Source: Candidatus Magasanikiibacteriota bacterium (GTDB lineage: Bacteria > Patescibacteriota > Patescibacteriia > Magasanikbacterales > GWA2-37-8). Taken from it: a DNA stretch of 64,000 nt. The notes beneath the pieces were generated by a model. That model ran no database searches. It was not told the origin of the DNA and saw only the letters and a program-made list of their open reading frames with translations. The stretch is from NCBI GenBank assembly GCA_009694865.1, contig SICD01000001.1, positions 403 through 64,402 on the forward strand, in the 5' to 3' direction. This document shows, piece by piece, positions 1 to 64,000 of the stretch. Each line of letters begins with the position of its first letter. Positions within the stretch are counted from its first letter, which is position 1. Position numbers and translations under genes: made by a program.

Positions 1-217
1 TTGCGGCTTCCTCTAAAAATTTTGACATTCTTTTGATCAAGTCTTTTTTATTTTGTTGGAATGATTCTATGTAAAAATTTTCAAAGACACCAAAAACAAC
101 ATACTGGTTGTCGGCATTACCATGTGATGCGATAGCTTGAAAATCTTTAAAATCACGGATTTCAGGAATCAACCTTAATAATTCTCCAATACTATTTTGA
201 AAAGTTAAATTTTCCAT
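1..217 (-). CDS. Partial small protein (N-terminal 72 aa seen; runs off the window). Its start sits 5 nt after the stop of the giant repeat protein, so it may be an immunity-like partner.
   Basis: ATG at 215-217 on the minus strand gives an open frame to position 1 (MENLTFQNSIGELLRLIPEIRDF...). It is tightly coupled to the upstream gene, whose stop is at 223-225. No SD, as for other backbone genes. Confidence 0.4.
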   Translation of the reverse strand, partial: MENLTFQNSIGELLRLIPEIRDFKDFQAIASHGNADNQYVVFGVFENFYIESFQQNKKDLIKRMSKFLEEAA

Positions 218-222
218 AAATA

Positions 223-2286
223 TTATTTATTACACAGAGCGTCTTCTATATCATTTATCAAATCGTTAACAACTTCTTGATCGGAAAGACGAGCCTTCGG
301 GTTGTTGTTTAACCAATTCTTTAACCCTTTGAGATACGCCTTACCTTTTAAACTATGGAATTTATTACCAACTTGATTCCCTGTGGCCAACTCTTCACGA
401 ATTGCTCCGGCCGTACCACCGGGAATTTTATCAGTTGGCTGAAATAATTTATCTATATAATTTTTTTGAAGTATTTGATCATCTGCTTTAGGCTTATTCA
501 AAACTCGCTTAACTGACGTTTGTCCGCAATCATCACCTGATTTATTCGGCGGCTGTGGAGTGGCGGTAGCATCGACAGATACACTCTTTGGCTGTACCTT
601 TGGTAGTGCCTGATCTTGGCTAAGCGAAACGTCTTGTGGAACAGGCTCTCCGCATCCCGCGCATTCTGGCCAAAATACTCCAACTATAATTCCAATAATG
701 GGCAGTGCTCTCAAACCAACCTTCGCTGCCGCGCCAGCTAACTCCGCCCCTCCAATGGCGGGCAAGGCAGGCCACGCAGGCGTTAACACACCTTCCGCCG
801 TTCCGGCAGTAAATGCTACGTAGCCGATTGGCGAAATAGATGGAGTATTTATAATAGCCTTCAAGGACGACTCATCCGTTATGGCTCCGGTATAATATAT
901 ACTACTATGAACATCAACCGTGCTTCCATCGCCCATATGAAAGCTCGCATCAGGCATTAATACTTTAATTTTCTTCACCACCTGCTTCGGTACCTCCACC
1001 ACATATTCATAAACCTCTTTCACTTTCTGGATAACCGTCTCCTTAACCGTATCATACACGGTTTTAACAACCCGATAGGCCTCTTCAGATTTTTGCGTCA
1101 CATAATCGGTAACTTGCCGAACGACTGGAACAATTTTTTCCACCAATCGTTTACCAGTTTGCCACACCGTATCCACTACTTGACGCACTACCTGAACTGG
1201 CTTTTGCACCCAACGATAAGCTGTCTCGCGCACAGTATCATAAACTGTTTTTACTACTGACACCGCGCGATTCACCCACTCCGTCACCGTGTCGTACACC
1301 GTGCGAGCCACGCTCGTTATCACGGGGACAACTCTGGCTACTGTTCGAGTAACATAATCGGTAATCGTATCGTATACCGTGCGAGCGACGTGAGTGATTT
1401 GTTGAACCAATTGAGTGACATACCCCCAAAACTTACCCAACCAACTACTTACTTGTTTCGGCACCCAACTGGTAACTGCATCCCAAACAGTACGGGCTAC
1501 TTGCCGAACCACTGGAACAGTTTCCTGTATCCACTGCGTCACATAGTTAGTCACGCGATCATACACAGTGCGAGCGATTTGTTTTGTCACCGCCACCTGC
1601 TGATTTACCCATTCGGTAATTTGGCGTGGTACTTGTTTAACTACTTCATAGGCTTCCCGAACGTTTTCTATCACGGTCTCCACCACATTTCTAACAACTT
1701 GGACGGGGTAGGCGTAGGCTTCTTCCACAAACGTTTTAACATATTCAACCACTTGCCGCACTATTGGCACAGTCTTCTCAATCAAACGCGTTCCAGTTTC
1801 AATTATGGTACGGGGCACCTCATGGACTACCTCCACAACCTTATCTACCCAGCGTTCACCGGTTTTAATTACTTTTTCCGTGGTATCAAAAACAACGTCA
1901 ATAATTTTCTCGACCCAACGCCCTCCATTAGAATCAGTAACATTATTTGCGGTCGATAAAACTGTTGCCACATTTGACCGGACCGGAACCGACACGGTAG
2001 TAGGGATTTCAACAACTTTCGCTGGCACTGTCGTGACAATTGGAAGAAGCGGCAATTCTGATGACGCGGCGCCAAAAAATGTTGGCTTGGGCGATCTGGT
2101 CAAAGGAGTTTGTAAACGTCCCGGAGCCGAAACAGTAAAAGGAATTGCTTGCTTTGAAGGCGCAGTGAAACTCCCGGCAGACGGACTAAAAATACCAATC
2201 GCGGCTGCGGGAACCACGTTTGAAAAAAAAGTTGAAACCAAAACCAAAAAAACGAAAAATTTTCTGATAATGATAAGTCGTTTCAT
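223..2286 (-). CDS. Large secreted protein (about 687 aa). It has a signal peptide, roughly 40 tandem 11-residue amphipathic-helix repeats, a C-terminal hydrophobic segment and a distinct roughly 100-aa C-terminal domain of unknown (toxin-like?) function.
   Basis: ORF track 223..2331. The likely ATG is at 2286 (MKRLIIIRKFFVFLVLV... signal peptide). The repeats follow the pattern TVYDTVTEWVN / RQVVDTVWQTG. A C-terminal hydrophobic stretch LRALPIIGIIVGVFW precedes the tail ...KIPGGTAGAIREELATGNQVGNKFHSLKGKAYLKGLKNWL.... The two + strand ORFs 1390..1959 and 1805..2542 are shadows of the repeats. Confidence 0.7.
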   Translation of the reverse strand: MKRLIIIRKFFVFLVLVSTFFSNVVPAAAIGIFSPSAGSFTAPSKQAIPFTVSAPGRLQTPLTRSPKPTFFGAASSELPLLPIVTTVPAKVVEIPTTVSVPVRSNVATVLSTANNVTDSNGGRWVEKIIDVVFDTTEKVIKTGERWVDKVVEVVHEVPRTIIETGTRLIEKTVPIVRQVVEYVKTFVEEAYAYPVQVVRNVVETVIENVREAYEVVKQVPRQITEWVNQQVAVTKQIARTVYDRVTNYVTQWIQETVPVVRQVARTVWDAVTSWVPKQVSSWLGKFWGYVTQLVQQITHVARTVYDTITDYVTRTVARVVPVITSVARTVYDTVTEWVNRAVSVVKTVYDTVRETAYRWVQKPVQVVRQVVDTVWQTGKRLVEKIVPVVRQVTDYVTQKSEEAYRVVKTVYDTVKETVIQKVKEVYEYVVEVPKQVVKKIKVLMPDASFHMGDGSTVDVHSSIYYTGAITDESSLKAIINTPSISPIGYVAFTAGTAEGVLTPAWPALPAIGGAELAGAAAKVGLRALPIIGIIVGVFWPECAGCGEPVPQDVSLSQDQALPKVQPKSVSVDATATPQPPNKSGDDCGQTSVKRVLNKPKADDQILQKNYIDKLFQPTDKIPGGTAGAIREELATGNQVGNKFHSLKGKAYLKGLKNWLNNNPKARLSDQEVVNDLINDIEDALCNK

Positions 2287-2299
2287 ACTTTTTTTCAAA

Positions 2300-2345
2300 T
2301 CATTATTAAAAAACAAATTTAAAGCCCCCAAAATTGGGGGCTTTA
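2300..2345 (-). terminator. Intrinsic terminator or attenuator hairpin between the flp pilin gene and the giant repeat-protein gene
   Basis: Palindrome aaagcccccaaaattgggggcttt at about 2321-2344. On the minus strand it is followed by a T-rich tract (tttgtttttt). This fits the common partial terminator found after pilin genes. Confidence 0.45.
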
Positions 2346-2349
2346 AAAA

Positions 2350-2526
2350 CTATAAGGGTTTTGTACCAAGTGCCGCGGTAGCGGCTTTAAAGGCATCGCC
2401 GAGTTTGTCTCGAAACGCCACCACCAGTATCACCAGCCCGGCAATAACCAAAGCTATTAATAGGCCGTACTCCGCCATGGCCTGGCCCGACTCATCAGAA
2501 AACCATTTTTTTACAACACGCGACAT
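2350..2526 (-). CDS. flp: Flp/Fap-family type IVb prepilin (58 aa)
   Basis: Hand translation of the minus strand gives MSRVVKKWFSDESGQAMAEYGLLIALVIAGLVILVVAFRDKLGDAFKAATAALGTKPL. This has the Flp G-x4-EY processing motif followed by a hydrophobic helix. Length is 177 nt including the stop. It was not in the ORF track because it is under 60 aa. Confidence 0.75.
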   Translation of the reverse strand: MSRVVKKWFSDESGQAMAEYGLLIALVIAGLVILVVAFRDKLGDAFKAATAALGTKPL

Positions 2527-2627
2527 ATGGTTGATGATATAAGAATAAATGTATTTAAAATATGAGCATGAGCTTTCTCGATTTAAATTTAGTTAAATGT
2601 AGAAATCGTGAGCGTTGTTTACACTTT

Positions 2628-2769
2628 TGTCATTCCGACCGAAACGAATCGCCTCGCGGCGATGAGTGCAATGGAGGTCATCACAGATACTCCGAGGAGT
2701 GAATCTCGCCGTAATGGCTTGATAAAATGGCTTAACTACGAGATCCCGCGACTGCGCTCGGGATGACAA
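2628..2769. repeat. MITE-like palindromic element, family A (termini tgtcattccgac...gggatgacaa), intergenic
   Basis: The terminal inverted repeats are visible. It shares the internal module ...gagatccc.../...gggatctc... with the other copies. ORF 2593..2796 lies inside it and is spurious. Confidence 0.7.
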
Positions 2770-2884
2770 TTGGTGGTTATCGCAAAGTGTATACAACGCT
2801 CTAAATTCTTACAAGTTAAACTAACAAAACACGTCTCTAAAACATTGTAGGTACACTGTCACGAAAGCGACATGTTGTCAAAAA

Positions 2885-2917
2885 ACTTATCCACAGGGTC
2901 ATTCGACCCTGCGAGCA
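2885..2917 (+). repeat. 33-bp repeat acttatccacagggtcattcgaccctgcgagca (DnaA-box-like TTATCCACA plus a 7-bp-stem hairpin); copy 1
   Basis: A near-identical copy lies in inverse orientation at 11923..11955. A weaker third box (ttatccacagga) is at 15738..15749. Confidence 0.5.
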
Positions 2918-2930
2918 ATGGATAGCATCT

Positions 2931-3242
2931 TTAGTTTAACAAAGAGGCGATGTCGTTCCCCACGAAGAGGGCGTGCTTTCCCGCCCCGCCTTCAGCCAAT
3001 TCCAAACAGGCCACCGTCCCCTTCGGCCCCCTCGCCACTCGCCAAGGGCCAAGATTGGCCTGTATCTCAATAACTTTATTTTGCCAGTCAAGCCACACCA
3101 CGTCAATTGGGAAACGCATAAACCAAGTATGCACTCCCATACAATGAGGAATCAAAAGGGCTTCGTCCGGCGGCAAATTAGATTTTCCAAGAAGCCCAAT
3201 CAGACGAGCGAAAAATGTTTTGGCGGTATAAATAGTGAGCAT
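2931..3242 (-). CDS. DUF192 (COG1430)-family protein
   Basis: Pattern recall: 103 aa with ...IPHCMGVHTWFMRFPIDVVWLD...ACLELAEG..., typical of DUF192. Confidence 0.5.
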   Translation of the reverse strand: MLTIYTAKTFFARLIGLLGKSNLPPDEALLIPHCMGVHTWFMRFPIDVVWLDWQNKVIEIQANLGPWRVARGPKGTVACLELAEGGAGKHALFVGNDIASLLN

Positions 3243-3249
3243 ACATACA

Positions 3250-4887
3250 TTATACCACCCCCTCGCTCGGCGGCGTTGGTTTCAGCGGTATCCAAAACCC
3301 AAACTCACTCCCCTTTTTAAGCCCCGCACTTTTGGCCCACACCCGCCCGCCATGGGTTTCAATAAACTTGCGACAGACATACAGCCCCAAACCCGTGCCG
3401 TTCACATTCTTATTTTTTACATTCTCGCCCCGATAAAACTTTTGGAAAAAATTTGGTTGGTCCACCACTCCAAAACCAAAACCTTTGTCGTTAACCCGAA
3501 CCGCCAAACCATCTTTCTCGGGCGCTACCGTTACCGTAATATCGCCGTGCTCGCTGTACTTAATGGCGTTGTCAATAAAATTAAATACCACATGGCGCAC
3601 TTTTTCCTCATCCATAATAATGACTGGTAATTTAATATGGCGCCACACCAATCGGGGACCACGTTGTTTAGCCCGCTCTTCCAATTCTTTCACCACTCCA
3701 TCTATTAAAACGGCCATATCATGCTCGGCAAAATCAAATTTGGTGCGCCCTTGCTCAATCCGCGTAATATCCAAAAATTCATCCACGAGTTTAATTAAGC
3801 GGCCGTTGCTCTCGTCAATATTGTGAAAAATATCTTTGGTGGCCTTGGTCACTTTGCCATACGCGCCATCACCCAATAATTCAATATAGCCGTTAATAAT
3901 AGAGAGGGGCGTGCGAAGCTGATGCGCCGCAATGGAAAGAAAATCGGTTTTCTGGCGGTCGAGCTCTTGCAAACGCGCATTGGCTAATTCCAAAGATTTG
4001 GCGAGTTTAGATAATTCTTCGCGCTGGGCAATTTCTTTAGTAACGCTTTTAACTAAAAACACTCCTAAACCAGCCACCAAACAAGCCAAAACAATTTTAA
4101 ACAAGATAATCGGGAGCGAACCAGACAACACCCCTTCCGAAAGAAGTAAAATCGTCAAAATAGCCACTAGAACTTCAGTGGCCACAATTTTAATGTCAAA
4201 TAAATGATATCTAAAGATAGCGTAGGCGATAAAACTAATTAAAATAACGGAGGAAAGCGGCCCCAAAAATACCGCCGCCGATGTTTTGAGAATAACCACA
4301 AAAATGACCGTTGTGATGGCCATAAAAGAAAACGTGGCGATGACTCCCAAAAGAAAAAATAAAATTTGAACCCGTTCGTTGCCGCTTGATTTGCGGTGCT
4401 TGTAGATTAGAATAATGAAACTTAAAATAAATAGACCGACAAAATCAGCAAAAAAAATACCAATGCCCGGCCCCGGTACTGGCACCGGTTCGCCGCTCGC
4501 GTAACTTAGAGAACTAAATACCGCCGGGGTTAAAGACGCAATGGCCGATGTGGCCATAAGAATAATAAGGGGAACAAGATAGCGCGTTTTAATAGTAAAA
4601 TGATCATGCGGGAAAGTTGCTACCAAAAATACCAAAGTGGGTCCAATAAACGAACAGGTAAACATTACAACCCTAATCCAAAAAAGTTGCGCCGCGACCT
4701 CCGGCGGGTGGAGTGAAATAAAATTGACTAAAATATAAACATCTATTAAAAAACTCAAAATAATAAAAAACCGACTCGTCCAACTTGCCCTATTTTTAAG
4801 CCAGACCACCAAGCCTAAATAGGTAGTAAACAAAAACGTAAAAATACCCAAAAGTATTTCGGCGTTGAAGAGCTGAAAGTAGTTCAT
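3250..4887 (-). CDS. Sensor histidine kinase with a multi-pass (about 7 TM) N-terminal sensor domain. There is no adjacent response regulator.
   Basis: HisKA H-box LSIAAHQLRTPLSIINGYIELL and HATPase_c G-box GTGLGLYVCRKFIETHGGRVWAKS. The likely start is the ATG at 4885-4887 (MNYFQLFNAEILLG...). The longer ORF-track start at 5037 runs into the foreign high-GC island. Confidence 0.8.
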   Translation of the reverse strand: MNYFQLFNAEILLGIFTFLFTTYLGLVVWLKNRASWTSRFFIILSFLIDVYILVNFISLHPPEVAAQLFWIRVVMFTCSFIGPTLVFLVATFPHDHFTIKTRYLVPLIILMATSAIASLTPAVFSSLSYASGEPVPVPGPGIGIFFADFVGLFILSFIILIYKHRKSSGNERVQILFFLLGVIATFSFMAITTVIFVVILKTSAAVFLGPLSSVILISFIAYAIFRYHLFDIKIVATEVLVAILTILLLSEGVLSGSLPIILFKIVLACLVAGLGVFLVKSVTKEIAQREELSKLAKSLELANARLQELDRQKTDFLSIAAHQLRTPLSIINGYIELLGDGAYGKVTKATKDIFHNIDESNGRLIKLVDEFLDITRIEQGRTKFDFAEHDMAVLIDGVVKELEERAKQRGPRLVWRHIKLPVIIMDEEKVRHVVFNFIDNAIKYSEHGDITVTVAPEKDGLAVRVNDKGFGFGVVDQPNFFQKFYRGENVKNKNVNGTGLGLYVCRKFIETHGGRVWAKSAGLKKGSEFGFWIPLKPTPPSEGVV

Positions 4888-4920
4888 ACTACTATAGTAT
4901 ATACTATTTTGGCTTGACTC

Positions 4921-4957
4921 ACAACAAAAAAGTTTAAAAAGAACAGCGCCCCGCGGA
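4921..4957 (-). terminator. Intrinsic terminator of the high-GC cassette gene 5045..5608
   Basis: Hairpin gcgccccgcggatgcggagcgc at 4936-4957, preceded on the plus strand by aaaaagaaca (a T-run on the minus strand). Confidence 0.5.
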
Positions 4958-5044
4958 TGCGGAGCGCTTTGTTGCCTTGTTGCGAAGGCGAGCCCGAAGG
5001 GACCGAGCGACCTCGATAGAACCGAGCCACCCAGCACCCCAGTG

Positions 5045-5608
5045 CTACTTGCCGCGCGGGAGGACGTAGCGGGCGCCGAAGTCGTTGCCGACCCAGCCGA
5101 AGTCGAGCACCCACGCGTCGCCGCGCCAGAACAGGCCGGCGACGTAGAGGTTGCAGTCGGAGCGGCGCAGGCGAGTTGCGGTGAAGACGATGGCCTTCTT
5201 GCCCCGGAACTCCTCCGGGATGAGGTGCGGGTTGTCCCGCAGGTACACCGCGTCCAGGAGACCCTTGTTGGCCTCGAGGATCATCGCGCGACCGCACATC
5301 ACCTCGCCGACCACCGAGCCGCCGTCGCCCTCCTCGAAGAACGAGGGGTATTCGATCCCATTGGCCTTGAAGAGGGTGGGGATGACATCGGTCTCGACCG
5401 TAAAGCCGTGCTTAGCGGCTTCGGCGCTCGAGGGGAACTGCAGGTCGCCGCCGACGGCCTCGAACCGGCCTTCCGTGAGCGCCTGAAGCGCCACGTCCAG
5501 CTGGTCTGTGTCGAAGGGGTAGCCTTCCCGCTGCCGGAGCTGGCGGACGATCTCCAGCAACTTCCCGTCCAACTTGTAGTACTGATCGCCAGTGACGATA
5601 GTCGCCAT
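5045..5608 (-). CDS. Hypothetical protein (187 aa) carried on a conspicuously high-G+C island; probably horizontally acquired
   Basis: G+C is about 65% by eye against mid-40s flanks, with codons ending in G or C. A canonical SD (aggag) lies 6 nt upstream of the ATG at 5608 (plus strand ctcct at 5614-5618). It has its own terminator at 4921-4957. The plus- and minus-strand ORFs 5042..5626, 5151..5486, 5299..5724 and 5412..5645 are GC-rich shadows. Confidence 0.6.
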   Translation of the reverse strand: MATIVTGDQYYKLDGKLLEIVRQLRQREGYPFDTDQLDVALQALTEGRFEAVGGDLQFPSSAEAAKHGFTVETDVIPTLFKANGIEYPSFFEEGDGGSVVGEVMCGRAMILEANKGLLDAVYLRDNPHLIPEEFRGKKAIVFTATRLRRSDCNLYVAGLFWRGDAWVLDFGWVGNDFGARYVLPRGK

Positions 5609-5882
5609 GACAATCTCCTTTCGTAAGGCTCATACCCGCCAGCACACATGTGCCGACAGATGTTTGCCTGATTTGACTGGGTAGTTCCCAGCCTTCTTTC
5701 TAATCCCGAGTTAGTCGTGACCAAAAAGAAAGCTGGTAATTATAAAGTCCGCCTCTTCGGCGGATCAGCCGGTGAGGCTGAAACAACGGATAACTATAAC
5801 ACATTTTAGCACGATTGTCAATAGTGACATACAAAAAATGGCTCTCATAAGCCATTAGATTCTTAGGTATCCTAAAAATACT

Positions 5883-6044
5883 CTACGATTCTACGCCATC
5901 TTTAATTTTTTTAACAATCGTAACAAGACTCTCAAGTATTACTTTTATCTCTCGCAGATCATCCTTAGTCGCCATAGTTTCCTTAACTATACGCATATCT
6001 TCTTTCAACCCAATTATTTCTTGTATAACTTTATCTTCATCCAT
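5883..6044 (-). CDS. Small hypothetical coiled-coil protein (53 aa)
   Basis: Internal ATG of ORF 5883..6074: MDEDKVIQEIIGLKEDMRIVKETMATKDDLREIKVILESLV... The composition matches the backbone. No homology was recognised. Confidence 0.25.
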   Translation of the reverse strand: MDEDKVIQEIIGLKEDMRIVKETMATKDDLREIKVILESLVTIVKKIKDGVES

Positions 6045-6150
6045 AGTATTGTAGTAACAAAAATTAAACCTCACCTAACGTCTTAGAACTGGTAGCGAGT
6101 TATTTCTATAAGTGGCTTAACGTAGCCAAAAATTGACAAAAATTTTTGGC

Positions 6151-6279
6151 TGTCATTCCGACGACACAGGAGGTCTCGCGATCCCTCATAGGGGAATCTC
6201 TGGCTCACTCAATTGATGACATTTGTTGTTGGGTAAGCCAGAGATCCCTCGTCGGCGCGAGCCTCGCTCGGGATGACAA
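6151..6279. repeat. MITE-like palindromic element family A, intergenic
   Basis: tgtcattccgacgacacaggaggtctcgcgatccc...gggatctc...cgctcgggatgacaa. The central part is a nested palindrome. Confidence 0.7.
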
Positions 6280-6395
6280 TTGGTGAAACTCGCTATGAAT
6301 TCTTATACCTTTTAGTATATATAACAAAAAAAGCCTTGTCAAACGCAAACACCGTTGTTGCTCGTTCCCCGTTTATATAATATAATTCCCCCACT

Positions 6396-7568
6396 ATGGA
6401 CAATTACTCTGCCTGGAACGTTCCCCAGCATTCTCCTGATATTTTTAAAACACTCCCCCCGCGAGAACAGCTAGAATATCTGTGCGCCTTGGCCCACCTC
6501 GCCCCCAGCACCCACAACACCCAGCCATGGCGATTTAAGATATCGGTGGAGACGCACATTATTGAACTCTATCTGGATCGCAACACCGTACTGCCGGCTT
6601 CGGACGTGGTGGGTCGACAATCGGTAGTGAGCTGTGGCACGGCGCTCGCTCACCTCAAACTCGCTTCGGAATATTATGGCTTTAAAGCAGAAGTGGCTAC
6701 CGCGTCAATTGATCCAGCGTCAGTGAAACCGCTTCCTGTTTCGAGCCTCCCCTCACCCAACCTCTCCCGTGAGGAGAGGAGGTCGTTCCCCTCGCCCCGC
6801 GGGAGAGGGACGCAGGGTGAGGGGTCGCCGCTCGCAATCATAGCGCTCACCCCAGCGACACCAAACCTAAATAAAGAAAAATTAATCACCAGTATCTGGA
6901 AACGAAAAATGATGCGCGCGGAATTTAAACCAGACCAACTCATCCCAACAGAAGTAATATCAGAATTAAAACAATGGACCGATAACGACGTAACAAAACT
7001 TCACATTATAACCGACCCGGTGCGACGCTTGAGCATCGCGGAATTCCAAGCCCAGGCCGATGGGTTTGTGATAAACTCAACAAAATTTAGCCGTGAGCTC
7101 GGCGATTGGCTCCTCCCCAACGATACAAATTCCCCGGTCGGCATGCCCGGCATTGGTTTTGGCCTGCAAGACGAAGAAGCTAAACGATTACACGCCGGAC
7201 TCTCTGGCGAAAAAGCTCTCGAAGCCGAAGACGGCCTGCGTTTTGCTTTGGGCGGAAAAATGGGGCTAGAAAAATCGCCGCTCATTGGCTTTATTACGAC
7301 CAAAGATGACACACCGGAAAGTTGGCTGGCGGCGGGCGAAGCGTTTGAAAAAATGAATTTAACGCTCGTTGCCGCCGGTTTAAGCGTTGCCATGCACGCC
7401 GGCATTACCGAAGTACCGCTCATTAAAAAAATTTTTAGCGTGTCGCTCGGCACGCTCCGGCCTATCACTGTGCTCTTTCGCGCCGGTTATTTAAAAAATG
7501 AGCACGATGCGAATCGCCCTCATTCTCCTCGTCTGCCACTCTCCGCTGTCATCCTGAAAGATAAGTGA
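6396..7568 (+). CDS. Nitroreductase-superfamily protein (long form, about 390 aa) carrying an in-frame palindromic insertion
   Basis: The nitroreductase signature APSTHNTQPWRF is near the N-terminus. The size fits a two-domain (Acg/SagB-like) nitroreductase. Family-B element 6747-6824 is translated in-frame as ...[31 protein letters not shown].... Confidence 0.65.
   Translation: MDNYSAWNVPQHSPDIFKTLPPREQLEYLCALAHLAPSTHNTQPWRFKISVETHIIELYLDRNTVLPASDVVGRQSVVSCGTALAHLKLASEYYGFKAEVATASIDPASVKPLPVSSLPSPNLSREERRSFPSPRGRGTQGEGSPLAIIALTPATPNLNKEKLITSIWKRKMMRAEFKPDQLIPTEVISELKQWTDNDVTKLHIITDPVRRLSIAEFQAQADGFVINSTKFSRELGDWLLPNDTNSPVGMPGIGFGLQDEEAKRLHAGLSGEKALEAEDGLRFALGGKMGLEKSPLIGFITTKDDTPESWLAAGEAFEKMNLTLVAAGLSVAMHAGITEVPLIKKIFSVSLGTLRPITVLFRAGYLKNEHDANRPHSPRLPLSAVILKDK
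6747..6824. repeat. Palindromic element family B (cccctcaccc...gggtgagggg with two internal hairpins), in-frame inside the nitroreductase gene
   Basis: cctcccctcacccaacctctcccgtgaggagaggaggtcgttcccctcgccccgcgggagagggacgcagggtgagggg. A second copy is at 61803-61877 inside uvrB. Confidence 0.65.
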
Positions 7569-7584
7569 AGGATCTAATTTAAAT

Positions 7585-7719
7585 TGTCATTCCGAATCCC
7601 CCGTCGCAGGGGGTGAGGAATCTCTGTCTCAATCAACGTAACGACAGACAGAGATCCCCCTACGAGGGATCGCGAGACCTCGTCGCACCGCACGATACGG
7701 GGCTCGCTCGGGATGACAG
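7585..7719. repeat. MITE-like palindromic element family A, filling exactly the gap between convergent genes (stop at 7568 and stop at 7720)
   Basis: tgtcattccgaatcccccgtcgcagggggtgagg...cgctcgggatgacag. Confidence 0.7.
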
Positions 7720-8970
7720 TTAAAAAATCTTCGCTGTCAAATTGTGTTTATTAATAATCGCCCTTGGCGGATAATCGTAACCAAGCCGAATTCGCGCCAC
7801 CGTTTCAGCCGCTACTGCACCCGCCATCGCCACGGTTGACCCCAGTTGCGGAATTAAAGTTGAAGTAGGAATTTCACTTTTTTCTTCAATAATATCTTTT
7901 AACTCGTCTTGACGATACGCGGTGCCAACGAGGCTATCCACAAACGCAAAAAATGCTTGCCTATTGCCAGGCCGATTATAAACTTCTTCCATTTTTTTAT
8001 ACAACTCACTATCGGTCGTTCCAAATGTGAGCGGAAGCGTTTGGTCTTGGTCAAATCGACACACATCCAGTTGCACAGCCGAGCCAATGTCCGTCACCAT
8101 CACCACCGGAAGTTTCCGTTTCCTTGCTTCCTCGCGAATGAATAATTTCACACGTGGATCATCCACTTCTTCCACAACAATATCGGTCGTTGGCTCGCCC
8201 TCTCTGCCATCAAAAAATTCTTTCACATTATCCAATGTCACGCCTTCGTCGTACACAAACACATTCATATACGGATCCATGGCATAAATTTGTTCCGCCA
8301 CGACCCGCGCTTTATTTTTTAACGCCAAATCTACTTCGCTTGCTCGCTCGGCCTGGCTTTTTACCATTTCAAAATATCCCAAACGCACGCGGTTAATATT
8401 TTCCATTTTATACAAACTCTTGTCGGCTACTTTAATATTACTCGGACGCATGTCCATAACCAGGCTATGGATGACGCTGCTCCCCACGCTGCACCCGGCC
8501 ACTGCCACAACAGTAGTAGATAATTTCTCTCGCACCTCTGCCCAGGATAATTTTTTATTTTTATCAGTCAGCAGGGTGGAACTACTGGTGACAGCCACGG
8601 TGTGATGCCAGTACGGCGGACAAAACCTCACTAGATGGTTCCGCTCGGCATAATAAGCATAATACCCATAAGCAAACGGCGCACCTGGCCCCAAAACGGA
8701 TAATTGATTGCTGTAATTTTCCCATTCACCATTAAACTCTTCACGCAAACTTTTCCCAGAAGCGCCCCGCGCCGAAAGCGTCAATCTCTCATTCAAACCA
8801 AAAATTGTGGCTTGGGTTAAATCGTATTGATGCGACGGTGGGACGCCTCGCTCCTCGCCATCAATCGTAATTTTTGTTGTTCCGTCATTTTCGTAACGCA
8901 CCAAACCTAAACTGTGAGCCACACCAGCTTCATAGATAAACGGTTTACCAATTAGTCGAGAAACGGACAT
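7720..8970 (-). CDS. ThiF/MoeB/E1-like adenylyltransferase-family protein with a roughly 150-aa N-terminal extension
   Basis: Rossmann GxGxxG loop VAVAGCSVGSSVIHSLV followed by a ThiF-like core. Its start is 3 nt after the stop of the upstream 371-aa gene. Confidence 0.6.
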   Translation of the reverse strand: MSVSRLIGKPFIYEAGVAHSLGLVRYENDGTTKITIDGEERGVPPSHQYDLTQATIFGLNERLTLSARGASGKSLREEFNGEWENYSNQLSVLGPGAPFAYGYYAYYAERNHLVRFCPPYWHHTVAVTSSSTLLTDKNKKLSWAEVREKLSTTVVAVAGCSVGSSVIHSLVMDMRPSNIKVADKSLYKMENINRVRLGYFEMVKSQAERASEVDLALKNKARVVAEQIYAMDPYMNVFVYDEGVTLDNVKEFFDGREGEPTTDIVVEEVDDPRVKLFIREEARKRKLPVVMVTDIGSAVQLDVCRFDQDQTLPLTFGTTDSELYKKMEEVYNRPGNRQAFFAFVDSLVGTAYRQDELKDIIEEKSEIPTSTLIPQLGSTVAMAGAVAAETVARIRLGYDYPPRAIINKHNLTAKIF

Positions 8971-8973
8971 AGT

Positions 8974-10089
8974 CTATTTAAGATCAAGAGCCGCGACCGC
9001 TGCGTCCAATTGCGCGCGCCACCCTGGCGCGTCAATAAATCGGAGTAGTGGTCCATCCCCCACTTCCGCGTCTACCAAGGCTCGCAGTTGTTTACCAGTT
9101 AACGTAGCGCCGGGAATTTGTCCATGGGCTGTAAGCAGACGCCCCAATCCGCGCAGATGATTCAATAAATCGCGGTGCGATGATTCTTCCCACTGTTCAA
9201 TTTCATGTTCCACAAAATTTTCCAAAAAATGACAAAACGACTGCGCTGTCATCTTGCCTTCGTGATAAAGCCGTTTGAGGAGCCGTGCTAGCTCGTGCAT
9301 ATTCAAAAAATACCCCGGAAAACGATAGGCCATTACTTTGCGCTCCAACATAATTTCTTCCGGAGTACATTTAAAATGCACTTCAATACCCGGCACAGTG
9401 AGCTGAACATTTGTTTCGCGCTGAATCTCCATCGAAATTTTATTAAATAGTCGTTCACTAAACACCGCTGTAACAAAGGTAAGATCGCGCGTGGTGGCAT
9501 GGTGAAACACATAATAATTCATCAGCAAAAAAGCGACCGCTGAATATTTAAGACGCGTGGAACGATTCCCAATAAGACCCTTGGAATTATAATGAGCAAA
9601 ACCGCAAATGCGCGATATCGTCATGACATTTTTCCAAAAAACACCCTCACTCTCGCCCACCTCCTCCGCGAGATGCTGACCAACACTTTTTCCAAGAAAA
9701 TGATACTGGTCAAGATCTTCAGTGGAAAGTGGCGTGCCGTTCGCTGGAATAAAACGAGTGCTTACCCATTCCGTATGATACGTTACCACCCCTTCTTCGT
9801 CGGTCGCTGGATAATCTACTCGGCACAGATATACCGCGGCCTTGTCGTCGTAGCTATCGAGCAACGGCACCGCGCCATAACGCAAGTACGATCGCCGCGC
9901 TTCACTCACCAGCGCTGGCCAATGGGGGTGAAGCCAATTAGATACGTGGAATTCTTTTGCTTCGTATAAAACAAAATGAACCTGACCCCAACGATAGGTA
10001 TAAAGAGGGTCGGGTAATTCACTGGTAAGATGCTGGATATGCTCCGGCGTCAAAGCTGACTTTCCATTTCGATGGATGCCAAAAGGCAT
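8974..10089 (-). CDS. Hypothetical protein (371 aa), translationally coupled between argS and the E1-like gene
   Basis: Open frame with a conserved-looking Cys/His-containing core (...MTISRICGFAHYNSKGLIGNRSTRLKYSAVAFLLMNYYVFHHATTRD...). No family was recognised with confidence. Confidence 0.55.
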   Translation of the reverse strand: MPFGIHRNGKSALTPEHIQHLTSELPDPLYTYRWGQVHFVLYEAKEFHVSNWLHPHWPALVSEARRSYLRYGAVPLLDSYDDKAAVYLCRVDYPATDEEGVVTYHTEWVSTRFIPANGTPLSTEDLDQYHFLGKSVGQHLAEEVGESEGVFWKNVMTISRICGFAHYNSKGLIGNRSTRLKYSAVAFLLMNYYVFHHATTRDLTFVTAVFSERLFNKISMEIQRETNVQLTVPGIEVHFKCTPEEIMLERKVMAYRFPGYFLNMHELARLLKRLYHEGKMTAQSFCHFLENFVEHEIEQWEESSHRDLLNHLRGLGRLLTAHGQIPGATLTGKQLRALVDAEVGDGPLLRFIDAPGWRAQLDAAVAALDLK

Positions 10090-10102
10090 ATAAGGATGAA
10101 AA

Positions 10103-11800
10103 TTACATCTTTTCTACCACTTTAATTCCCAAAAGATAGAGGCCGCGCTTGGCGACTGTGAGAACGCTTTTAATTAATTGAGCTCGAAAAATTCTAGTAG
10201 CACCTTCAGATTTTACTACCGAGCAGGCTGCATAAAAATCGCTAAAGCGTTGCGCGAGTACCAGCAAATAATGAGCAATAAGCGAAGGATCCGGCAATGC
10301 CGCCGCCCGTGCTGTGACCGCTCCAAATTCGCCTAGCAATAATAATAGCCGTTTTTCTTCTAAAACAATCGTCTCCGGAATCTCGCCGAGACTAAGAGTG
10401 CCAATTTTTTCTAAAATACTGCGAATACGCGCGCACATATACAAAAGATACGGCCCAGAATCACCCGTTAAACTCACCGAAGTTTTAAAATCAAACGCAA
10501 TATCATTCTCAATTCCCGTCTTAAGAAACGCATACTTAACCGCCGCCAAAGCAACATTTTTAATAACATCGTCCTTGTTTGGAAGATCGCTCTCGCTCAT
10601 AATTTGCGTCACTTCTTTTTCTGCTTCGTCCAAAAGCCACTCCCCTAAAACCACTTTGCCTGTGCGCGAACTCATTTTCCCCTCTTTAAGTTTGACCCAA
10701 CCATATTCTAAATGCCGCTCTCGCTCCTTGCTTTTTGGCAAAGTAAATTCTAAAGCTTTAAACAACACTTTAAAATATTCCGATTGTTCCTTGGCCACCA
10801 CATGATAAATTGCTACTGGGTCAAACTCAGCAAATTGTTTTTCCGCCAAAGCCAAATCCTTGGCTTCATACGTAGGGAAGCCTTTGCTGTTTAAAAACAC
10901 CCGGTCGTGCAAACCAAATTCAGAGCCTTTAAAAATCACCGCGCCCTCACTTTGCACAAAAATTTCTTTTACCACGCACTCTTTCACAATTTCCCGTCCA
11001 CGCGCGAACACTTCCGATTCAAAATACAACCGGTCAAACCGACTCCCCACGCGCGCATAAATAGCGTCAAAATATTCCAAACTCCAGCCCCTCGTCTCCG
11101 TGTACATTTCTCGAATGGATTCGTCGTGAGTGTAAATCGATTCATTAATCTCCCCAATTTCGGCTTTAACCTTTTCATCTTGTTCAAACGTCTGACTCCC
11201 CAAAGCATAAGCCTTGCCCAAAAACGCCACGCGCTCGGTAATCGTTTTATTTTTTACCGTCTCATATTCAGCTCGCAGCTGCCGCACTCCCCACAAACAT
11301 TTGGCAATGTGCATACCCACATCACCCTGATAATTCGCTCGCACCACTTCGTATCCGGCATTCTCCAAAATTCGCACTAAACTCTCGCCCGTCACGATAT
11401 TTCGTAAATGACCAATATGAAAAGCTTTGTGTGTGTTCGGATGCGCGAACTCCACTATCACTTTTTTACCTTTCCCAATTTCACCCATGCCATAATCATC
11501 ACCCCGGCGCGTAATTTCTTCAATCACCATTCTAGCCACCTCCGCTCCATTAAGAAAAAAATTCACATACGATCCCACCGCGCGCACGTCACTCACCATT
11601 CTTAATTCTTCATTCTTAATTCTTAATTCCAATTCTTTGGCCACTTCCACCGGACTCTTTTTTTGAGTCTTCGCGATCCCAAAACACGCGAACGCGAAAT
11701 CACCCATCTCGGCTTTAGGTGGAGCGGTAAATTCAATTGCGCCTTCCACTCCCACGGAGCGGAGCGCGGCTTCTAATTCACTGGTTATCTTAAAAGACAT
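10103..11800 (-). CDS. argS: Arginyl-tRNA synthetase
   Basis: Class I HIGH region EFAHPNTHKAFHIGHLRN, and the ArgS-type C-terminus ...AKRGLYLLGIKVVEKM. The likely start is MSFKITSELEAAL (ATG at 11798-11800). Confidence 0.8.
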   Translation of the reverse strand: MSFKITSELEAALRSVGVEGAIEFTAPPKAEMGDFAFACFGIAKTQKKSPVEVAKELELRIKNEELRMVSDVRAVGSYVNFFLNGAEVARMVIEEITRRGDDYGMGEIGKGKKVIVEFAHPNTHKAFHIGHLRNIVTGESLVRILENAGYEVVRANYQGDVGMHIAKCLWGVRQLRAEYETVKNKTITERVAFLGKAYALGSQTFEQDEKVKAEIGEINESIYTHDESIREMYTETRGWSLEYFDAIYARVGSRFDRLYFESEVFARGREIVKECVVKEIFVQSEGAVIFKGSEFGLHDRVFLNSKGFPTYEAKDLALAEKQFAEFDPVAIYHVVAKEQSEYFKVLFKALEFTLPKSKERERHLEYGWVKLKEGKMSSRTGKVVLGEWLLDEAEKEVTQIMSESDLPNKDDVIKNVALAAVKYAFLKTGIENDIAFDFKTSVSLTGDSGPYLLYMCARIRSILEKIGTLSLGEIPETIVLEEKRLLLLLGEFGAVTARAAALPDPSLIAHYLLVLAQRFSDFYAACSVVKSEGATRIFRAQLIKSVLTVAKRGLYLLGIKVVEKM

Positions 11801-11922
11801 GTAGGCTATTCTATTACAAACAAAGGCAAAAAGCAAATAAAAAAATAATCCCACTTCACAGGATTATCGTTCCCCTCCTCAAAGAACATTATACCACAAT
11901 TTATCGGATAATGACACTACCC

Positions 11923-11955
11923 TGCTCGCAGAGTCGAATGACCCTGTGGATAAGT
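11923..11955 (-). repeat. Copy 2 of the 33-bp DnaA-box-like/hairpin repeat, in inverse orientation
   Basis: The reverse complement reads acttatccacagggtcattcgactctgcgagca (1 mismatch to the copy at 2885-2917). Confidence 0.5.
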
Positions 11956-11960
11956 TCTTG

Positions 11961-12260
11961 CTATTCCGCTTCATGAATAACGCGAGCGCGACGCAAAAGC
12001 GTAGGGTTAACTAAACGATGGGCACGGGTAATGTCGTCAACCAAAAGCGCGCTACCCGGATTTTCTCCAACTCGCCCCATAAAACGCCATGGCTTAACGT
12101 CATCCCGCGATTGAACCAAATCGCCCGGCTGCGCCTTGCAACCAGAAAACGATTCGGGGTAATAGATGATATTTTGCTCCGGCGATGTGAATGTTTGCGG
12201 ACGAATCTCTTTTGGGCTCACGCTATCGCGACTTCCTTCGCCACCAAGTCTTTTACTCAT
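11961..12260 (-). CDS. Hypothetical protein (99 aa) coupled 4 nt downstream of tyrS
   Basis: Only ORF evidence and tight coupling. No homology was recognised. Confidence 0.3.
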   Translation of the reverse strand: MSKRLGGEGSRDSVSPKEIRPQTFTSPEQNIIYYPESFSGCKAQPGDLVQSRDDVKPWRFMGRVGENPGSALLVDDITRAHRLVNPTLLRRARVIHEAE

Positions 12261-12264
12261 ACAC

Positions 12265-13458
12265 TTAGATTGTTTTTACAAAAAACCGCTTGCCTTTTTG
12301 GATGATATCACCTGGCTTTAAAATCGTGTATTGATCGGCAACAACATCATTTACTCGAACACCGTCTTGCGATAAAAGTCTACGTGCCTCAGTCCTGCTT
12401 GAACATAATCCAGAGTATAATAATACTGAGATAATGCTACTATCACTAGCAAGAAGTTTGTGCTCTGGAATATCTTCGACTGGGGGTCTTTCTTTATTTT
12501 GGATAACACTGGCAAAATTTTTCTCTCCCTGCTCAGCCGCTTCCTCGCCTAAAAATGTTTTAGTAATTTCATACGCCAACATTTTTTTAAATTTCATCGG
12601 CTCGGCTTGAATGAATTTTTCACTCGGCACGTCAGCGCGGGTACATAATTCAAACCCACCACGAATCATCCCATCGCTCCAGCGCATTACTTTGCCAAAC
12701 ATATCTTCCGGCGTATCGCTAAACGCCACCATATTTCCTTCGGTCTTGCCCATTTTTACACCGCTGTCATCGACCAAAAGCTTAAGCGTAAGTACAAATT
12801 TTTCTTTTCCTTTAAACTGCTTCATCAAATCACGCCCTACTAGCATGTTAAACGTCTGATCATTCCCACCGACTTCGCCATCTACCTCCATTGCCACCGA
12901 ATCATATCCTTGAAGCAAGGGATATAATAACTCGTGCGCGTAAATTGGTTTGCTCTCAGCTAGTCGCTTTTGGAACATATCTCGCTCCATTAAACGTTGT
13001 TGCGTAATATGTGTAGCGACATTCAATAAATCAGCCGCACTCATCTTGCCCCACCACTCGCCATTAAATTTAACGAGCGCTGGATTGTCACCGCTAAAAT
13101 TTAAGATAGCACTCGCCTGTTTTTTGTATAACGCGCAGTTCTGGCTTACCTGTTCTGGCGTCAGTTGTTGGCGTGCCGCCAATTTATCAGTCGGGTCGCC
13201 TATCATGCCAGTAAAATCACCAACCAAAAAAATTACCTTGTGGCCAAGTTCTTGAAATTGTTGAAGTTTTAAAAGTGTGATCCCATTGCCAATATGGAGC
13301 GTGGGAGCCGTTGGATCATAGCCAACATAGAGCGTGAGCGGCTTTCCATCTTTAAGGCGAGCCTCCAAAAATTCTTTTTTAGGGTAAATATTTTCTACTC
13401 CGCGAGAGAGAAGTTCGTTAATTTTTTTATCGTCAGTTGAAATTTTCATATTGGCCAT
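12265..13458 (-). CDS. tyrS: Tyrosyl-tRNA synthetase
   Basis: YVGYDPTAPTLHIGNGI (HIGH-like), LLQGYD, KMGKTEGN (KMSKS) and a C-terminal S4 domain (...EARRLLSQDGVRVND...). Confidence 0.85.
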   Translation of the reverse strand: MANMKISTDDKKINELLSRGVENIYPKKEFLEARLKDGKPLTLYVGYDPTAPTLHIGNGITLLKLQQFQELGHKVIFLVGDFTGMIGDPTDKLAARQQLTPEQVSQNCALYKKQASAILNFSGDNPALVKFNGEWWGKMSAADLLNVATHITQQRLMERDMFQKRLAESKPIYAHELLYPLLQGYDSVAMEVDGEVGGNDQTFNMLVGRDLMKQFKGKEKFVLTLKLLVDDSGVKMGKTEGNMVAFSDTPEDMFGKVMRWSDGMIRGGFELCTRADVPSEKFIQAEPMKFKKMLAYEITKTFLGEEAAEQGEKNFASVIQNKERPPVEDIPEHKLLASDSSIISVLLYSGLCSSRTEARRLLSQDGVRVNDVVADQYTILKPGDIIQKGKRFFVKTI

Positions 13459-15680
13459 TTTTGAATCATAAGTAGTTTTTCTTTTTCCTTTCCATACATC
13501 TCACTCCAAATCGCCTCCGTCACAAACGGCATAAACGGGTGCAGGAGCTTGAGCGACATAATAAGATTATGGAGAAGAATTTTTTTAGTATTATCCGCAA
13601 ACGCTTCGTCAACTAATTGCGTTTTGCTCGCCTCCAAATACACATCGGCCAATTTGTGCCACACAAAATCATAAATAGTTTGCGCCGCTTCGTGCAAACG
13701 AAACGCTTCAAGACCGCTCGTCACTCCCTCAATCGTTTGTTGTAATTCGAGAATAATGGTTTTATCGGCCTCAGTCTTCGTTTCAATCGATTTGGAGCTT
13801 GAAATTTGGAGCTTGGAAACTTCCAGATTTGTCAAAACAAATCTGGCGATGTTCCACAACTTATTCGCGAAATGCTTCATACCCTTAACCTTATCTTCCG
13901 CCAACGGAATATCGTTACCCGCCGCAGTGGAAAACACCAGCGCGAAACGAAGCGCGTCCGTACCATAGGTATCAATAACTCCTAACGGATCAATCACATT
14001 CCCCTTACTTTTGCTCATTTTCTGACGATCTTTATCGCGCACCAGGCCATGCAAAAATATTTTTTCAAATGGCGGTTTGCTAGTTCGATAATATGACATC
14101 ATTACCATTCTAGCCACCCAGAAAAAAATAATATCCCAACCAGTTTCCATTACTTGCGTAGGAAAATAGGTTTCAAAATCTTTGGTACCATGCTTGGCAT
14201 CATTCGCCATAAGCGTGGCGTACGGCCACTGACCGGACGAAAACCAAGTGTCGAAAGTATCAGGATCATGAATAATTTCTGTAGAATCACAATGCGGGCA
14301 GACTGTCAGAGTATTCTCAACATCAACAATCACACCATTCTTCATTCGACATTCGTCATTCTGCATTCGCTGACAGTACCACACTGGCAGCGGTATCCCC
14401 CACCAAATTTGGCGGCTAATTGGCCAATCGCGAATATTTTCCATCCAGTGACGATATGTTTTTTCGAATTTCTCCGTAACAATCTCTACTTCTTTTTTGT
14501 CGAGCGCCTGGACGGCCATATCGCGAAGCGAAGGGCGGCCATCGGGCAATTGCTTGGTCATGGCAATGTACCACTGCGGCACAATTTGCGGCTCAATGAG
14601 ATTACCACATTTGTAGCAGAGCTGGACATTGTGCTTATATTTATCATCAATATGGTCTACCAACCCTTTGCCTTGTAGTTTCTCCACAATTTTAACGCGC
14701 GCGTCCAAAATTTTCATACCCGAAAACTCTCCGGTCATCGGGAGCATTTTACCTCGTTTGTCTATTACCTGTTCAACATCCAATTTGTGCCGCTCCGCAA
14801 TCTCAAAATCCACCGCCGAGTGTGCTGGAGTGATGGTCATAACGCCGGTACCAAATTCCATATCCGCGGCTTCATCTTTTATAACGGTGGCGGTAATGGA
14901 TCCGTTAATCCATTCTAAATTTAATTTATCACCATGTTTATACCGGGTGTAGCGCTTATCATCCGGATGCATAACAACATATTTATCGCCAAATTTTGTT
15001 TCGGGACGCGATGTGCCAATAACAAACGGACCGTATTTAAAATAATAAAATTGTTCTTGGCGCTCTTCATATTTCGTTTCTAAATCTGCCAAACCGGTTT
15101 GATGCTTGGGACACCAATTGCAAATACGACCCGCACGATAAATTAGACCATCGGCGTACATTTGTTTAAACGTGGCGTAAACGACTTTAACAATTTCCGG
15201 ATCAAGACTAAAAATATTTCGGCTCCAATCGCATGACGCCCCCAAACGGCGAATACCATTCTCGCTCAAATGCTTGTTATGTTGCACAAAATCCCAACAC
15301 GCTTTATAGAATTCCTCACGCGTCATTTTAAAACGGCTGGTGCCTTCTTTCTCTAATTTTTTTTCAAATACCACCTGGGTTTCAAAACCAGCGTGGTCGG
15401 TGCCCGGCAACCACAAAGCTCTGCGCCCGCGCATGCGGTGATACCGAGTTAAAATATCTTGAATTGTTAAACCCAAAGCATGCCCCACGTGCAAGGGAGC
15501 GTTGGCGTTGGGGAGCGGGAGCATTATCGTAAAGGGCCTTCGCTCCGCTTCGCTTAGATTATCCACCCAAGGCAGATGCGCCTCGGGCGCAAAAAAACCG
15601 CTGTCTTCCCAGCGCTTATAAATATCGGCCTCGTATTGGCCAGGGTCGTAAGCTTTAGCTAATTCTTCCATAGTCTCCAT
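13446..15680 (-). CDS. valS: Valyl-tRNA synthetase, short form (744 aa; the C-terminal coiled-coil appears absent). Its 3' end overlaps tyrS by 13 nt.
   Basis: PNANAPLHVGHALG...LWLPGTDHAGFETQ, WPISRQIWWGIPLPVWYC, KMSKSKGNVIDP. Confidence 0.85.
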   Translation of the reverse strand: METMEELAKAYDPGQYEADIYKRWEDSGFFAPEAHLPWVDNLSEAERRPFTIMLPLPNANAPLHVGHALGLTIQDILTRYHRMRGRRALWLPGTDHAGFETQVVFEKKLEKEGTSRFKMTREEFYKACWDFVQHNKHLSENGIRRLGASCDWSRNIFSLDPEIVKVVYATFKQMYADGLIYRAGRICNWCPKHQTGLADLETKYEERQEQFYYFKYGPFVIGTSRPETKFGDKYVVMHPDDKRYTRYKHGDKLNLEWINGSITATVIKDEAADMEFGTGVMTITPAHSAVDFEIAERHKLDVEQVIDKRGKMLPMTGEFSGMKILDARVKIVEKLQGKGLVDHIDDKYKHNVQLCYKCGNLIEPQIVPQWYIAMTKQLPDGRPSLRDMAVQALDKKEVEIVTEKFEKTYRHWMENIRDWPISRQIWWGIPLPVWYCQRMQNDECRMKNGVIVDVENTLTVCPHCDSTEIIHDPDTFDTWFSSGQWPYATLMANDAKHGTKDFETYFPTQVMETGWDIIFFWVARMVMMSYYRTSKPPFEKIFLHGLVRDKDRQKMSKSKGNVIDPLGVIDTYGTDALRFALVFSTAAGNDIPLAEDKVKGMKHFANKLWNIARFVLTNLEVSKLQISSSKSIETKTEADKTIILELQQTIEGVTSGLEAFRLHEAAQTIYDFVWHKLADVYLEASKTQLVDEAFADNTKKILLHNLIMSLKLLHPFMPFVTEAIWSEMYGKEKEKLLMIQKWPI

Positions 15681-15766
15681 ATTCTACTTAAAAAAGAGAA
15701 AATACGCAAGTTTTTTGGCTAAAATAATGAGTTTTGTTATCCACAGGACACCCAAACTTGGCGTAG

Positions 15767-15795
15767 TTGACACATTTCTTAAAATTTGCTACAAT
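15767..15795 (+). promoter_or_regulatory. Sigma70-like promoter TTGACA-N17-TACAAT upstream of the DHH-family gene
   Basis: ttgaca at 15767-15772, a 17-nt spacer, and tacaat at 15790-15795. Confidence 0.5.
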
Positions 15796-15844
15796 CACTG
15801 GTCGTCTTGATGGCAGACCTTTGTGCTTTTATTAGATAAATCCT

Positions 15845-16984
15845 GTGGCTTTAAATGATACTGAACAATTTAAAACCCTGCTTACCAATAGCCGCCACGC
15901 GCTAATTGTGTTCGCGTCCAAAAATAATGGCGACGCTATCGCGAGCGCGCTAGCCCTTAAAAAATGGTGTGGACGGGGAAATCGTGAGGCTGAAATCGCC
16001 TGCAGTGATTTTACCGCGCCCGCGAATTTAAAATTTCTTCCCGGCCTAACCGAAATTAAACCCGAACTCGCGCACCTGCAAAAATTCATCATCAAAGTAG
16101 ATGTGAGTAAAGCACCGATTGATACTTTAAGTTACGATGTAAAAGATAACTGGCTCTCCATTTATTTAACCCCCAAAGCCGGCACCATCACCAAACAAGA
16201 ACTGCGCACCGCCCAGTCCACTTTTAAATATGATTTAATTATTACGCTCGGCGCTCCGGATTTGGATTCGCTCGGGAGCATCTTTTTTAATAACACTGAT
16301 TTGTTTTACCGCACGCCCATCGTCAATTTTGATTACCAAAGCGGCAACGAACGCTACGGCCAAGTAAATATTGTAGACGGAACTGCCAGCGCCATTGCCG
16401 AAGTGGTAGCGCACACCCTGCACACTTTGGAACCAACCAGTCTGAATGGCGAAATTGCCACCGCGCTCCTTGCCGGGCTGACGATTGCGACTGGCAGTTT
16501 TAAACATGCCCGCCTCTCCCCCCTCACTATGCAACTCGCCAGCGACCTGGTGACCGCCGGCGCCGAACGCGAAAAAATTGTCCAACACCTCTACCGCACC
16601 CGCTCGGTCGCCAGCCTTAAGCTCTGGGGCCAGGCGCTTACTCATTTACAAATCGATGCCGAGCTCGGCCTGGTATCAACACTATTAACCCGCGATGATT
16701 TTATTCACTCCGGAACGACCGCGGACGATTTGCACGGCATTGTAGAAGAACTACTCTCCACCGCGCCCGAAGCCAAGCTCACCTTGGTACTCTACGAAGT
16801 TAACGGTGGAGGAACAAAAAAAATCCACGGCATTTTAGCCGTGGATAAAAACTTTGACGCCACGAAACTCCTCGCCCAATTAAACCCCACCGGCACCAAA
16901 CGCCAGGTGTCGTTTATTTTGGAAAATATGAGTTTGCAGGAAGCGGAGGAGAAAGTGAAGATCATAATTAAAGAAGCCCGCTAA
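15845..16984 (+). CDS. DHH-family (NrnA-like) phosphoesterase homolog lacking the catalytic DHH motif
   Basis: DHH fold motifs I/II are diverged (IVFASKNNGDAIASALAL). In place of DHH it has ITLGAPDLDSL. A DHHA1-like GGG...H region is present (EVNGGGTKKIHG). It has a GTG start. Confidence 0.55.
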   Translation: MALNDTEQFKTLLTNSRHALIVFASKNNGDAIASALALKKWCGRGNREAEIACSDFTAPANLKFLPGLTEIKPELAHLQKFIIKVDVSKAPIDTLSYDVKDNWLSIYLTPKAGTITKQELRTAQSTFKYDLIITLGAPDLDSLGSIFFNNTDLFYRTPIVNFDYQSGNERYGQVNIVDGTASAIAEVVAHTLHTLEPTSLNGEIATALLAGLTIATGSFKHARLSPLTMQLASDLVTAGAEREKIVQHLYRTRSVASLKLWGQALTHLQIDAELGLVSTLLTRDDFIHSGTTADDLHGIVEELLSTAPEAKLTLVLYEVNGGGTKKIHGILAVDKNFDATKLLAQLNPTGTKRQVSFILENMSLQEAEEKVKIIIKEAR

Positions 16985-16991
16985 TCGCTCA

Positions 16992-17080
16992 CTGTCATTC
17001 TGAGCGGAGCGAAGAATCCCTTAAAGCCAACATCTAAGTTAATGCAAACATCAAGGGATCCTTCATTTCACTCAGGACAA
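16992..17080. repeat. Degenerate copy of MITE family A, immediately upstream of high-GC cassette A
   Basis: ctgtcattctgagcggagcgaagaatccc...gggatccttcatttcactcaggacaa. Confidence 0.5.
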
Positions 17081-17151
17081 CAAAGAGAACAACAACCCAT
17101 GAGGTGGCCGCCCCAAAAGGACAGGCCACCAGCCTCGAAAGGAGGCAGACC

Positions 17152-17463
17152 ATGAAGATGTTCCTGGTCGTATACATCTCCAAGACCGTGGGAATCCCCT
17201 TCGCTAATGTCGTCACAGGGAAAAAGATCAAGACCCAGAAGCAAGCGCGAGAGACCATGGTGGCGAAAGGCCACACCGTTGTATCCGTGAGTGAGGTCCC
17301 AGTCAAGAACACAAGTGATGAGGATACGAAGAAGATGGCGGTGGCACTGATCAATCTCGTCGAGCAGTGCCCTCCGCTCAACAACGTCCTCAACAGTCTG
17401 GCGTATTGGGCGTTGTGCGCGGGACGCGACTACGAACGCAAGCTCGGCCTGAAGAAGAAGTAA
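17152..17463 (+). CDS. Small hypothetical protein (103 aa) on a high-G+C single-gene cassette
   Basis: aggagg at 17140-17145, 6 nt before the ATG at 17152 (MKMFLVVYISKTVGIPF...). G+C is visibly higher than the flanks. It is followed by three hairpins including a canonical terminator. The ORF-track 17104 start and the antisense ORFs 17034..17393 and 17068..17526 are rejected. Confidence 0.55.
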   Translation: MKMFLVVYISKTVGIPFANVVTGKKIKTQKQARETMVAKGHTVVSVSEVPVKNTSDEDTKKMAVALINLVEQCPPLNNVLNSLAYWALCAGRDYERKLGLKKK

Positions 17464-17598
17464 ATCAGCGCGCCCTTCACCGCCTGCCCCCTCCACACGG
17501 GTCCAACCCCCGTGGAGCGAAAACACAGATCGCTCGTGCTCTCGCTTTATTGGTACAAACAGTTGTATTAATAAAGCGCGAGCGATCTGAAATTTAAA

Positions 17599-17632
17599 AC
17601 ATCCTGACGCTATCCGTCGGGATGTTTTTTTG
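17599..17632 (+). terminator. Rho-independent terminator of cassette A
   Basis: acatcctgacg-ctatc-cgtcgggatgt followed by ttttttt. Two further GC-rich hairpins lie upstream (17491-17517 and 17528-17587). Confidence 0.55.
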
Positions 17633-17679
17633 TGCTACTGTACTAGTACAATAGCACACTAACTCTTAAAAATTAATTG

Positions 17680-19401
17680 CTACAGTTCATCTTCAATAAC
17701 ATCTATCTCCTCTTCAATTTTCTTTTCAATACCACGAATCTGCGCCCGCAGATCGCGTAGAACCTTTTCTTCGGCCGCGCTTAATTTTCGCTCGGCCATG
17801 GCCTGTTCCAAATGTTTAATATCCTGCCGCATTTGTTCGGCTAAATCACCTAATGATTCGTGCACCGTGTTGCGTATCAGTACAGCCTCTTTACGCAACA
17901 ACCGGTTGGTATAAAAACCCCGATACGAGAAAAAAAGAATAATGGCAAAAAGCACAAGAATAACCGCCACCAAAATTATAATAATATAGTTATAGGCGCT
18001 TATGGATTCCAAGAGGGGCACCGGGTGAACGGTAAATGTTTCTACGGCGCTTCGCTCGCTCACATTGCCGCTGGTGTCAATGGCCTGGACCCAAAACGCA
18101 TAGGTACCCCGACGTAACTTTTTAGGCCACGCCAGAGAAAAATATCCGGCATTGTTGCTTTTGGTCTCGGCCATGGAAATTATTCCTTTGCTGTCTTTAA
18201 CCGATACCACGGCGGTGGCAAAGGGGTACGAACTACCCTGGACTTGAAATAAGTCGCCCTCGTCTAAATCGGCCGGAAAATTTGAAACCAGGGGCATGGC
18301 CAGCGGATTAATAACCACTTCTGCATTAGCTTCGCGAAAATTACCGGCATTATCTACGGCCCGCACGAGCACCGCGTATTTCCCTGGCTCACGAGGCGGC
18401 AATACAAAAGGGTTAGATTCCACCACCTCGGCCGGAACTACCTTTAAATAGGGGGAATCGCCAATTTTAACCTCATAATACGCGATACCAGAAATTTTAT
18501 CGGGTGTATTAAACAAAACAACCGGCCGCTGATCGGGAGTCACGTCGCCATGAGGGAATGTGACCGCAAACGGTTCAGGCGGTTCGTTGTCAATTTGCAG
18601 ACGGTAGACAACTACTTTTCCCCAGCCAAGGGCAGTGCGCGCCTGCAGTTGAAAATACCAAACACCATTGGCCAAATCAGGGATAGTTTTAGAGCGAACC
18701 GAAACTGGCACGGCCTGGCTAGGCAGAGCGCCTACCTCCCGACTTATTCCCCACCGAGTCGCGCTCGTGAGGGGCGGCAGGGTCCAGTTAAAGACAGCGG
18801 TTGACGTGGCATACCAGCCTGTCGAATCTGGATGGGTAAGAGAACTAATACGCGGGAGAGTTGGGTCGTCGCTCAACGATTTTGACAAGCTGCTAGACCC
18901 CTGAATAACATACTGCGCTGATTCGGTTTTGGCTTGTACATTGGTGCCGTTACCATCGTTCGCTAGTACCAGGGCGGAAACAAACGACACCTGCGCCACC
19001 CCTGAAGAAAGCGCGCGGAAGCGAATAGTGGCCAAAGTTCCTCCCGACCCGCTAAACCCCGGATTTTTAATAATGCCCTCTAGGCCAATGGTGCTCTGGT
19101 TACGGATAATAACAGGCTCGCGTACCCAAAAATCAATAATTGAATTACTAGTGGAAACAGACAGGGCTTCGAGAGTGGTTGCGGAATAACGCAAAATCGC
19201 CTGCACCGCGTTTATGGGGTCATCGCTCCCGGCCTCAAGGGTAACGGTAAAAATATCGCCAGCCGAAATAGGGGCGCGCGGACCAACAAAAAACAAGCGA
19301 GCCGGTTTATCCGTTGCCGTTGCACTAGAGGCAAGTGCGGCTCCGATAACGGATGAGAGCATCGCCACCCCGATAATTATTTTTTTAAATAAATCCCCCA
19401 T
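17680..19401 (-). CDS. Surface protein (573 aa) with a signal peptide, an N-terminal cohesin-like domain, FN3/Ig-like repeats, and a C-terminal TM anchor plus cytoplasmic coiled-coil tail
   Basis: The cohesin-like pattern is ARLFFVGPRAPISAGDIFTVTLEAGSDDPINAVQAILRYSATTLEAL...GGTLATIRFRALSSGVAQVSF. The FN3-like pattern YYEV...VRAVDNAGN occurs three times. The TM segment is YIIIILVAVILVLFAIILFF, followed by a charged helical tail. Confidence 0.65.
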   Translation of the reverse strand: MGDLFKKIIIGVAMLSSVIGAALASSATATDKPARLFFVGPRAPISAGDIFTVTLEAGSDDPINAVQAILRYSATTLEALSVSTSNSIIDFWVREPVIIRNQSTIGLEGIIKNPGFSGSGGTLATIRFRALSSGVAQVSFVSALVLANDGNGTNVQAKTESAQYVIQGSSSLSKSLSDDPTLPRISSLTHPDSTGWYATSTAVFNWTLPPLTSATRWGISREVGALPSQAVPVSVRSKTIPDLANGVWYFQLQARTALGWGKVVVYRLQIDNEPPEPFAVTFPHGDVTPDQRPVVLFNTPDKISGIAYYEVKIGDSPYLKVVPAEVVESNPFVLPPREPGKYAVLVRAVDNAGNFREANAEVVINPLAMPLVSNFPADLDEGDLFQVQGSSYPFATAVVSVKDSKGIISMAETKSNNAGYFSLAWPKKLRRGTYAFWVQAIDTSGNVSERSAVETFTVHPVPLLESISAYNYIIIILVAVILVLFAIILFFSYRGFYTNRLLRKEAVLIRNTVHESLGDLAEQMRQDIKHLEQAMAERKLSAAEEKVLRDLRAQIRGIEKKIEEEIDVIEDEL

Positions 19402-19407
19402 GTTATT

Positions 19408-20328
19408 TTATTTTTTTATGCGTCGGCGTATACCAAAAACGAACAGAAGCGCAACGCCACTTACTACTAGTATACTCCAAATTCGTACAGAATAAAATGG
19501 TGATAAATTAACTGACGGAGGCAATGTCACCATAGCGCGATTCCCAGCACTGTCGACTGCCCGAACCGCCACAAAATGACGCGCCAATTGATCGCGCAAT
19601 ATATAAGGGCTGGTGGCGCGCTTCCAGGCGCCCGGCTTCGCATCACTCTCTCGAGTTTCCGCCACTTCATAATACTCAACTCCTGACTGCGTATCTCGCC
19701 CCATAAATACTACGGTTTTGACCCCCCCTGCCACCATAGGGTGCTCGGCGCGTTCTGCTACCAGAGAGGGCGGCGTGGTATCAGAAACGCGAAGCAAAGC
19801 CGCGGGGGCCACTCCTTGAGATTCAATAATATTAACGGTTAACGGTACAACCGTTACTGGCAACACAGTTGCTTTACCATCATGAGAGAGGAGGCTCACT
19901 TTAGACAAGGAAAATGTTACCGAGCCGGGCTCTCTAGCTTCAAAATCCACGCTAAACATTTTACCCGGTTCTGGTTCTTTGGCATACGGACTAAACACAC
20001 CTTGAAAACCGCCAGGAATAATTCCGGAAAAAACCACTCCCCGTTTTTGAATAACAGGGGCAGTAACCCACCAAGTAATAATTGAATTAGCGCCCGAAGT
20101 AGCGCGCGGAACTACCCGATCCGTATCGGCTTCCAGCGTTCCCTCTAAGGCATTAATCACCACCTCGTCCGGCTTAAGTTCGGCCGACACGGTAAAGGTA
20201 CTGCCCACCGGAACCGACCGTGCGGGACCAATTAAATTAATAGTGGCGGCCTTAGCAACACCGCCCATTGCTAAAGCAATAAATCCAAGGGCAATACTAA
20301 AACCCAAACGCAAAATAAAAAATTTCAT
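19408..20328 (-). CDS. Surface protein (306 aa) with a signal peptide, a cohesin-like domain, an FN3-like domain and a C-terminal TM anchor
   Basis: ATINLIGPARSVPVGSTFTVSAELKPDEVVINALEGTLEAD...SIITWWVTAPV... aligns by eye with the N-domain of the 573-aa protein. C-terminal anchor IWSILVVSGVALLFVFGIRRRIKK. Confidence 0.6.
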   Translation of the reverse strand: MKFFILRLGFSIALGFIALAMGGVAKAATINLIGPARSVPVGSTFTVSAELKPDEVVINALEGTLEADTDRVVPRATSGANSIITWWVTAPVIQKRGVVFSGIIPGGFQGVFSPYAKEPEPGKMFSVDFEAREPGSVTFSLSKVSLLSHDGKATVLPVTVVPLTVNIIESQGVAPAALLRVSDTTPPSLVAERAEHPMVAGGVKTVVFMGRDTQSGVEYYEVAETRESDAKPGAWKRATSPYILRDQLARHFVAVRAVDSAGNRAMVTLPPSVNLSPFYSVRIWSILVVSGVALLFVFGIRRRIKK

Positions 20329-20338
20329 AATGCCTCAA

Positions 20339-21253
20339 TTAGCCCGTCCAATAAAACGCCATAATACTAAAATCTTTTAAATCAATCTGTCCGTCATTAT
20401 TTAAATCAAACTGCGCCGGTGCCCCGGGTTTTGCATACCAAAAAGCAATCATGGAAAAATCTACCAAATTAACACGCTGGTCTGCGTTAAAATCTCCGAG
20501 TAGTGTCTGCGTACCCGCCGGGTTAAAGGTCGTTGTATCCCCGAGCAATACCGTTTCGGGGCGACTGGCCGGGGTTTCCTTATCCCCCACTATAACCGAG
20601 GCCTCTAACGTATAGGTTCCGCGCAAGAACGGTTTTGTGTTAATAACCACCCGAAATAAACCGACGTTGTTAGAGCGCGTGGTAATAAGAGCCGAGGAAG
20701 GACCCTTTAAACGAATTGTCACCCGCGCGCCCGGCGAGGAGAGGCCGCTCACAATTAAATTATCGCCTTGCTTTACCGCGCTCTGGTCTGCCCACATCAC
20801 GGGCGTGGCAACAATACCGCTAACCGTGAGGGTGGTACGCTCGGCAACTAACAGTGGAATCAAAAAATTGCTGGAACGAAAACCGTTGGTATCAATGCTA
20901 TTAATAGTAAAGACGTGGTTGCCAATTGTAACCGCCGGTAAAACAATGGTAAATGCACCCTGCGCTGTGGTTGTGGCGCTGGTGGTGAGCACGCCATCAG
21001 TGAGAATTGTTATACGAGCTCCTGGGAACGACGTGCCGGCAAAACTCACGCTGGTAGGTGTGTTAAGTTCAGAAAAAGCCCCGCCCCCGCCAGATGTTTG
21101 CCCTGGAGAATTGGACTGTGTCCCCGGCAACACTACCGCGGTCACCGTTATGGTAGTTTCAGCCCCCTGTACCCTCTCCCCCGCCACCAACAAAAAAACA
21201 GCCAGCATTATTGCCAGGCCGACTGAATATAATTTTGAAACAGTGGTAATCAT
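20339..21253 (-). CDS. Secreted protein (304 aa) with two Ig-like domains and a C-terminal type-I-like dockerin module
   Basis: The C-terminus carries duplicated calcium-loop segments: GDFNADQRVNLVDFSMIAFWY and FDLNNDGQIDLKDFSIMAFYW (DxNxDxxVNxxD pattern, two copies). Confidence 0.7.
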   Translation of the reverse strand: MITTVSKLYSVGLAIMLAVFLLVAGERVQGAETTITVTAVVLPGTQSNSPGQTSGGGGAFSELNTPTSVSFAGTSFPGARITILTDGVLTTSATTTAQGAFTIVLPAVTIGNHVFTINSIDTNGFRSSNFLIPLLVAERTTLTVSGIVATPVMWADQSAVKQGDNLIVSGLSSPGARVTIRLKGPSSALITTRSNNVGLFRVVINTKPFLRGTYTLEASVIVGDKETPASRPETVLLGDTTTFNPAGTQTLLGDFNADQRVNLVDFSMIAFWYAKPGAPAQFDLNNDGQIDLKDFSIMAFYWTG

Positions 21254-21261
21254 GGGCCTTA

Positions 21262-22278
21262 CTAGTGGCGGGAATCACGCGCGCGAGCAATAATCCAGGC
21301 ATTATAACGCCGAATACCCACGCGGCCGCCGATCAATATCAAAGCTATAATTAGAACACAAAGAGTTAGCAGCTGCCACGGCACCAGTAGCACGCGCTGC
21401 GTAGCCATCATTTGCTCGACCGATTCCACCCCCCACTTTAAGTCGAGCTTGGCGGTGTACAACCCAAAAGCAAAATGATTCCATTGGTGTTTTACGGTTT
21501 GCCAATAACCAGCGGGCCGATTTAAATTGCCAGCAAATTCTTGAGGCCAAACGACCTCAAAACGCCGAATGCTCGCCGGTAAAACATTATTTTCTGCCGG
21601 GTTGGCGGAAAGCTCGGCCACCTTCTGGCCAAGCATAGAAGTAATTGTTATGGTTCCGGCAGGCTTTAGCCGATCACCCCCGCCGTTGCGCAAACGAAAC
21701 ACAAACGTCACTGGCACGCTATCAAACCAGCGCTGGTTATTAAGCGAAGTAAACTCAACTAGCCCAGCTTCCTCTTTGACATCGCCCGAAACACGAAGCA
21801 AAACCAGGGTGCCTATTTTGGCTCCCACGGCTAATTGCCCGCCTTGGCCCTGGCTTGGCGTTGTGCTCCAAAAAATTGCGGCAAAGTGGCCACCCGGTTC
21901 TGCCGACGCCGGAATGGTTATGGTAAAAGGAACTTTACGCTGCTCTCCCGGAGCCAGGGTTATCTCGCCAGACGTGTTCACCCATGTTGACAAGCCTTCG
22001 GTTCCAGCCACAAAATTGGGTACTCCACCTTCGCCTTGGGCCTCAAAATTTTCGGCCGAAGAATAAAAACGTTTGGACTCCTTTTGGTCATTCATGAGGA
22101 GGAGTTCGGAACTAATAACACTGCCCGGGTCCCCCGTTAACTCCAGTCGCGCCGGAGAAATGGTAAGGGCCTTCGCGCTCTTTGACCCTAAAAAAAAGCT
22201 CATCGCTATCAAAAAAAATATCGCGGAGCTCTTTGTTGCCGAACGGAAAAAAATATGAAACGTAAGAAACTTTTTCAT
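21262..22278 (-). CDS. C-terminally membrane-anchored surface protein (338 aa) with an N-terminal beta-rich domain resembling pilus-chaperone / DUF916-like domains
   Basis: Signal peptide, then ALTISPARLELTGDPGSVISSELLLMNDQKESKRFY. C-terminal TM LLTLCVLIIALILIGG followed by a basic tail RVGIRRYNAWIIARARDSRH. Confidence 0.55.
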   Translation of the reverse strand: MKKFLTFHIFFRSATKSSAIFFLIAMSFFLGSKSAKALTISPARLELTGDPGSVISSELLLMNDQKESKRFYSSAENFEAQGEGGVPNFVAGTEGLSTWVNTSGEITLAPGEQRKVPFTITIPASAEPGGHFAAIFWSTTPSQGQGGQLAVGAKIGTLVLLRVSGDVKEEAGLVEFTSLNNQRWFDSVPVTFVFRLRNGGGDRLKPAGTITITSMLGQKVAELSANPAENNVLPASIRRFEVVWPQEFAGNLNRPAGYWQTVKHQWNHFAFGLYTAKLDLKWGVESVEQMMATQRVLLVPWQLLTLCVLIIALILIGGRVGIRRYNAWIIARARDSRH

Positions 22279-22315
22279 ACGTTACCAACCTCCCATTTAA
22301 ACATATAAAAAAGGA

Positions 22316-23368
22316 CTAGAAGTTTGCGGTGGCAACGTAGGTTAACGTGGCTGTATAGCTACCCGCTTCGGTGTTAGCGCCGATATTAGCCAGATACCGC
22401 ACCGAGTAGGTGGTGTTGGCCGAAGCGCCCGCCGCCGATGCGACGGTACTTGCCGTGTTGCCCGTGGCGGCATAAGCAAACCCAGCGGCCGCATAGGGCG
22501 CGCTTACCGCACCGCTGCCGCCTGCCGCGTTACTACGCAAACCAAATTGTTCAGTGCCGGCGCTGGACGCGGTATTAACGTTACCAATGGCGCTAACCGT
22601 ATTAGCGCCGCTTGTTAGCGTGGCGCCTTTAACAGTAACGGTGTACCCGCTGTTTCCGTTGGTACTGGCAATTAAGGTATGCGCTTCGGCTTCCACGTCC
22701 GAGCCAGCACCAACGCCAGCATAGCGAGCCGCGGCCGAACTTAAAGTCCCAAAATCAATGGTGTTGGCCGAGATACTAAAAGACAAAGAGGGCGCGACCG
22801 TTGCCGAAATCGCCACTTGGTCGTTGGTGACAATCTGCACGCTCATGATTCCCGCATCACCAAACGTACCGCTAATAGTAATAGTATATGGCCCAGCGAC
22901 CGAGGGGTTAACGGCATTGGAGCTATCCAAAATCATAATGAGCTTATCGCTGGCCGCTACGGCCGCCGCGCCCACGCCATCCGTTGGCGCCGTTAAAGTT
23001 AATATACGATTTTGGACTCCGGAAAAAACCGCCCCCCAAGCAGTGGCGGAGGGGTTAGCGGCCAAGGTCTCGGTGTTCTCGGCCCCGGTATTGGCACCAT
23101 GGGTAAACGTCACAGTATTAATTGCTTTGCTCGACAAATTAAAATCTGAGGGAAATGTGACTATTATGGTATCAGTATTTTCATTGGCACCGGTTGGTGA
23201 AGTAAAAGTGAGGATGTGGCTCGAAGCGGTATTTACCTTAAGCGAGGACATGGTATCGCTTAAACCCATAAGCGCCGCCGCCTCCGCCCCGGAGTATGGC
23301 CACCCTACCCCAGCCATAATAACACTTATAACGAGAGTGGCGGAAACAATTATTTTGACTGTTCTCAT
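22316..23368 (-). CDS. Secreted protein (350 aa) whose C-terminal roughly 150-aa beta-domain is paralogous to the C-terminus of the next gene
   Basis: SLSFSISANTIDFGTLSSAAARYAGVGAGSDVEAEAHTLIASTNGNSGYTVTVKG...TEQFGLR...GSYTATLTYVATANF matches FLSFSISTSTAGFGLLYPHAARYATASGAGAATETEAHTLAIGSDGVLPYVITVQG...TNQFGLR...GEYQAALTYVVTATY. Confidence 0.6.
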   Translation of the reverse strand: MRTVKIIVSATLVISVIMAGVGWPYSGAEAAALMGLSDTMSSLKVNTASSHILTFTSPTGANENTDTIIVTFPSDFNLSSKAINTVTFTHGANTGAENTETLAANPSATAWGAVFSGVQNRILTLTAPTDGVGAAAVAASDKLIMILDSSNAVNPSVAGPYTITISGTFGDAGIMSVQIVTNDQVAISATVAPSLSFSISANTIDFGTLSSAAARYAGVGAGSDVEAEAHTLIASTNGNSGYTVTVKGATLTSGANTVSAIGNVNTASSAGTEQFGLRSNAAGGSGAVSAPYAAAGFAYAATGNTASTVASAAGASANTTYSVRYLANIGANTEAGSYTATLTYVATANF

Positions 23369-23466
23369 ATATTTAAAATTACTCCTTTTTTAGGATTTCT
23401 TTAGAGCCTATAGTATAACACAGTTTGCTCAAGTCTCGAACAAAGTTATACACATAATTAATTCGT

Positions 23467-25689
23467 CTAATAGGTAGCAGTAACCACATAGGTGAGGGCG
23501 GCTTGATATTCGCCCGTTGGTTTAGTGGGGGCAACATTGGCCACATACCGAACGGAAACAGTCGTTGGCGCTCCGACGAGCGTACTTCCCCCTACAATCA
23601 TACTCGTGCTCGTGCCGGTAGCGCCATACGCAAACCCAGCTCCCATATAAGGAGTAGTGATAATGTTTGAACCGTTGGAGATGACAATCCGTAGGCCAAA
23701 CTGGTTCGTACCAGGCATTGATGCTGTATTGACGGGGCCAATCGCATTAATAACTCCTATCACGGAACCAAGCGGATCGCCCTGTACCGTTATAACATAG
23801 GGCAAAACTCCGTCTGATCCAATGGCCAAGGTATGGGCTTCGGTTTCGGTAGCGGCTCCCGCGCCACTAGCCGTAGCATAACGCGCGGCGTGGGGATATA
23901 ACAAACCAAAACCGGCCGTGCTGGTTGAAATTGAAAAAGACAAAAATGTCGGCGGAGGTGGATTTGTCGCCGGAGTTATCCACCTCACACTCACCAGCGC
24001 AAAATCCCAATCCCGCGTCACCGGCGCCACCGCCGTAGAAGCCGACGTGCGCAAACGCAGAGCCGCCACATTGTTCACGGTATCAATAAAATTCTGCGGG
24101 TTAATTTGGAAGATGCCATCCGTAAACGTGAACGTGGTTAAAGCGTTGGTACCACCCACCGCGCTCCACCCCCCGGCAATGGTTTGGCCGGCAAATTGAC
24201 CGGAATAATCTTTAAGGCCAAGCTGAACGGTGTTGGCCGTGACATTGCTTCTAAAGCGAGCCGCGAAACGAATGCCGGTGACGGCCGCGCCAGCGGGAAC
24301 GGTAATCGGAACGGTCACATTGGCGCTCGCGCTGTAATTGGTTCCCCAGGTACCAGCCCCATCGGTTGGGTAGGGCGTGGTAGCGCAGGGGGCCGTGTTG
24401 TTTAAACAGGTTGTTTGGGTCCACGTGTTACCAACGGTGGCCGTGGTGAGAGCGGCTAAATCTGCTGTCGCCGCAGATGTACCGGACCCTAGTTGACCAA
24501 AAGATATTTCCGATTGGTTCGTATCGGTATTCACCGAGCCAACGGTAATATATATTTGATCGGTGCCCAGTGTTTGCGTGCCGCCCACGGTGCTAAAAAT
24601 AAGGATTCTCGTTTCTCCACTGGAGATATAATTAGCGAGCGTGACATTGGATTTGGCAAAAAAATTACTTTGGAGGGTATTAATCGCGGAAGCGACAATG
24701 GGAGCGGCGTTTAAATTTTCCCAACTGCTACTATTGAAATTCCAAATAGCCACATTGTACGTGAGGGCAAGGTTTGAAACAAAGCCGCCGTTGTACGCCA
24801 CGAGGATAGTGTTCGCGCCAGTGTAGGTTTGAATGTTTTTAAAAGAATAGTAAAAACTTAAAGGGTTGGCTACGGTGTTGGTAATGGTTTGGCGAGTAGC
24901 ATTGTTAGTAAACACCGAAAGGTAATCTCCATTTACGGCGCCGGCAAACGGGGCGATGGGGTTGTAGGAGTCGGGGTAATACACCGGGTCAATGGCCGCC
25001 TCAAGCTGTACTCTGTCAAGGTTGAATTGTACCAGCGAATTAACGGTGGAAAAAAATCTAATCCGCACGGTACTGTTCGAGACGAAGTTGGTGAGCGGGG
25101 TGGCGACTTTAACCCCGGGGTTGGTGCCCGTGTAAAAATATCCGTTAAAAATTTCAAAGGTGCGGCTGGTGTCAGCCGTTTCGGTAAAAGCGGTGGCTTT
25201 GGGGTTGTTCAGCGTGCGCCATCCCCCGCCCGTACACTGTGCGTCGGCGACATTGTCGACTCCGGTGGACGAAGCCCAATCACAAATTTGAATAAAGAAA
25301 TTGCGGGCCGTGGTAACATTCGCGGTCTCGGTTGTGAGGAGCAGTTTGTTAGCGCCATTGAGGCTGACGCCGCCGAGATCAACCTGGGCATTGAAGCCGG
25401 TGGGCGTGCCAACAAACGACCAGAACAGGTTGTCGGTGGCGAGGGTACCACGATATGACCCGACATTAGTGGCGGAATTGGCAGCAGGGGTGCCGAGGAC
25501 AAGGTTGCCGGCCGAGGGGGAGAAGAGGGAGGTGGCGGCCTGAACCGGGGTGACCAAAGAATTGTCCGGCCCCACATTTAAACCAATACCCACTAATAGC
25601 GGCACCGATGCGTTAGAAAAAACGATGACCGCGGTGAGCGCCCATACGGCCAGTACAATAAATTTTTTTCGTATCGCGCGCATATGCAA
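23467..25689 (-). CDS. Large secreted protein (740 aa) with a signal peptide, a long N-terminal region and the shared C-terminal beta-domain
   Basis: See the previous entry. N-terminal signal MHMRAIRKKFIVLAVWALTAVIVFSNA. Confidence 0.6.
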   Translation of the reverse strand: MHMRAIRKKFIVLAVWALTAVIVFSNASVPLLVGIGLNVGPDNSLVTPVQAATSLFSPSAGNLVLGTPAANSATNVGSYRGTLATDNLFWSFVGTPTGFNAQVDLGGVSLNGANKLLLTTETANVTTARNFFIQICDWASSTGVDNVADAQCTGGGWRTLNNPKATAFTETADTSRTFEIFNGYFYTGTNPGVKVATPLTNFVSNSTVRIRFFSTVNSLVQFNLDRVQLEAAIDPVYYPDSYNPIAPFAGAVNGDYLSVFTNNATRQTITNTVANPLSFYYSFKNIQTYTGANTILVAYNGGFVSNLALTYNVAIWNFNSSSWENLNAAPIVASAINTLQSNFFAKSNVTLANYISSGETRILIFSTVGGTQTLGTDQIYITVGSVNTDTNQSEISFGQLGSGTSAATADLAALTTATVGNTWTQTTCLNNTAPCATTPYPTDGAGTWGTNYSASANVTVPITVPAGAAVTGIRFAARFRSNVTANTVQLGLKDYSGQFAGQTIAGGWSAVGGTNALTTFTFTDGIFQINPQNFIDTVNNVAALRLRTSASTAVAPVTRDWDFALVSVRWITPATNPPPPTFLSFSISTSTAGFGLLYPHAARYATASGAGAATETEAHTLAIGSDGVLPYVITVQGDPLGSVIGVINAIGPVNTASMPGTNQFGLRIVISNGSNIITTPYMGAGFAYGATGTSTSMIVGGSTLVGAPTTVSVRYVANVAPTKPTGEYQAALTYVVTATY

Positions 25690-25692
25690 GTA

Positions 25693-27192
25693 CTATGGCG
25701 ATAGTGTTGTCGTAACTACTGTTATTATGGGCGATGAACTCGCCATAATTTCGCTAGTAGTGGTAGTAAACATATCACTCGTGCTCGTGGCCATAACCGA
25801 AAGTATTGTGGTATCTGGCGAAGACGAAACAACGATGGTAGGAACGGCGACCAGCGGCAAAGCCACTAAAGCCGCTACTGTGGTGGTGGCGTTAAGTGCG
25901 GCCACAACCTGCGAGTCCGGCAACTCATACTCTTCAGTGTCTCCGTTAAAAATAATCCATTGCCCGCCGCGCCAGTGCACTTTATAACTGCCCGATCCAA
26001 TCCAATCGGTTGGTTCGCTGTCAATAATAATAGTTTGTGAATTATACTCGCCGTCAGCGCGCCAGGCGGCAATCACCTCTGGCTCCGCTCGGCCCGAGAG
26101 CCAAAAAATAGTGTTGTCTTTCACCATTGGGGGGAGCGGCAAAAGCTCGGAGGTTTCAATTTTGTACGCGGGAGCCGTGGTGTTGCCCAACTCATCGGCT
26201 GGCGCGTACCACAAACTATACCCATCCGGGGTATGCGCCAAAGCAGTAGTAATACCCGGAGACACCACCACAATGCTAATTTCTTCGGCTTTGAGAAGCG
26301 GCTCTACAGCCTCCGGCACACTATCGGTTGGCGCGGCAATAAGCATCATCCCATCCACATACACCGGCGGCTCTGGCATAGCCCCCGGTACAAACTGGAG
26401 CATTATTTGCACCCGCCCCGGATCAATTGGTTCTGTAATGGGAATTTCAAAATCGCTCTCGGGGTGATCAATGTTAACGGTCGCGAGCGATTGCCAAGCC
26501 ACCCCATCGAGCGAGTATTGTATTAAGAACATCCCGGGTAAACTTTCGGGTACGAGTAGCGCAGTGGAGGCTTCCGCGGTTGAACTAACATTATCACTGG
26601 TGGATGTAACCACTAGGGGTAGTTCAAAAACACTACCAGTAGTAGAATTTGTCTCGGGGATAGTTTCCTCATCCAACGCCATACTCAATTCAAGAGTGGC
26701 GGGTTCCTCGGTCGTGGTGGTTGCGGCGGATGGCGTAATTTCATTAACCGTACTCACTAAAGATTCTTCAGAAACCAACGACCAGGCTAAATGCAAACGC
26801 AAACGCGAAACAAGTATTTGCTCCTCTGCCACACCCCGAAAATCCCCGCAATACAATTGCTGTACTCCTTCCGTGAACACAGCCGCGGTAGTAGTGGAAA
26901 ACAAATCTCGGGGTTCAGTAGTATCTAAAATATTTTGAGCGGCGTGCTGTGGATTTTGAACACTGCCCAAACAGGTGGTAGGGAAAAATACTATTTCTTG
27001 AGCTTGAGAAATAGAAAAAATAACCATTGTTAGCGCAATGCCAAAAAACACGGTGGTGGTTACCAAACCAAACGTCCGTATTTTTACATACGCCCACAGA
27101 CGCTCTGCGATAGTTGCGGACGTTGATAGTGCCCTGTGTCTACGACGCCACACCACAGCGCGAGTGCGTGCCTTCAATTTTTTCGCAGCCAT
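25693..27192 (-). CDS. Type II (N-terminally anchored) membrane protein, 499 aa, with a Thr/Ser-rich extracellular domain. It is the first gene of the surface locus.
   Basis: Basic cytoplasmic N-terminus MAAKKLKARTRAVVWRRRHR, a single TM LVTTTVFFGIALTMVIFSI, then a large ectodomain with T-rich stretches. Confidence 0.55.
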   Translation of the reverse strand: MAAKKLKARTRAVVWRRRHRALSTSATIAERLWAYVKIRTFGLVTTTVFFGIALTMVIFSISQAQEIVFFPTTCLGSVQNPQHAAQNILDTTEPRDLFSTTTAAVFTEGVQQLYCGDFRGVAEEQILVSRLRLHLAWSLVSEESLVSTVNEITPSAATTTTEEPATLELSMALDEETIPETNSTTGSVFELPLVVTSTSDNVSSTAEASTALLVPESLPGMFLIQYSLDGVAWQSLATVNIDHPESDFEIPITEPIDPGRVQIMLQFVPGAMPEPPVYVDGMMLIAAPTDSVPEAVEPLLKAEEISIVVVSPGITTALAHTPDGYSLWYAPADELGNTTAPAYKIETSELLPLPPMVKDNTIFWLSGRAEPEVIAAWRADGEYNSQTIIIDSEPTDWIGSGSYKVHWRGGQWIIFNGDTEEYELPDSQVVAALNATTTVAALVALPLVAVPTIVVSSSPDTTILSVMATSTSDMFTTTTSEIMASSSPIITVVTTTLSP

Positions 27193-27218
27193 ATAAATAA
27201 TTTTTCCTAAAATTTTGT

Positions 27219-28865
27219 TTATATCAAAGGCGTCCCCGTCATCTCTTTGGGCTGTGTAAGCCCCATAAGTTTTAAAACCGTCGGCGCGACATCCGCTAAA
27301 AATCCCACCGGCGGAAGCAAACTCAGATCCCCTTCCGGCGCGTCGCCACCTGGGCCGGCCTGACCGCGAAAATCAGCGCCGATGACGAGCAGGGGAACGG
27401 GATTGGTAGAGTGCTCTTTATCCATTTCACCAGTTTGCAAATTAATCACTTCTTCGGCATTGCCATGATCCGCTGTCATAATAACCACACCGCCAACCGC
27501 CAGTGTATGGCCTACAATATCGCCCAAACATTTATCAATGGTCTCACACGCGGCAATGGTGGCTTTGCGATCGCCGGTGTGGCCAACCATATCGGCATTG
27601 GCATAATTAATAACCACCAAATCAAACTTGCCGCTATCGATGGCTTTAATAGTTTTTTTTGTTACTTCGGACGCTGACATAGCTGGTACTTCGGCGTAAC
27701 TGGCCACATGCGGCGACGACACCAAAGCGCGCTCCTCGCCCGGAAAAGCTTCTTCAATTGTGCCATTCAAAAAAAATGTTACATGCGCGTATTTTTCCGT
27801 TTCCGCCGCGTGAAATTGCTTAAGACCGGCCAAACTAACGGCTTCAGCCAAACAATTACGCGCCACAATGGGCGCATAGGCCACTACCACCGGCAAATCT
27901 TTTTCATACTCCATCATGGTGACAAAAAATAACTTTTTTATGTCGCTGCGTTTAAATTTATCAAACCCGGGGAGTACAAAGGCTTTAGTGAGTTCGCGCG
28001 CGCGGTCGGGACGAAAATTAGCAAAAATAATAGCATCCCCATCAGTCACAGTCGCCACTGGCTTACCTGCCTCGCTCGCCTCGCTGGAGCTATGGCGAAG
28101 CGGGCCGGAGCCTTTGGCGGAGGCTGAATCACCATCCATAATCACGGTCGGCACAAATTCTTCATCATAATTTTTTTTCGCGTAGCTGGCTTTAATCGCC
28201 TCGGCGGGGCTAGTCGCGCTGCGTTCCGCTTTGCCTTCCGCCATTGCTTTGTAAGCCGCTTCAACTCGTTCCCAGCGGTTATCCCTATCCATGGCATAAA
28301 ACCGCCCCGAGAGCGAGGCGATCGCTCCAACTTTCAACTTTTTCAGCTTCGCTTCCAATTCTTTTACAAAACTTTCCCCGGCGCTATAAATACAGTCACG
28401 CCCATCTAAGATAACGTGGACAAAAACCTCTTTGCCTAAACCTTGCTTTTTACACAAATCCAAAAGTGCATAAAGGTGTTCATTGCTAGCGTGCACATTA
28501 CCGGAACTTAACATGGCAATAATATGGAGTTTGCTTTTATTCTTTTCCACGTGGGCAATCGCATCTAGAAAAGCCTTGTTCTTAAAAAATTCACCGCTCG
28601 ATATTTCTTGGTTAATGCGAGGACAGGATTGATAATAAACTCTACCCGCGCCAATATTAAGGTGCCCCACTTCCGAATTACCAATTTCACCAAATAAAAG
28701 ACCCACTTCGTTCCCCGAAGCGTGCAAGGTCATCGCCGGATACTCTTTAATATACGATTTAAAATTGGGCAACTTAGCCTGGGCAATAGCATTGCCATCG
28801 CTATCTGGCGCTACACCCCAACCGTCGCAGATGACAAGGGTAACTGGTTTGTAAGATTTACTCAT
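27219..28865 (-). CDS. gpmI: 2,3-bisphosphoglycerate-independent phosphoglycerate mutase (copy 1, 548 aa)
   Basis: iPGM motifs GNSEVGHLNIGAGRV and TADHGNAEE, with a metalloenzyme core. Confidence 0.85.
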   Translation of the reverse strand: MSKSYKPVTLVICDGWGVAPDSDGNAIAQAKLPNFKSYIKEYPAMTLHASGNEVGLLFGEIGNSEVGHLNIGAGRVYYQSCPRINQEISSGEFFKNKAFLDAIAHVEKNKSKLHIIAMLSSGNVHASNEHLYALLDLCKKQGLGKEVFVHVILDGRDCIYSAGESFVKELEAKLKKLKVGAIASLSGRFYAMDRDNRWERVEAAYKAMAEGKAERSATSPAEAIKASYAKKNYDEEFVPTVIMDGDSASAKGSGPLRHSSSEASEAGKPVATVTDGDAIIFANFRPDRARELTKAFVLPGFDKFKRSDIKKLFFVTMMEYEKDLPVVVAYAPIVARNCLAEAVSLAGLKQFHAAETEKYAHVTFFLNGTIEEAFPGEERALVSSPHVASYAEVPAMSASEVTKKTIKAIDSGKFDLVVINYANADMVGHTGDRKATIAACETIDKCLGDIVGHTLAVGGVVIMTADHGNAEEVINLQTGEMDKEHSTNPVPLLVIGADFRGQAGPGGDAPEGDLSLLPPVGFLADVAPTVLKLMGLTQPKEMTGTPLI

Positions 28866-28883
28866 AAAAAATCAAGATACGAT

Positions 28884-29067
28884 TGTCATTTCGAAGCCCC
28901 CTTCGCAGGGGGTGAGAAATCTCTGGCTCAATCACTTGTCATCCCGAGCGTAGTCGAGGGATCTCGCGTCGTTGGCGAGATTCCTCCACTTCGCTGCGCT
29001 CCGGTCGGAATGACAAACGACGGACAGAGATCCCTCGTCGGCCGCGAGGCCTCGCTCGGGATGACAG
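28884..29067. repeat. Composite or nested MITE family A element (about 185 bp) between the two gpmI paralogs
   Basis: tgtcatttcgaagcccccttcgcagggggtgag...cttgtcatcccgagcg...ggtcggaatgacaaacgacggacagagatccctcgtcgg...cgctcgggatgacag. It looks like two elements, one inside the other. Confidence 0.65.
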
Positions 29068-29070
29068 CAC

Positions 29071-30657
29071 TTACAGCAAGCTTCGTCCTGTCATTTCCTT
29101 CGGTTTCTTAATTCCCATTATTTTTAAAATCGTGGGAGACACGTCCGCCAGTTTGCCTTTTTTAAGGTTTCGAGATTTTAGCTTAAATTGTTTATGTACG
29201 GACGCAGGCGCTATAAACACAAATGGCACGGGATTTACCGAATGCTCCGTATCAACTTCGTCGGTCTTGAGGTTTACCATTTCTTCGGCATTACCATGAT
29301 CGGCGGTTATAACACATTGCCCTCCAGCCTTGAGGACACTCTGTGCCACGCGGTTAAGCTGTTTGTCAAGAATCGCAATCGCCTTTTCGGCGGCCGCAAT
29401 ATTCCCCGTGTGCCCCACCATGTCGGCATTGGCAAAATTAACCGCGATAAAATCATATTCCCGCGCTTCAATTGCTTTCACGGCGTAGGTGGCGATTTTA
29501 TCCGCTTCCATCGCCGGGTCAGTTTCAAAATCTTTCACGCGATCCGAAGCAATTTTTACCCACCGCTCATCGCCAAAATGCTGTTGGTAGCCGCCATTAA
29601 AAAAATAAGTGACGTGCGCGAACTTTTCTGATTCAGCGAGATATAATTGCCGGCGCGGACACAAAGTCTGTACCAAAGTATTAGGAATGTCACGACTCGG
29701 AAACGCTGTGAGTACACGCGGAAAATCCGGACCAAAATCCGCCATCGCCACAAACCGAGTATTTTTCGGCACAATTTTTCGATCAAACGTTCCGCCATTT
29801 TCCTTCTCAAACTGCGGATGCACAAACGCCTTCGTAATCTGCCGCGCCCGGTCACTGCGCAAATTAAAAAAGAAAATCGCGTCGTTACTTTTTATCGTCG
29901 CCACTGGTTTATTATTTTCAACAATCACCATGGGCGTAATAAACTCATCACTTTCACCAGAATTATACGCTTGCGTTAGTGCCTCTTCCGCGCTATTTGC
30001 CTGCTTACCTTTGCCTTCAACCATCGCCCGGTACGCCTTTTGTGTCCGGTGCCAAATTTTATTACGATCCATCCCGTATAACCGCCCCATCACCGTCGCA
30101 ATTTTCTCCGTGCCGTGAAAATGATTTTGTAAATGTTTAAGATGATGCGGCGCGTCGTGTTGACCAGAATCCCGCCCATCGGTAAATAAATGCAAATACA
30201 CTTTTTTAATTCCCTCCTGATGAATTAAACCCAAAAGCGCGAACAGGTGCTCCGGACAGGAATGCGCGCTGTTGTGATTCGAGAGCAATCCCATCAAATG
30301 CACCGCCGTTTTGTATTTTTTTACATGGTGCAGTGCTTCGTGAAACGCATTATTCTTAAAAAACGTACCGTCATTAATCGCATCGGTAATATACAGCGTA
30401 TCTTGTTTTACAACTCGCCCCGCCCCAATATTCAAATGCCCGGCTTCACTATTCCCCTCCTGCCCGCGCGGCAATCCGACGGCGACACCGCTCGCCTCAA
30501 GAAGAGTGTGGGGATATTTTTTCCACCAACCAAAAAAATTCGGCGCCGTTTTGGGCGTAATAGCGTTGCCCTTTTGTTTTGGGTCAGCCATGCCAAAGCC
30601 GTCGAGGATAATGAGGATGGTGATTGGTGATTTTGTAGGCATAATATTTCGTAACAA
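29071..30657 (-). CDS. gpmI: 2,3-bisphosphoglycerate-independent phosphoglycerate mutase (copy 2, a divergent paralog of 528 aa)
   Basis: GNSEAGHLNIGAGRV, ITADHGNAEE. Collinear with copy 1 but clearly diverged. Confidence 0.8.
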   Translation of the reverse strand: MLRNIMPTKSPITILIILDGFGMADPKQKGNAITPKTAPNFFGWWKKYPHTLLEASGVAVGLPRGQEGNSEAGHLNIGAGRVVKQDTLYITDAINDGTFFKNNAFHEALHHVKKYKTAVHLMGLLSNHNSAHSCPEHLFALLGLIHQEGIKKVYLHLFTDGRDSGQHDAPHHLKHLQNHFHGTEKIATVMGRLYGMDRNKIWHRTQKAYRAMVEGKGKQANSAEEALTQAYNSGESDEFITPMVIVENNKPVATIKSNDAIFFFNLRSDRARQITKAFVHPQFEKENGGTFDRKIVPKNTRFVAMADFGPDFPRVLTAFPSRDIPNTLVQTLCPRRQLYLAESEKFAHVTYFFNGGYQQHFGDERWVKIASDRVKDFETDPAMEADKIATYAVKAIEAREYDFIAVNFANADMVGHTGNIAAAEKAIAILDKQLNRVAQSVLKAGGQCVITADHGNAEEMVNLKTDEVDTEHSVNPVPFVFIAPASVHKQFKLKSRNLKKGKLADVSPTILKIMGIKKPKEMTGRSLL

Positions 30658-30731
30658 AGATCATCGGCATCCCCTCCTTACCAAAAAGGGCGAGGGGTGA
30701 TTTGCCGTTGCGCGCGCTGCCGAGTGAGCAC

Positions 30732-31055
30732 CTAAACATTTTGCTTAACAAGAAGCAGCGTTGCTTCATCTAGCTTGCCTTTTGCTTTAATGTTAGCCGC
30801 CGTTTCTGGCGTCACTATGGCTTTAAGCGCCGCTAATAAATCAGGTTTTTTCTTTAAAAATTCTATTTTAGCAATAATTTCATTTCGCTTGTTGCTACCC
30901 ACCCCTAAATCTCTTAGAACCTTTTGCAGCTCCCATATTGTGTCATCCAATGTTTCCTCACTTACCTTATCAGCCGCAGATTTTTCGTCAGCCCATACCC
31001 ACTTATCACCATCTAACACATACTGACCATCACTCCCTCGTTTTACATCGGCCAT
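30732..31055 (-). CDS. Hypothetical protein (about 107 aa)
   Basis: ATG at 31053-31055 (MADVKRGSDGQYVLDGDKWVWADEK...). The ORF-track start at 31082 is a GTG. Confidence 0.35.
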   Translation of the reverse strand: MADVKRGSDGQYVLDGDKWVWADEKSAADKVSEETLDDTIWELQKVLRDLGVGSNKRNEIIAKIEFLKKKPDLLAALKAIVTPETAANIKAKGKLDEATLLLVKQNV

Positions 31056-31145
31056 ATATTTTATTGATAATTTCTTAGGCACAAAATTTTGGCACCCTTG
31101 AATAAATAAAAATAGTTTAATAATTGAACAATCGAACCGTTGAAC

Positions 31146-31202
31146 CGGACAGAGATTCCCCTAAGAGGGATCGCGAGACCTCCTTCTTCGTCGGAATGAC
31201 AG
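31146..31202. repeat. Half copy of MITE family A (3' arm ...cttcgtcggaatgacag), followed by a ccccctcgaggggg hairpin at 31238-31252
   Basis: cggacagagattcccctaagagggatcgcgagacctccttcttcgtcggaatgacag. Confidence 0.5.
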
Positions 31203-31295
31203 TTGGGCGGCGGCGCATGGGCCTTACACCCCCACCGTCCCCCTCGAGGGGGAATTCACGAATTTCGTACTTTCGTAGTTTTCATATTTTGTACA

Positions 31296-32543
31296 TTACA
31301 ATCCTAATTCCGCTTCAATCTCCATCAACCGATTATACTTTTCCACCCGCTCCGAACGCGACATAGAACCAGTTTTAATAAATTCCGCGTTCACCGCCAC
31401 TGCCAAATCCGCAATAAACGTATCGGCGGTCTCCCCGCTCCGGTGCGACACGGCAATTTGATAACCGCTGGTCTGCGCCAAACGAACCGCTTCAATCGTA
31501 TCCGTTAGTGTCCCAATTTGGTTCAGCTTGATGAGAATGGCATTCCCCACATGGCTCTCAATTCCCTTATTCAACCGTTCCACATTCGTCACAAACAAAT
31601 CATCGCCCACCAGCAAAACTTTTTTACCAAGTTCTTGTGTGAGTATTTGCCAATTTTTCCAATCATCTTCCGCTAGCCCATCTTCAATGGAAATCAAAGG
31701 ATATTTTTTAACCCAAGCCGCCATTTGAACAATCATTTTTTCCGCCCGCCAGGCTTGTTTTTTACCTACAAAATAATAATTACCGTGACGATAAAATTCT
31801 GAAGCGGCCACGTCGAGCCCTAAAAAGACATGCTTGCCTGGTGTCCAACCAGCCAATTTTATCGCTTCCATAATCAGTTGCAATCCACGCTCGTTATTCA
31901 AAAGTTCCGGCGCAAACCCGCCCTCGTCACCAACGGACGTAAGGTAGCCTTTTTGACTTAATAAATTCGCCAAAGAATGAAAAATTTGCGAACCCATGCG
32001 CACGCGCTCGCGAAACAATTTATGCCGCGGCATAATTAAAAACTCCTGAATCGTTAGGCCGTTATCCGCGTGCCGCCCGCCGTTTAAAATATTGATCATC
32101 GGCACGGGCAAACGCCATTCTTTATATGGCAATTCAAACGCTTTGCGAATGTAGCGATACAATGATAACTTCGCTTCGGCCGCAAAAGCGCGAGTGGCCG
32201 CGAGCGACACCGCGAGCGTGGCATTGGCCCCCAAACGCGATTTATTTTCCGTCCCATCTAATCTATCTAAAAGTTTATCCAATTCCAAAATACTCGCAAC
32301 CGTCCGATCACTAAAAAATTTAGCAATCGTCGTATTAACATTATTCACGGCTTTCAAAACGCCTTTGCCGCCATAGCGCTTGCCCCCATCACGTAATTCT
32401 AAATCCTCGTGCTCACCCGTGGACGCGCCCGAGGGTACTTTAGCGATACCAACAAAACCAGTGTCGAGCGTAAGCTTGGCCTCCACAGTTGGGTTGCCGC
32501 GCGAATCGAGAATTTCACGAGCGGTAATTTGTTTAATTTTCAT
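31296..32543 (-). CDS. eno: Enolase
   Basis: The start MKIKQITAREILDSRGNPTVEAKL is the canonical enolase N-terminus. The likely ATG is at 32541-32543 rather than the ORF-track 32603. Confidence 0.9.
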   Translation of the reverse strand: MKIKQITAREILDSRGNPTVEAKLTLDTGFVGIAKVPSGASTGEHEDLELRDGGKRYGGKGVLKAVNNVNTTIAKFFSDRTVASILELDKLLDRLDGTENKSRLGANATLAVSLAATRAFAAEAKLSLYRYIRKAFELPYKEWRLPVPMINILNGGRHADNGLTIQEFLIMPRHKLFRERVRMGSQIFHSLANLLSQKGYLTSVGDEGGFAPELLNNERGLQLIMEAIKLAGWTPGKHVFLGLDVAASEFYRHGNYYFVGKKQAWRAEKMIVQMAAWVKKYPLISIEDGLAEDDWKNWQILTQELGKKVLLVGDDLFVTNVERLNKGIESHVGNAILIKLNQIGTLTDTIEAVRLAQTSGYQIAVSHRSGETADTFIADLAVAVNAEFIKTGSMSRSERVEKYNRLMEIEAELGL

Positions 32544-32716
32544 ATGATTTAACGAAATCATGCTGCGCAACCGATTTGACGAAATCGTGTCGCGTAACGT
32601 CATCTGAGACGCGACGAAGCGCGGCCTAATACTTTTAAATAACCTACTTTATATTACCATAACTTGATAGAATAAAAAAGAGGCTCCGCGTTTGCGAAGC
32701 CTCCCTTAAAACAGGT

Positions 32717-33610
32717 TTAATAGGCGTAATATTTCGGCGCAATCTTATAGGTAATATTCACGTTCATAACCACATCTTTACTGCCCGTAGCTACTGCTTC
32801 CGGAGCATTCATCATTGGCCCTCCTCCCATCGCGTCCATTTTAAGCATCGGATACGGCCCGGGGTATTCTGGCCCGCCTTCATATTCGTTATAAGCCACC
32901 ACCTCAACGAGTCTAACACCGAGCTGTCGTGCCAAAGTTTTAGCTTTCATGCCGGCATCCGTTAAGGCTTTATCGCGCGCGGCCACTTTAAGATTGTCCG
33001 GATCATCAATGGTAAAACTAAGCCCGCTCACTTCGGTAGCGCCATACTTGCCCGGAAGCGACAACACAGCTGGAATCTTGGTAAGGTCGCGAATTTTTAT
33101 GGTTACGTTATTGCTGACGCGATAGCCTTTTAACTGCTGCCCCTTATCTTGTGTATAATTATATTCGGGATAAATAGTATAATTCGTTTGCATGTCTTTT
33201 TCAGACACTCCCATTTTCTTCAATTCGGTCATTAGCGCGTCCATAACCTTTTTATTCGCGGCTTGAGCCTTGGCAACGTCGGCATCTACATTGGAGTAGC
33301 CTATCGTCGTAACAGCAATATCATTAGCACCATTCACTTTGCCATAACCGTTCACCGTAATCATGCGTTCAGTTTGGTCGGCAGTGCCAATATAATCAAA
33401 TTTCTTAATACTATTACGAGTTAAAACACCCACGTAAAAAACCAGATACACCAAAAGAACGCCCATCAGCGTCATCATTATTTTTTTACCAAAATGATCG
33501 TGGCGCATTCCACCCCACCCGGTGCCACAGTGTCCGGCGCCATTCACTTCACTCGGACCGGAGGAACTGTTTCCATTTTTTATTGGTTTACCATTTATTC
33601 CTACTGGCAT
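32717..33610 (-). CDS. SIMPL/DUF541-family protein (related to the 26-kDa periplasmic immunogenic protein) with an N-terminal signal-anchor
   Basis: Pattern recall: ...TNYTIYPEYNYT...GYRVSNNVTIKIRDL...LSFTIDDPDNLKVAARDKALTDAGMKAKTLARQLG.... The true start may be an internal Met (MRHDHFGKKIMMTLMG...). Confidence 0.55.
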   Translation of the reverse strand: MPVGINGKPIKNGNSSSGPSEVNGAGHCGTGWGGMRHDHFGKKIMMTLMGVLLVYLVFYVGVLTRNSIKKFDYIGTADQTERMITVNGYGKVNGANDIAVTTIGYSNVDADVAKAQAANKKVMDALMTELKKMGVSEKDMQTNYTIYPEYNYTQDKGQQLKGYRVSNNVTIKIRDLTKIPAVLSLPGKYGATEVSGLSFTIDDPDNLKVAARDKALTDAGMKAKTLARQLGVRLVEVVAYNEYEGGPEYPGPYPMLKMDAMGGGPMMNAPEAVATGSKDVVMNVNITYKIAPKYYAY

Positions 33611-33668
33611 ATTATTCTCCTTTATGAATTACCCCTGCGAGAGAAGTAATTCGCTTAAATAAATATTT

Positions 33669-34859
33669 TTATTTTTTTAAAGCTTCAATCCCTGGCAATT
33701 TCTTACCACCTAAAAATTCTAACATCGCACCGCCACCAGTAGAAACGAGATTTATCTTATTAATTATACCACACTTCTTAAGTATCTCCACACTTTCACC
33801 GCCACCTACGATGCTAAAAGCCTTGGTTTTTCCCAAAAGCTTCATTAAAGCAAAAGTGCCTTTCTCATAAGGACGCACTTCAAACTTACCCATGGCACCA
33901 TTCCACAAAATCGTCCCCGCCTTTTTAAGGTAGGTACTAAACAATTCTACGGTTTGTGGGCCAATATCATACATTCCATGGTCATTGGGAACGGCCATGG
34001 GTGAGAGCGCAGAGAAAACCCTAACGTCACCTCCTTGTGGTGCCCCCACCACGCAATCAACTGGCAAAACTACTTTTTTATTTTTACAATATTTTAAAAT
34101 ATCCGCCTTAAAATCTTTGCCAACGAGCGACTGCCCCACGGTACTTCCTTTGGCCCACCAATAGGTGTTGGCAATTTCGCCGCCCACTAAAATGTAATCG
34201 GCCTTCTGTAGTAGATGGCGTACAATCGGAATTTTTGTTTCCACTTTAGCGCCGCCGAGCAAAACCACCAAAGGCCGTTTTGGTTTTTCCATCGCGCGAG
34301 ACAAAACGCTTACTTCTTCAAAAAGTAACAAACCAGCAAAATGCGGGAGATACTTGGCCACGCCCGTAATCGAGGCCGCGTCGCGGTGCGCGACCGCGAA
34401 ACAATCTGAAACAAAAATATCAGCCAGCGCCGCCAGTGCTTTGGCAACATTCGGGTCATTATCTTCTTCTCCCTTAACAAACCGAATATTTTCGAGCATC
34501 GCCAGTTCGCCGTTTTTTAATTTTTCAATCGCTCGACCGACAATCTTCCAATCTTGTAATCTTCCAATCTTCACAAATGCCACCAACTGCTTCAACAATT
34601 TCTCAAGATGCTCCACAACCGGTTGTAGGCTCAGCTTAGTGTCAACCCCCTTCGGCCTCCCCAAATGACTCACCAAAATAACTTTCGCTCCTTTTTTGAT
34701 AAGATACTGAATTGTTGGTAAAGTTTTTTTAATTTTAAAATCATCTTTCACTTTCCCATTTTCAAGCGGTACATTAAAATCAACCCGCACTAATACTCGT
34801 CTGCCTTTTACATCCTTTATTTCTTTAATTGATCGTATATACATAAAATCTCGGCTCAA
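33669..34859 (-). CDS. pgk: Phosphoglycerate kinase
   Basis: Canonical PGK N-terminus ...RVLVRVDFNVP and C-terminus ...VSTGGGAMLEFLGGKKLPGIEAL. Confidence 0.9.
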   Translation of the reverse strand: MSRDFMYIRSIKEIKDVKGRRVLVRVDFNVPLENGKVKDDFKIKKTLPTIQYLIKKGAKVILVSHLGRPKGVDTKLSLQPVVEHLEKLLKQLVAFVKIGRLQDWKIVGRAIEKLKNGELAMLENIRFVKGEEDNDPNVAKALAALADIFVSDCFAVAHRDAASITGVAKYLPHFAGLLLFEEVSVLSRAMEKPKRPLVVLLGGAKVETKIPIVRHLLQKADYILVGGEIANTYWWAKGSTVGQSLVGKDFKADILKYCKNKKVVLPVDCVVGAPQGGDVRVFSALSPMAVPNDHGMYDIGPQTVELFSTYLKKAGTILWNGAMGKFEVRPYEKGTFALMKLLGKTKAFSIVGGGESVEILKKCGIINKINLVSTGGGAMLEFLGGKKLPGIEALKK

Positions 34860-34896
34860 TTATTAACAATGTAACAATTGAACAATGTAACAATTA

Positions 34897-35955
34897 TCAC
34901 TCCACATCATTCGCCAAATTAAGATAGCCGTGGTCGCTGGGCCAGCGATAATGTGTGAGGACCCATTCGGCCAAATCCCTGGCTTCGCTAAAACGCGCGG
35001 TGTTCGAATCCGTTCCCAGCACCACTACGCGCACAGCGCGATGATTATCATCGGCGAGGCGTACCGCGAAATTATAACCAGACTCGGCAATGTAGCCGGT
35101 TTTACCAACAATATTTTCCTTATCAAAATTATTAGGCACCCAATTGTTTAACAGCCAATCCGTACTCCATACCCGGCGCGCTTGCTTGCTTCCAATGGGA
35201 TGAGCATAGTACTCGCCGATTTGGAGAGCGCTATAAATTTTATCGTTTTGCAGAGCGCGCTGGAGGAGCCGTACAACATCGCTGGCGCTCCCCACGTTTT
35301 GGGGGGAGAGGCCGGTTGGTTCGACAAAATGGAGGGTACGCAAACGCCACTCTTCGACTTGACTGTTCATTTTAGTTACAAACGCTTCTTCACTTAACCC
35401 ACTTGCTCTCACCAAGGCATTAATCGCGCTGTTGGACGACCCAACCAACGCCACGTGCCATAAATCTTCCAAAGTAAAACGCTCGCCCGCACTCACACTG
35501 TGACTGCCAGGGTCAATATCATCTTGTTCTACCACGGTAGTACTCGCCCAGTTAATTGGCAACCCCTGCAAAACCAAAGCGGTCATAAGTTTTGTAATGC
35601 TGGCCAGCGGCCGGGGAACAGCGCTATTTAATTCAAACAACGGAGCATTCGTTTTATCATCCACCACAATCGCGGCCGCCGCGCTCAAACCTCCTTCGAA
35701 AGGAGTGTTCGTAGTCGCCAACGGAATCTCTGGGTGCAGCGGCAACGATGGTGGCAACACATTGTCGCCTCCCGAACTTTCCGAAAGCCGAATAGTAGGC
35801 ACCGTGCCGCTAGCCACCATTTTTATTCCCGCTACCGCCGCTAGCGGCCGAGCTGGGGTGGCATGACTAAATGTAACCGAACCAACCAATAATAAAAACA
35901 CCCCTAAAATCATGAGGCCAAAAGAAGAGAGGAAATCGGAAAATTTATTAGACAT
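34897..35955 (-). CDS. D-alanyl-D-alanine carboxypeptidase (peptidase S11 / PBP5 family)
   Basis: SxxK (ASITKLMT), SxN (GSSNSA) and KTG (GKTGYI) motifs in the expected order, with a signal peptide. Confidence 0.75.
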   Translation of the reverse strand: MSNKFSDFLSSFGLMILGVFLLLVGSVTFSHATPARPLAAVAGIKMVASGTVPTIRLSESSGGDNVLPPSLPLHPEIPLATTNTPFEGGLSAAAAIVVDDKTNAPLFELNSAVPRPLASITKLMTALVLQGLPINWASTTVVEQDDIDPGSHSVSAGERFTLEDLWHVALVGSSNSAINALVRASGLSEEAFVTKMNSQVEEWRLRTLHFVEPTGLSPQNVGSASDVVRLLQRALQNDKIYSALQIGEYYAHPIGSKQARRVWSTDWLLNNWVPNNFDKENIVGKTGYIAESGYNFAVRLADDNHRAVRVVVLGTDSNTARFSEARDLAEWVLTHYRWPSDHGYLNLANDVE

Positions 35956-35964
35956 ATATTTTTA

Positions 35965-36069
35965 CTGTCATCCTGAGGGAGTGGAGCGACCGAAGGATCT
36001 AGTTCGCTGGCCAACTAGATTCTTCGCGGAGTTTATCCTGAGCGGAGCGAACGGGCTCAGAATGACAGA
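35965..36069. repeat. MITE-like element, subfamily A2 (termini ctgtcatcctgag...ctcagaatgacag)
   Basis: ctgtcatcctgagggagtggagcgaccgaaggatctagttcg...cgaacgggctcagaatgacag. Confidence 0.65.
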
Positions 36070-36078
36070 CCCTCTATG

Positions 36079-36621
36079 TTAGCTGGTTCCGGCCAAAACG
36101 TTAGTAATAAATTCATGTTTATGTAATTCTTGATAATCCGGCAATTCCTCAAGTGAAATCAATCCCATATGTCGCAAATATTCCATGGTTACTTCGTAAG
36201 TAGGCAAAAGATTGGCCACATCTTCGTTCTCTTTCACCAATCCGCGCATGAGTAAATTTCGTAGAATCAAACTGCAATTAACTCCGCGAATTTGTTCCAA
36301 TTCCGGTTTCGTAATTGGCCCGCAATATGAGATAACGGTAATCGTCTCGAGTTGTGGGCGAGTGAGCTCGCCGGAAATTTCCGCTTTCACAAATTGTTCG
36401 GCAATTTCGCGATTGGCCGGATTACTCACCAGTTGCCAATCTTCATTGGTGTGGAGCAGTGTTACGCCAGAATCGGCTCCGGAAAATTTGAGCATTAATT
36501 GACCAAGAGCATCCGACACATCTGTTTCTTGTGTGCCAAGAACTTTCGCCATTTTTTTGGCCGTCAAAGGTTTGCCCGCCACAAATAAAATGGATTCAAT
36601 TTTTGATGATACATTATTCAT
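36079..36621 (-). CDS. scpB: Segregation and condensation protein B
   Basis: ScpB pattern ...IESILFVAGKPL...QLETITVISY.... Its start overlaps the scpA stop (36618-36621). Confidence 0.8.
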   Translation of the reverse strand: MNNVSSKIESILFVAGKPLTAKKMAKVLGTQETDVSDALGQLMLKFSGADSGVTLLHTNEDWQLVSNPANREIAEQFVKAEISGELTRPQLETITVISYCGPITKPELEQIRGVNCSLILRNLLMRGLVKENEDVANLLPTYEVTMEYLRHMGLISLEELPDYQELHKHEFITNVLAGTS

Positions 36622-37313
36622 ACTCGTCGTATTTCCATGTCTCCAAACGCGTCCGATTGTTTAATCGTTATTTTTTCTTGTTTCACCAACTCAAGAAGTG
36701 CTAAAAAACTCACAATCACTTCCGTTTTATTTTCCGACTGGCCGAGCAATTTTTTAAAGCTTAAGTGCGTCCACTGCTTTAAAAAATTAAAAATTGATTC
36801 CACTTTTTGTTTTACCGAAAACGTATGATCAATCCGCACTTCTGGCAAGGGGGCGATTGGTTTTAAGCGTTTTAACAAAAAGACAAACGAAGCGTGCAAA
36901 TCGTGCGGGTGGGCGTTAACGGGAACCACCATTTCAGGAGATCGCGCGGGCGGCGGTTCAACTCGGCCATACGACACGTTTCCCTCGTTCCACAAATTTT
37001 CCACCAATTTACTCGCGTCGGCGTAGCGTTTATAAAGTTTAAGCTGGTCCGCGAGGCTCGGCCCCTCATCCTCCTCCGGGTACAGGTACGGCAACAACTG
37101 TTTTGATTTTAAATAGACGAGTTTCGTAGCAATGACCAAAAAATCCGCCAATAATTCCGACCGTTCGCCTCCCAGTGTATCAAGGTGCTTAAAATATTGC
37201 TCTGTCACCTGGCCGAGCGCGACCTCCGTAATATTTAATTTTTCTTCTTCAATGAGTTCAAGCAACAGTTCTAGCGGTCCCTGAAATTTTTCGAGCTTAA
37301 GCTCCGCTGTCAT
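36618..37313 (-). CDS. scpA: Segregation and condensation protein A
   Basis: ScpA N-terminus LKLEKFQGPLELLLELIEEEKLNITEVALGQVTEQY. Confidence 0.8.
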   Translation of the reverse strand: MTAELKLEKFQGPLELLLELIEEEKLNITEVALGQVTEQYFKHLDTLGGERSELLADFLVIATKLVYLKSKQLLPYLYPEEDEGPSLADQLKLYKRYADASKLVENLWNEGNVSYGRVEPPPARSPEMVVPVNAHPHDLHASFVFLLKRLKPIAPLPEVRIDHTFSVKQKVESIFNFLKQWTHLSFKKLLGQSENKTEVIVSFLALLELVKQEKITIKQSDAFGDMEIRRV

Positions 37314-37318
37314 AGTAT

Positions 37319-38656
37319 TTATTGTTTGTTCTCCGGCGGGGACAACTGTAAATCAATGCGGTTTAAATCACGGGGGAAAAGCACTGCCTCTTTTACATTG
37401 GGTATTTCGAGCATTCTAGCCGTAATTCTTTCTAACCCCGTGGAACACCCACCGTGTGGGGGCATGCCATACTTAAAAGCTTCCAAATAAAACGAAAATT
37501 TTTCCGGATCTAATCCGCGGCTCTTAATTTTCTCTACTAATGTCTCGTATGAGTGGACGCGCTGAGCACCACTGTTAATCTCAAGCCCCCGGAACAGCAA
37601 ATCAAACCCGCGGGATAACGGCGCTTCACTCGGCTCTTCATAGGTATACCATGCCCGCGCTTTAGTTGGGAAGTGTGTTATAAAAACAAAATCAGAATTT
37701 TTTTCTTTTTTCGCCCATTCGCAAATGGCCCGTTCCTGTTCCGGATCCAGATCATCGCTGTGGGGAGCTCCCAAAATATCCTGCGCTTCGTGGAGTTTAA
37801 AAATGGGGAATTTCTCTCCCGAGAGCGGTAATGGAACGCCGCGTTTGGCAAACACACTAGCGTGCTTCTCTACCACCCGGGCCACAATATGCTTAATTAC
37901 TTTTTCAAGCATTGCCATCACATCGTATTGGTCGTTAATAAAACCCATTTCAAAATCCATTTGTACAATCTCACTCAAATGCCGCGTGGTAGCGCTTTTT
38001 TCCGCCCGAAAAATTTTCGCCGTGGTAAACACACGCTCAAATACGCCTGTCATGATTTGCTTGTACAGCTGCGGACTGGTAGCCAGATAAGCCTTTTGGT
38101 TGTAAAAATAATCAACCTTAAACACTGCCGAACCGCCTTCGGCGTCACCACCCACCAAGGCAGGCGACTGAAACTCGGTAAACTGTTCCTGTGCCAAAGC
38201 TTCACGGAAACTTTGAATGATGGTTTCCTGCACCTTAAAAACATCCTGCCAGCGTTCGGCGCGCAGGGTAATCGGCAAATGATCTAAGTGGATGTCGAGG
38301 CCAACTTTGTCGTCTTCCAAATCAATTGGGAGCGGTTCGGCCATGGAAAGCACGCGGAGTTCTTTAATTAGGACTTCGACATTGCCGGTTGGGACATTTG
38401 AATTCTTCTGTTTCTCCCCGCGCTCCTGCACCACACCCGTAACTTCAACCACCCACTCGTGCCGAACGTCTTTCATCCGCTCCACCGATTCCGCGTCCAT
38501 TTGGCTCGACACTCCCACCAACTGCACAATGCCGCCCCGATCACGCAAATCCAAAAACACAATTTTACCCATGTTGCGCCGAGCATTAATCCAACCTTTT
38601 AAAAGGACTTCTTCGCCTATTTTGGTTACCGTTTCAATGGAAAGAGTGCGATTCAT
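37319..38656 (-). CDS. Class IIb aspartyl/asparaginyl-tRNA synthetase (445 aa; archaeal-type AspRS or AsnRS, which cannot be told apart by eye)
   Basis: N-terminal OB fold (VLLKGWINARRNMGKIVFLDLRD), SPQLYKQ, and motif 3 PPHGGCSTGLERITARML...LFPRD. Confidence 0.8.
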   Translation of the reverse strand: MNRTLSIETVTKIGEEVLLKGWINARRNMGKIVFLDLRDRGGIVQLVGVSSQMDAESVERMKDVRHEWVVEVTGVVQERGEKQKNSNVPTGNVEVLIKELRVLSMAEPLPIDLEDDKVGLDIHLDHLPITLRAERWQDVFKVQETIIQSFREALAQEQFTEFQSPALVGGDAEGGSAVFKVDYFYNQKAYLATSPQLYKQIMTGVFERVFTTAKIFRAEKSATTRHLSEIVQMDFEMGFINDQYDVMAMLEKVIKHIVARVVEKHASVFAKRGVPLPLSGEKFPIFKLHEAQDILGAPHSDDLDPEQERAICEWAKKEKNSDFVFITHFPTKARAWYTYEEPSEAPLSRGFDLLFRGLEINSGAQRVHSYETLVEKIKSRGLDPEKFSFYLEAFKYGMPPHGGCSTGLERITARMLEIPNVKEAVLFPRDLNRIDLQLSPPENKQ

Positions 38657-38659
38657 AAA

Positions 38660-39004
38660 TTATTTATCCTTTCTCGCCGCTAACGCAAACTTGAAAAAAT
38701 ATTTTTCCAACCCCTCCGGGGTATCATTGTATTCCCTTTTCCCATAAAACGTATCAGCCACCACCTCGCGCGCTCGACAAATTTCTTTTAAACGTTTGCG
38801 CCAACGGGTGTCGGCCATCGTCAAATCGAGCAAATCAAAGGCACGGTCAAGCGCCTGGTTCCGGCGGCTCACATCACCTTGGCGCTCCCATTTAGTCGCC
38901 CGACCAATTTCACTCCCCACATTTCCCAATTGTTCACAGAGCGTCATGGTAAACCAGCTGCCAGCGGCTATATTTTTATGAATTGCATCAGCCATATCAA
39001 ACAA
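38660..39004 (-). CDS. Small all-alpha protein, possibly a MazG-like NTP pyrophosphohydrolase
   Basis: Weak pattern recall only (...CEQLGNVGSEIGRATKWERQG...DRAFDLLDLTM...). Confidence 0.3.
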   Translation of the reverse strand: MFDMADAIHKNIAAGSWFTMTLCEQLGNVGSEIGRATKWERQGDVSRRNQALDRAFDLLDLTMADTRWRKRLKEICRAREVVADTFYGKREYNDTPEGLEKYFFKFALAARKDK

Positions 39005-39362
39005 TTAATTTGCGCACCACCTCGCGAATACGATTCTGGGCATCAATGTCTTCCACCGAACGCGAACGATTATTTTGTTTTGGCCGCAGATTAATCATGG
39101 AATCAAACTCCAGAAAATCCAACCCGCTCACGTCAGGGTACAAATTTATTCCCCAAAGATTCTCTTGCGCCGAACCATGTTCGAGCATCACCGCTTCTTC
39201 ATCCGCGTGCAGATCGCCGCCAATCGCCATAATTTCTTGATTAACATCCACAACCGCCTTTACCATATTGCCAAACCGCTCCGCTGCCACGTTTTTTAAG
39301 TCAGCGAGCGAAATTGGCTCGGTTATTATTTTAATGCTATTTTCATCGGTGGGCTTATTCAT
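38997..39362 (-). CDS. Hypothetical protein (121 aa; DUF5674-like pattern ...IGGDLHADEE..LLEHGSAQENLWGINLYP...)
   Basis: ORF plus pattern recall. Its 3' end overlaps the next gene by 8 nt. Confidence 0.35.
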   Translation of the reverse strand: MNKPTDENSIKIITEPISLADLKNVAAERFGNMVKAVVDVNQEIMAIGGDLHADEEAVMLEHGSAQENLWGINLYPDVSGLDFLEFDSMINLRPKQNNRSRSVEDIDAQNRIREVVRKLIV

Positions 39363-39502
39363 ACAAGAACTTTATTGTAACAAAACAATTCGAAAAAATT
39401 CGTGTTTCAAATTTGTGTTTCCCATTGTAACAGATAAAAAAATACCTGGCAACTCTATTTATTGTAACTATTCATTACTTTCCCAAACAACACGCGATCA
39501 CT

Positions 39503-39638
39503 TGTCATTTCGACCGAAGCGACCGTAGGAGCGAAGTGGAGAAATCGCTTAACAACGTTGGCCAATTGGTGAAAGGGATTCTTCGACGGAGTTTACCCTG
39601 AGCGAGCGACAGTGAGTCGAACGGGCTCAGAATGACAG
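39503..39638. repeat. MITE-like element subfamily A2
   Basis: cttgtcatttcgaccgaagcgaccgtaggagcgaagtggag...gagcgagcgacagtgagtcgaacgggctcagaatgacag. Confidence 0.65.
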
Positions 39639-39692
39639 CGTTTGGAAAGAAGTGAATAGATACCTCCCAAACTTCCCATACAAGCCAGTAAG

Positions 39693-40955
39693 TTAGATAG
39701 TCACCAAACAGACCAAAAGCCCCAACAGCGCCACGGTTTGCACAATAATATGGGGATGTTGGCGACGAAACTCAATAACGATATTTAAAACTAATACCAG
39801 GCTAAAAAATATAAGGAAACCTAAATAAATTCCCTGCGACGCGGAAAATAACCATTTAAACGACGGCAAAACTTGCGCGTTAAAATATTGCTCCATCGGG
39901 CTGGGGGCGGTAACTTTGACAGTATACCAATCAATACTATCAGTCACTTCCTGTCCTTGGGGCGCACGAATTATAATACTCGGAATAATAATCGGATGAA
40001 AAAAAGTCTCTGGCGACAAGGGAACTCGGAGGTCGGCTGTCCAATCATCGCTCGCCGGGTCGGATGTAAGCGGAATTGAATACTGCCCCACAATCACGCT
40101 CGCCCCGGCCACCGGCCCAGTCAAACGCGCTTTAATAGTGAGAACTGTTTGGTTATTATCCCCCGCCCAAAAAACATGGGAGTGTTCTTTATCAATTGCC
40201 GGAAGGTTTTGCGCAACTGGAGCACTGACTTTTTCTCCCTTTACCTTTGGAGCCAAAGCTAAACGACTGGTCGCGCTTGGTACGGTAGAGTGTGCCGCTG
40301 GTTTAGCAACAATTAAATTCGACGCAGTCGCGACAACAAGGGGAGGGGCTCCAAAATGCTGGGCCACAAATACCGTGGGAATTCCACTGTACTCACCCGC
40401 TTCTAGCCCCAAACCAAACTCACGATAATCGGCGTCGAGTAAATTTTGATAATGCGTTGGACTTTTCAGCCAAGCCCCAATTACTTCTTCGCCGCTTTTA
40501 AATCCCATGGCCAAATTTTCCCCGGCCACACCATAACGATATCCGGCTTGGCTTAAAAAATACTGCAGGGTATGTGCTTTAGGCCCAAAATGGCTAAAAT
40601 AATTATTCTCGGCCATGTCATTGGCTTTGGCCGTGGCCGAACTATTTAATTTGTTCTGGACGATAAGCTCCGGAAGGCCGTGCTGGGCACGCGCACTATT
40701 CGTGAGGTCAATAATGTTTTGATAATGCACCGCCAAAACATCCGGCGCCAAATAGGCCCGCGCGGGAATAAATAACACTGTGACAAAAACAATCAATTTT
40801 AAACCCAAAAAAACCGTGCTATAAAAAATAGCGCGTTTGGTGTGCAAAATGTGCGGGTGGTAGTTATTCCCATGATGGGGAATAAAAAAGTCGTGTAACT
40901 TTGAAGACATAATCGCAAGCCCCCCCCTCGAGGGGGCGGTTGTATTGATTAACAA
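39693..40955 (-). CDS. Membrane protein with a CAP (SCP/PR-1, YkwD-like) domain
   Basis: N-terminal TM. CAP signature ...NDMAENNYFSHFGP...GENLAMG...WLKSPTHYQNLL...DYREFGLG.... C-terminal TM helices. Confidence 0.65.
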   Translation of the reverse strand: MLINTTAPSRGGLAIMSSKLHDFFIPHHGNNYHPHILHTKRAIFYSTVFLGLKLIVFVTVLFIPARAYLAPDVLAVHYQNIIDLTNSARAQHGLPELIVQNKLNSSATAKANDMAENNYFSHFGPKAHTLQYFLSQAGYRYGVAGENLAMGFKSGEEVIGAWLKSPTHYQNLLDADYREFGLGLEAGEYSGIPTVFVAQHFGAPPLVVATASNLIVAKPAAHSTVPSATSRLALAPKVKGEKVSAPVAQNLPAIDKEHSHVFWAGDNNQTVLTIKARLTGPVAGASVIVGQYSIPLTSDPASDDWTADLRVPLSPETFFHPIIIPSIIIRAPQGQEVTDSIDWYTVKVTAPSPMEQYFNAQVLPSFKWLFSASQGIYLGFLIFFSLVLVLNIVIEFRRQHPHIIVQTVALLGLLVCLVTI

Positions 40956-41947
40956 AATTCTTCGGCCATTTCAATAAGCCGATGCGCGTACCCGGCTTCG
41001 TTATCGTACCAGGCCACTACTTTAACTAAGTTACCACCAACAACGTTCGTGAGTGCCAAATCTACCGTGGCCGAATATGTGTTGCCAATAAAATCGGATG
41101 AAACGAGTGGCTCATTTGTTACTGCCAAAATATTTTTAAACCGCGGCGACTCGGCCGCCTTCGTCAAAGCCGCATTAATTTGCTCCTTCGTCACGTCACG
41201 TTTAAGAACTGCCGTGATATCAGAAAGTGAAACCGTGGTCACTGGCACACGAATGGCGACTCCGTCAAAAATACCATGAAGCTCGGGGATGGCTTCCGTC
41301 GTGGCCAGTGCGGCTCCGGTCGTGGTCGGGACAATATTCGCGGCGGCGGCGCGTGCCCGGCGCAAATCTTTATGCGGCCCATCCTGAAGATTTTGATCAG
41401 CAGTATACCCGTGCACTGTCGTCATCATCGCCTTCTCGATACCAAACGTGTCTTCTAAAACTTGCATCACCGGTGAAATGCAATTTGTTGTACACGACGC
41501 ATTATTTATCACCTTTACTTTTTCGCCTTTTACTTTTTTACTATTCACAGACATTACATATGTTGGCACATCACCGCCCTTGGCTGGCGCGCTAATAATC
41601 ACTTTCTTGGCTCCCGCTTTTAAATGGAGCCCGGCCCCCTCTTTATCCGTAAACCGCCCGGTACACTCCAGCACCACATCCACTTTTAATTTAGCCCACG
41701 GGAGCAGGCTTGGATCTTTTTCCGCAAACACCGGAATTTTTTTGGTGCCAATAATAATATTTTTTTCATCGTGAGAAATCGCCATCGGCCAGGTGCCATA
41801 GGCCGTGTCGTATTTTAAAAGATGCGCCAAGGTTTTGGTGTCGGTTAAATCGTTGATGGCCACAATTTTAATATCCTTTTTTAAAAACGCGGCCTTAAGC
41901 GCTTGCCGCCCAATGCGACCAAAACCATTAATTGCGATGTTTGTCAT
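40949..41947 (-). CDS. gap: Glyceraldehyde-3-phosphate dehydrogenase
   Basis: INGFGRIGR near the N-terminus, the active-site motif ASCTTNCISP, and ...WYDNEAGYA... at the C-terminus. Confidence 0.9.
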   Translation of the reverse strand: MTNIAINGFGRIGRQALKAAFLKKDIKIVAINDLTDTKTLAHLLKYDTAYGTWPMAISHDEKNIIIGTKKIPVFAEKDPSLLPWAKLKVDVVLECTGRFTDKEGAGLHLKAGAKKVIISAPAKGGDVPTYVMSVNSKKVKGEKVKVINNASCTTNCISPVMQVLEDTFGIEKAMMTTVHGYTADQNLQDGPHKDLRRARAAAANIVPTTTGAALATTEAIPELHGIFDGVAIRVPVTTVSLSDITAVLKRDVTKEQINAALTKAAESPRFKNILAVTNEPLVSSDFIGNTYSATVDLALTNVVGGNLVKVVAWYDNEAGYAHRLIEMAEEFC

Positions 41948-41967
41948 ATCAAAAAATAAATTTCAAA

Positions 41968-42387
41968 TTAATAGAATTCTCTATAACGAAAAGCTCCGGG
42001 GTGCCCTTTAATATCCAACAATAGACTTTTGTGATAACCAAAATGGGATGAGGCAACCGCAAAATGCGTCTCCGCCATTTTCTTCAACAATTGTTCGTAC
42101 AGGGCTTTAGCTTTAGCCGGGCTCGCAATCGAAGATGACAAATGGACGAACGGGCTGATTAAAATATTCTGTACACCCAACTCCTCCGCTGTTTTCAGTA
42201 TCTCATGATATAAATCTACCAGCTGCTTAGTAGCATCGTCTTTCTCGGCGCAAAACAATACGCTCAAACACTGCGTCATTTTACCATTTGATCCTGAAGG
42301 ATCTTCCGGTTCAATAGCGACTGGTCGCGACGATGGTTCAACCAAGCGAGATTCAAACCGGTTAGTATGTAATAATAAAGCCCGCAT
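41968..42387 (-). CDS. Free-standing archaeal-type threonyl-tRNA synthetase editing domain (ThrRS-ed / tRNA-Thr_ED, DTD-like fold)
   Basis: MRALLLHTNRFESRLV..., ISPFVHLSSSIASP and SHFGYHKSLLLDIKGHPGAFR align with the N-terminal editing domain of archaeal ThrRS (MRVLLIHSDYIEYEV..., [34 protein letters not shown]). Confidence 0.7.
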   Translation of the reverse strand: MRALLLHTNRFESRLVEPSSRPVAIEPEDPSGSNGKMTQCLSVLFCAEKDDATKQLVDLYHEILKTAEELGVQNILISPFVHLSSSIASPAKAKALYEQLLKKMAETHFAVASSHFGYHKSLLLDIKGHPGAFRYREFY

Positions 42388-42412
42388 AAGTTAGCCTATA
42401 GTATACTCTATG

Positions 42413-43714
42413 TTAGAGTACTTTTGCAAAAACACACTTTAAATACTCCCCTTCCGTAAACGCCGCCAGTTCCGGGTGGTCAATGCCGTGGGTGAATGTT
42501 TCCAGTACTTGCACAGTCCTTCCGGCCCGAGCTGCCGCCTCCGACAACATAAACCTAAAATCCTCCAGCCGCACGTGAGCCGAGCATGAGCAGGTCAAAA
42601 GAATGCCCCCTGGCGGCAAAATGCGTAAAGCCATCTCATTAATTTTCCTGTATCCTTGTAACCCTTCTTTTATTTTGTGCCGATCTTTAACAAACGCTGG
42701 TGGGTCTAAAATAATCACATCAAATTCGCCCGACTGACAATCCGTTAGATATTCCTTCACATCCGCCAAAATAAATTCGCATTTTGATTCGTCCAATTTA
42801 TTTAATTTCACATTCTCTTCGGCCAGCTCAAGTGCTGGTTGCGAAGCATCCACGCTCACCACACTCTTAGCGCCCGCGCCGAGGGCATAAACTGAAAAAC
42901 CGCCGGTATAAGAAAAACAATTCAACACTTTTTTATTCATTACATATTTTTGTAGAGCCAAACGCTTATCCCGCTGATCCAAGAAAAACCCCGTTTTCTG
43001 TCCACCAATAATATCGACCCAAAACAAATAGCCGTTCTCTTTTATCTTTACTCTCTCCGGCACTTCGCCAAAAAGCAAACCGACTTTTTCGTTGTCATTC
43101 CGAGCGAAGTCGAGGAATCCCTTGGTTTGGCCAGGAGGGATTTCTCCACTGCGCTTCGCTTCGGTCGAAATGACAGAATGTGCGCTATGCCCCGTACGAC
43201 GTCCAACATCCGACCGCTCATAAATCCCTTTTGGTTTTAAAATCTTAACGAGCGCTTTCACAATCAAATCTTTCCAATGTTCGATCCCCGGATTATGAAA
43301 CTGAACGGAAAGATACTCGGCGTATTTATCAACAATTAGCCCCGGCAACAAATCATTTTCCGCGTGGATTAATCGATACGCGTTCGTCTGTGTCCCCCTG
43401 CCCGAGGGGGACTGTAGGGGGGAGGGAGTGTTGGCGACAAAATCTTTGCGCAACTCATAAGCCCGTTTGAGGCGTTTCTCAAAAAATTCCGCGTCAACCA
43501 TCTCCTCTTTATCCCAACTCCAAATCCGCACCGCGATTTGCGAATACGAATTAAAAAAACCCTGCGCCAAAAAATTGCCTTGCTCATCGTGGAGTACTAC
43601 CGGCTCGCCGCTCGTGAGTCCTTCCGGAATATTTTTCAACGCGCCCGAAAACACCCACGGATGCCTTCCGCGAATTGGTCCAACACGTTCTTTTTTAACT
43701 ATTAGTGTAACCAT
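42413..43714 (-). CDS. rlmI: PUA-domain class I SAM-dependent rRNA (m5C) methyltransferase, RlmI-like, carrying in-frame repeat insertions
   Basis: N-terminal PUA-like VKKERVGPIRGRHPWVFSG and a SAM-methyltransferase core (...DPPAF...). MITE 43092-43176 and a GC hairpin at 43391-43410 are read through in-frame. Confidence 0.7.
   Translation of the reverse strand: MVTLIVKKERVGPIRGRHPWVFSGALKNIPEGLTSGEPVVLHDEQGNFLAQGFFNSYSQIAVRIWSWDKEEMVDAEFFEKRLKRAYELRKDFVANTPSPLQSPSGRGTQTNAYRLIHAENDLLPGLIVDKYAEYLSVQFHNPGIEHWKDLIVKALVKILKPKGIYERSDVGRRTGHSAHSVISTEAKRSGEIPPGQTKGFLDFARNDNEKVGLLFGEVPERVKIKENGYLFWVDIIGGQKTGFFLDQRDKRLALQKYVMNKKVLNCFSYTGGFSVYALGAGAKSVVSVDASQPALELAEENVKLNKLDESKCEFILADVKEYLTDCQSGEFDVIILDPPAFVKDRHKIKEGLQGYRKINEMALRILPPGGILLTCSCSAHVRLEDFRFMLSEAAARAGRTVQVLETFTHGIDHPELAAFTEGEYLKCVFAKVL
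43092..43176. repeat. MITE family A copy inserted in-frame within rlmI
   Basis: ttgtcattccgagcgaagtcgaggaatcccttggtttggccaggagggatttctccactgcgcttcgcttcggtcgaaatgacag. Confidence 0.65.
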
Positions 43715-43809
43715 AAGAATGCACGCATTATACCATTTTTAGGCCTAAAAAACAAGAGACGCCTTCAAGGCGTCTCTACTTTAATAGACCTGATAACTTT
43801 ATGAACTTG

Positions 43810-44688
43810 CTACTTGTTCACTTGCTCCGCTACTTCCGCCACAAAATCTTTCGTTACCTTCTCAATCCCCTCGCCCAATTCGTATCGAACGAATCGGACA
43901 ATCGTCGCGCCTTTGCCCTTGGCCAGGTCGCCCACCTTCACATCTTCGTTCTTAATGAACGCTTGTTCCAGCAAAGTAACATCACTATAAAATTTATCTA
44001 TTTTACCTTTAAGAATATTTTCAATAATATTCTCCGGCTTGCCCGCTGCTTTAAGCTGGGCGGCGTACACATCACGTTCGCTTGCAAGTAAAGCGGCATC
44101 AACGCCCGAACGATCCAAAGCCTTAGGGTTACTGGCGGCCACATGCATAGCCACGTCGGTGCCAAGTTCCGCGTCACCACCAGTCATTTCAATCATGACG
44201 CCAATTTTACTGCCGTGTAAATATGAGTACACTTTTCCGACACTTGACTCGTAGCGCGTAAACCGGCGCACGCTAATTTTTTCACCGATTTTTAAGGTGA
44301 GATTATTCGCAGTTTCGCCGACGGTTCCGCCAGCCCCGAGTTTGGTGTTTTGGAGAGCGTCAACATCAACTGGATTTTCTTTCGCCACAACTTCTGCCAC
44401 GCTTTTGGCAAACGCTCCAAAATCCGCACTCTGTCCCACAAAATCCGTTTCACAATTTACCTCAACCAAAACCCCCGCTTTGCTGTCAACGGAAATAAAA
44501 CTAGCAACCAACCCTTCGGCCGCCACCTTGTCGGCCCGCTTGGCCGCTTTAAGAATTCCTTTTTTGCGCAAAAGATCAACGGCTTTGTCCATATCGCCAC
44601 CCGCCTCTTCCAACGCGTTTTTACAATCCATCATGCCCGCCCCAGTAGAATTCCGGAGCTTCATGACGTCAGAAGCACTTATTGTCAT
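43810..44688 (-). CDS. tsf: Elongation factor Ts
   Basis: N-terminal UBA-like VMKLRNSTGAGMMDCKNALEEAGGDMDKAVDLLRKKG and a duplicated EF-Ts core. Confidence 0.9.
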   Translation of the reverse strand: MTISASDVMKLRNSTGAGMMDCKNALEEAGGDMDKAVDLLRKKGILKAAKRADKVAAEGLVASFISVDSKAGVLVEVNCETDFVGQSADFGAFAKSVAEVVAKENPVDVDALQNTKLGAGGTVGETANNLTLKIGEKISVRRFTRYESSVGKVYSYLHGSKIGVMIEMTGGDAELGTDVAMHVAASNPKALDRSGVDAALLASERDVYAAQLKAAGKPENIIENILKGKIDKFYSDVTLLEQAFIKNEDVKVGDLAKGKGATIVRFVRYELGEGIEKVTKDFVAEVAEQVNK

Positions 44689-44690
44689 AT

Positions 44691-44800
44691 AATTTCAAAT
44701 ATCAAAATCCAAATGTCAAACCAAGTTCAAAATCCAAAAACCAATTTTTGACATTATGGCTTTGGATTTGATTTGGCATTTGACATTTGTCGTTTGGATT
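44691..44800. repeat. Leader repeat family C (aaatccaaatgtcaaa / tttgacatttg motifs) between rpsB and tsf. A related copy lies upstream of rplY at 52700-52830.
   Basis: caaaatccaaatgtcaaaccaagttcaaaatccaaaaacc...ggatttgatttggcatttgacatttgtcgtttggattttt. It contains TTGACA motifs in the sense orientation of tsf. Confidence 0.55.
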
Positions 44801-44801
44801 T

Positions 44802-45668
44802 TTAAACAACCTCTTGCGTTTTAATCACCCGGCGTTCTTTTTTAGAAGCGTACGGAGTAACTGACTCGGCCGGAATAGCGCTGGCCACAATTTTAGGCAT
44901 CGCGGCCGCTACTTTAACTTCCCCGCCCGAGGCGGGTCCGCCTTGGGAGGATTGCTCTTTAAGCAAAGCTTTAGTTTTTTCATAATCTGCCTTGCCTTCT
45001 TTCACCGCTTCAGCCATTAAATTCACTATCATCTTAATGGAATTCACCGCGTCATCATTCGCGGGAATGGCATAATTAACTTTGGTAGGGTCAACATTGG
45101 TGTCGCAAACTGCCACCATGGGAATATTCAAACGCACCGCTTCAGCCACCGCGGTTTTTTCTACCCGCAAATCAGCAATATACAAAGCGTCCGGTAATTT
45201 TTCCAGAGTTACCAAACCAGCCAAATACTTTTCCATTTTCTCAACTTGTTTTTGAAACACTACCTGTTCTTTTTTCGTGTACTTTTCAATTTCACCAGTC
45301 GCGAACATTTCTTTAATACCTTTATACTTCTTCATGCGACGTTTAAACTCATCAAAATTGGTTATGAGTCCGCCAATCCAGCGTTCGGTTAAGTACGGCA
45401 TACCACAATCGAGCGCGGCCACTTTAACCAATTCGCGCGCCTGGCGCTTGGTGCCAACAAATAAAATAACCTTGCCTTTAGCGGCGAGGTCGTGCACGTA
45501 CTGGAGCGCGCTTGCGAGTTGCTCCAAAGTTTTGTCTAAATCAATCACGTGCACGCCATTACGCAGACCAAAAATATAGGGCTGCATTTTAGGGTGCCAG
45601 CGTGACCGTTGGTGGCCAAAATGGACGCCTGCTTTAAGCATTTCCATGAGGCTTGGTAGCTGTGTCAT
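44802..45668 (-). CDS. rpsB: 30S ribosomal protein S2
   Basis: MLKAGVHFGHQRSRWHPKM and ...ITNF.... There is a C-terminal extension. Confidence 0.9.
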   Translation of the reverse strand: MTQLPSLMEMLKAGVHFGHQRSRWHPKMQPYIFGLRNGVHVIDLDKTLEQLASALQYVHDLAAKGKVILFVGTKRQARELVKVAALDCGMPYLTERWIGGLITNFDEFKRRMKKYKGIKEMFATGEIEKYTKKEQVVFQKQVEKMEKYLAGLVTLEKLPDALYIADLRVEKTAVAEAVRLNIPMVAVCDTNVDPTKVNYAIPANDDAVNSIKMIVNLMAEAVKEGKADYEKTKALLKEQSSQGGPASGGEVKVAAAMPKIVASAIPAESVTPYASKKERRVIKTQEVV

Positions 45669-45805
45669 AATATTTTTTTCCTTATTACTCCTCTCAACCT
45701 AACCCACGGGAATGGCCCAGGGAGGAAAATGTCCGCCAAAAGCGGAGGTTGATGAGATATTTAAAGTATCATCAGTATATAGGAAAACTAAGAATCAGTC
45801 AAGTC

Positions 45806-45834
45806 TTGACACCCCCAGCGAGTAATGTTATACT
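45806..45834 (+). promoter_or_regulatory. Sigma70-like promoter TTGACA-N17-TATACT upstream of rpmE
   Basis: ttgaca at 45806-45811, a 17-nt spacer, tatact at 45829-45834. Confidence 0.5.
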
Positions 45835-45855
45835 CTTTTCACTTATAAAAATCAT

Positions 45856-46164
45856 ATGAAAACCAAAATTCATCCCGAATATCATACCGATTGCCAAGTC
45901 ACCTGCGCTTGCGGTAATAAATTCGTAACCGGCTCCACACTAAAAGAACTTCGCGTGGAACTGTGCAACCAATGCCATCCTTTTTATACCGGCAAACAAA
46001 AATTCGTTGACACCGCCCGCCGCGTCGAAAAGTTTGAGGAAAAAATGGGCAAAGTAAGCGCTGTCGCCGCCAGTCGCAAAGGCAAAAAAGTAAAAAAGGC
46101 CGTCGCAACTGCTAAAAAGGAAGCGAAGAAAAAGGAAGCCAAAACCGCCGCGACCGAAAAATAG
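45856..46164 (+). CDS. rpmE: 50S ribosomal protein L31 with a Lys/Ala-rich C-terminal extension
   Basis: [28 protein letters not shown]...[12 protein letters not shown], with a 30-aa basic tail. Confidence 0.8.
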
Positions 46165-46222
46165 CTAAAATTTTCAAAACAGACTATACTATTGTTAGTC
46201 TGTTTTTGTTTAGTATTTCACT

Positions 46223-46336
46223 TGTCATCCCGAGCGAGGCTCGCGCCGACGAGGTCTCGCGATCCCTCGTAGGGGAATCTCTGTCCGTCGGTTGTTGATT
46301 GAGCCAGAGATTCCTCCTTCGTCGTCGGAATGACAA
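46223..46336. repeat. MITE family A copy abutting the prfA start codon
   Basis: cttgtcatcccgagcgaggctcgcgccgacgaggtctcgcgatccc...cttcgtcgtcggaatgacaa. The prfA ATG is 4 nt after the element. Confidence 0.7.
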
Positions 46337-46339
46337 TTG

Positions 46340-47422
46340 ATGACCGACCATGAAAAATATATGCTCGCCAAGTACTCGCATCTCTTAACCAAGTTCAAAT
46401 CCCTCGAAACCTCTTTGCAAAATCCAGAGGTTATTAATGATGCCAAAAAATTAAAGGACGCCTCCCAGGAATATACCGATATGAAACCGGTCGCGGAAAA
46501 AATCTCTGAATTGTATTCAATTGAAAAGAATATTGCCGAGACAGATTTAATGCTCGCGAGCGATGGTGATACCGAAATACAAAACTTGGCCACTGGCGAG
46601 CTACTCGAACTCCGAGACAAAAAAACCGCTCTGGAAACCAAACTCGCCGACCTCACCCGCCCTCAAGACCCCCTTAATAAAAAAAATGTGATTGTGGAAA
46701 TTAGGGCCGCGGCCGGGGGCGACGAATCGGCCCTATTCGCGGCCGAGCTGTTCCGCATGTATTCCAAATACGCGGAAAGTAAAAAATGGAAAACCTCGTT
46801 TATCGATTCCAGTCAAATTGGCATTGGCGGATTTAAAGAAGTGCTTTTTTCGGTTAAGGGGCATGACGTCTACAAAGATTTAAAATGGGAAATGGGCGTG
46901 CACCGCGTGCAACGCGTGCCCGAAACCGAAAAAGCCGGCCGGGTGCACACCTCCACCGTAACGGTAGCGGTGATGCCCGAAATTGAGGAAACTGAATTAA
47001 AAATTGATCCTAAAGACTTGCGTATCGACACCATGACCGCCGGCGGCCACGGCGGGCAGAGCGTGAATACCACCTATTCGGCGGTGCGCATTGTGTATAT
47101 TCCCACCGGTATGATTGTACAATGTCAGGATGAGCGTAGCCAGCAAGCCAACCGGGAAAAAGCCATGGCGGTACTCCGCGCGCGCCTGTTTGACATTGAA
47201 CGAGCCAAAAAAGCAGAGGAACTATCGGCCAAACGCCAAGCGCAAATCGGCACCGGCGATCGCAGTGAAAAAATCCGTACCTACAACTTCCCCCAAGACC
47301 GCATTACCGACCACCGAATTCATGCCAGCTGGAATAATATTGGCACGATTTTAGAAGGCAACTTAGAGCCAATTATTACCGCGCTACAAAAAGCGGAGCA
47401 TGAACAACAAGACAAAGATTAA
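46340..47422 (+). CDS. prfA: Peptide chain release factor 1
   Basis: GGQ motif [18 protein letters not shown], and an RF1-type PxT tripeptide region [18 protein letters not shown]. Confidence 0.9.
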
Positions 47423-47455
47423 AAGACTGGAAGATTACAAGATTGCCATTTGACA

Positions 47456-47470
47456 CAATCTTCTAATCTT
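47456..47470 (+). repeat. Left 15-bp direct repeat (caatcttctaatctt) flanking high-GC cassette B
   Basis: It is identical to 47937-47951. The extended similarity is gattgcca...caatcttctaatctt versus gattgtcgcaatcttctaatctt. Confidence 0.7.
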
Positions 47471-47525
47471 TTGATCTTTCTCTGATCAAACCGCGCCAGC
47501 GGATTCTGGAATTTTGGAGGGAAAC

Positions 47526-47831
47526 ATGCCGGGACCGGGAGTAAGTCGTTGGCACCGAGTGCTGCTGGCACTCGATCTGTGCGTCGAGCAAGTGCGAATG
47601 GCGCTGTCATTGCCGGCGCCGGGAAACATCGAGTTGATTCGTCTCCAGCATCGCTGGGTGCGGAGAAGGCTCGGACTGGAAAGGCGGCATGAGGCTGTTA
47701 TCTTTTGGTTCGATGGCGGAAAGACCGGCATCTGCCAAATGTGTAACGAAGACGTGGCTTTCGAGCAGGGGGGAAGCCACCCGACCAATTGCCCGGGCCC
47801 GCCCAACACCACCGACCGTTCTGGCCGGTGA
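47526..47831 (+). CDS. Small hypothetical Cys-containing protein (101 aa) on high-G+C cassette B
   Basis: ggagg at 47516-47520 precedes the ATG at 47526 (MPGPGVSRWHRV...CQMCNEDV...NCPGPP). It is G+C-rich and has its own terminator at 47865-47897. The antisense ORFs 47419..47610 and 47486..47812 are rejected. Confidence 0.5.
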   Translation: MPGPGVSRWHRVLLALDLCVEQVRMALSLPAPGNIELIRLQHRWVRRRLGLERRHEAVIFWFDGGKTGICQMCNEDVAFEQGGSHPTNCPGPPNTTDRSGR

Positions 47832-47864
47832 AGAGCGATGCCGGCGCTAACCCCGGCTCATCCA

Positions 47865-47897
47865 AAAACAGCTTTTTTAAAAGGCTGTTTTTGTTTG
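47865..47897 (+). terminator. Rho-independent terminator of cassette B
   Basis: aacagc-ttttttaaaag-gctgtt followed by tttgttt. Confidence 0.5.
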
Positions 47898-47936
47898 CGT
47901 TGACTGAAGTGTGGTGGTACAGTACGATGATTGTCG

Positions 47937-47951
47937 CAATCTTCTAATCTT
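47937..47951 (+). repeat. Right 15-bp direct repeat (caatcttctaatctt) flanking cassette B, 8 nt upstream of the prmC ATG
   Basis: Identical to 47456-47470. Confidence 0.7.
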
Positions 47952-47958
47952 AAAATTC

Positions 47959-49083
47959 ATGCCAACTATCAAAATTTTACAAAAACGATACCATAGCCAA
48001 ATAAACGAGCTTGACTTTAGCATTCTTCTCGCTCACGCTATTAACAAACCGCGAGAATTCCTCTACGCTCACCCCAACTTTCCGCTTTCCGCTTTCGCCT
48101 ACGCGCGCCTAAGGTATTTTTTGTTTCACTACAAACGCGGCTATTCCGTTGCCGCCATTACCCACCATAAAGAATTTTACGGGTTAAATTTTTATGTGAA
48201 CAAAGACACCCTCATCCCCCGCCCCGAAACTGAACTGCTGGTTGAAGAAGCCATTGCGGCAATTAAAACCCCCCCCTCGCGGGGGGGCTCGGGGGGGTGT
48301 TGGCTCATCGACGTTGGCACTGGGAGCGGGTGTATTCCAATCACGATCGCCACACACCTCAATTGTCATCCTGAGCGCAGCGAAGGATCTCTGTCTCAAT
48401 CGGGAGCGGACAGAGATTCTTCGATCGCTAAGCTCCCTCAGAATGACAGTTTAAAAATATTTGCGACGGACATTTCTAAATCAGCGCTTCGCGTCGCCCG
48501 TAAAAACGCTCGAATACAAAATGTATCCATAAACTTTTTACACGGTAACCTCCTCGAACCGTTCGTAAAACAGATCAACACCGCAACACATCAACACCGC
48601 AACACTTTAACAATTGAACAATTGAACAATCAAACTATTATAATAACAGCAAATCTTCCGTATCTTACTCCGATTCAATTCGAAGCCGAACCAAGTATCC
48701 AACGCGAACCTCGCTCCGCCTTGGTTGCGGAAAATAGCGGCCTCGCATTGTACGAAAAATTGTTACAACAAATTTCTCATCTTTCTCCGTCTGTCATTTC
48801 GACGACACGTTCGCTACGCTCAGTGCAGGCTCCGGAGGAATCTCTGGCTCAATCGGCAAAACGGACAGAGATTCCCCTACGAGGGATCGCGAGACCTCGT
48901 CGGCCGCGAGACCTCACTCGGAATGACAAACTAAAAATGATCATTTTTTTCGAAATCGATCCTTCCCAAACACAAAAAATATCCTCTCTCGTAAAAACCT
49001 ATCTTCCTTTGGCCTCTATCGAAATAAAAACCGACCTCGCGGGGCGAGATCGGGTGGTGAAAATTAACCTTACGTTACCTTAG
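47959..49083 (+). CDS. prmC: Release-factor glutamine N5-methyltransferase (PrmC/HemK) carrying three in-frame repeat insertions
   Basis: NLPY variant of NPPY (ITANLPYLTP) and a SAM-binding motif IDVGTGSGCI. The product is about 90 aa longer than typical PrmC. The extra segments coincide with hairpin 48271-48287, MITE 48364-48449 and MITE 48792-48929. Confidence 0.75.
   Translation: MPTIKILQKRYHSQINELDFSILLAHAINKPREFLYAHPNFPLSAFAYARLRYFLFHYKRGYSVAAITHHKEFYGLNFYVNKDTLIPRPETELLVEEAIAAIKTPPSRGGSGGCWLIDVGTGSGCIPITIATHLNCHPERSEGSLSQSGADRDSSIAKLPQNDSLKIFATDISKSALRVARKNARIQNVSINFLHGNLLEPFVKQINTATHQHRNTLTIEQLNNQTIIITANLPYLTPIQFEAEPSIQREPRSALVAENSGLALYEKLLQQISHLSPSVISTTRSLRSVQAPEESLAQSAKRTEIPLRGIARPRRPRDLTRNDKLKMIIFFEIDPSQTQKISSLVKTYLPLASIEIKTDLAGRDRVVKINLTLP
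48364..48449. repeat. MITE subfamily A2 copy in-frame within prmC
   Basis: attgtcatcctgagcgcagcgaaggatctctgtctcaatcgggagcggacagagattcttcgatcgctaagctccctcagaatgacag. Confidence 0.65.
48792..48929. repeat. MITE family A copy in-frame within prmC
   Basis: ctgtcatttcgacgacacgttcgctacgctcagtgcaggctccggaggaatctctggctcaatcgg...gggatcgcgagacctcgtcggccgcgagacctcactcggaatgacaa. Confidence 0.65.
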
Positions 49084-49084
49084 T

Positions 49085-50647
49085 CTAGCGCTTCCTCTTT
49101 CTTTTTTTATGAACATCTCTTTTCTGTTCCGCTTTTTCCACTTCCTGCTTACGACGACCGAAGCGATGCAATAAACCAAGGGCTGCTATCACTGCAGTGG
49201 TAATAATGGTGACTTCTCCCGCCCCACCGGTACAAGGGCCTGGTGCGCTCTCTCGATGTAAACCCGGTTTCGTTGCTGATTGGCTTGATGTTACATTGTG
49301 CTCTGGCAAAACACCCAAACCAGGCTTCTGTTTTGCCTCAAGACGTTCATACAGTTTTCTTGCCAAATGTTCTAGCTTGGGCGGATCCAAAGCCAAACTT
49401 GGCAAAAAAAATAATGCTTGGTTTTTTTCGCTGATACCAGAATCATTACGAAATTGTAACCCGTAATACTCCGGCTTAGCAAGAATCTCTTCCACAGCTG
49501 CTGCTCGCAAGTTTTCTGCCGCCACTTGATGACCGGCATCGGTCAAATTATTCCGATGAGCTTCATCCGAAATATACACAACATCCATGAGTGCGCGCAC
49601 CTTATCCTTAGCAAATAATAAATGACCTACGGCACCATACGACTCCGCTCGAGCTGATTGTTCATTTTCTAATTTAGCCTCTTGACTGGCTGAACGTACT
49701 CCTGGCTGAGGCATAAAATCTGCTTGGTAGCTACTACTTTGTCTATGCAACAGATGCCCAGACTCATGTGCGATAGAATTAGCTTCCTGATTAAAATTAG
49801 AAAATGTTTGTGTATAAAATATCCGCATGAGGCGCTGCGAAGCTCCAATTGTCGCCCATTTATTTTGTTCACTGCCGCTCTTGGCAGCAATATGATTCCA
49901 CATAAAAGCATCATCCTTATCGGCGAAATAAACTAAATATTGTGGTCGCTTCTGGATTCGCTCATCGTGTACCGCTCGTAAAAGTCCTTCATCAAGAACA
50001 ATACTATTCCTAGCATTATGAGCTTCTTCTATGTTGCCGCCTCTGCGAACAGATGCGCCATTAATAACCAATTGATCCACCATGACAATTTGACGCGGGT
50101 ACTCACGACCATTAAACATGAGGCTGTCATTTTTAACTTTGTGTATACGACGTAGTTCAAATTTAGGAATACGAGCTACTACTTTATCGTGCTCATCCGT
50201 CGCTTTATCAGCACCAATGGTTACCCAAACCCCGTGCTCAGCGAGTATTTTGGGAATATCCTGAAGCAAAAGTCGAAAAAACTTTTCTTCCGAATATGCC
50301 ACATGACGATTCAACAATTTGTTTCCTGCCTCCCATAACGCTGCGTGATCGGTAGGCCCAGGAATTCGACCTCGAGCGATAATCGAATCATGCGCATTTT
50401 GAAGCGCGACCATTTCTTCTACTATTTTAGCGACTGGCTTTGGCAATTCTCCTTGTGATTCGCGGCATTGTGGCGTTGAATTATCAAGTTCAAAGGCAAG
50501 ATTTTGAATTAAAAATTGAACTTCGGGTGATTGGTAAAAATTTTCTCCAGCTTCGGCACGACCTTCTTGAGTAATTTTGCCAACAGCTAATGCGGCGCCT
50601 GCAGCTAACCCAGCCTCAAGAAAACTTCTTCTAGAAATATCACTCAT
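49085..50647 (-). CDS. Tat-signal protein with an HExxH zinc-metallopeptidase-like motif and a C-terminal TM plus Lys/Arg-rich tail. It is A+T-richer than its neighbours.
   Basis: Twin-arginine motif MSDISRRSFLEAGLAAGAALAVG. Motif IAHESGHLLH. C-terminal ...VTIITTAVIAALGLLHRFGRRKQEVEKAEQKRDVHKKRKRKR. Codon usage (AGA/AGT-rich) differs from the backbone. Confidence 0.55.
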   Translation of the reverse strand: MSDISRRSFLEAGLAAGAALAVGKITQEGRAEAGENFYQSPEVQFLIQNLAFELDNSTPQCRESQGELPKPVAKIVEEMVALQNAHDSIIARGRIPGPTDHAALWEAGNKLLNRHVAYSEEKFFRLLLQDIPKILAEHGVWVTIGADKATDEHDKVVARIPKFELRRIHKVKNDSLMFNGREYPRQIVMVDQLVINGASVRRGGNIEEAHNARNSIVLDEGLLRAVHDERIQKRPQYLVYFADKDDAFMWNHIAAKSGSEQNKWATIGASQRLMRIFYTQTFSNFNQEANSIAHESGHLLHRQSSSYQADFMPQPGVRSASQEAKLENEQSARAESYGAVGHLLFAKDKVRALMDVVYISDEAHRNNLTDAGHQVAAENLRAAAVEEILAKPEYYGLQFRNDSGISEKNQALFFLPSLALDPPKLEHLARKLYERLEAKQKPGLGVLPEHNVTSSQSATKPGLHRESAPGPCTGGAGEVTIITTAVIAALGLLHRFGRRKQEVEKAEQKRDVHKKRKRKR

Positions 50648-50658
50648 AATAAAACAAA

Positions 50659-51708
50659 TTAATTCATCACCATCACAACTAAGCTTTCTGGCACCACTTC
50701 TACCCACATCTTCCCTGGCGGAAACACAATCTCACTGCCGTTTGCATCATAAAATTTCGTGCGGGTGGAGACACTTGGTTTTTTCCACGAGCCACGAAAT
50801 AATTGACCATTAAACAAAATTCTGGCATTGCCGCTTCCCACGGTGGCAAACTCACGCCTGCCTTCGGCATCAAGAACACTCACCGGCATAAACTGAACAA
50901 TCACCGTGGTAGCAGACATTGGCAATTTGTCGTCGCCAAACTTCGCCTCGTCATTTATAAAACGCTCATAGCTACTGCTGGCCTTATTAAATTTCCAGGC
51001 AACAGAATAATCCAAGGTAAAAGGTAAAATCACTCCCCCAACTAGTTCCGTGGACGCACTCACGCGAATAGTCTTCGTAGTCGCAAATTTCCAACTCTCA
51101 AAATTGGTCGCGGTGTTCACGGGGCGGGATAAGAGCAAAGACTGCCACAAACTACTAGAGGTAAATAAATCATGCGGGGCTATGGCTATTTTGTCGCGCC
51201 AATAATATTTGCCCCAATAAAATTCATTCACATCGCGCACCGGCGGAGGATTGTTTTTCAGATACTCAAGGGCTACTGGCGAACCGCCGGAATGAAGATA
51301 AAGCGGATTGCCATACTCCCTTAGCCAATCGATGTAATACGGCCGGGCGCTCCGAATGGGCCCGAGTTTATAAACAGTCTGGTCGGACGTAAACAATGCT
51401 AAGTACCGTGTAATTCCTCCCTCGGCTAACGCCTCGTAGACTACCTTGGCGCTCGAAAGCCTTGCCTGATACTCCCAAGCTTCCGGATTGTTGTCTATCA
51501 TGGCACCTAAGACTACCCCCTCATTTTCCTTAGCCGTTAATCCCGAACCATTGAGCTTACTAAAATGCGTGTACCCCGGGCCAGTTGGCCGACGCACAAT
51601 TTTTCGTCCTAAAACCAATTGCGGGGCAGTAATTACCGCGCTTGCCAAATCAAAGGCAACCACAATAATTACCAATAAACCCGTGAGAAGTAAATATTTT
51701 TTGTGCAT
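50659..51708 (-). CDS. DUF3048 (YerB-like) family lipoprotein or secreted protein
   Basis: Signal peptide. DUF3048 pattern ...GPIRSARPYYIDWL... Confidence 0.55.
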   Translation of the reverse strand: MHKKYLLLTGLLVIIVVAFDLASAVITAPQLVLGRKIVRRPTGPGYTHFSKLNGSGLTAKENEGVVLGAMIDNNPEAWEYQARLSSAKVVYEALAEGGITRYLALFTSDQTVYKLGPIRSARPYYIDWLREYGNPLYLHSGGSPVALEYLKNNPPPVRDVNEFYWGKYYWRDKIAIAPHDLFTSSSLWQSLLLSRPVNTATNFESWKFATTKTIRVSASTELVGGVILPFTLDYSVAWKFNKASSSYERFINDEAKFGDDKLPMSATTVIVQFMPVSVLDAEGRREFATVGSGNARILFNGQLFRGSWKKPSVSTRTKFYDANGSEIVFPPGKMWVEVVPESLVVMVMN

Positions 51709-51722
51709 AGGGTAAATTCAGT

Positions 51723-51839
51723 GCGTCATTGCGAGCGAGATAATTGTGGTCGTCCCGACGGCGGTCGGGACAATCCCTTCGTTTTAAGAAGTTTTTAAGC
51801 TAGGGGATTGCCACGTCGCTTCGCTCCTCGCAATGACGC
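51723..51839. repeat. MITE-like element, subfamily A3 (termini gcgtcattgcgag...ctcgcaatgacgc)
   Basis: gcgtcattgcgagcgagataattgtggtcgtcccgacggcggtcgggacaatccc...ggggattgccacgtcgcttcgctcctcgcaatgacgc. Confidence 0.65.
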
Positions 51840-51952
51840 CATCATAACACAAAACAAAAACCCCGACAATCGCCGGGGTTAATCTGTTTAAATCATCACA
51901 AAATCTGTCTAAATCTGTGTTACTTTTTCTCTGCCCTTGCCTCGCCATAGCT

Positions 51953-52699
51953 TTACGCGGAGGCAGGCTTCTTCTTGTCGTCTTTCTTAGCTTCAGCCGC
52001 TTTATCCGCCGTAGCTTTAGCGGAGGCGGACGGAGCTCCTGCGGCACCCTCCGCGCCTTCTTCAGGAGCCTTCTCGGGCTTGGCCGATTCAATCTTCGCC
52101 AAATCAACCGTAACCGAACCAGCTGTTTCCATCGCCTTAATTTGTTCCTCGGTCAAAGCCGGAGCCGCTTTAACCACCAAAGCATCCTCCTGCGGACTCA
52201 AAATTTTAATACCGGCCGGTAACACAAAATCTTTAATTTTTATAACATCCTCGTAGGAATTAAGCCCCGCGATGGAAATATCAATATGTGAAACTAAATC
52301 CTGCGGCAAACACTCTACTTCCACGGTATGCACGCTGGTTACAATAGTTCCACCGGAAGCTTTAATCACCGGCGCTTCCCCAATAAAACGAAGCTCAACC
52401 GGCGCTTTCATTTTTTTACTCATATCAATTCGTTTCAAGTCAACATGAATAATGCGGTCGCTCACCGGGTCATGCTGAACTTCTTGGACAATCACCTTGC
52501 CCACACTGGCGCCATCAACAAGCAAATCCACCAAGGTAGATTCACCAGCGGCCCGATAGAGTTTTACAAAATCCGAATAACCAAAGGACACCGACTCCGA
52601 AATGGTCTTCGCGCCATACACAACACCGGGAAGCTGACCTTCGTAGCGTGTCTTTTGTCCTTTTACCGAACGCTTCATTGCGGTGAGTTGAAAGTTCAT
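51953..52699 (-). CDS. rplY: 50S ribosomal protein L25 / general stress protein Ctc, with an Ala/Lys-rich C-terminal tail
   Basis: MNFQLTAMKRSVKGQKTRYEGQLPGVVYG, the L25 N-terminus. The likely ATG is at 52697-52699. Confidence 0.85.
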   Translation of the reverse strand: MNFQLTAMKRSVKGQKTRYEGQLPGVVYGAKTISESVSFGYSDFVKLYRAAGESTLVDLLVDGASVGKVIVQEVQHDPVSDRIIHVDLKRIDMSKKMKAPVELRFIGEAPVIKASGGTIVTSVHTVEVECLPQDLVSHIDISIAGLNSYEDVIKIKDFVLPAGIKILSPQEDALVVKAAPALTEEQIKAMETAGSVTVDLAKIESAKPEKAPEEGAEGAAGAPSASAKATADKAAEAKKDDKKKPASA

Positions 52700-52830
52700 A
52701 TATTTATTCAAATTTCAAATTACAAATGTCAAATCAAATCCAAAATCCAAATTTTAAAACCATCACATTTGAGCTTTGAGCTTGATTTGACATTTGGATT
52801 TTGTCATTTGGCATTTGCTGCGTTAGTAAT
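52700..52830. repeat. Leader repeat family C copy upstream of rplY
   Basis: caaatttcaaattacaaatgtcaaatcaaatccaaaatccaaa...ttgatttgacatttggattttgtcatttggcatttg. Same motifs as 44691-44800. Confidence 0.55.
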
Positions 52831-52844
52831 TTCTTTAAAATCAA

Positions 52845-53186
52845 TTATTGTCGAGTCGCTTCCTTTTGGAACTCATCTTGTAACATAAATTGGTACCCAT
52901 CAATAATCTCATCCACCGTAATTGATTCGGCCGTGTGGAGCCGTTCCACGTCAGCAAAATTTAAATCTGTTACCATACCCACCGAACTAAGACCCTGTCC
53001 CAAAAGCACAATCATGGCCACAAAACCACTCCCACAACCCTGGCACGTCAGGTGCACCAGGCTCGCTGTTTCATTTTTAGCAAAAATTTTAGCCGCGTCA
53101 GGCTCGTAATCGGCCTTACAAATTGGGCAACGGCTCATCATTTTAAGCGCCTCCCGCCATCTATCCGATTGAGAAACAGACTTCAT
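52845..53186 (-). CDS. Small zinc-ribbon protein (CxxC...CxxC), hypothetical
   Basis: ...MMSRCPICKADYEP...LTCQGCGSGFVAMIVLLG.... Backbone-like composition. Confidence 0.4.
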   Translation of the reverse strand: MKSVSQSDRWREALKMMSRCPICKADYEPDAAKIFAKNETASLVHLTCQGCGSGFVAMIVLLGQGLSSVGMVTDLNFADVERLHTAESITVDEIIDGYQFMLQDEFQKEATRQ

Positions 53187-53240
53187 ATGGCTTGAAAGTA
53201 GGACAATACTAATGTATTAGACAAAAAATGTCAAGAGGTT

Positions 53241-53286
53241 AAGAGTATAAATACTCTTGACGTCACTTACTAGTATAGACTATAGT
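53241..53286 (+). promoter_or_regulatory. Perfect 18-bp palindrome (aagagtataaatactctt) overlapping a putative promoter (TTGACG-N18-TATAGT) of cassette C. Candidate operator.
   Basis: Palindrome 53241-53258, -35 ttgacg at 53257-53262, -10 tatagt at 53281-53286. Confidence 0.4.
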
Positions 53287-53316
53287 GAACCTGTCGTCAA
53301 ACCAAGGAGGCTCCCG

Positions 53317-53835
53317 ATGAGTCGTGAAATCCCGCACCAGATGATGCTCTTGGCCTTTCTCTCGCTTTTCCGAGCGCTCCGCGTTCAGCGCCGCTTCTCG
53401 GTAGAACAGCGGGAGACGCTGGTCACGGCGCTGCCCCAACCGTACTCGCTCGGATCGGCTCCGATGGATCTGCAAATCGCCTGGAACATGCTGGGGCGGA
53501 CCCTCGACCTCCCTCTGGGAGAAACCGCCCTCAACAACGAACGCGGCCTCGCGAAGAAGGCTCCGCTCCGACCCACGAATTGGGATCTGATCGCCGCACT
53601 CGCGTCGCTGTTCCGTGTCCTCAAGGCAACACGAGCGTTCCGGCGAGAGAAACTTCATGAGCTCCGATGCCAGCTGCTGGAACCGCTCGGACGCGAGAGC
53701 CGGTACATGCCACCCGCCACAGCCTGGGAGACGATCAGGCTCGGACTCTTGCATGGCTCCTTTGAGATGCTCGGACTCTCGCTCAAGCACTTCAAGAAGA
53801 GGCATGCGGCTCCACAAAAGACGAAAACGGGGTGA
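53317..53835 (+). CDS. Hypothetical helical protein (172 aa) on high-G+C cassette C
   Basis: aaggagg at 53304-53310 precedes the ATG at 53317 (MSREIPHQMMLLAFLSLFRAL...). Visibly G+C-rich. A hairpin and a T-rich region follow the stop. The antisense ORFs 53263..53853, 53385..53624 and 53655..53843 are rejected. Confidence 0.5.
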   Translation: MSREIPHQMMLLAFLSLFRALRVQRRFSVEQRETLVTALPQPYSLGSAPMDLQIAWNMLGRTLDLPLGETALNNERGLAKKAPLRPTNWDLIAALASLFRVLKATRAFRREKLHELRCQLLEPLGRESRYMPPATAWETIRLGLLHGSFEMLGLSLKHFKKRHAAPQKTKTG

Positions 53836-53944
53836 ACCCCCAAGGAGAGACAACCAAAGGACGGCGAGCGACTCCGCTCGCCGTCCCAGCTTCTAAAAAA
53901 TAAACCAGTCGCTCACAAGTGACTGATTTTTATTTCTCCCGCCA

Positions 53945-55468
53945 TCAGTGGGATACCGCTCGCCGCGGGACAATTTGTCTCGTTCTTCGTTTTCTATGAA
54001 ACGTAATCGCGAACCGGTGCGCTTCGTCGCGAACCTGAATTAATAATCTCTGATGCCGAGTAACCCACGCAATAAATTCCGGACTCTTATCTCCTAAAAT
54101 TATATCGTTACGTTTGCGCTCTCTCCCTTTGGCAATACCGACGATTGGAATTCTGCGCACAGACGCATTGCTATGCGTCTCTACAAAGTTCCGCGCCCGA
54201 CTCACTTGCGGCCGTCCCCCGTCAATCAAAATGACATTTGGGAACTGCCATTCCGCGTGCTTAAACCGGCGCTCCAAAACTTCTGCCAATGAATCAACAT
54301 CACTCTGCCCAAAAACAGTTTTAATAATAAACTTTCGATACTCCGATTTCACCGGACCCTCCTCATTAAACACCACCATACTCCCCACTTTTTCGGAAGC
54401 ACCTAAGTTGGAAATATCATAACCTTCGATTCGGAGCTTCCTCTCCCCCCGAGCCCCCTCTCTGGCAGAGGGGGACACACCGCCTCCCCCTCTTTCTAAG
54501 AGGGGGCGTGGGGGAGTTGCCGTCGCCGTGTCAACAAAACTCTTATTCAAAAGCGCAATATCCTGAATTCTACGCAGAGAGTGTAATTGGTCACGCAGTC
54601 TCGCCGCGTCTTCAAACCGCTCGTCTTTCCCCGCCCGCTTCATCTCCATTTCAAAAATTTTAATAACCTGCTTTTTCCGACCTGACAAAAATGTCACCAG
54701 CGGCCGAATGATCTGCCGTCGATACTCGGCTGAACTAATCTCACCCGTGCACACCCCCGGACACCACCCCATTTGGCGATACAGGCACACTCGACTTCCA
54801 GGCACACAATTACTAAACCGAAACATCCGCCGCAACAACTTCATCGCCGCCTTCGTATTCAACCCCGGATACGGCCCAAAAACATAGGCAAAGGCGTCAT
54901 CACGAGCGAGCTTAAGGCGAGCGTCGTGATCCCCTTGCTGTAAAAACTTATTTAGTTCGGGGGATTGCGACGTCGCTGCGCTCCTCGCAATGACGCTGTA
55001 CTCCCGCTCCCGCATTGTCAAAACTTTTGGATATTCGTCTTTGCTGACGAGAATATAATTCCAACTCTTATCATCCTTTCCATCCACATTATACTTGGGC
55101 TGGAATTTTTTAATGTACTCCGCTTCCAAAATAATCGCCTCAAGCGCCGACTCGGTCTCCTTCCACTTAATATCTACCACCTCATGAATCATTCCCTCAA
55201 TCGGACGACTCACAACCGCACTGTCATTCTGAGCGGAGGCTCGCGCCGTAGTCGAAGAATCCCTCTCACCGTGGTAAGGGGATTTCTCCACTTCGTTCCT
55301 TTGTCGCTGTGGTCGGAATGACAATCGAAAATACGACCGCACCCGACTCCGGAGCGACGTCGCCTTGCCCACATACACCAATTCTTTTTGGGAATTATAA
55401 AAAAGATATACCCCCGGCGAATCTGGCAAACTAACTAAAATTTTACCGACACCATCTGCCTTATCCAT
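53945..55468 (-). CDS. uvrC: Excinuclease ABC subunit C, with in-frame repeat insertions
   Basis: GIY-YIG N-terminus (PGVYLFYNSQKELVYVGKA) and a UvrC RNaseH-like/endonuclease C-terminal region. The hairpin cluster 54425-54520, the A3 half-element 54959-54995 and MITE 55221-55324 are all translated in-frame. Confidence 0.85.
   Translation of the reverse strand: MDKADGVGKILVSLPDSPGVYLFYNSQKELVYVGKATSLRSRVRSYFRLSFRPQRQRNEVEKSPYHGERDSSTTARASAQNDSAVVSRPIEGMIHEVVDIKWKETESALEAIILEAEYIKKFQPKYNVDGKDDKSWNYILVSKDEYPKVLTMREREYSVIARSAATSQSPELNKFLQQGDHDARLKLARDDAFAYVFGPYPGLNTKAAMKLLRRMFRFSNCVPGSRVCLYRQMGWCPGVCTGEISSAEYRRQIIRPLVTFLSGRKKQVIKIFEMEMKRAGKDERFEDAARLRDQLHSLRRIQDIALLNKSFVDTATATPPRPLLERGGGGVSPSAREGARGERKLRIEGYDISNLGASEKVGSMVVFNEEGPVKSEYRKFIIKTVFGQSDVDSLAEVLERRFKHAEWQFPNVILIDGGRPQVSRARNFVETHSNASVRRIPIVGIAKGRERKRNDIILGDKSPEFIAWVTRHQRLLIQVRDEAHRFAITFHRKRRTRQIVPRRAVSH
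54959..54995. repeat. Half copy of MITE subfamily A3 in-frame within uvrC
   Basis: gggggattgcgacgtcgctgcgctcctcgcaatgacgc. Confidence 0.55.
55221..55324. repeat. MITE family A copy in-frame within uvrC
   Basis: ctgtcattctgagcggaggctcgcgccgtagtcgaagaatccctctcaccgtggtaaggggatttctccacttcgttcctttgtcgctgtggtcggaatgacaa. Confidence 0.65.
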
Positions 55469-55552
55469 AAAATTATTGCCTCTAAAAATAACTTATGCTA
55501 TAATTATCTTTGTTCGTGGCGACACCGTCGCGATATTTAATTATTATACACT

Positions 55553-56143
55553 ATGACCAAACACTATCGGCTCATGGGTTTAGTTACCACTTCGCTCGGG
55601 GCAGCATTACTGTTGGGCGGCGGAGGCTGCGGCAGCACACCTATCACCACCCTAACCACAACCAAAGAAGAAACCAAAGCTCCTGTCGTTGCCATGAGCA
55701 CCTTTGCCAACTCTAAATATCATTTCGAAATTCAATATCCCAGCGACTGGATGATGAACGACAAAGACGCTGCAACCGCGGTTAAATTATTCTCTCCCCT
55801 CGAAAGTGCCGCTGACACCTTTCGCGAAAACATAAATGTCATCGAGAAAGACTACTCCCAGTATACCATCACACTCGACCAATATTTTCAACTTAACCTA
55901 AAGGATATCACCGCCGCGCCTAACTTTAAACAAGTGGAATCTAAAAATACTACCATTGCCGGCCAACCAGCGAAAAAATTGGTTTTCATGGCCACCCTCG
56001 ATGACCAAAACTTGGAATTTCTCCAATATTACATCTTAAAAGACAAACGAACCTACATTATAACCTGCACCACCCCACCCGATACCTTCAAAAAATTCAC
56101 TCCCACCTGTGAAAAACTTATTGGGACATTCAAACTGAAATAA
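55553..56143 (+). CDS. Lipoprotein (196 aa), hypothetical
   Basis: Lipobox LLGGGGCGS after a signal peptide. It is followed by a terminator at 56178-56207. Confidence 0.6.
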   Translation: MTKHYRLMGLVTTSLGAALLLGGGGCGSTPITTLTTTKEETKAPVVAMSTFANSKYHFEIQYPSDWMMNDKDAATAVKLFSPLESAADTFRENINVIEKDYSQYTITLDQYFQLNLKDITAAPNFKQVESKNTTIAGQPAKKLVFMATLDDQNLEFLQYYILKDKRTYIITCTTPPDTFKKFTPTCEKLIGTFKLK

Positions 56144-56177
56144 TCACTTCCAGAAAACAACCCCAACAACCCCTTCC

Positions 56178-56207
56178 GATCCCGACTCCGTCGGGGTCGG
56201 TTTTTTT
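56178..56207 (+). terminator. Rho-independent terminator after the lipoprotein gene
   Basis: cccgactccgtcggggtcgg followed by ttttttt. Confidence 0.55.
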
Positions 56208-56291
56208 ATGTGCTTTTTTTATGTGCTTTACAAACCCCTTCCAATTTGCTAATTTATAAGTACTGTCCAAAACGACAGTGAGGAAAAAACC

Positions 56292-56531
56292 ATGATATCT
56301 TGCCGATTGTCGGGTACGGTTGCTCGGCTGCTCAAGCCGGGCGAAAACTTTCACCTGGGGCACGACTGCTACACGCATGCCACCGCACCGCCCGCCTGGA
56401 GTGCGGGCGAGGTGTTCGGCGAATGCAAGAATCTGTGGGCCACCCCGCTCGACGGCGGAGAGATGAAACAGATCTCCGCGGAAACGTCCGTCCACATCAT
56501 CCCGCCCCCCAAGGTCAAAATCGGCCAGTAG
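56292..56531 (+). CDS. Small hypothetical protein (79 aa) on a high-G+C island (cassette D)
   Basis: gtgaggaaaaaacc precedes the ATG at 56292. G+C-rich (MISCRLSGTVARLLKPGENFHLGHDCYTHATAPPAWSAGEVFGECKNLW...). A hairpin plus T-run lies at about 56549-56624. Confidence 0.45.
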   Translation: MISCRLSGTVARLLKPGENFHLGHDCYTHATAPPAWSAGEVFGECKNLWATPLDGGEMKQISAETSVHIIPPPKVKIGQ

Positions 56532-56666
56532 CCGCCGGGGGAGCAATCAGCATCCGCTCCCTGTTACCCCGATAATTAATTGTCGGAATAACAAGGAGGT
56601 ATCCGCGGATGCTTTTTGTTTTATTTAACTTAAAACGCCTTGCCTCACCCTTCGAGAACGACGGGG

Positions 56667-56695
56667 TTGACAAATAGCGACTCTCTCATTAGAAT
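56667..56695 (+). promoter_or_regulatory. Sigma70-like promoter TTGACA-N17-TAGAAT upstream of cassette E
   Basis: ttgaca at 56667-56672, a 17-nt spacer, tagaat at 56690-56695. Confidence 0.45.
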
Positions 56696-56758
56696 TACCC
56701 GCATCAGTAACCTGTTCCGCCGACGGTCGGCGGCCAACGTTCTGAAAGGAGCAATGCG

Positions 56759-56932
56759 ATGTCGAGATTAATCGTGTTCGGTTCCGGAGTGGCCCTGATC
56801 ATCAGCGCCGCGATCGTGGTCATGATCAAGGAGGTCCTCAAAAAGAAGACGGGAGAGGGACTGTACTGGCTCGCTGCCGTGCTGATCCTCGCCGGAGCGG
56901 CCCTCGCCTTTCCCGCCTTATACGACCCATGA
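56759..56932 (+). CDS. Small two-TM membrane protein (57 aa) on a high-G+C island (cassette E). It is not in the ORF track because it is under 60 aa.
   Basis: aaggag precedes the ATG at 56759. Hand translation gives MSRLIVFGSGVALIISAAIVVMIKEVLKKKTGEGLYWLAAVLILAGAALAFPALYDP, ending at the stop at 56930-56932. G+C-rich. The antisense ORF 56704..56940 is rejected. Confidence 0.4.
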   Translation: MSRLIVFGSGVALIISAAIVVMIKEVLKKKTGEGLYWLAAVLILAGAALAFPALYDP

Positions 56933-57158
56933 CCGCCCACCAGCCCCGCCGTGCGCCCTGCGCGCCGGCGGGCTTCCTATTTTAAATGATCTTAAATATA
57001 TGCACTGCTGTACCATTACACGAGTACACATATCTCTCAACTATTTTTATTAGCACCACCCCGGGGTCTGGGGGTCCAGCTGTTTGAGCGTCCTGCCATA
57101 CACAATAACTTTAGCCACATGACGACTAAGCGAGTTTTGGACCCCCAGCAGTTTTTTG

Positions 57159-57186
57159 GATACTTTTTTGCTGCCAAAAAAGTATC
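57159..57186. terminator. Bidirectional intrinsic terminator (perfect 12-bp inverted repeat with T-runs on both strands) between cassette E and the convergent uvrA
   Basis: gatacttttttg-ctgc-caaaaaagtatc. Confidence 0.5.
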
Positions 57187-57260
57187 ATCGCAATTATTTC
57201 AAAACCCGCTTCAAATACTGCCCCGCCTTCGCTAAAGCTTCGGCGGGCAAGCCTGTAAAA

Positions 57261-60092
57261 CTATTTAAGCACACGTTTAAGGTATTGCCCGGTGAAAGAA
57301 GCGGATTTCTTAGCAACTTCTTCCGGTGTCCCGCTGGCAACAACCTCACCCCCCTTATCCCCCCCCTCCGGCCCCAAATCAATAATCCAATCCGCGCATT
57401 TAATCACATCCAAATTATGTTCAATCACCATCACGGTATTCCCTTGTCCAACAAGTCGTTGGAGCACATCAAGCAACTTCCGCACATCATCATAATGCAA
57501 ACCCGTCGTCGGCTCATCCAGCAAATACAACGTCTTAGTCGTGCCGTGTTTTGCCAACTCCCGGCTAAGTTTAATCCGCTGTGCTTCCCCGCCCGACAGC
57601 GTCGTTGCCGATTGTCCCAAGGTTAAATAATCCAACCCCACCTCATTTAACATTTTCAATTTATCTTCCACCAGCGGAATATCTTTAAAAAACTCTTCCG
57701 CGTCTTCAATTGTCATGTTCAAAACATCCGAAATATTCTTGTCTTTATAATGCACCTGTAAAATTTCGTTGGTAAACCGTTTGCCGCGGCACACATCACA
57801 AATAATTTGCACGCTCGGCAAGAAATGCATCTCAATTTCTAAATTTCCTCGGCCTTCACAGTTTTCACAACGCCCACCTGGGACGTTAAAGCTAAATTTA
57901 CCAGATTTGTACCCCCGAATTTTTGCCTCTGGAGTTGACGCGAATAATTCCCGAATAAAATCGAAGGCTTTCGTATACGTCGCCGGGTTACTACGCGGCG
58001 TGCGCCCAATCGCGCTCTGGTCAATCGTAATCATCCGATCAATATATTCGGTCCCGGTGATTTCCAAATGCTTGCCGACCGATTTATTAAGACGAAATAA
58101 ACGATTGTTAATCGAGCGATGCAAAATATCGTGCATTAAAGTAGATTTTCCCGATCCGGAAACACCGGTAAGGCATACAAACCGTCGCAGAGGAATCTCC
58201 ACGGTAATATTTTTCAAATTATGTTCCGTCGCTTTCTTAATTTTAATTTTCGGCGTCGCCCCATCTACTTTCCGTCGCTTTTCGGGTACAGGAACTTTTA
58301 ATTCGCCGCGGAGGTATTGGCCGGTGAGAGATTTTGCTGGGTCGCCTTGGGTAGCGGCAAATACGGACTGCCCCCTCGAGGGGGCCTCACGGGGGTGTAA
58401 GACCGCTGCGTGGCCGTTTCGACTTCGCTCAAGGCCACCCTGAGCAAGGTCGAATTGGTGGCGGTCGTCGATTGAGCGACGCAAAGGACTCACACCCCCC
58501 CGAACGCCCTGCGGGGCGCCCCCCTCGAGGGGGGATTTGGCGAGCATCACCTCTAACGGCCCCGAAAACACCACTTCCCCACCATGCTTCCCCGCCCCCG
58601 GTCCAATGTCCACAATCCAATCACTCACCATAATCGTATCCTCATCATGCTCCACAACAATAATGGTATTCCCCACATCACACAAATTCCGGAGCGTCCT
58701 CACTAGTCGGTCGTTATCCCGTTGATGCAACCCAATCGTTGGTTCATCCAGTACATACAAAGCACCAACCAGTCGCGTGCCCACTTGTGATGCTAACCGA
58801 ATACGCTGTGCCTCACCTCCCGACAGAGTGCCCGCTTTCCGATTAAGTGTTAGATAATGCAAACCAACATCAAACATGAACTGCAAACGATTGCAGACTT
58901 CCTTCAATACCGCCCCGGCAATTTCGCGTTGCGTTTCCGGCAATTCCATATCCACGCTCGCAAAAAATTCCCGCGCTTCGGCAATCGATAAATTTGTTAC
59001 TTCCCAAATATTTTTATCCACCACTTTCACGCTCAAGGCCGTGGCGTTTAACCGCTTGCCTTTACACACCGGACACTCTTCTTCACTGAATAATTCTTTA
59101 GTGCCCAAACCAGTACACGCTTGGCAATAACCATAAGGACTGTTAAAACTAAACAACCGCGGTTCAATTTCCGGAAAACTAAAACCATCTTTAGGGCAAG
59201 AATATTCGGTGCTATAAATATGTTCCTCGCCGCTGGGGTACAAGACCGTACAAAGGCCGTTGGAAAGTTCCACCGCATTGGCTACTGCTTCGCCCAAACG
59301 CTGTTCAACGTCTTTCTTTGTCATCCCGACAGAGGCTCGCGCCGACGAGGTCGAAGATCCTCCGAGGAGGAGATCTCTGTCTATCGTTTGGTGAGCCAGA
59401 GATTTCTCCTTCGCCGTCGAAATGACAGACAACGCTGCCATTGGAATTTTATCAACAATTACTTCAATAGTATGTTTATCATTTTTTTCTAAAATAACCC
59501 GTTCACGCAAACTTTTTATATTGCCATCCACTCGCACCTCTAAATATCCGGAATTATAAACATCATACAACATCTGATAATATTCGCCTTTGCGTCCGCG
59601 TACTACCGGAGAAAATAAAATTAATTCAGGAGCCTTTTTTGTTTTCCCACCATCTTGTTTTAGTGCTTTTTTAATTTTTTCTATCATCTGATCGGTCGTC
59701 ATTTTCTGAATTTTCGTGCCACAAAGCGGACAATGCGGCTCGCCTACTCGGGCAAATAAAACACGGAGATAATCATAAATCTCCGTGATCGTCGCCACGG
59801 TGGAACGCGGATTCGCACTGTGCGCTTTTTGATCGATCGAAATTGCCGGCGACAACCCTTCAATTTCATCCACATCCGGCTTTTGCATGCCACCCAAAAA
59901 CTGCCGCGCGTAAGCCGACAAACTTTCAATATACCGCCGCTGACCTTCCGCAAAAATCGTATCAAAAGCCAAGCTCGATTTTCCCGAACCTGATAATCCT
60001 GTAAACACAATCATTTTATTCCGCGGCAGTTCCAAATTAATATTCTTGAGATTGTGTTCTCGCGCCCCTTTGATTATAATTTTGTCTTGCAT
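57261..60092 (-). CDS. uvrA: Excinuclease ABC subunit A, with in-frame repeat insertions
   Basis: The start [20 protein letters not shown] is the canonical UvrA N-terminus (ATG at 60090-60092). It has two ABC ATPase modules and zinc-finger Cys clusters. MITE 59318-59428 and the two ccccctcgaggggg hairpin regions at 58371-58384 and 58519-58534 are translated in-frame. Confidence 0.9.
59318..59428. repeat. MITE family A copy in-frame within uvrA
   Basis: ttgtcatcccgacagaggctcgcgccgacgaggtcgaagatcctccgaggaggagatctctgtctatcgtttggtgagccagagatttctccttcgccgtcgaaatgacag. Confidence 0.65.
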
Positions 60093-60100
60093 GTGATTCG

Positions 60101-60182
60101 ACAGAATCATGCCGAGCAATGTCCTTTGAAGCTCGGCGGATTTAACAGAATCATGCCGAGCAATGTCCTTTGAAGCTCGACG
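60101..60182. repeat. Tandem duplication (2 copies of 38 bp, period 44) of a hairpin-containing 38-mer in the uvrA 5' leader
   Basis: acagaatcatgccgagcaatgtcctttgaagctcg[g/a]cg at 60101-60138 and 60145-60182. Each copy contains the stem gccgagc/gctcggc. Confidence 0.65.
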
Positions 60183-60323
60183 AATTAGTGGACAGTGTAA
60201 TAGCGTTTAAAAAAATTGCGGCTTACAACGGCGGCACTATAGCATTGTCGCCATTACCACTTTTCTTGATAATTGACAAACCAGTCAGCCATAGATACAC
60301 TTATGGCCAAGGAGGCAACAACC

Positions 60324-60515
60324 ATGTCGGGGAACGAGCGTGAAGCCCGCCGCGGCGGGCAAATCTGTTTTTCTCTGGGTGCTTTGCTCGGCGGACTCTG
60401 TGGCTGGGCCTTCAGCGGCCAGCCGCTCGAGGGGCTAGCGATCGGCCTCAGTATCGGTCTGTTCTTCGGAGGGTTTATCTACCTCCGTGACCGCCGGCCA
60501 CCGCCGGCCATGTGA
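60324..60515 (+). CDS. Small glycine-zipper membrane protein (63 aa), GlsB/YeaQ/YmgE-like (transglycosylase-associated protein family), on high-G+C cassette F
   Basis: ggagg at 60311-60315 precedes the ATG at 60324 (MSGNEREARRGGQICFSLGALLGGLCGWAFSGQPLEGLAIGLSIGLFFGGFIYLR...). G+C-rich. A terminator hairpin at 60583-60600 plus a T-run overlaps the 3' end of uvrB. An alternative ATG lies at 60303. Confidence 0.45.
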   Translation: MSGNEREARRGGQICFSLGALLGGLCGWAFSGQPLEGLAIGLSIGLFFGGFIYLRDRRPPPAM

Positions 60516-60570
60516 GGAGCCGTGTCCCACCTCGTGCCGGGCTCCGCCATCGCGCGGACCCGGCACACTT

Positions 60571-62931
60571 CTACCCATTGCCCCCGACCACTCGGTCGGG
60601 TTTTTTATTAGAGAGCGCTTTGATTTTCGGCGTTCCCGAAACTTTCACCCTCGTCCGCAATTCCCGCAACTCATCCCTGAGTATCGCCGCCAACTCAAAC
60701 TCTAACCCCTTCGCCGCCTCCCGCATCTGTTTCTCTTTATCTTTAATAATTTCCTCCATCGGCCGCGCATCGCCGAGCAAATCCAAATCAAGAGTTGAAA
60801 TCGCTCCGGTGCGGCCTTTTAGCCCTCTCCCGGCTCTCGCGCCTTTTGAGCCTTTAGCATTTCCCCCATCTCGACTAACACCAAACTCTTCGAGAATATT
60901 CCTAATTGTTTTTTCAATCGTCTTCGGCGTAATGCCATGTTCTTTATTATACGCCAACTGAATTGTGCGACGACGGTCTGTTTCTTTAATCGCTCGTTCC
61001 ATGGAACCCGTCATATTATCCGCATACAACACTACTTGCCCATTCACATTCCGCGCCGCCCGGCCAATCGTCTGAATGAGTGACGTTTCACTGCGCAAAA
61101 ATCCTTCTTTATCCGCGTCTAAAATTGCCACCAGTGATACCTCGGGCATGTCAAGCCCTTCGCGCAACAAGTTAACCCCCACCAACACATCATGTTTACC
61201 CAGCCGCAAATCCATAATAATCTCAATCCGTTCCAACGTGAGCACATCACTATGAATATACGCCACTTTAATTTTTTTCTCTTTTAAATACTCCGTTAAA
61301 TCCTCCGCCATTTTTTTCGTGAGGGTGGTCACGAGCACTCGCTCACCCTGCTTAATCCGTTCGTCGATGCGGATAAGGAGGTCCTCGACTTGCGACTTTC
61401 CTAAATTGTCATTCTGAGCCCCGTCAGGGGTGGCCGAAGAATCTTCCTTTTTTCTATTCGGAAGATCCTTCGCTCCGCTCAGGATGACATTTTTATTTTT
61501 ACCGGTGATGGGCCTCACCACCACCTCTGGATCAATCAACCCCGTCGGCCGCACCACCTGCTCCACAACTTGCTCACTTTCCTTAATTTCATAGGGTGTT
61601 GGCGTAGCAGACACGTACACAAGCTGTCCCACACGCTCTTCAAATTCCTTATACTGAAGCGGCCGATTATCACGCGCACTGGGAAGACGAAAACCATGCT
61701 CAACCAGAGTATCTTTGCGTGCCCGGTCGCCATTATACATCCCTCTGATTTGAGGAACGGTAACGTGGGACTCGTCGATGATGGTGAGGAACCCCCGAGA
61801 CATCCCCTCACCCGACCTCTCCCGCGGGGAGAGGAGGCGCTTCCCCTCGCCCCGCGGGAGAGGGACGGAGGGTGAGGGTTCGGTCGCACTATACCTAAAA
61901 TAATCCAACAACGTAAACGGCGGCTCCCCTTCCGCGCGCCCTTCAAAATGCCGCGAATAATTTTCAATGCCGTTGCAATACCCAATATTTTTTATCATCT
62001 CCAAATCATACGCCACTCGCCGCTTTAACCGTTCATATTCCAAAACTTTCCCCTGCCGTTCAAACACCGCGAGTTGTTCGTCGAGCTCGCTTTTGATTCT
62101 CGCAAACGCCTGTTGACGAGAGGCCTCACTCACCACATAATGCTTCGCCGGAAAAAACCAAACATCAGACTCGCGCCTGATGTTTGTCCTGAGGCCGCGC
62201 ACGGCCGAAGGACCCCTCTCATCAACATCCGAACTAGCAAGAACCGCCCGAGTAACACGATCTAATTTTTCAATTCGGTCGATATGGCTCGAGATCTCGA
62301 ATCGATAAATCGCATCCTCATTCACCGGCATTATTTCAAACACCTGCCCGTGCAACCGAAAACTGCCCCGCTTTAGTTCGCTGTTCGTCCGCTCAAATTG
62401 CATCGCGACCAATTGTTCCAACATCGCCCGCCGATCAAGTTCATCCCCCCGTCGCAAATGCAAAACAATTTTTTCATATTCTTTAGGAGACCCCAAACCG
62501 TAAATCGCCGAAACCGATGCCACAATAATAACATCCCGCCGCGTCAACAACGCCTGCGTACACGCATGCCGCAACCGATCAATCTCCTCGTTCACCTGCG
62601 CCTCTTTTTCAATATAAGTATCACTCCCCGGCATATACGCCTCGGGCTGGTAGTAATCATAATAACTAACAAAATATTCTACCGCGTTATCAGGAAAAAA
62701 TTCCCGAAATTCATTACACAACTGCGCCGCCAAAGTTTTGTTATGCGCAATAACAAGCGTTGGCATTTGCACCTGTTGAATCACATTCGCCATCGTAAAG
62801 GTCTTTCCCGAACCGGTTACGCCAAGCAATGTCTGCTTCCGCATTCCCTGCTCCAAACCCAAAACAAGCCTTTCAATGGCTTTGGGCTGGTCTCCATCTG
62901 GCTGGTATTTTGATTTTATTTTGAATTGCAT
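60571..62931 (-). CDS. uvrB: Excinuclease ABC subunit B, with in-frame repeat insertions
   Basis: The start [22 protein letters not shown] is the UvrB N-terminus (ATG at 62929-62931). Helicase motifs GVTGSGKT and the C-terminal UVR domain are present. MITE 61406-61490 and the family-B element 61803-61877 are read through in-frame (...[26 protein letters not shown]...). Confidence 0.9.
61406..61490. repeat. MITE subfamily A2 copy in-frame within uvrB
   Basis: ttgtcattctgagccccgtcaggggtggccgaagaatcttccttttttctattcggaagatccttcgctccgctcaggatgacat. Confidence 0.65.
61803..61877. repeat. Palindromic element family B copy in-frame within uvrB
   Basis: tcccctcacccgacctctcccgcggggagaggaggcgcttcccctcgccccgcgggagagggacggagggtgaggg. 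Nearly identical to 6747-6824. Confidence 0.65.
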
Positions 62932-62972
62932 GCTGTATGTGTCATTGCGAGGAGGAAAAAATCTACCGCCGA

Positions 62973-63056
62973 CTGTCATCCTGAGTCGGAGCGAAGGATC
63001 TAGTTCGATCAAAATGGCTTACCGACTAGATTCTTCATTTCATTCAGAATGACAGC
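62973..63056. repeat. MITE subfamily A2 copy (intergenic, between uvrB and xerC/D). A partial A3 terminus (tgtgtcattgcgagg) lies at about 62937-62951.
   Basis: ctgtcatcctgagtcggagcgaaggatctagttcgatcaaaatggcttaccgactagattcttcatttcattcagaatgacag. Confidence 0.65.
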
Positions 63057-63086
63057 GTCATTTTTCCCAACCCTCGTCAAACATTA

Positions 63087-63926
63087 TCACACATCCAACG
63101 GACTCACAATCCCCGCGATCGCCGTACTCGCCACATGCGTATAAATTTGCGTCGTCTGCAATTTGGCATGGCCCAACAATTCCTGAATATACCTAATATC
63201 CGTCCCCGCTTCCAAAAGATGCGTAGCGAAACTATGCCGCAACGTATGCGGCGAAACATTTTTTTGTATCCCCGCCTTCTGCGCCGCCGCACCCACAACT
63301 TTCTGAATCGTCGCTTCCGTTAGCCGACTACCTCTACCATTGGTAAAAAGATAATCATCCGCCATTTTTAATTTTTGTTGCTTTAACAAAATTTCTTTCA
63401 ACGCTTTCGGAATAATTGTCTGCCGATCCTTTTTCCCTTTCCCCTGATACACCCGCAAAATCATCCTGTCCAAATCCACATCTCGCATTTTAATGTGCGT
63501 CAACTCACTAACCCGCACTCCCGTGCCATATAAAAGAGAAATAATACAATTGTGTTTAGGGTTTTCCGTCACCTCAATAATTTTGGCCACCTCCGCCTTA
63601 GACAAAACATTGGGCAAATGCTTTTCTTTTTTCGCGCGTGGCAAATTTACAAAAAACCTGCGATACAAAATCTTACCAAAATAAAATAACAGCGCGCTGT
63701 ACGCTGTATTTATAGTAGAAGCAGAAAAATCTTCGCTACTCAAATACTCCAAATATGCCCTCACGTCAGCCTGCGAAACGCTCCGCGCATCTTTATTAGC
63801 AAAACGCAAAAACTCTCCCACATAATGTAAGTAACTTTTAATGGTTTTAACACTGAACCCTCGCAAAACCATCTCCTGCTTAAGCAAAATAACCGGATCC
63901 CTACTTGGCCGATAATGTGTATCCAT
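63087..63926 (-). CDS. Tyrosine site-specific recombinase, XerC/XerD family
   Basis: N-terminal SAM-like core-binding domain. C-terminal catalytic motifs ...HTLRHSFATHLLEAGTDIRYIQELLGHAKLQTTQIYTHV. Confidence 0.8.
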   Translation of the reverse strand: MDTHYRPSRDPVILLKQEMVLRGFSVKTIKSYLHYVGEFLRFANKDARSVSQADVRAYLEYLSSEDFSASTINTAYSALLFYFGKILYRRFFVNLPRAKKEKHLPNVLSKAEVAKIIEVTENPKHNCIISLLYGTGVRVSELTHIKMRDVDLDRMILRVYQGKGKKDRQTIIPKALKEILLKQQKLKMADDYLFTNGRGSRLTEATIQKVVGAAAQKAGIQKNVSPHTLRHSFATHLLEAGTDIRYIQELLGHAKLQTTQIYTHVASTAIAGIVSPLDV

Positions 63927-64000
63927 ACCTTGCTTATGATTACACGTTTATGATAAGATTGTAGCATAAGTTAGGGAAAATATTAAATGGTTGGTATATA

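Follow-up and report, generated by a model that had tools for sequence, protein, structure and literature searches.

In published work, clusters for the synthesis of N-acyl oxazolones (OxzAB/TyzACB/TrzAS) are marked by a ThiF protein and a flavin-dependent oxidase (FDO), fused or adjacent, beside an acyltransferase. To date, these lipids are known from Pseudomonadota, Actinomycetota, and Planctomycetota (PMC12479983), and their physiological role was called an open question in the discovery papers (PMC10404671, PMC12856293). The TyzA, TyzB, and TyzC enzymes of Mycobacterium tuberculosis, which produce an N-acyl tyrazolone, are three separate proteins (PMC10404671), and TrzS (Rv1355c) and OxzB, the partners of TrzA (Rv1356c) and OxzA, are ThiF-FDO fusions of about 710 aa (PMC12856293; bioRxiv 10.1101/2020.06.11.147165). 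The same three-gene signature, in operon-like NAS, ThiF, and nitroreductase clusters, was reported for N-acyl dehydrotyrosines such as stieleriacines and thalassotalic and kyonggic acids, which shows that an intact oxazolone is not the necessary end product (PMC12479983). These clusters occur in Planctomycetota, Pseudomonadota, and Actinomycetota, and linkage to a "histidine kinase" is not mentioned in PMC12479983.

A comparable set of genes was found in a 64-kb window, the whole stretch of Candidatus Magasanikbacteria (CPR, Patescibacteria) DNA analyzed here. The four open reading frames of the preliminary description, namely argS, a 371-aa protein (hereafter X), an E1-like ThiF protein (E1), and a nitroreductase (NR) converging on them from the other strand, were all found at the places given for them (Table 1). 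Their relatives are numerous, with E-values from 1e-48 to 1e-270, so none of these genes is a chance ORF.

Table 1. Coordinates of the genes and protein domains of the locus, numbered within the 64-kb window.
Feature	Position	Strand	Remarks
7TM sensor histidine kinase	3250..4887	-	HisKA_7TM PF16927, HisKA PF00512, HATPase_c PF02518
NR, 390 aa, flavin-dependent oxidase (FDO/Acg type), nitroreductase superfamily	6396..7568	+	Convergent on E1
E1, 416 aa, ThiF-type adenylating enzyme, Rv1355c/TrzS (oxazolone cyclase) clade	7720..8970	-	
CPR-specific N-terminal domain of E1, ~residues 1-100	8671..8970	-	Conserved motif
X, 371 aa, predicted N-acyl amino acid synthase-like acyltransferase	8974..10089	-	Sequence-orphan family, CPR only
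C-terminal extra domain of X, ~residues 230-371, mostly helical	8977..9402	-	Structure model
GNAT (LuxI/FeeM-type) domain of X, ~residues 25-225	9415..10017	-	Fold match
argS, arginine--tRNA ligase	10103..11854	-	TIGR00456; Pfam tRNA-synt_1d, DALR_1, Arg_tRNA_synt_N

The order X, E1, convergent NR, 7TM histidine kinase was kept wherever the contig allowed among 30 distinct CPR loci, and this tightly packed module, which contains only these four genes, was unbroken in every genomic context. X and E1 were paired in 28 of 28 assessable loci: in 26 they overlapped or lay at most 50 nt apart, in one they were fused, and in one a gap of 871 nt separated them. In-frame X-E1 fusion proteins of 800 aa (L029) and 795 aa (P0203) were observed. 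E1 and NR converged in all 30 loci, and NR adjoined the kinase gene in 28 of the 28 that could be assessed, despite differing flanking genes. These results support the view that X, E1, and the convergent NR form one functional unit; the 7TM kinase is a conserved fourth member of the module.

The best model for E1 was PRK07877 (Rv1355c/TrzS; E 5.6e-39), and the ThiF, MoeB, and TcdA models scored 1.8e-8 or weaker. However, the 134 bits obtained fell below the NCBIfam cutoff of 476, set for the full-length model, which counts against an oxazolone assignment. Residues 103-401 (~300 residues) were 27% identical to a TrzS homologue, and D270 was aligned with its conserved Asp of the ATP motif, the residue to which adenylation is ascribed (PMC12856293). 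The ATP-binding GxGxxG previously attributed to E1 is not literally present: the loop reads A-G-C-S-V-G-S, with G159, S161, V162, and G163 invariant, and the TrzS homologue carries the same variant (VGLSVGS). By sequence, E1 is a ThiF-like enzyme of the TyzB/OxzB/TrzS clade in which both the ATP-binding loop and the adenylation Asp are intact. The proposed N-terminal extension of about 150 aa does measure 144 aa against the Pfam ThiF model (match at residues 145-399), but residues 103-144 are common to TrzS, and only ~100 aa are unique. This segment is strongly conserved inside the CPR family, with the motif Q-[FY]-D-L-T-Q-A-T-I-F-G-L-N-E-R-L-T. No conserved catalytic Cys and no CxxC were found in the E1 family alignment, in which C160, the sole Cys in a conserved motif, alternates with Ala.

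X had been described as belonging to an unrecognized family, which holds for its sequence but not for its fold. Queries with X, with a profile of 65 sequences, and with each of the 65 members singly returned no Pfam, NCBIfam, PHROGs, or PDB match; for the homologue P0153, an N-terminal fragment matched Pfam Acetyltransf_5. The structure model, by contrast, shows a fold of the N-acyl amino acid synthase type (FeeM/LuxI-type GNAT), encoded next to a ThiF gene as in oxazolone clusters. Near-invariant residues of the GNAT domain are R65, Y71, G72, D78, D81, K83, E107, W108, R112, S159, R160, and C162. FeeM and LuxI-type enzymes (~190 aa) lack the C-terminal extra domain of X, for which the model comprises elements H235-H368 with pLDDT mostly >85; P258, Y260, G332, L335, R336, and L349 are conserved there, and this domain yielded no fold match.

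A TrzA-family alignment was obtained via a Rhodococcus plasmid locus for comparison with X, and the plasmid locus L036 offered no usable acyltransferase neighbour. The hhalign comparison of the two profiles was not significant (probability 1.3%, P 0.04), the families having only the short pattern A..SY.R[YH]G...D...EW in common. No sequence-level tie of X to any characterized acyltransferase was found, which counts against an oxazolone assignment. The published oxazolone-cluster acyltransferases are also very divergent from one another. Membership of X among the LuxI-type acyl-homoserine-lactone synthases was considered and rejected, since the fold is similar but the 65 family members have no Pfam match. 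In addition, a homoserine lactone would lack the free carboxylate that the obligate ThiF partner is expected to need.

NR aligned over its full length with the Acg family model NF047509 (E 7.6e-56; 190 bits, below the cutoff of 199), and in the ThiF-FDO fusion families PRK07877, PRK14851, and PRK14852 it also matched the FDO portion. Its match in the PDB was Acg (2ymv; E 1.2e-11). The FDO domain of TrzS was matched over 77 aa only (E 2e-4), so that the Acg model fits better. Acg-type enzymes belong to FDO-B and have no known part in oxazolone synthesis, FDO-A being the oxazolone-linked subgroup (PMC10404671); this and the sub-cutoff score count against an oxazolone assignment. An FDO-type nitroreductase does adjoin the ThiF gene, and NR is predicted to be a C-alpha/C-beta desaturase. 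The earlier suggestion that the nitroreductase hints at E1-linked heterocycle and dehydrogenation chemistry was close to the mark, except as regards a TOMM/azoline system: no YcaO match was found in any ORF of the region, and NR is of the Acg/FDO type and not SagB-like.

The CPR module resembles the Tyz system (PMC10404671) in several respects. The three enzymes are separate proteins in both, the ThiF-like cyclase and the FDO (~370 aa) each standing alone, and each cluster has one gene on the opposite strand (tyzA and NR, respectively). TyzA is likewise an orphan acyltransferase (~320-370 aa), and FeeM and AHL-synthase-type acyltransferases come closest to its model. Unlike in the Tyz system, X has no detectable similarity to known acyltransferases, the best model for NR is Acg-type, a 7TM kinase always adjoins, and E1 (416 aa, against 318 aa for the Tyz cyclase) has an N-terminus ~100 aa longer. 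The ThiF domain of TrzS is the best family match of E1, and in TrzA/TrzS, in OxzA/OxzB, and here the ThiF gene is directly preceded on its own strand by that of the acyltransferase; however, ThiF and FDO are separate and convergent in CPR bacteria, where X and E1 are fused in some genomes. The N-acyl dehydrotyrosine clusters, for their part, contain recognizable NAS (NasY) genes, unlike X (PMC12479983). Literature linking oxazolone with Patescibacteria was also sought, and only unrelated colitis and microbiome papers were found.

Taken together, these comparisons lead us to assign a probability of about 0.65 to the reading that X, E1, and NR are a divergent CPR version of the three-enzyme N-acyl amino-acid oxazolone pathway, whose chemistry and substrates we infer from the described systems. 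X would acylate a free amino acid at its amino group, drawing on an activated donor (acyl-CoA or acyl-ACP), and E1 would use ATP to adenylate the free carboxylate of the N-acyl amino acid, upon which the amide oxygen would close the ring to an oxazol-5-one. The FDO may desaturate the C-alpha/C-beta bond prior to or following cyclization, and the pathway would yield an N-acyl oxazolone or, once the ring opens, an N-acyl dehydro-amino acid. The overall logic would thus be an ATP-dependent cyclodehydration, then a flavin-dependent desaturation. The known FDO step requires O2, and CPR bacteria are commonly held to be anaerobic fermenters without fatty-acid synthesis; this puts both the oxidant of the FDO and the acyl donor in question and counts against the reading.

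The kinase ORF is open to position 5037, with a likely start at the ATG at 4887, and its transmembrane region is highly conserved. In a second type of cassette, found at three loci (L041, L063, and L054), genes for a PaaK-like ligase, an Rv1355c-type ThiF, and an FDO have a related 7TM kinase directly downstream. This recurrent pairing suggests a signal-and-receptor role, and the 7TM kinase most likely senses the lipid-like product or controls its production. In Vibrio, the synthase genes luxM and cqsA, each for a lipid-like small molecule, adjoin genes for polytopic membrane histidine kinases (luxN and cqsS, respectively). The Vibrio enzymes have no homology to those of the CPR module, and that the CPR kinase senses a ligand is purely our inference. 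No response-regulator gene was found anywhere in the 64-kb window; at some other loci, response-regulator and pilus genes come after the kinase gene, and a receiver-PilB-type pilus ATPase is among the regulators in L004 and L063.

The same enzymology could also serve another biology, the lipid being part of the membrane, protecting against stress, or acting as an antimicrobial on hosts or competitors, and the kinase a regulator or bystander rather than a receptor. We regard this as possible, with odds well short of even. Oxazolones were recovered chiefly from cell pellets (PMC10404671, PMC12856293), and Stieleria has antimicrobial N-acyl tyrosine derivatives (PMC12856293). Moreover, a close kinase homologue occurs without any cassette (L042), and most 7TM kinases at 30% identity have no cassette within 6 kb; both observations count against our main reading. 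A bystander kinase is, however, difficult to reconcile with its retention beside the cassette at all 28 assessable loci although the flanks change, and with the presence of a 7TM kinase after each of two different cassette types. That the four genes form a self-contained CPR signal-and-receptor unit, in which the co-inherited 7TM kinase senses a diffusible signal, an N-acyl oxazolone or a dehydro-amino acid, is itself a tentative proposal that we consider rather unlikely.

A RiPP-type modification, in which the N-terminal domain of E1 would bind a ribosomal peptide and E1 adenylate its C-terminus (as MccB/PaaA do), with a SagB-like NR and X as an accessory protein, was rejected as unsupported and seems improbable.

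The proximity of argS had also invited the idea that X is an aminoacyl-tRNA-dependent transferase fed with Arg-tRNA, or that X and E1 form a ubiquitin-like conjugation system. The argS gene is bona fide, with a TIGR00456 score of 355 bits (cutoff 262). It lies 13 nt from X (TAA to ATG), and not 14 nt as first given, whereas the 3 nt between X and E1 (TAG to ATG) were correct. Since no terminator-like site was found in either junction, co-transcription of the proposed operon is plausible; translational coupling is not indicated, as there is no overlap of codons and no obvious Shine-Dalgarno sequence in the argS-X spacer, ttttcatccttat. When conservation of the triad was checked, argS was directly upstream of X in 14 of 26 assessable loci, ~1.1 kb away in three, and absent in nine, and where present it was always within a valS-tyrS-argS housekeeping block. 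Fem- and L/F-type aminoacyl-tRNA transferases do have GNAT-like folds, which together with the position of argS would suit the transferase idea. However, no such enzyme (Fem, L/F-transferase, ATE/Bpt, MprF-C/DUF2156) was the closest fold of X with a conserved linkage to a source of aminoacyl-tRNA, and the 64-kb window contains no tRNA gene and no Rfam family, and thus no tRNA or riboswitch link. The ubiquitin-like variant fares no better, as the module includes no small beta-grasp (Ubl/ThiS/MoaD-like) gene, E2, or JAB, and E1 lacks a conserved catalytic Cys; we consider both ideas very improbable. The argS gene is a lineage-specific syntenic neighbour, probably co-transcribed with X and E1 in this lineage, and not a conserved module member or mechanistic partner; the tempting link reflects synteny rather than mechanism. 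Finally, it is scarcely credible that E1 is a TcdA-like tRNA ct6A dehydratase, which would suit a place beside three aminoacyl-tRNA synthetase genes, since, although TcdA is its sole PDB sequence match (E 0.003) and ct6A is itself an oxazolone, the Rv1355c match surpasses the TcdA match by more than 30 orders of magnitude and E1 is invariably accompanied by an acyltransferase-fold protein and an FDO rather than by tRNA enzymes.

What is new relative to the known pathway is the phylum, the orphan acyltransferase family, the additional domains that X and E1 carry, and the repeated pairing with a kinase. For three "hypothetical" protein families, which have more than 150 cluster representatives apiece, the oxazolone pathway as reconstructed here provides a probable function, and it would place oxazolone enzymatic logic in reduced CPR genomes. 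It also makes a signalling hypothesis concrete, in which the product of a cluster conserved in many lineages would activate the neighbouring kinase. If the signal unit is real, its output would pass in several lineages through response regulators, including the receiver-PilB-type pilus ATPase, and the module may serve quorum-sensing or host-contact signalling in ultra-small episymbionts, which would be a first physiological role for oxazolones.

The preliminary description had placed argS, the 371-aa gene X and a ThiF/E1-like gene (E1) in line, with a gene of the nitroreductase superfamily (NR) converging on them, and this layout was borne out with three corrections. The argS-X gap, given as 14 nt, measured 13 nt in the window sequence (TAA-13 nt-ATG); X and E1 are separated by TAG-3 nt-ATG, and no terminator-like site was found in either junction. 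The glycine loop of E1, described as GxGxxG, is present but as the variant AGCSVGS, and the N-terminal extension of E1, put at about 150 aa, exists, although only about 100 residues of it are truly extra. The database protein identical to X is a hypothetical protein from a Candidatus Magasanikbacteria MAG, and the E1-like and NR proteins are also annotated as hypothetical. No tRNA genes (ARAGORN) or Rfam families (gathering thresholds) were detected across positions 1-64000 of the window.

Features of the window and of the compared loci (positions are those of the window or of the respective locus; kinase identities are to the window kinase)
Locus	Feature	Position	Strand	Remarks
Window	valS	13446-15680	-	
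Window	tyrS	12265-13458	-	
Window	99-aa ORF		-	Listed between tyrS and argS
Window	argS	10103-11854	-	
Window	X	8974-10089	-	371 aa
Window	E1 (ThiF/E1-like)	7720-8970	-	416 aa
Window	NR	6396-7568	+	390 aa, nitroreductase superfamily
Window	NR-kinase spacer	4888-6395		
Window	Promoter-like site	5821-5793		Strong, 11/12 matches
Window	Spacer ORF, MSU74895.1	5045-5608	-	187 aa
Window	Terminator-like hairpin	4968-4945		
Window	7TM histidine kinase	3250-4887	-	HisKA_7TM, HisKA, HATPase_c
Window	DUF192 protein	2931-3242		Downstream of kinase
Window	Coiled-coil/phasin-like protein	223-2331		702 aa, downstream of kinase
L040	Same module			Kinase 58% identity
L042	tyrS-argS, unrelated 357-aa gene, kinase, bactofilin	2695-7745		Kinase 49% identity; no cassette
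L041	VKOR, Glu/Leu/Phe/Val (ELFV) dehydrogenase, PaaK-like ligase, ThiF, FDO, between argS and kinase	454-7569		Kinase 44% identity; no X
L063	Aromatic amino acid lyase, ThiF, histidine phosphatase, PaaK-like ligase, FDO, 7TM kinase	114-9201		Kinase 33% identity; no X
L054, L044	Parts of L041/L063-like arrangement			
L001	Flp and TadE pilins	8845-9641		Downstream of kinase
L004	Response regulator, receiver-T2SSE ATPase	10628-12340		Downstream of kinase
L029	X-E1 fusion	2798-5200		In frame, 800 aa
L039	P0153	4262-5644		X homologue

Loci were gathered via X homologues, via E1 homologues and by scanning GTDB species genomes with an E1 profile, and were all annotated with profiles; removal of duplicates left 30 loci, including the window. 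The counts are of non-independent events, since the loci were found through similarity and share phylogenetic ties. More than 166 proteins make up the E1-like family (50-83% identity); wherever named, they belong to CPR (Patescibacteria) groups. X lies upstream of E1 in all 28 assessable loci (26 overlapping or at most 50 nt apart, one with an 871-nt gap, and one in-frame fusion), NR converges on E1 in 30/30, usually with a 4-32 nt overlap of the 3' ends, and a 7TM histidine kinase follows NR in 28/28 assessable loci, one of which has it on the opposite strand. The preliminary grouping of X with E1 and NR was correct. In contrast, the argS-X-E1 triad is not conserved: argS, proposed as a functional partner, was found within 93 nt upstream of X in 14 of 26 assessable loci, always in a valS-tyrS-argS block, about 1.1 kb upstream in three, and was absent from nine in which the upstream sequence covers 2.8 kb or more. 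The argS-bearing loci cluster in a few clades of a neighbour-joining tree of E1, and the neighbours identified so far in argS-less loci are dnaJ, response-regulator and PNPase genes. A partner role for argS was not supported, nor were the aminoacyl-tRNA-dependent, ubiquitin-like and RiPP-type mechanisms suggested earlier.

Two natural in-frame X-E1 fusions, in L029 (X profile at residues 19-377, E1 profile at 387-799) and in protein P0203 (795 aa), both with a linker of about 10 residues, support a direct partnership of X and E1. The extra domains at the C-terminus of X and the N-terminus of E1 may form the interface between them. Several MAGs, those of L012, L013, L016, L018, L020, L025, L029, L033, and L035, bear the CPR-type module, in several cases also with valS-tyrS-argS synteny, under record titles naming "uncultured Gammaproteobacteria" or "Candidatus Poribacteria", and are probably mislabelled bins.

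In published systems, the fusions of ThiF and flavin-dependent oxidase (FDO) domains OxzB, from Pseudoalteromonas rubra, and TrzS (Rv1355c), from M. tuberculosis, convert N-acyl amino acids to oxazolones by cyclisation and desaturation (PMC12856293; bioRxiv 10.1101/2020.06.11.147165), and TyzB and TyzC perform the same reactions as separate proteins (PMC10404671). An N-acyltransferase gene (OxzA, TrzA, or TyzA) adjoins in all these cases (PMC10404671; PMC12856293), and this trio is also the mark of N-acyl dehydrotyrosine clusters, which occur in Planctomycetota and other phyla (PMC12479983). E1, which has only a modest Pfam ThiF match, matched the NCBIfam "Rv1355c family" model (E 5.6e-39; next ThiF model, 1.8e-8) and NR an Acg-family FMN oxidoreductase model (E 7.6e-56), both with scores below the NCBIfam cut-offs. 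NR also matched the Rv1355c model and two related fusion families, in each case in the C-terminal part, so that the convergent gene pair corresponds to both halves of a fusion protein already known. The PDB match of NR was Acg (2YMV), and NR is closer to the Acg-type model than to the FDO domain of TrzS.

About 165 residues in the N-terminal half of X align with synthases of the FeeM/AHL type, in agreement with what has been published on TyzA, a hypothetical protein that has few homologues and models nearest to FeeM and AHL-synthase-type acyltransferases (PMC10404671). Residues ~230-371 of X make up an additional, mostly helical domain in the structure model. By sequence, X could not be tied to the TrzA family (hhalign probability 1.3%, P 0.04). 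Only six homologues of X were found by word-indexed search, and 264 cluster representatives, nearly all of 320-400 aa, by exhaustive profile search. One homologue, P0153, carries an N-terminal fragment of a canonical Pfam Acetyltransf_5 domain (31.9 bits, above cutoff) in a murein-ligase/Ddl/NUDIX context without E1, and is possibly an evolutionary trace that connects X with the ordinary N-acyl amino acid synthases.

The module was also approached from the kinase, whose transmembrane part shows high conservation across orthologues, by scanning metagenomes with a kinase profile and then annotating the loci. Related 7TM kinases also lie downstream of a second type of CPR cassette (L041, L063), in which a PaaK-like ligase, an Rv1355c-type ThiF and an FDO share one strand; the L041 ThiF scored 277 bits, and the L041 FDO matches the FDO domain of Rv1355c at full length. 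The aromatic-lyase and PaaK-like genes, which have no counterpart in the window, hint at aromatic acyl groups in this sister cassette. In L042, a 357-aa gene with a weak XdhC-like match replaces the X-E1-NR cassette, and the stretch between argS and the kinase behaves as a variable slot. No ThiF+FDO cassette was found in the flanks of about ten more distant 7TM kinases. The two cassette types and several kinase subclades indicate that the link between ThiF+FDO and 7TM kinases recurs, and L042 and the distant kinases that the kinase can exist without a cassette. In the argS-less loci L004, L010, L017, and L031 the module is flanked by response-regulator genes, and in L063 the kinase is followed by one such gene and by a receiver-T2SSE (PilB-like) ATPase gene; no response-regulator gene was found within the 64-kb window, where the kinase is an orphan. 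Across loci, post-kinase genes are often surface- or cytoskeleton-related, including bactofilin in L007, L008, L009, L041, and L042.

The NR-kinase spacer is about 1.5 kb in the window versus 14-260 nt at other loci. Its singleton hypothetical ORF, without family match, with a GC content of about 56% versus 45% and with a promoter-like site and a terminator-like hairpin of its own, has the look of inserted foreign DNA.

The cluster is best classed as a variant of the known acyltransferase, ThiF cyclase and FDO pathway. It differs from described oxazolone clusters in its phylum (CPR/Patescibacteria), in an acyltransferase from an orphan sequence family, in the extra domains of X and E1, in the convergent FDO gene and in the 7TM sensor kinase as a conserved neighbour; no prior report of a CPR version was found in the searchable literature. 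Folds, family specificity, gene order and fusions come directly from our data, and the chemistry from published homologues, by analogy with which we infer that oxazolone chemistry applies to X-E1-NR. Its O2 dependence and acyl supply fit awkwardly with typical CPR physiology. X would N-acylate an amino acid, E1 would adenylate the carboxylate, upon which the ring would close to an oxazolone, and NR would desaturate the C-alpha/C-beta bond. The neighbouring 7TM kinase would either sense the product or regulate its synthesis.

Follow-up and report, generated by a model that had tools for sequence, protein, structure and literature searches.

Within a 64,000-nucleotide stretch of a Candidatus Magasanikbacteria genome (the window), a block of seven genes, here called g7 to g1 in reading order, includes one that encodes a dockerin and two that encode cohesins. 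The organism is an ultrasmall CPR bacterium of the Parcubacteria group, and no polysaccharide-degrading enzymes were found among the ten flanking genes scanned, in keeping with an earlier note on this DNA. What, then, is a cohesin-dockerin pair doing in such a place?

The earlier note had proposed a self-contained cohesin-dockerin system. Because g5 and g6 carry the Pam pilin domain and g4 is chaperone-like, we instead consider it probable that the locus is a Pam-type donor-strand-exchange pilus operon, in which g3 closes the fibre at its proximal end and docks through its dockerin on the membrane cohesins g2 and g1. The cohesin-dockerin pair is then most likely one module of the operon, the anchor of the pilus base to the cell membrane; tying a filament base to the membrane is a use of these domains not described before.

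Organization of the Locus

All seven consecutive ORFs were confirmed on the minus strand at 17680-27192 (Table 1). The intergenic gaps, from g7 to g1, are 3, 98, 37, 8, 10 and 6 nt, so that the range of 3-40 nt given previously holds for five of them but not for that between g6 and g5. This 98-nt gap contains a promoter-like site followed by a strong RBS (AGGAG) 5' of the g5 start codon, and a terminator-like hairpin 52 nt past the g1 stop codon is a candidate end of the block. An N-terminal hydrophobic segment is common to all seven proteins, which agrees with the claim that each is exported or membrane-anchored, and g1, g2 and g4 have an additional C-terminal TM segment; the topologies given for g1-g7 are predicted from these segments.

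Table 1. Features of the locus and their positions in the window.
Feature	Position	Strand	Basis
g7, 499 aa, first gene of block	25693..27192	-	ORF, hydrophobicity
g6, 740 aa, candidate tip adhesin	23467..25689	-	NCBIfam CPR_Pam_pilin_C, similarity to g5
g6 Pam-type pilin domain, residues 583-740	23470-23943	-	
Promoter-like site, TCGAGA-16 nt-TATACT, TG before -10	23412..23439	-	Consensus scan; pattern match only
g5, 350 aa, candidate major pilin	22316..23368	-	NCBIfam CPR_Pam_pilin_C, conserved linker motif
g5 linker/donor strand, D183-S194, DQVAISATVAPS	22787-22822	-	
g5 C-terminal acceptor domain, residues 195-350	22319-22786	-	
g4, 338 aa, membrane-anchored chaperone-like protein	21262..22278	-	AlphaFold2 and Foldseek
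g3, 304 aa, proposed proximal cap/adaptor of pilus	20339..21253	-	Pfam Dockerin_1, Big_6, N-terminal motif
g3 donor-strand motif, TTITVTAVVLP, residues 33-43	21125-21157	-	
g3 dockerin, residues 252-304	20342-20500	-	
g2, 306 aa, membrane-anchored cohesin	19408..20328	-	AlphaFold2, Foldseek, family profile
g2 cohesin, residues 28-168	19825-20247	-	
g1, 573 aa, second, accessory membrane-anchored cohesin	17680..19401	-	Pfam Cohesin, Big_13, paralogy to g2
g1 cohesin, about residues 30-165	18907-19314	-	
g1 TM, residues 473-491	17929-17985	-	
Terminator-like hairpin, 14-bp stem	17596..17628	.	Pattern only

The Dockerin and the Cohesins

The dockerin of g3 is genuine, as had been claimed. It follows a signal peptide, the donor-strand motif, a Gly-rich linker and two Ig domains (Pfam Big_6, 8e-10), scores above the threshold of Pfam Dockerin_1 (26.8 bits, cutoff 22.9, E = 6e-6), and has two canonical Ca2+ loops (D254-N256-D258-N262-D265 and D283-N285-D287-D291-D294); the top PDB sequence match of g3 is the dockerin 2y3n_B. 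Dockerin_1 was matched by 33 of 38 g3 orthologs, and the duplicated module ends all 74 full-length orthologs, 72 of which finish in WTG-COOH.

Two genuine membrane-anchored cohesins, g2 and g1, are encoded side by side. The Pfam check that bore out the dockerin fell short here, with g1 slightly below the Cohesin cutoff (22.7 bits against 24.1, E = 1.2e-4) and g2 itself unmatched in Pfam; among orthologs, however, the Cohesin family was matched by 21 of 34 for g1 (best 1.5e-8) and 8 of 37 for g2. The AlphaFold2 model of g2 (pLDDT 93.2) places an Ig/FN3-like domain (188-269) and a TM helix (277-305) behind the signal peptide and cohesin, and its top 40 Foldseek matches are all cohesins (e.g., 2vo8, TM 0.79, rmsd 3.1 Å). 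The g2 family, with 7765 cluster representatives at E ≤ 1e-3, gave a profile that matched the cohesins 5aoz_A (2e-5) and 5m2o_A (4.5e-5); with E limited to ≤ 0.1, the g1 and g2 family profiles retrieved nothing but cohesins from the PDB, and the sole other match listed for g2 was ColH (4jgu_A, E = 0.6), on the second domain. As g1 is a paralog of g2 across the cohesin domain (30% identity, E = 4e-10), the earlier statement that both proteins begin with a cohesin stands.

The companion statement that both end in a single TM anchor is right for g2 and wrong for g1, in which the signal peptide, cohesin and Ig-like domains (OmpL47-type at 296-358 in NCBIfam; Big_13 at 393-458, Pfam 1.2e-8) are followed by a TM segment and then by an 82-residue charged cytoplasmic tail. 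The g1 gene is missing from five loci that retain g3 and g2, and among the 150 best representatives of the family at least 22 have it fused to g2; we propose g2 as the minimal partner of g3.

Candidate Pilins and a Chaperone-like Protein

Pam pili are donor-strand filaments of Ca. Mycosynbacter amalyticus, defined by cryo-EM, in which a linker strand inserts into the C-terminal domain of the neighbouring subunit (Troman et al., bioRxiv 2026, doi 10.64898/2026.03.03.709456). Judged by profile matches, g5 and g6 carry the C-terminal domain of these pilins. The layout of g5 is a signal peptide, an N-terminal domain, the linker/donor strand and the acceptor domain, and it passes the model NF058581 (CPR_Pam_pilin_C) of NCBIfam at 82 bits (cutoff 55, E = 4.5e-23); g6, with a large N-terminal region between its signal peptide and its C-terminal pilin domain, is slightly below that cutoff (50.6 bits, E = 2.2e-13). 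Seven pilins of related loci (major, small and one truncated large class) scored 66-77 bits on the model. The 158-aa C-terminal domain common to g5 and g6 (47% identity, E = 1e-31) upholds the description of the two as secreted paralogs, but not the suggestion that they dock onto the cohesins as cargo, given that Pfam found no dockerin in either and both carry the Pam domain. Since no donor-strand motif was found ahead of its pilin domain, g6 is a candidate tip adhesin, a strand acceptor only. The homology to imaged Pam pilins is that of one C-terminal domain model, the PamT equivalog model of NCBIfam giving 41.7 bits at this locus against 240; no sequence match to a solved pilin structure was found, and such filaments are, in this lineage, a prediction from the genes.

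The AlphaFold2 model of g4 (pLDDT 86.6) comprises a signal peptide, two beta-sandwich domains (43-163 and 171-298) and a C-terminal TM helix (301-337). Its best Foldseek matches were WxLIP (9i1y/9i25, 1e-10), a component, built of DUF916, DUF3324 and a TM, of the WxL clusters of Firmicutes, which also encode small and large WxL proteins (Hassan et al. 2023, PMC10599100). The next matches were the chaperones CfaA, CsuC, Caf1M, PapD, DraB and EcpB of chaperone-usher systems, plus RbmA, and from the predicted fold g4 thus resembles a chaperone, comparable to PamC/PamD and WxLIP. More than 817 homologs share 43-52% identity with g4; every source name that identifies a taxon is a CPR lineage, the remainder being generic ('bacterium', 'marine sediment metagenome').

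Upstream of the pilins, g7 has an Arg-rich cytoplasmic N-terminus, a TM segment (43-61), a large Ser/Thr-rich extracellular part and a second hydrophobic stretch at about residues 437-455, and matched nothing in Pfam or NCBIfam. With phmmer, 6 loci were found to have a relative upstream in the same orientation; iterative search raised this to 25, a count perhaps inflated by low-complexity sequence.

Conserved Gene Order and a Shared Strand Motif

The block proved syntenic in relatives. In loci drawn from 80 different GTDB species of CPR, the order g4-g3-g2-g1 was found in 64 of the 73 with enough downstream sequence, and, where the contig extends far enough, most loci have pilins upstream of g4, for an overall order of pilin(s)-g4-g3-g2-g1. 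A g3 with a dockerin and a g2 with a cohesin are always found together (69/69 informative loci that have either).

At the level of sequence, the motif at the mature N-terminus of g3 is that of the pilin linker strand. Counted as [VIL]x[VI][STN]Ax[VI] (core form V-x-[VI]-[ST]-A-x-V), it is present within residues 16-75 of 65 of 75 g3 orthologs (87%), against a background of 0/67 for g1, 1/72 for g2, 1/83 for g4, 3/314 for other ORFs and 0.7% in random 60-aa windows. In the 18 residues ahead of the C-terminal domain it occurs in 59 of 77 major-size pilins, 2 of 19 small pilins and 2 of 34 large ones. A permutation test detected no locus-specific pairing of the g3 strand with its own pilin linker beyond this family-wide motif (observed 17.25 against 17.07 ± 0.39, equalled or exceeded by 1565 of 5000 shuffles).

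Three loci (L006, L067 and L053) have neither cohesins nor dockerin. The gene directly after g4 in these still encodes the strand (TVNINATV, DVGVSAKV and QVNITATV, respectively) as well as a signal peptide, and the L006 and L067 products finish in a TM helix; all three products matched the g3 profile weakly (E of 3e-9 to 9e-5, with just three targets searched). The TM-ended proteins mirror PamR, the proposed strand-bearing, TM-anchored terminator of M. amalyticus, and this apparent exchange of dockerin for TM points to anchoring.

Proposed Assembly and Anchoring

In the mechanism we propose, all parts would leave through Sec, with no need of a dedicated trans-envelope secretion machine, and g4, whose C-terminal helix fixes it in the membrane, would hold newly exported pilins as PapD/FimC-type chaperones and WxLIP do. 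As a distal adhesin with an acceptor domain and no donor strand, g6 would start the fibre, and g5 would polymerize, each linker strand (QVAISATV) filling the open C-terminal domain of the preceding subunit. Since g3 has a donor strand but no acceptor domain, its mature N-terminal strand (TITVTAVV), on a flexible Gly-rich tether, would fill the last g5 groove and end the fibre. Together with Ca2+, the dockerin would then bind the cohesin of g2, of g1 or of both, so that the filament base would be held non-covalently on the cytoplasmic membrane. We infer the polymerization, the insertion of the g3 strand into g5, the dockerin-cohesin binding and the cohesin used; a surface or host-attachment role for the whole is plausible.

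Could the cohesins instead simply display g3 as an adhesin, its neighbours being co-regulated or docking and nothing being linked to a filament? The pair is real and always co-occurs, and two Ig domains such as those of g3 are found in many adhesins. We nevertheless regard this as unlikely, given that g5 and g6 lack a dockerin, that a free-standing adhesin would not need a pilin linker motif (87% in g3 versus about 1% background), that the order of these genes relative to the pilins and the chaperone-like gene hardly varies, and that where cohesins are missing the g3 position is still taken by a protein with the strand, TM-ended in two of three loci. It also seems improbable that nothing polymerizes, with g5 and g6 held by a WxLIP-like g4 in a WxL-type non-filamentous complex and the cohesin-dockerin pair as a second scaffold layer. 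The lack of a WxL motif or Pfam WxL match (E ≤ 1) in g5 and g6 speaks against such a complex, as does the passing by g5 of a model whose source describes a pilin subunit of the Pam pilus, and PamA and PamB have been imaged as filaments; a linker strand conserved in the major-size class only, with a copy in g3, fits an end-defined chain better than a 1:1 complex. In its favour, a small and a large protein with a common C-terminal domain and a TM-anchored two-Ig partner mirror WxL clusters, and the best structural matches of g4 are E. faecium WxLIP, one bound to a long WxL protein, from a system that to our knowledge neither polymerizes nor has a cohesin-dockerin module.

There is, finally, a slim chance that the cohesins serve assembly rather than anchoring, as an usher-substitute platform that recruits g3 as initiator or length regulator of a pilus that is released or held otherwise. 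Given the polarity suggested for Pam pili, a donor strand without an acceptor fits the proximal end only, and the TM-for-dockerin exchange described above favours an anchor, even though a single polytopic protein often combines g2 and g1, as would suit a fixed membrane platform, the cytoplasmic tail of g1 is conserved, and Pam pili detach easily from M. amalyticus (Troman et al., bioRxiv 2026, doi 10.64898/2026.03.03.709456).

Comparison with Known Systems

The pilus operon proposed here shares with Pam pili a restriction to CPR and pilins, exported by Sec, in which a linker donor strand lies between an N-terminal domain and an open C-terminal Ig-like domain. Further common features are a PapD-like chaperone anchored by a C-terminal TM helix (PamC, PamD), the absence of a trans-envelope machine and, as proposed in both, a terminator at the proximal end whose N-terminal strand is donated. 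The words cohesin, dockerin and WxL are absent from the Pam preprint (Troman et al., bioRxiv 2026, doi 10.64898/2026.03.03.709456). Whereas PamR has its own TM, terminator and anchor would be split here between the strand-bearing g3, with its dockerin, and the TM of separate cohesins; there is one chaperone-like gene rather than two, the organism belongs to the Parcubacteria group rather than to Saccharimonadia or Microgenomatia, and the C-terminal-domain model is the only one passed.

Chaperone-usher pili (Pap/Fim, CFA/I, Csu, Caf1) have a tip adhesin that lacks a donor strand, and a PapH-like terminator with a strand and no usable groove. Donor-strand logic, chaperone fold, strandless tip adhesin and grooveless terminator all have counterparts at our locus; in contrast, it has no usher and no outer membrane, its chaperone-like protein is membrane-anchored, its pilin donor strand is an internal linker instead of an N-terminal extension, and its base would be held by cohesin and dockerin.

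With the cellulosome the locus has in common the families PF00963 and PF00404 and a dockerin with a duplicated Ca2+ loop, but neither a multi-cohesin scaffoldin nor SLH or sortase anchoring, and no CAZymes or CBMs were present in the operon or the flanking genes scanned. Non-cellulosomal pairs, such as those in the glycoside-hydrolase complexes of C. perfringens, are likewise employed apart from cellulose degradation, although their modules join enzymes or toxins, whereas here they lie in a pilus operon, with TM-anchored cohesins and a dockerin protein that has no catalytic domain. The best structures for g2 are from this group (2w1n, 2vo8 and 2jh2 of C. perfringens, and the Archaeoglobus fulgidus cohesin 2xdh), and 2w1n has the same tandem of cohesin and FN3 as g2.

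Organization of the locus and its surroundings

The locus comes from a Candidatus Magasanikbacteria MAG (Patescibacteria group, Parcubacteria group), and two of its products, g4 and g2, correspond at 100% identity to the NCBI proteins EXS55_00100 and EXS55_00090. An earlier note had described a surface locus of seven same-strand genes here, and this observation was confirmed, with minor corrections. In the order of transcription, from g7 to g1, the intergenic gaps measure 3, 98, 37, 8, 10 and 6 nt; the range of 3-40 nt given previously thus describes five of the six, the exception being the gap between g6 and g5. All seven proteins possess an N-terminal hydrophobic segment, which in g7 is preceded by an Arg-rich N-terminus, and g1, g2 and g4 each have one C-terminal TM segment as judged by hydrophobicity. 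Both cohesin proteins, g1 and g2, were said to end in a single TM anchor; each does carry one, but g1 continues beyond it with a tail of 82 charged residues.

The block is flanked by housekeeping genes (ValRS, TyrRS, ArgRS, two phosphoglycerate-mutase-like genes and enolase), and a scan of ten flanking proteins showed no carbohydrate-active enzyme among them. The two mutase-like genes are tandem paralogs, and a duplicated glycolytic gene is unusual for a reduced genome.

Coordinates of features in the window and, where an L-number marks a related locus from another CPR species, in that locus
Feature	Position	Strand	Description and basis
Seven-gene block	17680-27192	minus	consecutive ORFs
Promoter-like site	98-nt g6-g5 gap, before g5	minus	extended -10 and strong AGGAG RBS; pattern
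Hairpin	3' of last gene, g1		14-bp stem; pattern
g2/g1 junction	19401-19410	minus	same frame; TAA AAT AAC, then g1 ATG; no recognisable RBS
702-aa ORF	223-2331	minus	weak matches to Phasin_2 and DUF7217; may be a long coiled-coil protein
Histidine kinase	3250-5037	minus	N-terminal 7TM sensor region; HisKA_7TM, HisKA and HATPase_c (Pfam)
Mutase-like paralogs	27219-28865; 29071-30657		directly upstream of the operon; cofactor-independent phosphoglycerate mutase-like by eye
Enolase	31296-32603		beyond the tandem mutase-like pair; Pfam
Two signal peptidase I genes	L003:2324-2863; L003:4090-4638		Peptidase_S26; just upstream of the pilus block
Very large proteins (2064-2583 aa)	L064:2566-8760; L050:958-8706		N-terminal parts matched by iterative g7 search
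Cys-rich pilin-domain proteins (~320-360 aa)	L003:7286-8296; L006:7756-8829; L018:7807-8793; L026:7784-8755		examples of a class present in many related loci

Pilin-domain proteins and a chaperone-like protein

Cryo-EM of the Pam pili of Ca. Mycosynbacter amalyticus has shown that the linker strand of a two-domain pilin enters the open C-terminal Ig-like domain of its neighbour; the system also comprises the TM-anchored PapD-like chaperones PamC and PamD, a tip subunit that has no strand (PamT), and PamR, a proposed terminator or anchor that combines an N-terminal strand with a TM helix of its own (Troman et al., bioRxiv 2026, doi 10.64898/2026.03.03.709456). The C-terminal domain that g5 and g6 have in common (158 residues, 47% identity) matches a model of this system: NCBIfam NF058581 ("Pam pilus system pilin subunit", cutoff 55 bits) scores 82 bits on g5, 50.6 bits on g6, just below the cutoff, and 66-77 bits on the pilins of related loci. 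A PDB sequence search with g5 returned noise only, Pam pilin structures being unmatched in the copy searched. The pilin domain changes the earlier interpretation, in which these secreted paralogs might themselves dock onto the cohesins; that interpretation is partly supported, and its cohesin-dockerin pair stands.

Pilin-domain proteins of the related loci fall into three classes. Those of ~350-390 aa adjoin g4, and their C-terminal domain is immediately preceded by a conserved strand, D-D-x-V-x-[VI]-[ST]-A-x-V, which in g5 reads DQVAISATV; the large proteins, g6 included, do not have the strand, nor do the small Cys-rich ones, of which there is no copy in the window. In the small class it is the N-terminal domain that is Cys-rich, and it contains an internal repeat, threefold, centred on TNAH(x)E; these proteins could be lectin-like tip subunits. 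One of the very large proteins matched by the g7 search also bears the Pam C-terminal domain; either g7 is related to the N-terminal regions of tip proteins, or Thr/Ser-rich sequence led the search astray.

The AlphaFold2 model of g4 (pLDDT 86.6) consists of two beta-sandwich domains and a C-terminal TM helix. Foldseek placed E. faecium WxLIP first (9i1y, 1e-10), followed by CfaA, CsuC, Caf1M, PapD, DraB and EcpB. Pfam WxLIP_PGBD scored 15.8 bits on g4 (cutoff 27.3), and none of the Pam-named NCBIfam models matched it at the sequence level. As modelled, g4 fits the role of a membrane-anchored PapD/FimC-like chaperone of the PamC/PamD kind.

The dockerin of g3 and the cohesins of g2 and g1

At its C-terminus g3 has the two tandem ~22-residue segments, each a Ca2+ loop plus helix, that define a dockerin; Pfam Dockerin_1 scores 26.8 bits (curated cutoff 22.9), and the closest PDB sequence match is the dockerin 2y3n_B (E=9.5e-4). 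The duplicated module ends all 74 full-length g3 orthologs from other genomes, 72 of them in ...WTG-COOH, with the Ca2+-ligand positions conserved at >=90% across the family, and 33 of the 38 orthologs sampled match Dockerin_1. There is no catalytic domain in g3.

The cohesins were less apparent from single sequences. Pfam Cohesin gave a borderline 22.7 bits on g1 (cutoff 24.1), no Pfam model matched g2, and a PDB sequence search with g1 yielded noise only. Among orthologs, however, 21 of 34 for g1 and 8 of 37 for g2 matched Pfam Cohesin, with E down to ~2e-8, and at E<=0.1 the g1 and g2 family profiles matched nothing but cohesins in the PDB; the sole other listed match of the g2 profile was ColH (4jgu_A, E=0.6), on the second domain. 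Word-indexed searches for g2 homologs returned 5 proteins with a single query and 7 with a 37-sequence profile, and a usable alignment was obtained only by exhaustive search of cluster representatives, 7765 of which belong to the g2 family at E<=1e-3. The AlphaFold2 model built from a 61-sequence alignment (pLDDT 93.2) had cohesins as all 40 of its top Foldseek matches, the best being a cohesin and FN3 tandem from C. perfringens GH84C (2w1n), and single cohesins (2vo8, 2xdh) superpose on it with TM 0.77-0.79 and rmsd ~3 A. The predicted structure of g2 is thus that of a cohesin beta-sandwich. For g1, a cohesin is indicated by paralogy with g2, which covers the cohesin and a second Ig-like domain, by the near-threshold Pfam match, and by orthologs reaching 1.5e-8. 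Together with the Dockerin_1 match of g3, these results bear out the cohesin-dockerin claim of the earlier note.

Among the 150 best representatives of the g2 family, at least 22 are single proteins of 530-970 aa that join g2 to g1, as fusions or as gene calls through stop codons; the layout, with three TM segments, is topologically consistent, and in it the g1 signal peptide would act as a second TM helix.

Conservation and co-occurrence

A search with the g4 family, taking one genome per GTDB species, gave 80 loci, whose record titles include Paceibacteria, Gracilibacteria, and Nomura-, Falkow-, Kaiser- and Staskawiczbacteria. The gene order recurs: up to two large pilin-domain proteins, then one to three pilins of ~350-390 aa, followed by g4-g3-g2-g1. 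Among the 73 loci with >=3.2 kb after g4, the trio g3, g2 and g1 was present in 64, g3 and g2 only in 5, and none of the three in 4. A dockerin-bearing g3 was never found without g2, nor g2 without g3, and this strict co-occurrence points to Ca2+-dependent binding of the g3 dockerin to a cohesin, which we predict.

A putative donor strand on the dockerin protein

Directly after the signal peptide, the g3 family carries the motif of the pilin linker (TITVTAVV in the g3 of the window). Counted as [VIL]x[VI][STN]Ax[VI], the motif occurs at 65 of 75 g3 N-termini, compared with 0/67 for g1, 1/72 for g2, 1/83 for g4, 3/314 for other ORFs and 0.7% of random 60-aa windows; over the 18 residues ahead of the C-terminal domain it was found in 59 of 77 major-size pilins, 2 of 19 small and 2 of 34 large. 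A permutation test of the g3 strand against the linker of its own pilin revealed no locus-specific co-variation. The strand is followed by a poly-Gly/Pro tether, which in some lineages (L001, L012, L024, L030, L048, L052, L056, L073, L081, L006 and L053) gives way to, or comes after, a Cys-rich insert, CGD..(I)..GE.CDG..L.G..C...GF..G.L.C...C, whose sequence suggests a disulfide-stabilised spacer.

In such a chain, a subunit that brings the strand and lacks an acceptor domain has its only possible place at the proximal end, which it would close; this is the role that PapH plays in P pili. The same role has been proposed for PamR (doi 10.64898/2026.03.03.709456).

Three loci (L006, L067 and L053) have neither the two cohesins nor the dockerin. 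In these, the gene right after g4 keeps a signal peptide and the strand (TVNINATV, DVGVSAKV and QVNITATV, respectively), and in two of them, L006 and L067, a TM helix forms the C-terminus of the protein. Matches of these dockerin-less proteins to the g3 profile are weak. The dockerin with its cohesin-TM partners and a built-in TM helix therefore appear to be interchangeable, which would be in keeping with a cohesin-dockerin pair that anchors the base of the pilus in the membrane.

Comparison with known systems

The locus resembles Pam in the acceptor domain of its pilin, g5, and in the chaperone fold of g4. On the other hand, the window has no single PamR-type protein, with N-terminal strand, two FnIII domains and its own C-terminal TM; instead g3 combines the strand and two Ig domains with a dockerin end, and the TM helices sit on g1 and g2. 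The PamT equivalog model also reached only 41.7 bits (cutoff 240), below equivalog level. We therefore regard the locus as a variant of Pam and not as the same system. The Pam preprint mentions neither cohesin, dockerin nor WxL (doi 10.64898/2026.03.03.709456), and our literature search found no report tying cohesin-dockerin to pilus anchoring or describing this module in CPR.

Other known assemblies were considered and rejected, each for want of a defining feature. A cellulosome is at odds with one cohesin per protein, a non-catalytic g3, and the lack of any CAZyme or CBM match in the seven proteins and the ten flanking ones. No usher-like protein is encoded among the seven, as a chaperone-usher pilus would demand, and CPR cells are known to lack an outer membrane. 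A sortase-assembled pilus is not indicated either, the C-termini of g5 and g6 having no LPXTG and the seven genes including no sortase. As regards a WxL cluster, WxLIP is the best fold match of g4 but its Pfam model stays below the cutoff there; no Pfam WxL match appeared at E<=1, and the C-termini, ...LTYVATANF and ...LTYVVTATY, contain no Trp, so that in the strict sense it does not apply. Given their similar gene logic and this agreement in fold, the Pam-type and WxL systems might be related. Among individual proteins, SEML1_0315 of Southlakia epibionticum, an essential "dockerin-domain" protein whose annotation lists three Ig/PapD-like domains, was rejected as a g3 ortholog, being a stand-alone 927-aa protein with hydrolase and tRNA neighbours.

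A proposed mechanism and its significance

We are confident in the identity of the components, and consider it reasonably probable that they make, by the full mechanism set out here, a Pam-type pilus whose base is anchored through cohesin and dockerin. In this mechanism g4 would chaperone exported pilins at the membrane, g6 would be the distal adhesin, and g5 would polymerise through strand donation; g3 would then cap the final g5, its strand occupying the acceptor groove, and dock onto g2 and/or g1, and the resulting filament may serve in host attachment. Some results may count against it: the best fold match of g4 comes from WxL, a non-filamentous system, the strands show no locus-specific co-variation, and the dockerin-less variants resemble the g3 profile only weakly.

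The cohesin-dockerin joint is mechanically very strong, yet modular. A more speculative extension, which we think rather unlikely, is that most Parcubacteria-group CPR hold a donor-strand pilus at its base by this joint, and not covalently or by a built-in TM helix, with the two-half dockerin facing both g2 and g1. The halves are near-identical; g2 would be the minimal anchor, to which g1 adds spacers of Ig type and, in the cytoplasm, a conserved coiled-coil tail. The pilus might then be handed over between anchors, or tension on a host-bound filament might be signalled to the cytoplasm through g1.

The CPR represent a sizeable fraction of bacterial diversity, and most of them seem to live fixed to other cells; their means of attachment are documented mainly for a few Saccharibacteria in culture. 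The first description of the Pam pilus, from one Saccharimonadia species, dates only from 2026 (doi 10.64898/2026.03.03.709456), and a related operon is near-universal across our 80 sampled species loci. The locus offers a concrete and testable way of fastening a filament without outer membrane or sortase, through a strand-donating adaptor whose dockerin would enter membrane cohesins. If confirmed, this would be the first time that the anchoring of a pilus is ascribed to a cohesin-dockerin pair, and would provide a defined function for one large class of the long-catalogued "non-cellulosomal" cohesins and dockerins.

Finally, highly expressed "peptidoglycan-binding domain (PGBD)" proteins (InterPro) appear in a metatranscriptome of methanogen-attached Paceibacterales (PMC10936435). 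DUF916 goes by the name WxLIP_PGBD in Pfam, and these proteins could accordingly be orthologs of g4; if they are, cells associated with a host express the operon strongly.

Follow-up and report, generated by a model that had tools for sequence, protein, structure and literature searches.

The window (the whole stretch of 64,000 nucleotides that was analysed) comes from a Magasanikbacteria MAG and contains, on its minus strand, an operon of six genes in the order 740-aa, 350-aa, 338-aa, 304-aa, 306-aa and 573-aa. The first two genes (23467..25689 and 22316..23368, respectively) encode proteins with a common C-terminal domain (CTD), each starting with a hydrophobic, signal-peptide-like segment, and the third encodes a chaperone. 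The genes and features of the locus are as follows:

23467..25689, minus strand: ORF of the 740-aa secreted protein, putative tip subunit or adhesin
23944..23979, minus strand: proline-rich junction of the 740-aa protein, residues 571-582, with the sequence ITPATNPPPPTF
23470..23943, minus strand: acceptor domain of the 740-aa protein, residues 583-740 (47% identity to the 350-aa domain; CTD HMM E=1e-48)
23412..23439, minus strand: promoter-like site with a TG-extended -10, TATACT (consensus scan, pattern match only)
22316..23368, minus strand: 350-aa secreted protein, putative shaft (major) pilin (NF058581, 82 bits vs the cutoff of 55)
22790..22825, minus strand: linker with the donor-strand motif, residues 182-193, core V185-V191, NDQVAISATVAP
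22319..22789, minus strand: acceptor domain of the 350-aa protein, residues 194-350
21262..22278, minus strand: 338-aa PapD-like/WxLIP-like chaperone
21811..21840, minus strand: chaperone loop GQLAVGAKIG, residues 147-156 (consensus G-Q-V-S-V-G-A-K-I-G)
20339..21253, minus strand: 304-aa protein, putative base or terminator subunit (Big_6, 39.2 bits; Dockerin_1, 26.8 bits vs the cutoff of 22.9)
21125..21157, minus strand: mature N-terminus TTITVTAVVLP of the 304-aa protein, residues 33-43 (core V/I-x-V-T/S-A-x-V)
20360..20500, minus strand: type I dockerin at residues 252-298 of the 304-aa protein (PF00404 match exceeding its gathering score, E=6e-6)
19408..20328, minus strand: 306-aa protein, putative dockerin membrane anchor (signal peptide, cohesin-like N-terminal domain, C-terminal transmembrane helix)
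17680..19401, minus strand: 573-aa protein, putative second membrane anchor (cohesin-like and Ig-like domains, transmembrane helix)
17596..17628, no strand: 14-bp palindromic hairpin with A and T runs on either side (pattern match only)

The 740-aa gene starts two codons later in GenBank (738 aa, EXS55_00110). The promoter-like site is located in the 98-nt gap 5' of the 350-aa gene and is followed by an AAGGAG ribosome-binding site, while the hairpin, directly 3' of the 573-aa gene, is likely the operon terminator. Long spurious ORFs are present on the strand opposite the CTD genes. Of the ten neighbouring genes checked, some encode tRNA synthetases or glycolysis enzymes; ATP synthase genes were not seen. 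The 499-aa gene upstream was left out of the system because its homologues are present in only 5/80 related loci.

The related loci were gathered with the chaperone as the anchor (80 loci, 81 sources). The exact gene order (two CTD genes, chaperone, 304, 306, 573) recurs in 30/80 related CPR loci, and the arrangement with a variable number of CTD genes, (CTD)n-chaperone-304-306-573, in 58/81 sources. One to four CTD genes lie immediately 5' of the chaperone gene in 74/80 loci, a 304-type gene lies immediately 3' of it in 73/80, and homologues of the 306/573-aa pair are present in 68/80, with the 306-type gene between the 304- and 573-type genes in 67/81 sources. The conserved compact operon with the Pam pilin domain extends across Parcubacteria-group and Gracilibacteria lineages. 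No recognised usher was found in the operon or in the 80 related loci.

The shared C-terminal domain

In BLASTP with compositional adjustment, residues 195-350 of the 350-aa protein align with residues 583-740 of the 740-aa protein (47% identity, 2 gaps, E=1e-31), and the blocks LSFSIS, FG.L, AARYA, EAHTL, GT.QFGLR, AGFAY.ATG and G.Y.A.LTYV.TA all lie within the alignment. This similarity exceeds chance by far. The domain family comprises 1913 clusters at 50% identity (E<=1e-3) with invariant positions in common, and the match ends at, or at most 5 residues from, the protein C-terminus in 150/150 of the representatives listed.

The shared domain of ~157 aa is the strand-accepting C-terminal domain of CPR Pam-type pilins. 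The NCBIfam model for this domain (NF058581, curated cutoff 55 bits) scores 82 bits with the 350-aa protein, 86.5 bits with its C-terminal domain alone, and 50.6 bits, slightly below the cutoff, with residues 613-740 of the 740-aa protein. Both NF058581 and the PamT model NF058579 match 63/63 aligned homologues. The latter, an equivalog model, describes a single-domain protein of ~240 aa with a score of at least 240 bits; the 350-aa protein reaches 41.7 bits, over the C-terminal domain only, and the 740-aa protein gives no match. The 740-aa protein may act like a tip, yet it is not a PamT equivalog.

The AF2 model of the domain is all-beta, with a pLDDT of 97, and the solved structures nearest to it are donor-strand filaments. 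Located at the very end of Sec-exported proteins, the domain is predicted to have an incomplete Ig-like beta fold, as in Pam-type pilins. The profile search of the PDB with the domain alignment returned nothing meaningful.

The original prediction described two adjacent secreted proteins with a common C-terminal domain, and every block listed there is found in the alignment. The donor-strand-type pilin beta-sandwich proposed for it agrees with the NF058581 match and with the polymerisation of the homologues PamA and PamB by donor-strand exchange, seen by cryo-EM, and the Pam pilin identity of the domain likewise supports the idea of one module on different N-terminal loads, the proteins being subunits of one polymer. 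The suggested comparison with the SCPU (PF05229), WxL and TasA families gave no relatives: neither these nor any other pilin Pfam family match at E<=1 in the two proteins and the 63 aligned homologues, and for TasA/camelysin there is neither a sequence match nor a strong fold match.

Donor-strand motif, chaperone and putative anchor proteins

The 350-aa protein consists of a signal peptide, an N-terminal domain (conserved in 66/81 sources), a linker recognised by its motif as the donor strand, and the C-terminal acceptor domain. The linker contains NDQVAISATV, and its family consensus is (T/A)-D-D-(T/Q)-V-x-(V/I)-(S/T)-A-T-V-x-Q-S. The pattern V-x-[VI]-[ST]-A-x-V is present in 47/59 chaperone-proximal pilins (336-451 aa in every case) and 17/18 middle pilins, and the proximal pilins lacking the exact motif carry near-variants. 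Among the operon-distal CTD proteins only 2/59 have it, so that the distal gene is free of the motif at 57/59 loci.

The 740-aa protein combines a CPR-specific N-terminal module of ~510 aa with the C-terminal Pam pilin domain. The junction ITPATNPPPPTF occupies the position of the donor-strand linker and is devoid of the V-x-V-S-A-T-V motif. Homologues of the N-terminal module form ~25 clusters, and those with a named source are all from CPR bacteria; no Pfam domain is found in any full-length homologue of the protein and no PDB sequence matches the module. Across the loci the putative tip modules are hypervariable (240-2390 aa).

The 304-aa protein shows a different layout: a signal peptide, a donor-strand-like motif, a Gly-rich linker, Big_6 Ig domains and a C-terminal dockerin, with no acceptor domain. 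Big_6 and dockerin are both present in 38/40 members of its family. The core of its mature N-terminus is the same as that of the pilin linker, and 62/74 family members have the donor motif at the N-terminus (median position 34), compared with 14/939 background windows of 70 aa, which corresponds to ~50-fold enrichment. Such a short motif could in principle serve another role in this family.

The 306-aa and 573-aa proteins are candidate cohesin-type anchors for the 304-aa dockerin. Cohesin (PF00963) is detected in 7/30 members of the 306-aa family (best E=3.2e-5), and the copy in the window gives no match itself. The 573-aa protein has a signal peptide, a cohesin-like domain (residues 47-158, window 18928-19263; E=1.2e-4, 22.7 bits, below the cutoff of 24.1), Ig-like domains (Big_13, 35.8 bits), a transmembrane helix and a cytoplasmic coiled-coil tail; Cohesin is found in 13/30 members of its family (best E=1.4e-6).

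The 338-aa protein begins with a signal peptide, continues with two Ig-like domains and ends in a transmembrane helix. It has the properties of Pam chaperones of the PamC/PamD type, namely a PapD/FimC-like fold, a signal peptide, a C-terminal TM helix and a pilin-adjacent gene, and its family is homologous to DUF916/WxLIP. In respect to the full WxLIP definition (DUF916, PF06030, with DUF3324, PF11797, and a TM helix), no PF06030 match above the gathering score of 27.3 bits was obtained. Neither a Pam chaperone model nor any other NCBIfam model matched the chaperone family, and the PDB profile search with its alignment gave nothing meaningful. The loop at residues 147-156 is near-invariant (V 42/46, V/I 46/46, G 45/46, A 41/46, K/R 46/46 and G 46/46) and has positions 0, 2, 4 and 6 in common with the donor motif; in the monomer model it is of low confidence and without regular structure. 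It may act as a complementing strand by mimicry of the donor motif. In the WxL work of Hassan and Williamson (PMC9772566 and PMC10599100), insertion into WxL is predicted for the equivalent WxLIP hairpin.

Proposed assembly and alternative readings

Taken gene by gene, the operon looks like a full usher-free, sortase-free pilus kit with parts for the tip, the shaft, the chaperone in the membrane, the base and the anchor, and we consider it probable that this is a kit for a Pam-type donor-strand pilus, with the 740-aa protein as the tip, the 350-aa protein as the shaft, the 338-aa protein as the chaperone, the 304-aa protein as the base and the 306/573-aa proteins as the anchors. The role of each subunit, the strand mimicry by the chaperone and the cohesin-dockerin anchoring are read from the sequence grammar of the operon, whereas the identity and fold of the domain, the homology of the chaperone, the conservation of the operon and the occurrence of the motif are results of the analysis itself. 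In PamA and PamB, the linker strand of one pilin fills the C-terminal domain of its neighbour, as observed by cryo-EM (bioRxiv 10.64898/2026.03.03.709456); by analogy with these homologues, polymerisation here would proceed by donor-strand exchange, the groove of each acceptor domain being completed by a beta-strand from the next subunit.

The 740-aa protein has an acceptor domain and a proline-rich junction in place of the donor strand, and could therefore occupy only the distal end, as the tip, with its ~510-aa N-terminal module as the likely adhesin. The 350-aa protein carries both the donor linker and the acceptor domain, so head-to-tail polymerisation into the shaft would be possible. The chaperone would cap free acceptor grooves via the loop Q-V-S-V-G-A-K-I-G and pass the subunits on at the membrane. 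Addition of the 304-aa protein, which lacks an acceptor domain and starts, once mature, with the donor motif, would stop growth and provide the base subunit, whose C-terminal dockerin may bind the cohesin-like domains of the 306-aa and 573-aa membrane proteins and thus tether the fibre to the cell. The anchoring step is without experimental precedent, because the base of the published pam operon is the TM-anchored, RbmA-like PamR and not a dockerin protein.

It is also conceivable, although unlikely, that the locus serves WxL-type surface display with no pilus at all, the CTD being a non-polymerising anchor module and the proteins separately displayed adhesins. In this reading, which follows proposals for Firmicute WxL clusters, each of them would stay attached one-to-one either to the membrane-anchored 338-aa WxLIP-like protein or to the cell wall. 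The homology of the 338-aa family to DUF916/WxLIP is consistent with it, as are the same locus grammar in the literature (a small and a large protein with a common C-terminal domain, and DUF916-DUF3324-TM), the predicted filling of a gap in WxL by a WxLIP strand, and locus L081, whose components are limited to a PamT-like protein, the chaperone and one donor-motif protein, the shaft pilin being absent. However, cryo-EM shows filaments for PamA and PamB, which are close relatives within the family, and one-to-one display leaves unexplained that the donor strand is conserved in the 350-aa class and absent in the distal class. The domain itself contains no tryptophan-x-leucine pair, and the WxL domain, defined by two WxL motifs and by its HMM (PF13731), is found in 0/63 members at E<=1. 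A demonstrable homology of the Pam CTD to the WxL domain was rejected, because the hhalign match to four small WxL-like proteins of Actinobacteria was limited to the last strand, at Prob 1.6% (0.3% in the single-sequence run).

A true archaic chaperone-usher pilin (SCPU/Csu), acquired from Gram-negative bacteria by descent or transfer and following the classical assembly route, is very improbable. The C-terminal strand pattern G-x-Y-x-x-x-L-T-Y-V presumably recalls the SCPU C-terminus, but 0/63 members match PF05229 (SCPU/spore coat U) or any pilin Pfam family at E<=1, a recognised usher is absent from the operon and the 80 related loci, the chaperone is membrane-anchored, and, to our knowledge, CPR bacteria have no outer membrane. 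Of the SCPU/Csu likeness, flagged as loose in the original prediction, the donor-strand logic stands and sequence membership does not. A donor-strand-like N-terminal motif, as it proposed to look for, is found at the mature N-terminus of the 304-aa protein and in neither CTD protein; the putative donor strand, located by motif, is the inter-domain linker in the 350-aa protein and is absent from the 740-aa protein. Finally, a compositional or chance similarity of two surface proteins with no common functional module, suggested by their A-, T-, S- and G-rich composition and the spurious opposite-strand ORFs, is refuted by the compositionally adjusted BLASTP result, the invariant positions of the 1913 clusters and the curated NCBIfam match, and disagrees with the high-confidence predicted fold.

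CPR bacteria (Patescibacteria) are thought to make up a sizeable part of bacterial diversity, and those in cultivation live attached to other cells; we know of little on the means of attachment apart from type IV pili. Read as a Pam-type donor-strand pilus, the operon has a sequence grammar in which each step between the tip and the membrane anchor has its role. Provided that the inferred parts are correct, it would offer a minimal set of components, open to testing, for a pilus built with neither usher nor sortase; cohesin-dockerin pairs would gain a new use, and the hypervariable tip modules would be candidate host-recognition determinants.

Comparison with known systems

The Pam pilus, described only in 2026 from one Saccharimonadia species, Candidatus Mycosynbacter amalyticus, comprises the pilins PamA/B/E, the tip PamT, the chaperones PamC/D and the anchor PamR; the lineages reported are mainly Saccharimonadia and Microgenomatia, with no Parcubacteria-group lineage named, and ATP synthase genes are reported near pamA (bioRxiv 10.64898/2026.03.03.709456). 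Both systems have the C-terminal acceptor domain (by the curated model match), two-domain pilins with the inter-domain linker as donor strand (here putative, by motif), a PapD-like chaperone with a C-terminal TM helix, a linker-less tip subunit and a donor-only base subunit with an N-terminal strand (putative roles here), and Sec export of all parts, with usher and sortase absent. The present operon differs in its lineage (Magasanikbacteria, of the Parcubacteria group), in having one chaperone and one shaft pilin instead of two and three, in the ~510-aa module on the tip, whereas PamT is a bare single domain, in the Big_6 and dockerin base with separate cohesin-like TM anchors instead of the TM-anchored RbmA-like PamR, in the lack of ATP synthase genes among the neighbours checked, and in a chaperone outside every NCBIfam model. 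The putative cohesin-dockerin anchor and the WxLIP link of the chaperone are new with respect to the Pam preprint.

The chaperone-usher pili of Gram-negative bacteria (Pap/Fim, CFA/I, and archaic Csu/CupE with SCPU-domain pilins) follow the same donor-strand exchange logic, with a two-domain tip adhesin lacking a donor strand (FimH, PapG) and a terminator subunit (PapH). In contrast to them, usher and outer membrane are absent here, the chaperone is anchored in the membrane, an internal linker rather than an N-terminal extension provides the donor strand (by motif), each shaft subunit has an extra N-terminal domain, and Pfam membership is lacking. The TLP-1a/b fibrils (CryoSeek, PNAS 2024, PMC11494351; PDB 9ikk) differ in having only 15% sequence identity, a single-domain protomer whose N-terminal donor strand enters protomer n-4, a tubular 8-nm fibril, and closest predicted relatives from Flavobacteriales.

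The WxL gene clusters of Firmicutes and Actinobacteria encode a small WxL protein, a large WxL protein and WxLIP, i.e. DUF916-DUF3324-TM (Hassan and Williamson, PMC9772566 and PMC10599100; PDB 9i1y); the signal-strapping paper (PMC12537917) cites WxLIP in passing only. The arrangement is the same, in that a small and a large protein have a C-terminal domain in common and are followed by a protein with two Ig-like domains and a membrane anchor; a gap in the beta-sandwich of the partner is predicted to be filled by a loop of WxLIP. However, the subunit domains show no detectable sequence homology to the Pam CTD, WxL is described as a peptidoglycan-binding display module and not a polymer, and an LPxTG protein is often present where the operon here has the putative cohesin-dockerin pair. 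For the WxL surface proteins of enterococci, listeriae and lactobacilli, a mechanistic hypothesis can be drawn from the chaperone's homology to WxLIP. In a tentative joint reading, possible rather than probable, the operon would represent a widespread Parcubacteria-group donor-strand pilus with a modular adhesin tip and a cohesin-dockerin tether, and the Pam pili and WxL clusters would be branches of one ancient monoderm system of chaperone-assisted, usher-free strand complementation; if so, WxL proteins may assemble by donor-strand exchange too.

The shared C-terminal domain

Two adjacent proteins of the minus-strand operon (its members are named by their length in amino acids) carry related C-termini:

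22316..23368, minus strand: ORF of the 350-aa protein
23467..25689, minus strand: ORF of the 740-aa protein (738 aa in the GenBank annotation, EXS55_00110)

Both proteins begin with a hydrophobic, signal-peptide-like segment. Residues 195-350 of the 350-aa protein align with residues 583-740 of the 740-aa protein at 47% identity with 2 gaps (BLASTP, E=1e-31), far beyond chance, and a fortuitous similarity is thereby refuted. The two ORFs lie where the original prediction placed them, and every sequence block quoted there is present in this alignment.

The shared domain (CTD, ~157 aa) matches the NCBIfam model NF058581 ("CPR_Pam_pilin_C, Pam pilus system pilin subunit") with 82 bits in the 350-aa protein and 50.6 bits in the 740-aa protein (cutoff 55), and all 63 aligned homologues match both NF058581 and the PamT model NF058579. 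No Pfam model for the CTD was matched in either protein or in any of the 63 homologues, and a profile search of PDB sequences with the CTD found nothing. AF2 predicts an all-beta structure for residues 185-350 of the 350-aa protein (pLDDT 97), and the solved structures nearest to this model are almost all donor-strand filaments; Foldseek returned CfaB, CsuA/B, the PapG pilin domain and FimA/G (E about 0.01-0.1). Taken with the Pam family identity, these neighbours bear out the pilin-like reading first proposed at the level of fold and mechanism, but not sequence membership of the SCPU, WxL or TasA families. True SCPU/chaperone-usher membership is rejected: the HMM was not matched by any of the 63 homologues, no recognised usher occurs in the operon or the 80 related loci, and the strand that is donated lies inside the protein. 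In general, the finding is real and its first reading essentially right: the CTD, already described (2026) and curated in NCBIfam, is very probably a Pam-type donor-strand pilin domain.

The CTD family comprises 1913 clusters at E<=1e-3 in a profile search of 1.84 billion representatives. In all 150 matches listed the CTD match ends <=5 residues from the C-terminus, in proteins of 183 to 3243 aa. The N-terminal domains of shaft pilins frequently show weak secondary matches to the CTD HMM (many loci, e.g. L028 2609-3652, L036 6301-7398, L040 7507-8658); an ancient duplication of the acceptor domain may have given rise to them.

Operon organization and the donor motif

The source lineage, Candidatus Magasanikbacteria, falls within the Patescibacteria / Parcubacteria group. 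The operon reads 740, 350, 338, 304, 306 and 573 aa on the minus strand, with gaps of 6-98 nt and a 14-bp hairpin after the last gene, and it is flanked by housekeeping genes (tRNA synthetases, two iPGM paralogues, enolase, PGK). For comparison, HMMs built in this analysis were run on 80 GTDB loci retrieved with the chaperone (the 338-aa protein) as anchor. In 74 of the 80, the chaperone gene is immediately preceded by 1-4 CTD genes in the same orientation. The exact window order (CTD, CTD, chaperone, 304, 306, 573) is the commonest pattern (31/81 sources), and the general form (CTD)n-chaperone-304-306-573 occurs in 58/81. Many GTDB records with the CPR-type operon are titled uncultured Gammaproteobacteria, Saccharibacteria, Polynucleobacter, Bacteroidia or Bdellovibrionales (L004, L007, L009, L012-L014, L060, L068, L077, others), and one homologue is labelled Syntrophomonadaceae (P0013); such titles look unreliable, or the bins contaminated.

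Two classes of CTD gene can be distinguished, chaperone-proximal and most distal. Proximal proteins (336-473 aa) all share a conserved segment before the domain, G(T/S)FGDTG...(T/A)DD(T/Q)-V-x-(V/I)-(S/T)-A-T-V-x-Q-S, which in the 350-aa protein reads NDQVAISATVAPS. The most distal protein is highly variable (243-2390 aa, median 568), and its pre-domain junction, WDFALVSVRWITPATNPPPPTF in the 740-aa protein, is unrelated to the proximal segment. The donor motif V-x-[VI]-[ST]-A-x-V, which lies in the inter-domain linker of the 350-aa protein (core V185-V191), is distributed accordingly.

Occurrence of the donor motif V-x-[VI]-[ST]-A-x-V
Proximal pilins: 47/59 (the rest near-variants such as VSMTGTV)
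Middle pilins: 17/18
Distal CTD proteins: 2/59
N-termini of the 304-aa family: 62/74
Background 70-aa windows: 14/939

Several neighbouring features were also recorded. A 499-aa protein (25693-27192, minus strand), which has a TM segment at the N-terminus and contains Thr/Ser-rich stretches, is encoded 3 nt upstream of the 740-aa gene; its homologues occur in only 5 of the 80 related loci, so the gene is probably a lineage-specific addition outside the system core. The tandem paralogues of iPGM (cofactor-independent phosphoglycerate mutase; 27219-28865 and 29071-30657, both minus strand, 548 and 528 aa) match each other with a phmmer E of 1.8e-114, and the first carries a Ser/Ala-rich insertion; such a pair is a redundancy unusual for a reduced CPR genome. 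On the strand opposite the pilus genes, three long ORFs (189-218 aa; 20637-21293, 22758-23393 and 24889-25458, all plus) are in all likelihood spurious, a by-product of the Ala/Thr/Gly/Ser-rich coding composition.

The chaperone and the putative base and anchors

The family of the 338-aa protein is well conserved (817 matches at about 45-50% identity). Its AF2 model (pLDDT 88) begins with a signal or TM helix, continues with two Ig-like domains (43-163, 171-298) and closes with a long TM helix at the C-terminus. PF06030 (WxLIP_PGBD, formerly DUF916) is matched by 31/46 family members (best E=8e-5). A Clavibacter "DUF916 domain-containing protein" was retrieved by tblastn on plasmids (E=1e-10) and aligned with the family profile by hhalign (Prob 98.6%, E=1e-15, 284 columns including the TM helix); the actinobacterial DUF916 proteins themselves score above the PF06030 cutoff. 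Together, these matches indicate that the chaperone is genuinely, if distantly, related to WxLIP. The chaperone loop G-Q-V-S-V-G-A-K-I-G (residues 147-156) is nearly invariant, lacks structure in the monomer model, where its confidence is low, and matches the donor motif at positions 0, 2, 4 and 6. In WxLIP, the equivalent hairpin is predicted by AlphaFold to become a strand completing the WxL sandwich (PMC9772566, PMC10599100).

Each actinobacterial DUF916 gene is preceded by that of a small secreted protein, one of which matches Pfam WxL (E=3e-4). These pairs lie on plasmids of Clavibacter (L083 7101-8915), Cellulosimicrobium (L084 5046-6888) and Arthrobacter (L085 5190-7495), the first two beside GH43/LamG surface enzymes, and the small proteins show a V-x-V-x-V-like strand after the signal peptide. 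WxL clusters and the window operon have a homologous chaperone and a locus grammar in common, but homology between the CTD and WxL subunits was not shown by Pfam on the 63 homologues or by hhalign against the actinobacterial WxL-like proteins.

In locus L081 an equivalog of the tip protein PamT adjoins a chaperone of the same family, which ties this family to the Pam system. The minimal locus (5094-10051) holds the PamT equivalog (243 aa, SxNY repeats and CTD), the chaperone and a Cys-rich ~1100-aa ORF (annotated in the source as separate 326-aa and 478-aa genes). This ORF has TM segments close to the C-terminus and a predicted mature N-terminus, AIDVSVTANV, containing the donor motif. No shaft pilin is present in L081, suggesting that donor-strand coupling may also join just two proteins. 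This locus and the WxLIP homology would also suit a static, WxL-style display platform that forms no polymer; such a platform gives no account of a donor strand kept only in the roughly 360-aa class and conflicts with the cryo-EM filaments of the family, and we consider it improbable.

The 304-aa protein is the candidate for the base of the pilus. Its family has the donor motif just past the signal peptide (median position 34; AETTITVTAVVLP in the window), followed by a Gly-rich linker, Big_6 Ig domains and a C-terminal dockerin, and is without an acceptor domain. Big_6 and dockerin are each found in 38/40 members, the window dockerin scoring 26.8 bits (cutoff 22.9). The 306-aa and 573-aa proteins start with a cohesin-like domain and have a TM helix near the C-terminal end; residues 47-158 of the latter match PF00963 just below its cutoff (E=1.2e-4), and Cohesin matches were obtained for 13/30 of the 573-aa and 7/30 of the 306-aa family. 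In the 573-aa protein the TM helix is followed by a charged, conserved, coiled-coil-like cytoplasmic tail of about 70 residues (17680-17900; family consensus KRELTKEE..ILKKFKKRLE.TEKEIEKKLE), which could couple the anchor to something intracellular.

Proposed assembly and comparison with the Pam pilus

Two pilins, PamA and PamB, were identified by cryo-EM in filaments of the CPR bacterium Ca. Mycosynbacter amalyticus (PamA/B/E/T/C/D/R, WP_260763277-289, NZ_CP045921.1). They assemble by donor-strand exchange, the C-terminal domain of each subunit being filled by its neighbour's linker strand; the pam operon also encodes PapD-like chaperones that carry a TM helix at the C-terminus (PamC, PamD), a single-domain tip without linker (PamT) and a membrane-anchored, donor-only terminator (PamR) (bioRxiv 10.64898/2026.03.03.709456). 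Acceptance of the neighbour's strand was thus demonstrated by others for homologues, while the present analysis establishes the identity and fold of the domain, the type and homology of the chaperone, the conservation of the operon and the three-way distribution of the donor motif. By the same logic, the 740-aa protein, with an acceptor only, would be the tip adhesin, and the 350-aa protein, with donor and acceptor, would form the shaft, perhaps with expression driven by a promoter-like site of its own and a strong RBS. The 338-aa protein would cap grooves at the membrane, and the donor-only 304-aa protein would end growth, its dockerin plugging into the membrane-anchored cohesin-like 306/573-aa proteins. 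The full assignment of tip, shaft, base and anchor stands at slightly better than even.

Neither cohesin and dockerin nor WxL and DUF916 are mentioned in the Pam preprint (bioRxiv 10.64898/2026.03.03.709456), and our literature search found no other paper connecting donor-strand assembly or cohesin-dockerin pairs to CPR pili. The Pam pilus is the closest known system, with the same domain and the same logic. The preprint lineages are mainly Saccharimonadia and Microgenomatia, with no Parcubacteria-group lineage named, whereas the window belongs to that group. Only one chaperone and one shaft pilin are encoded in the window operon; in L035 (5597-7543) and L077 (943-1992) the pilin genes are preceded by a second chaperone-like gene, divergent in sequence (E about 1e-20), which recalls the PamC/PamD pair. 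The putative window tip is large and modular in contrast to the bare PamT, and the proposed base is a dockerin protein with cohesin-TM anchors instead of the TM-anchored, RbmA-like PamR. The window locus is a variant of the described Pam kind, to which it adds putative cohesin-dockerin anchoring and a putative modular donor-less tip, both undescribed, and an evolutionary link to WxLIP.
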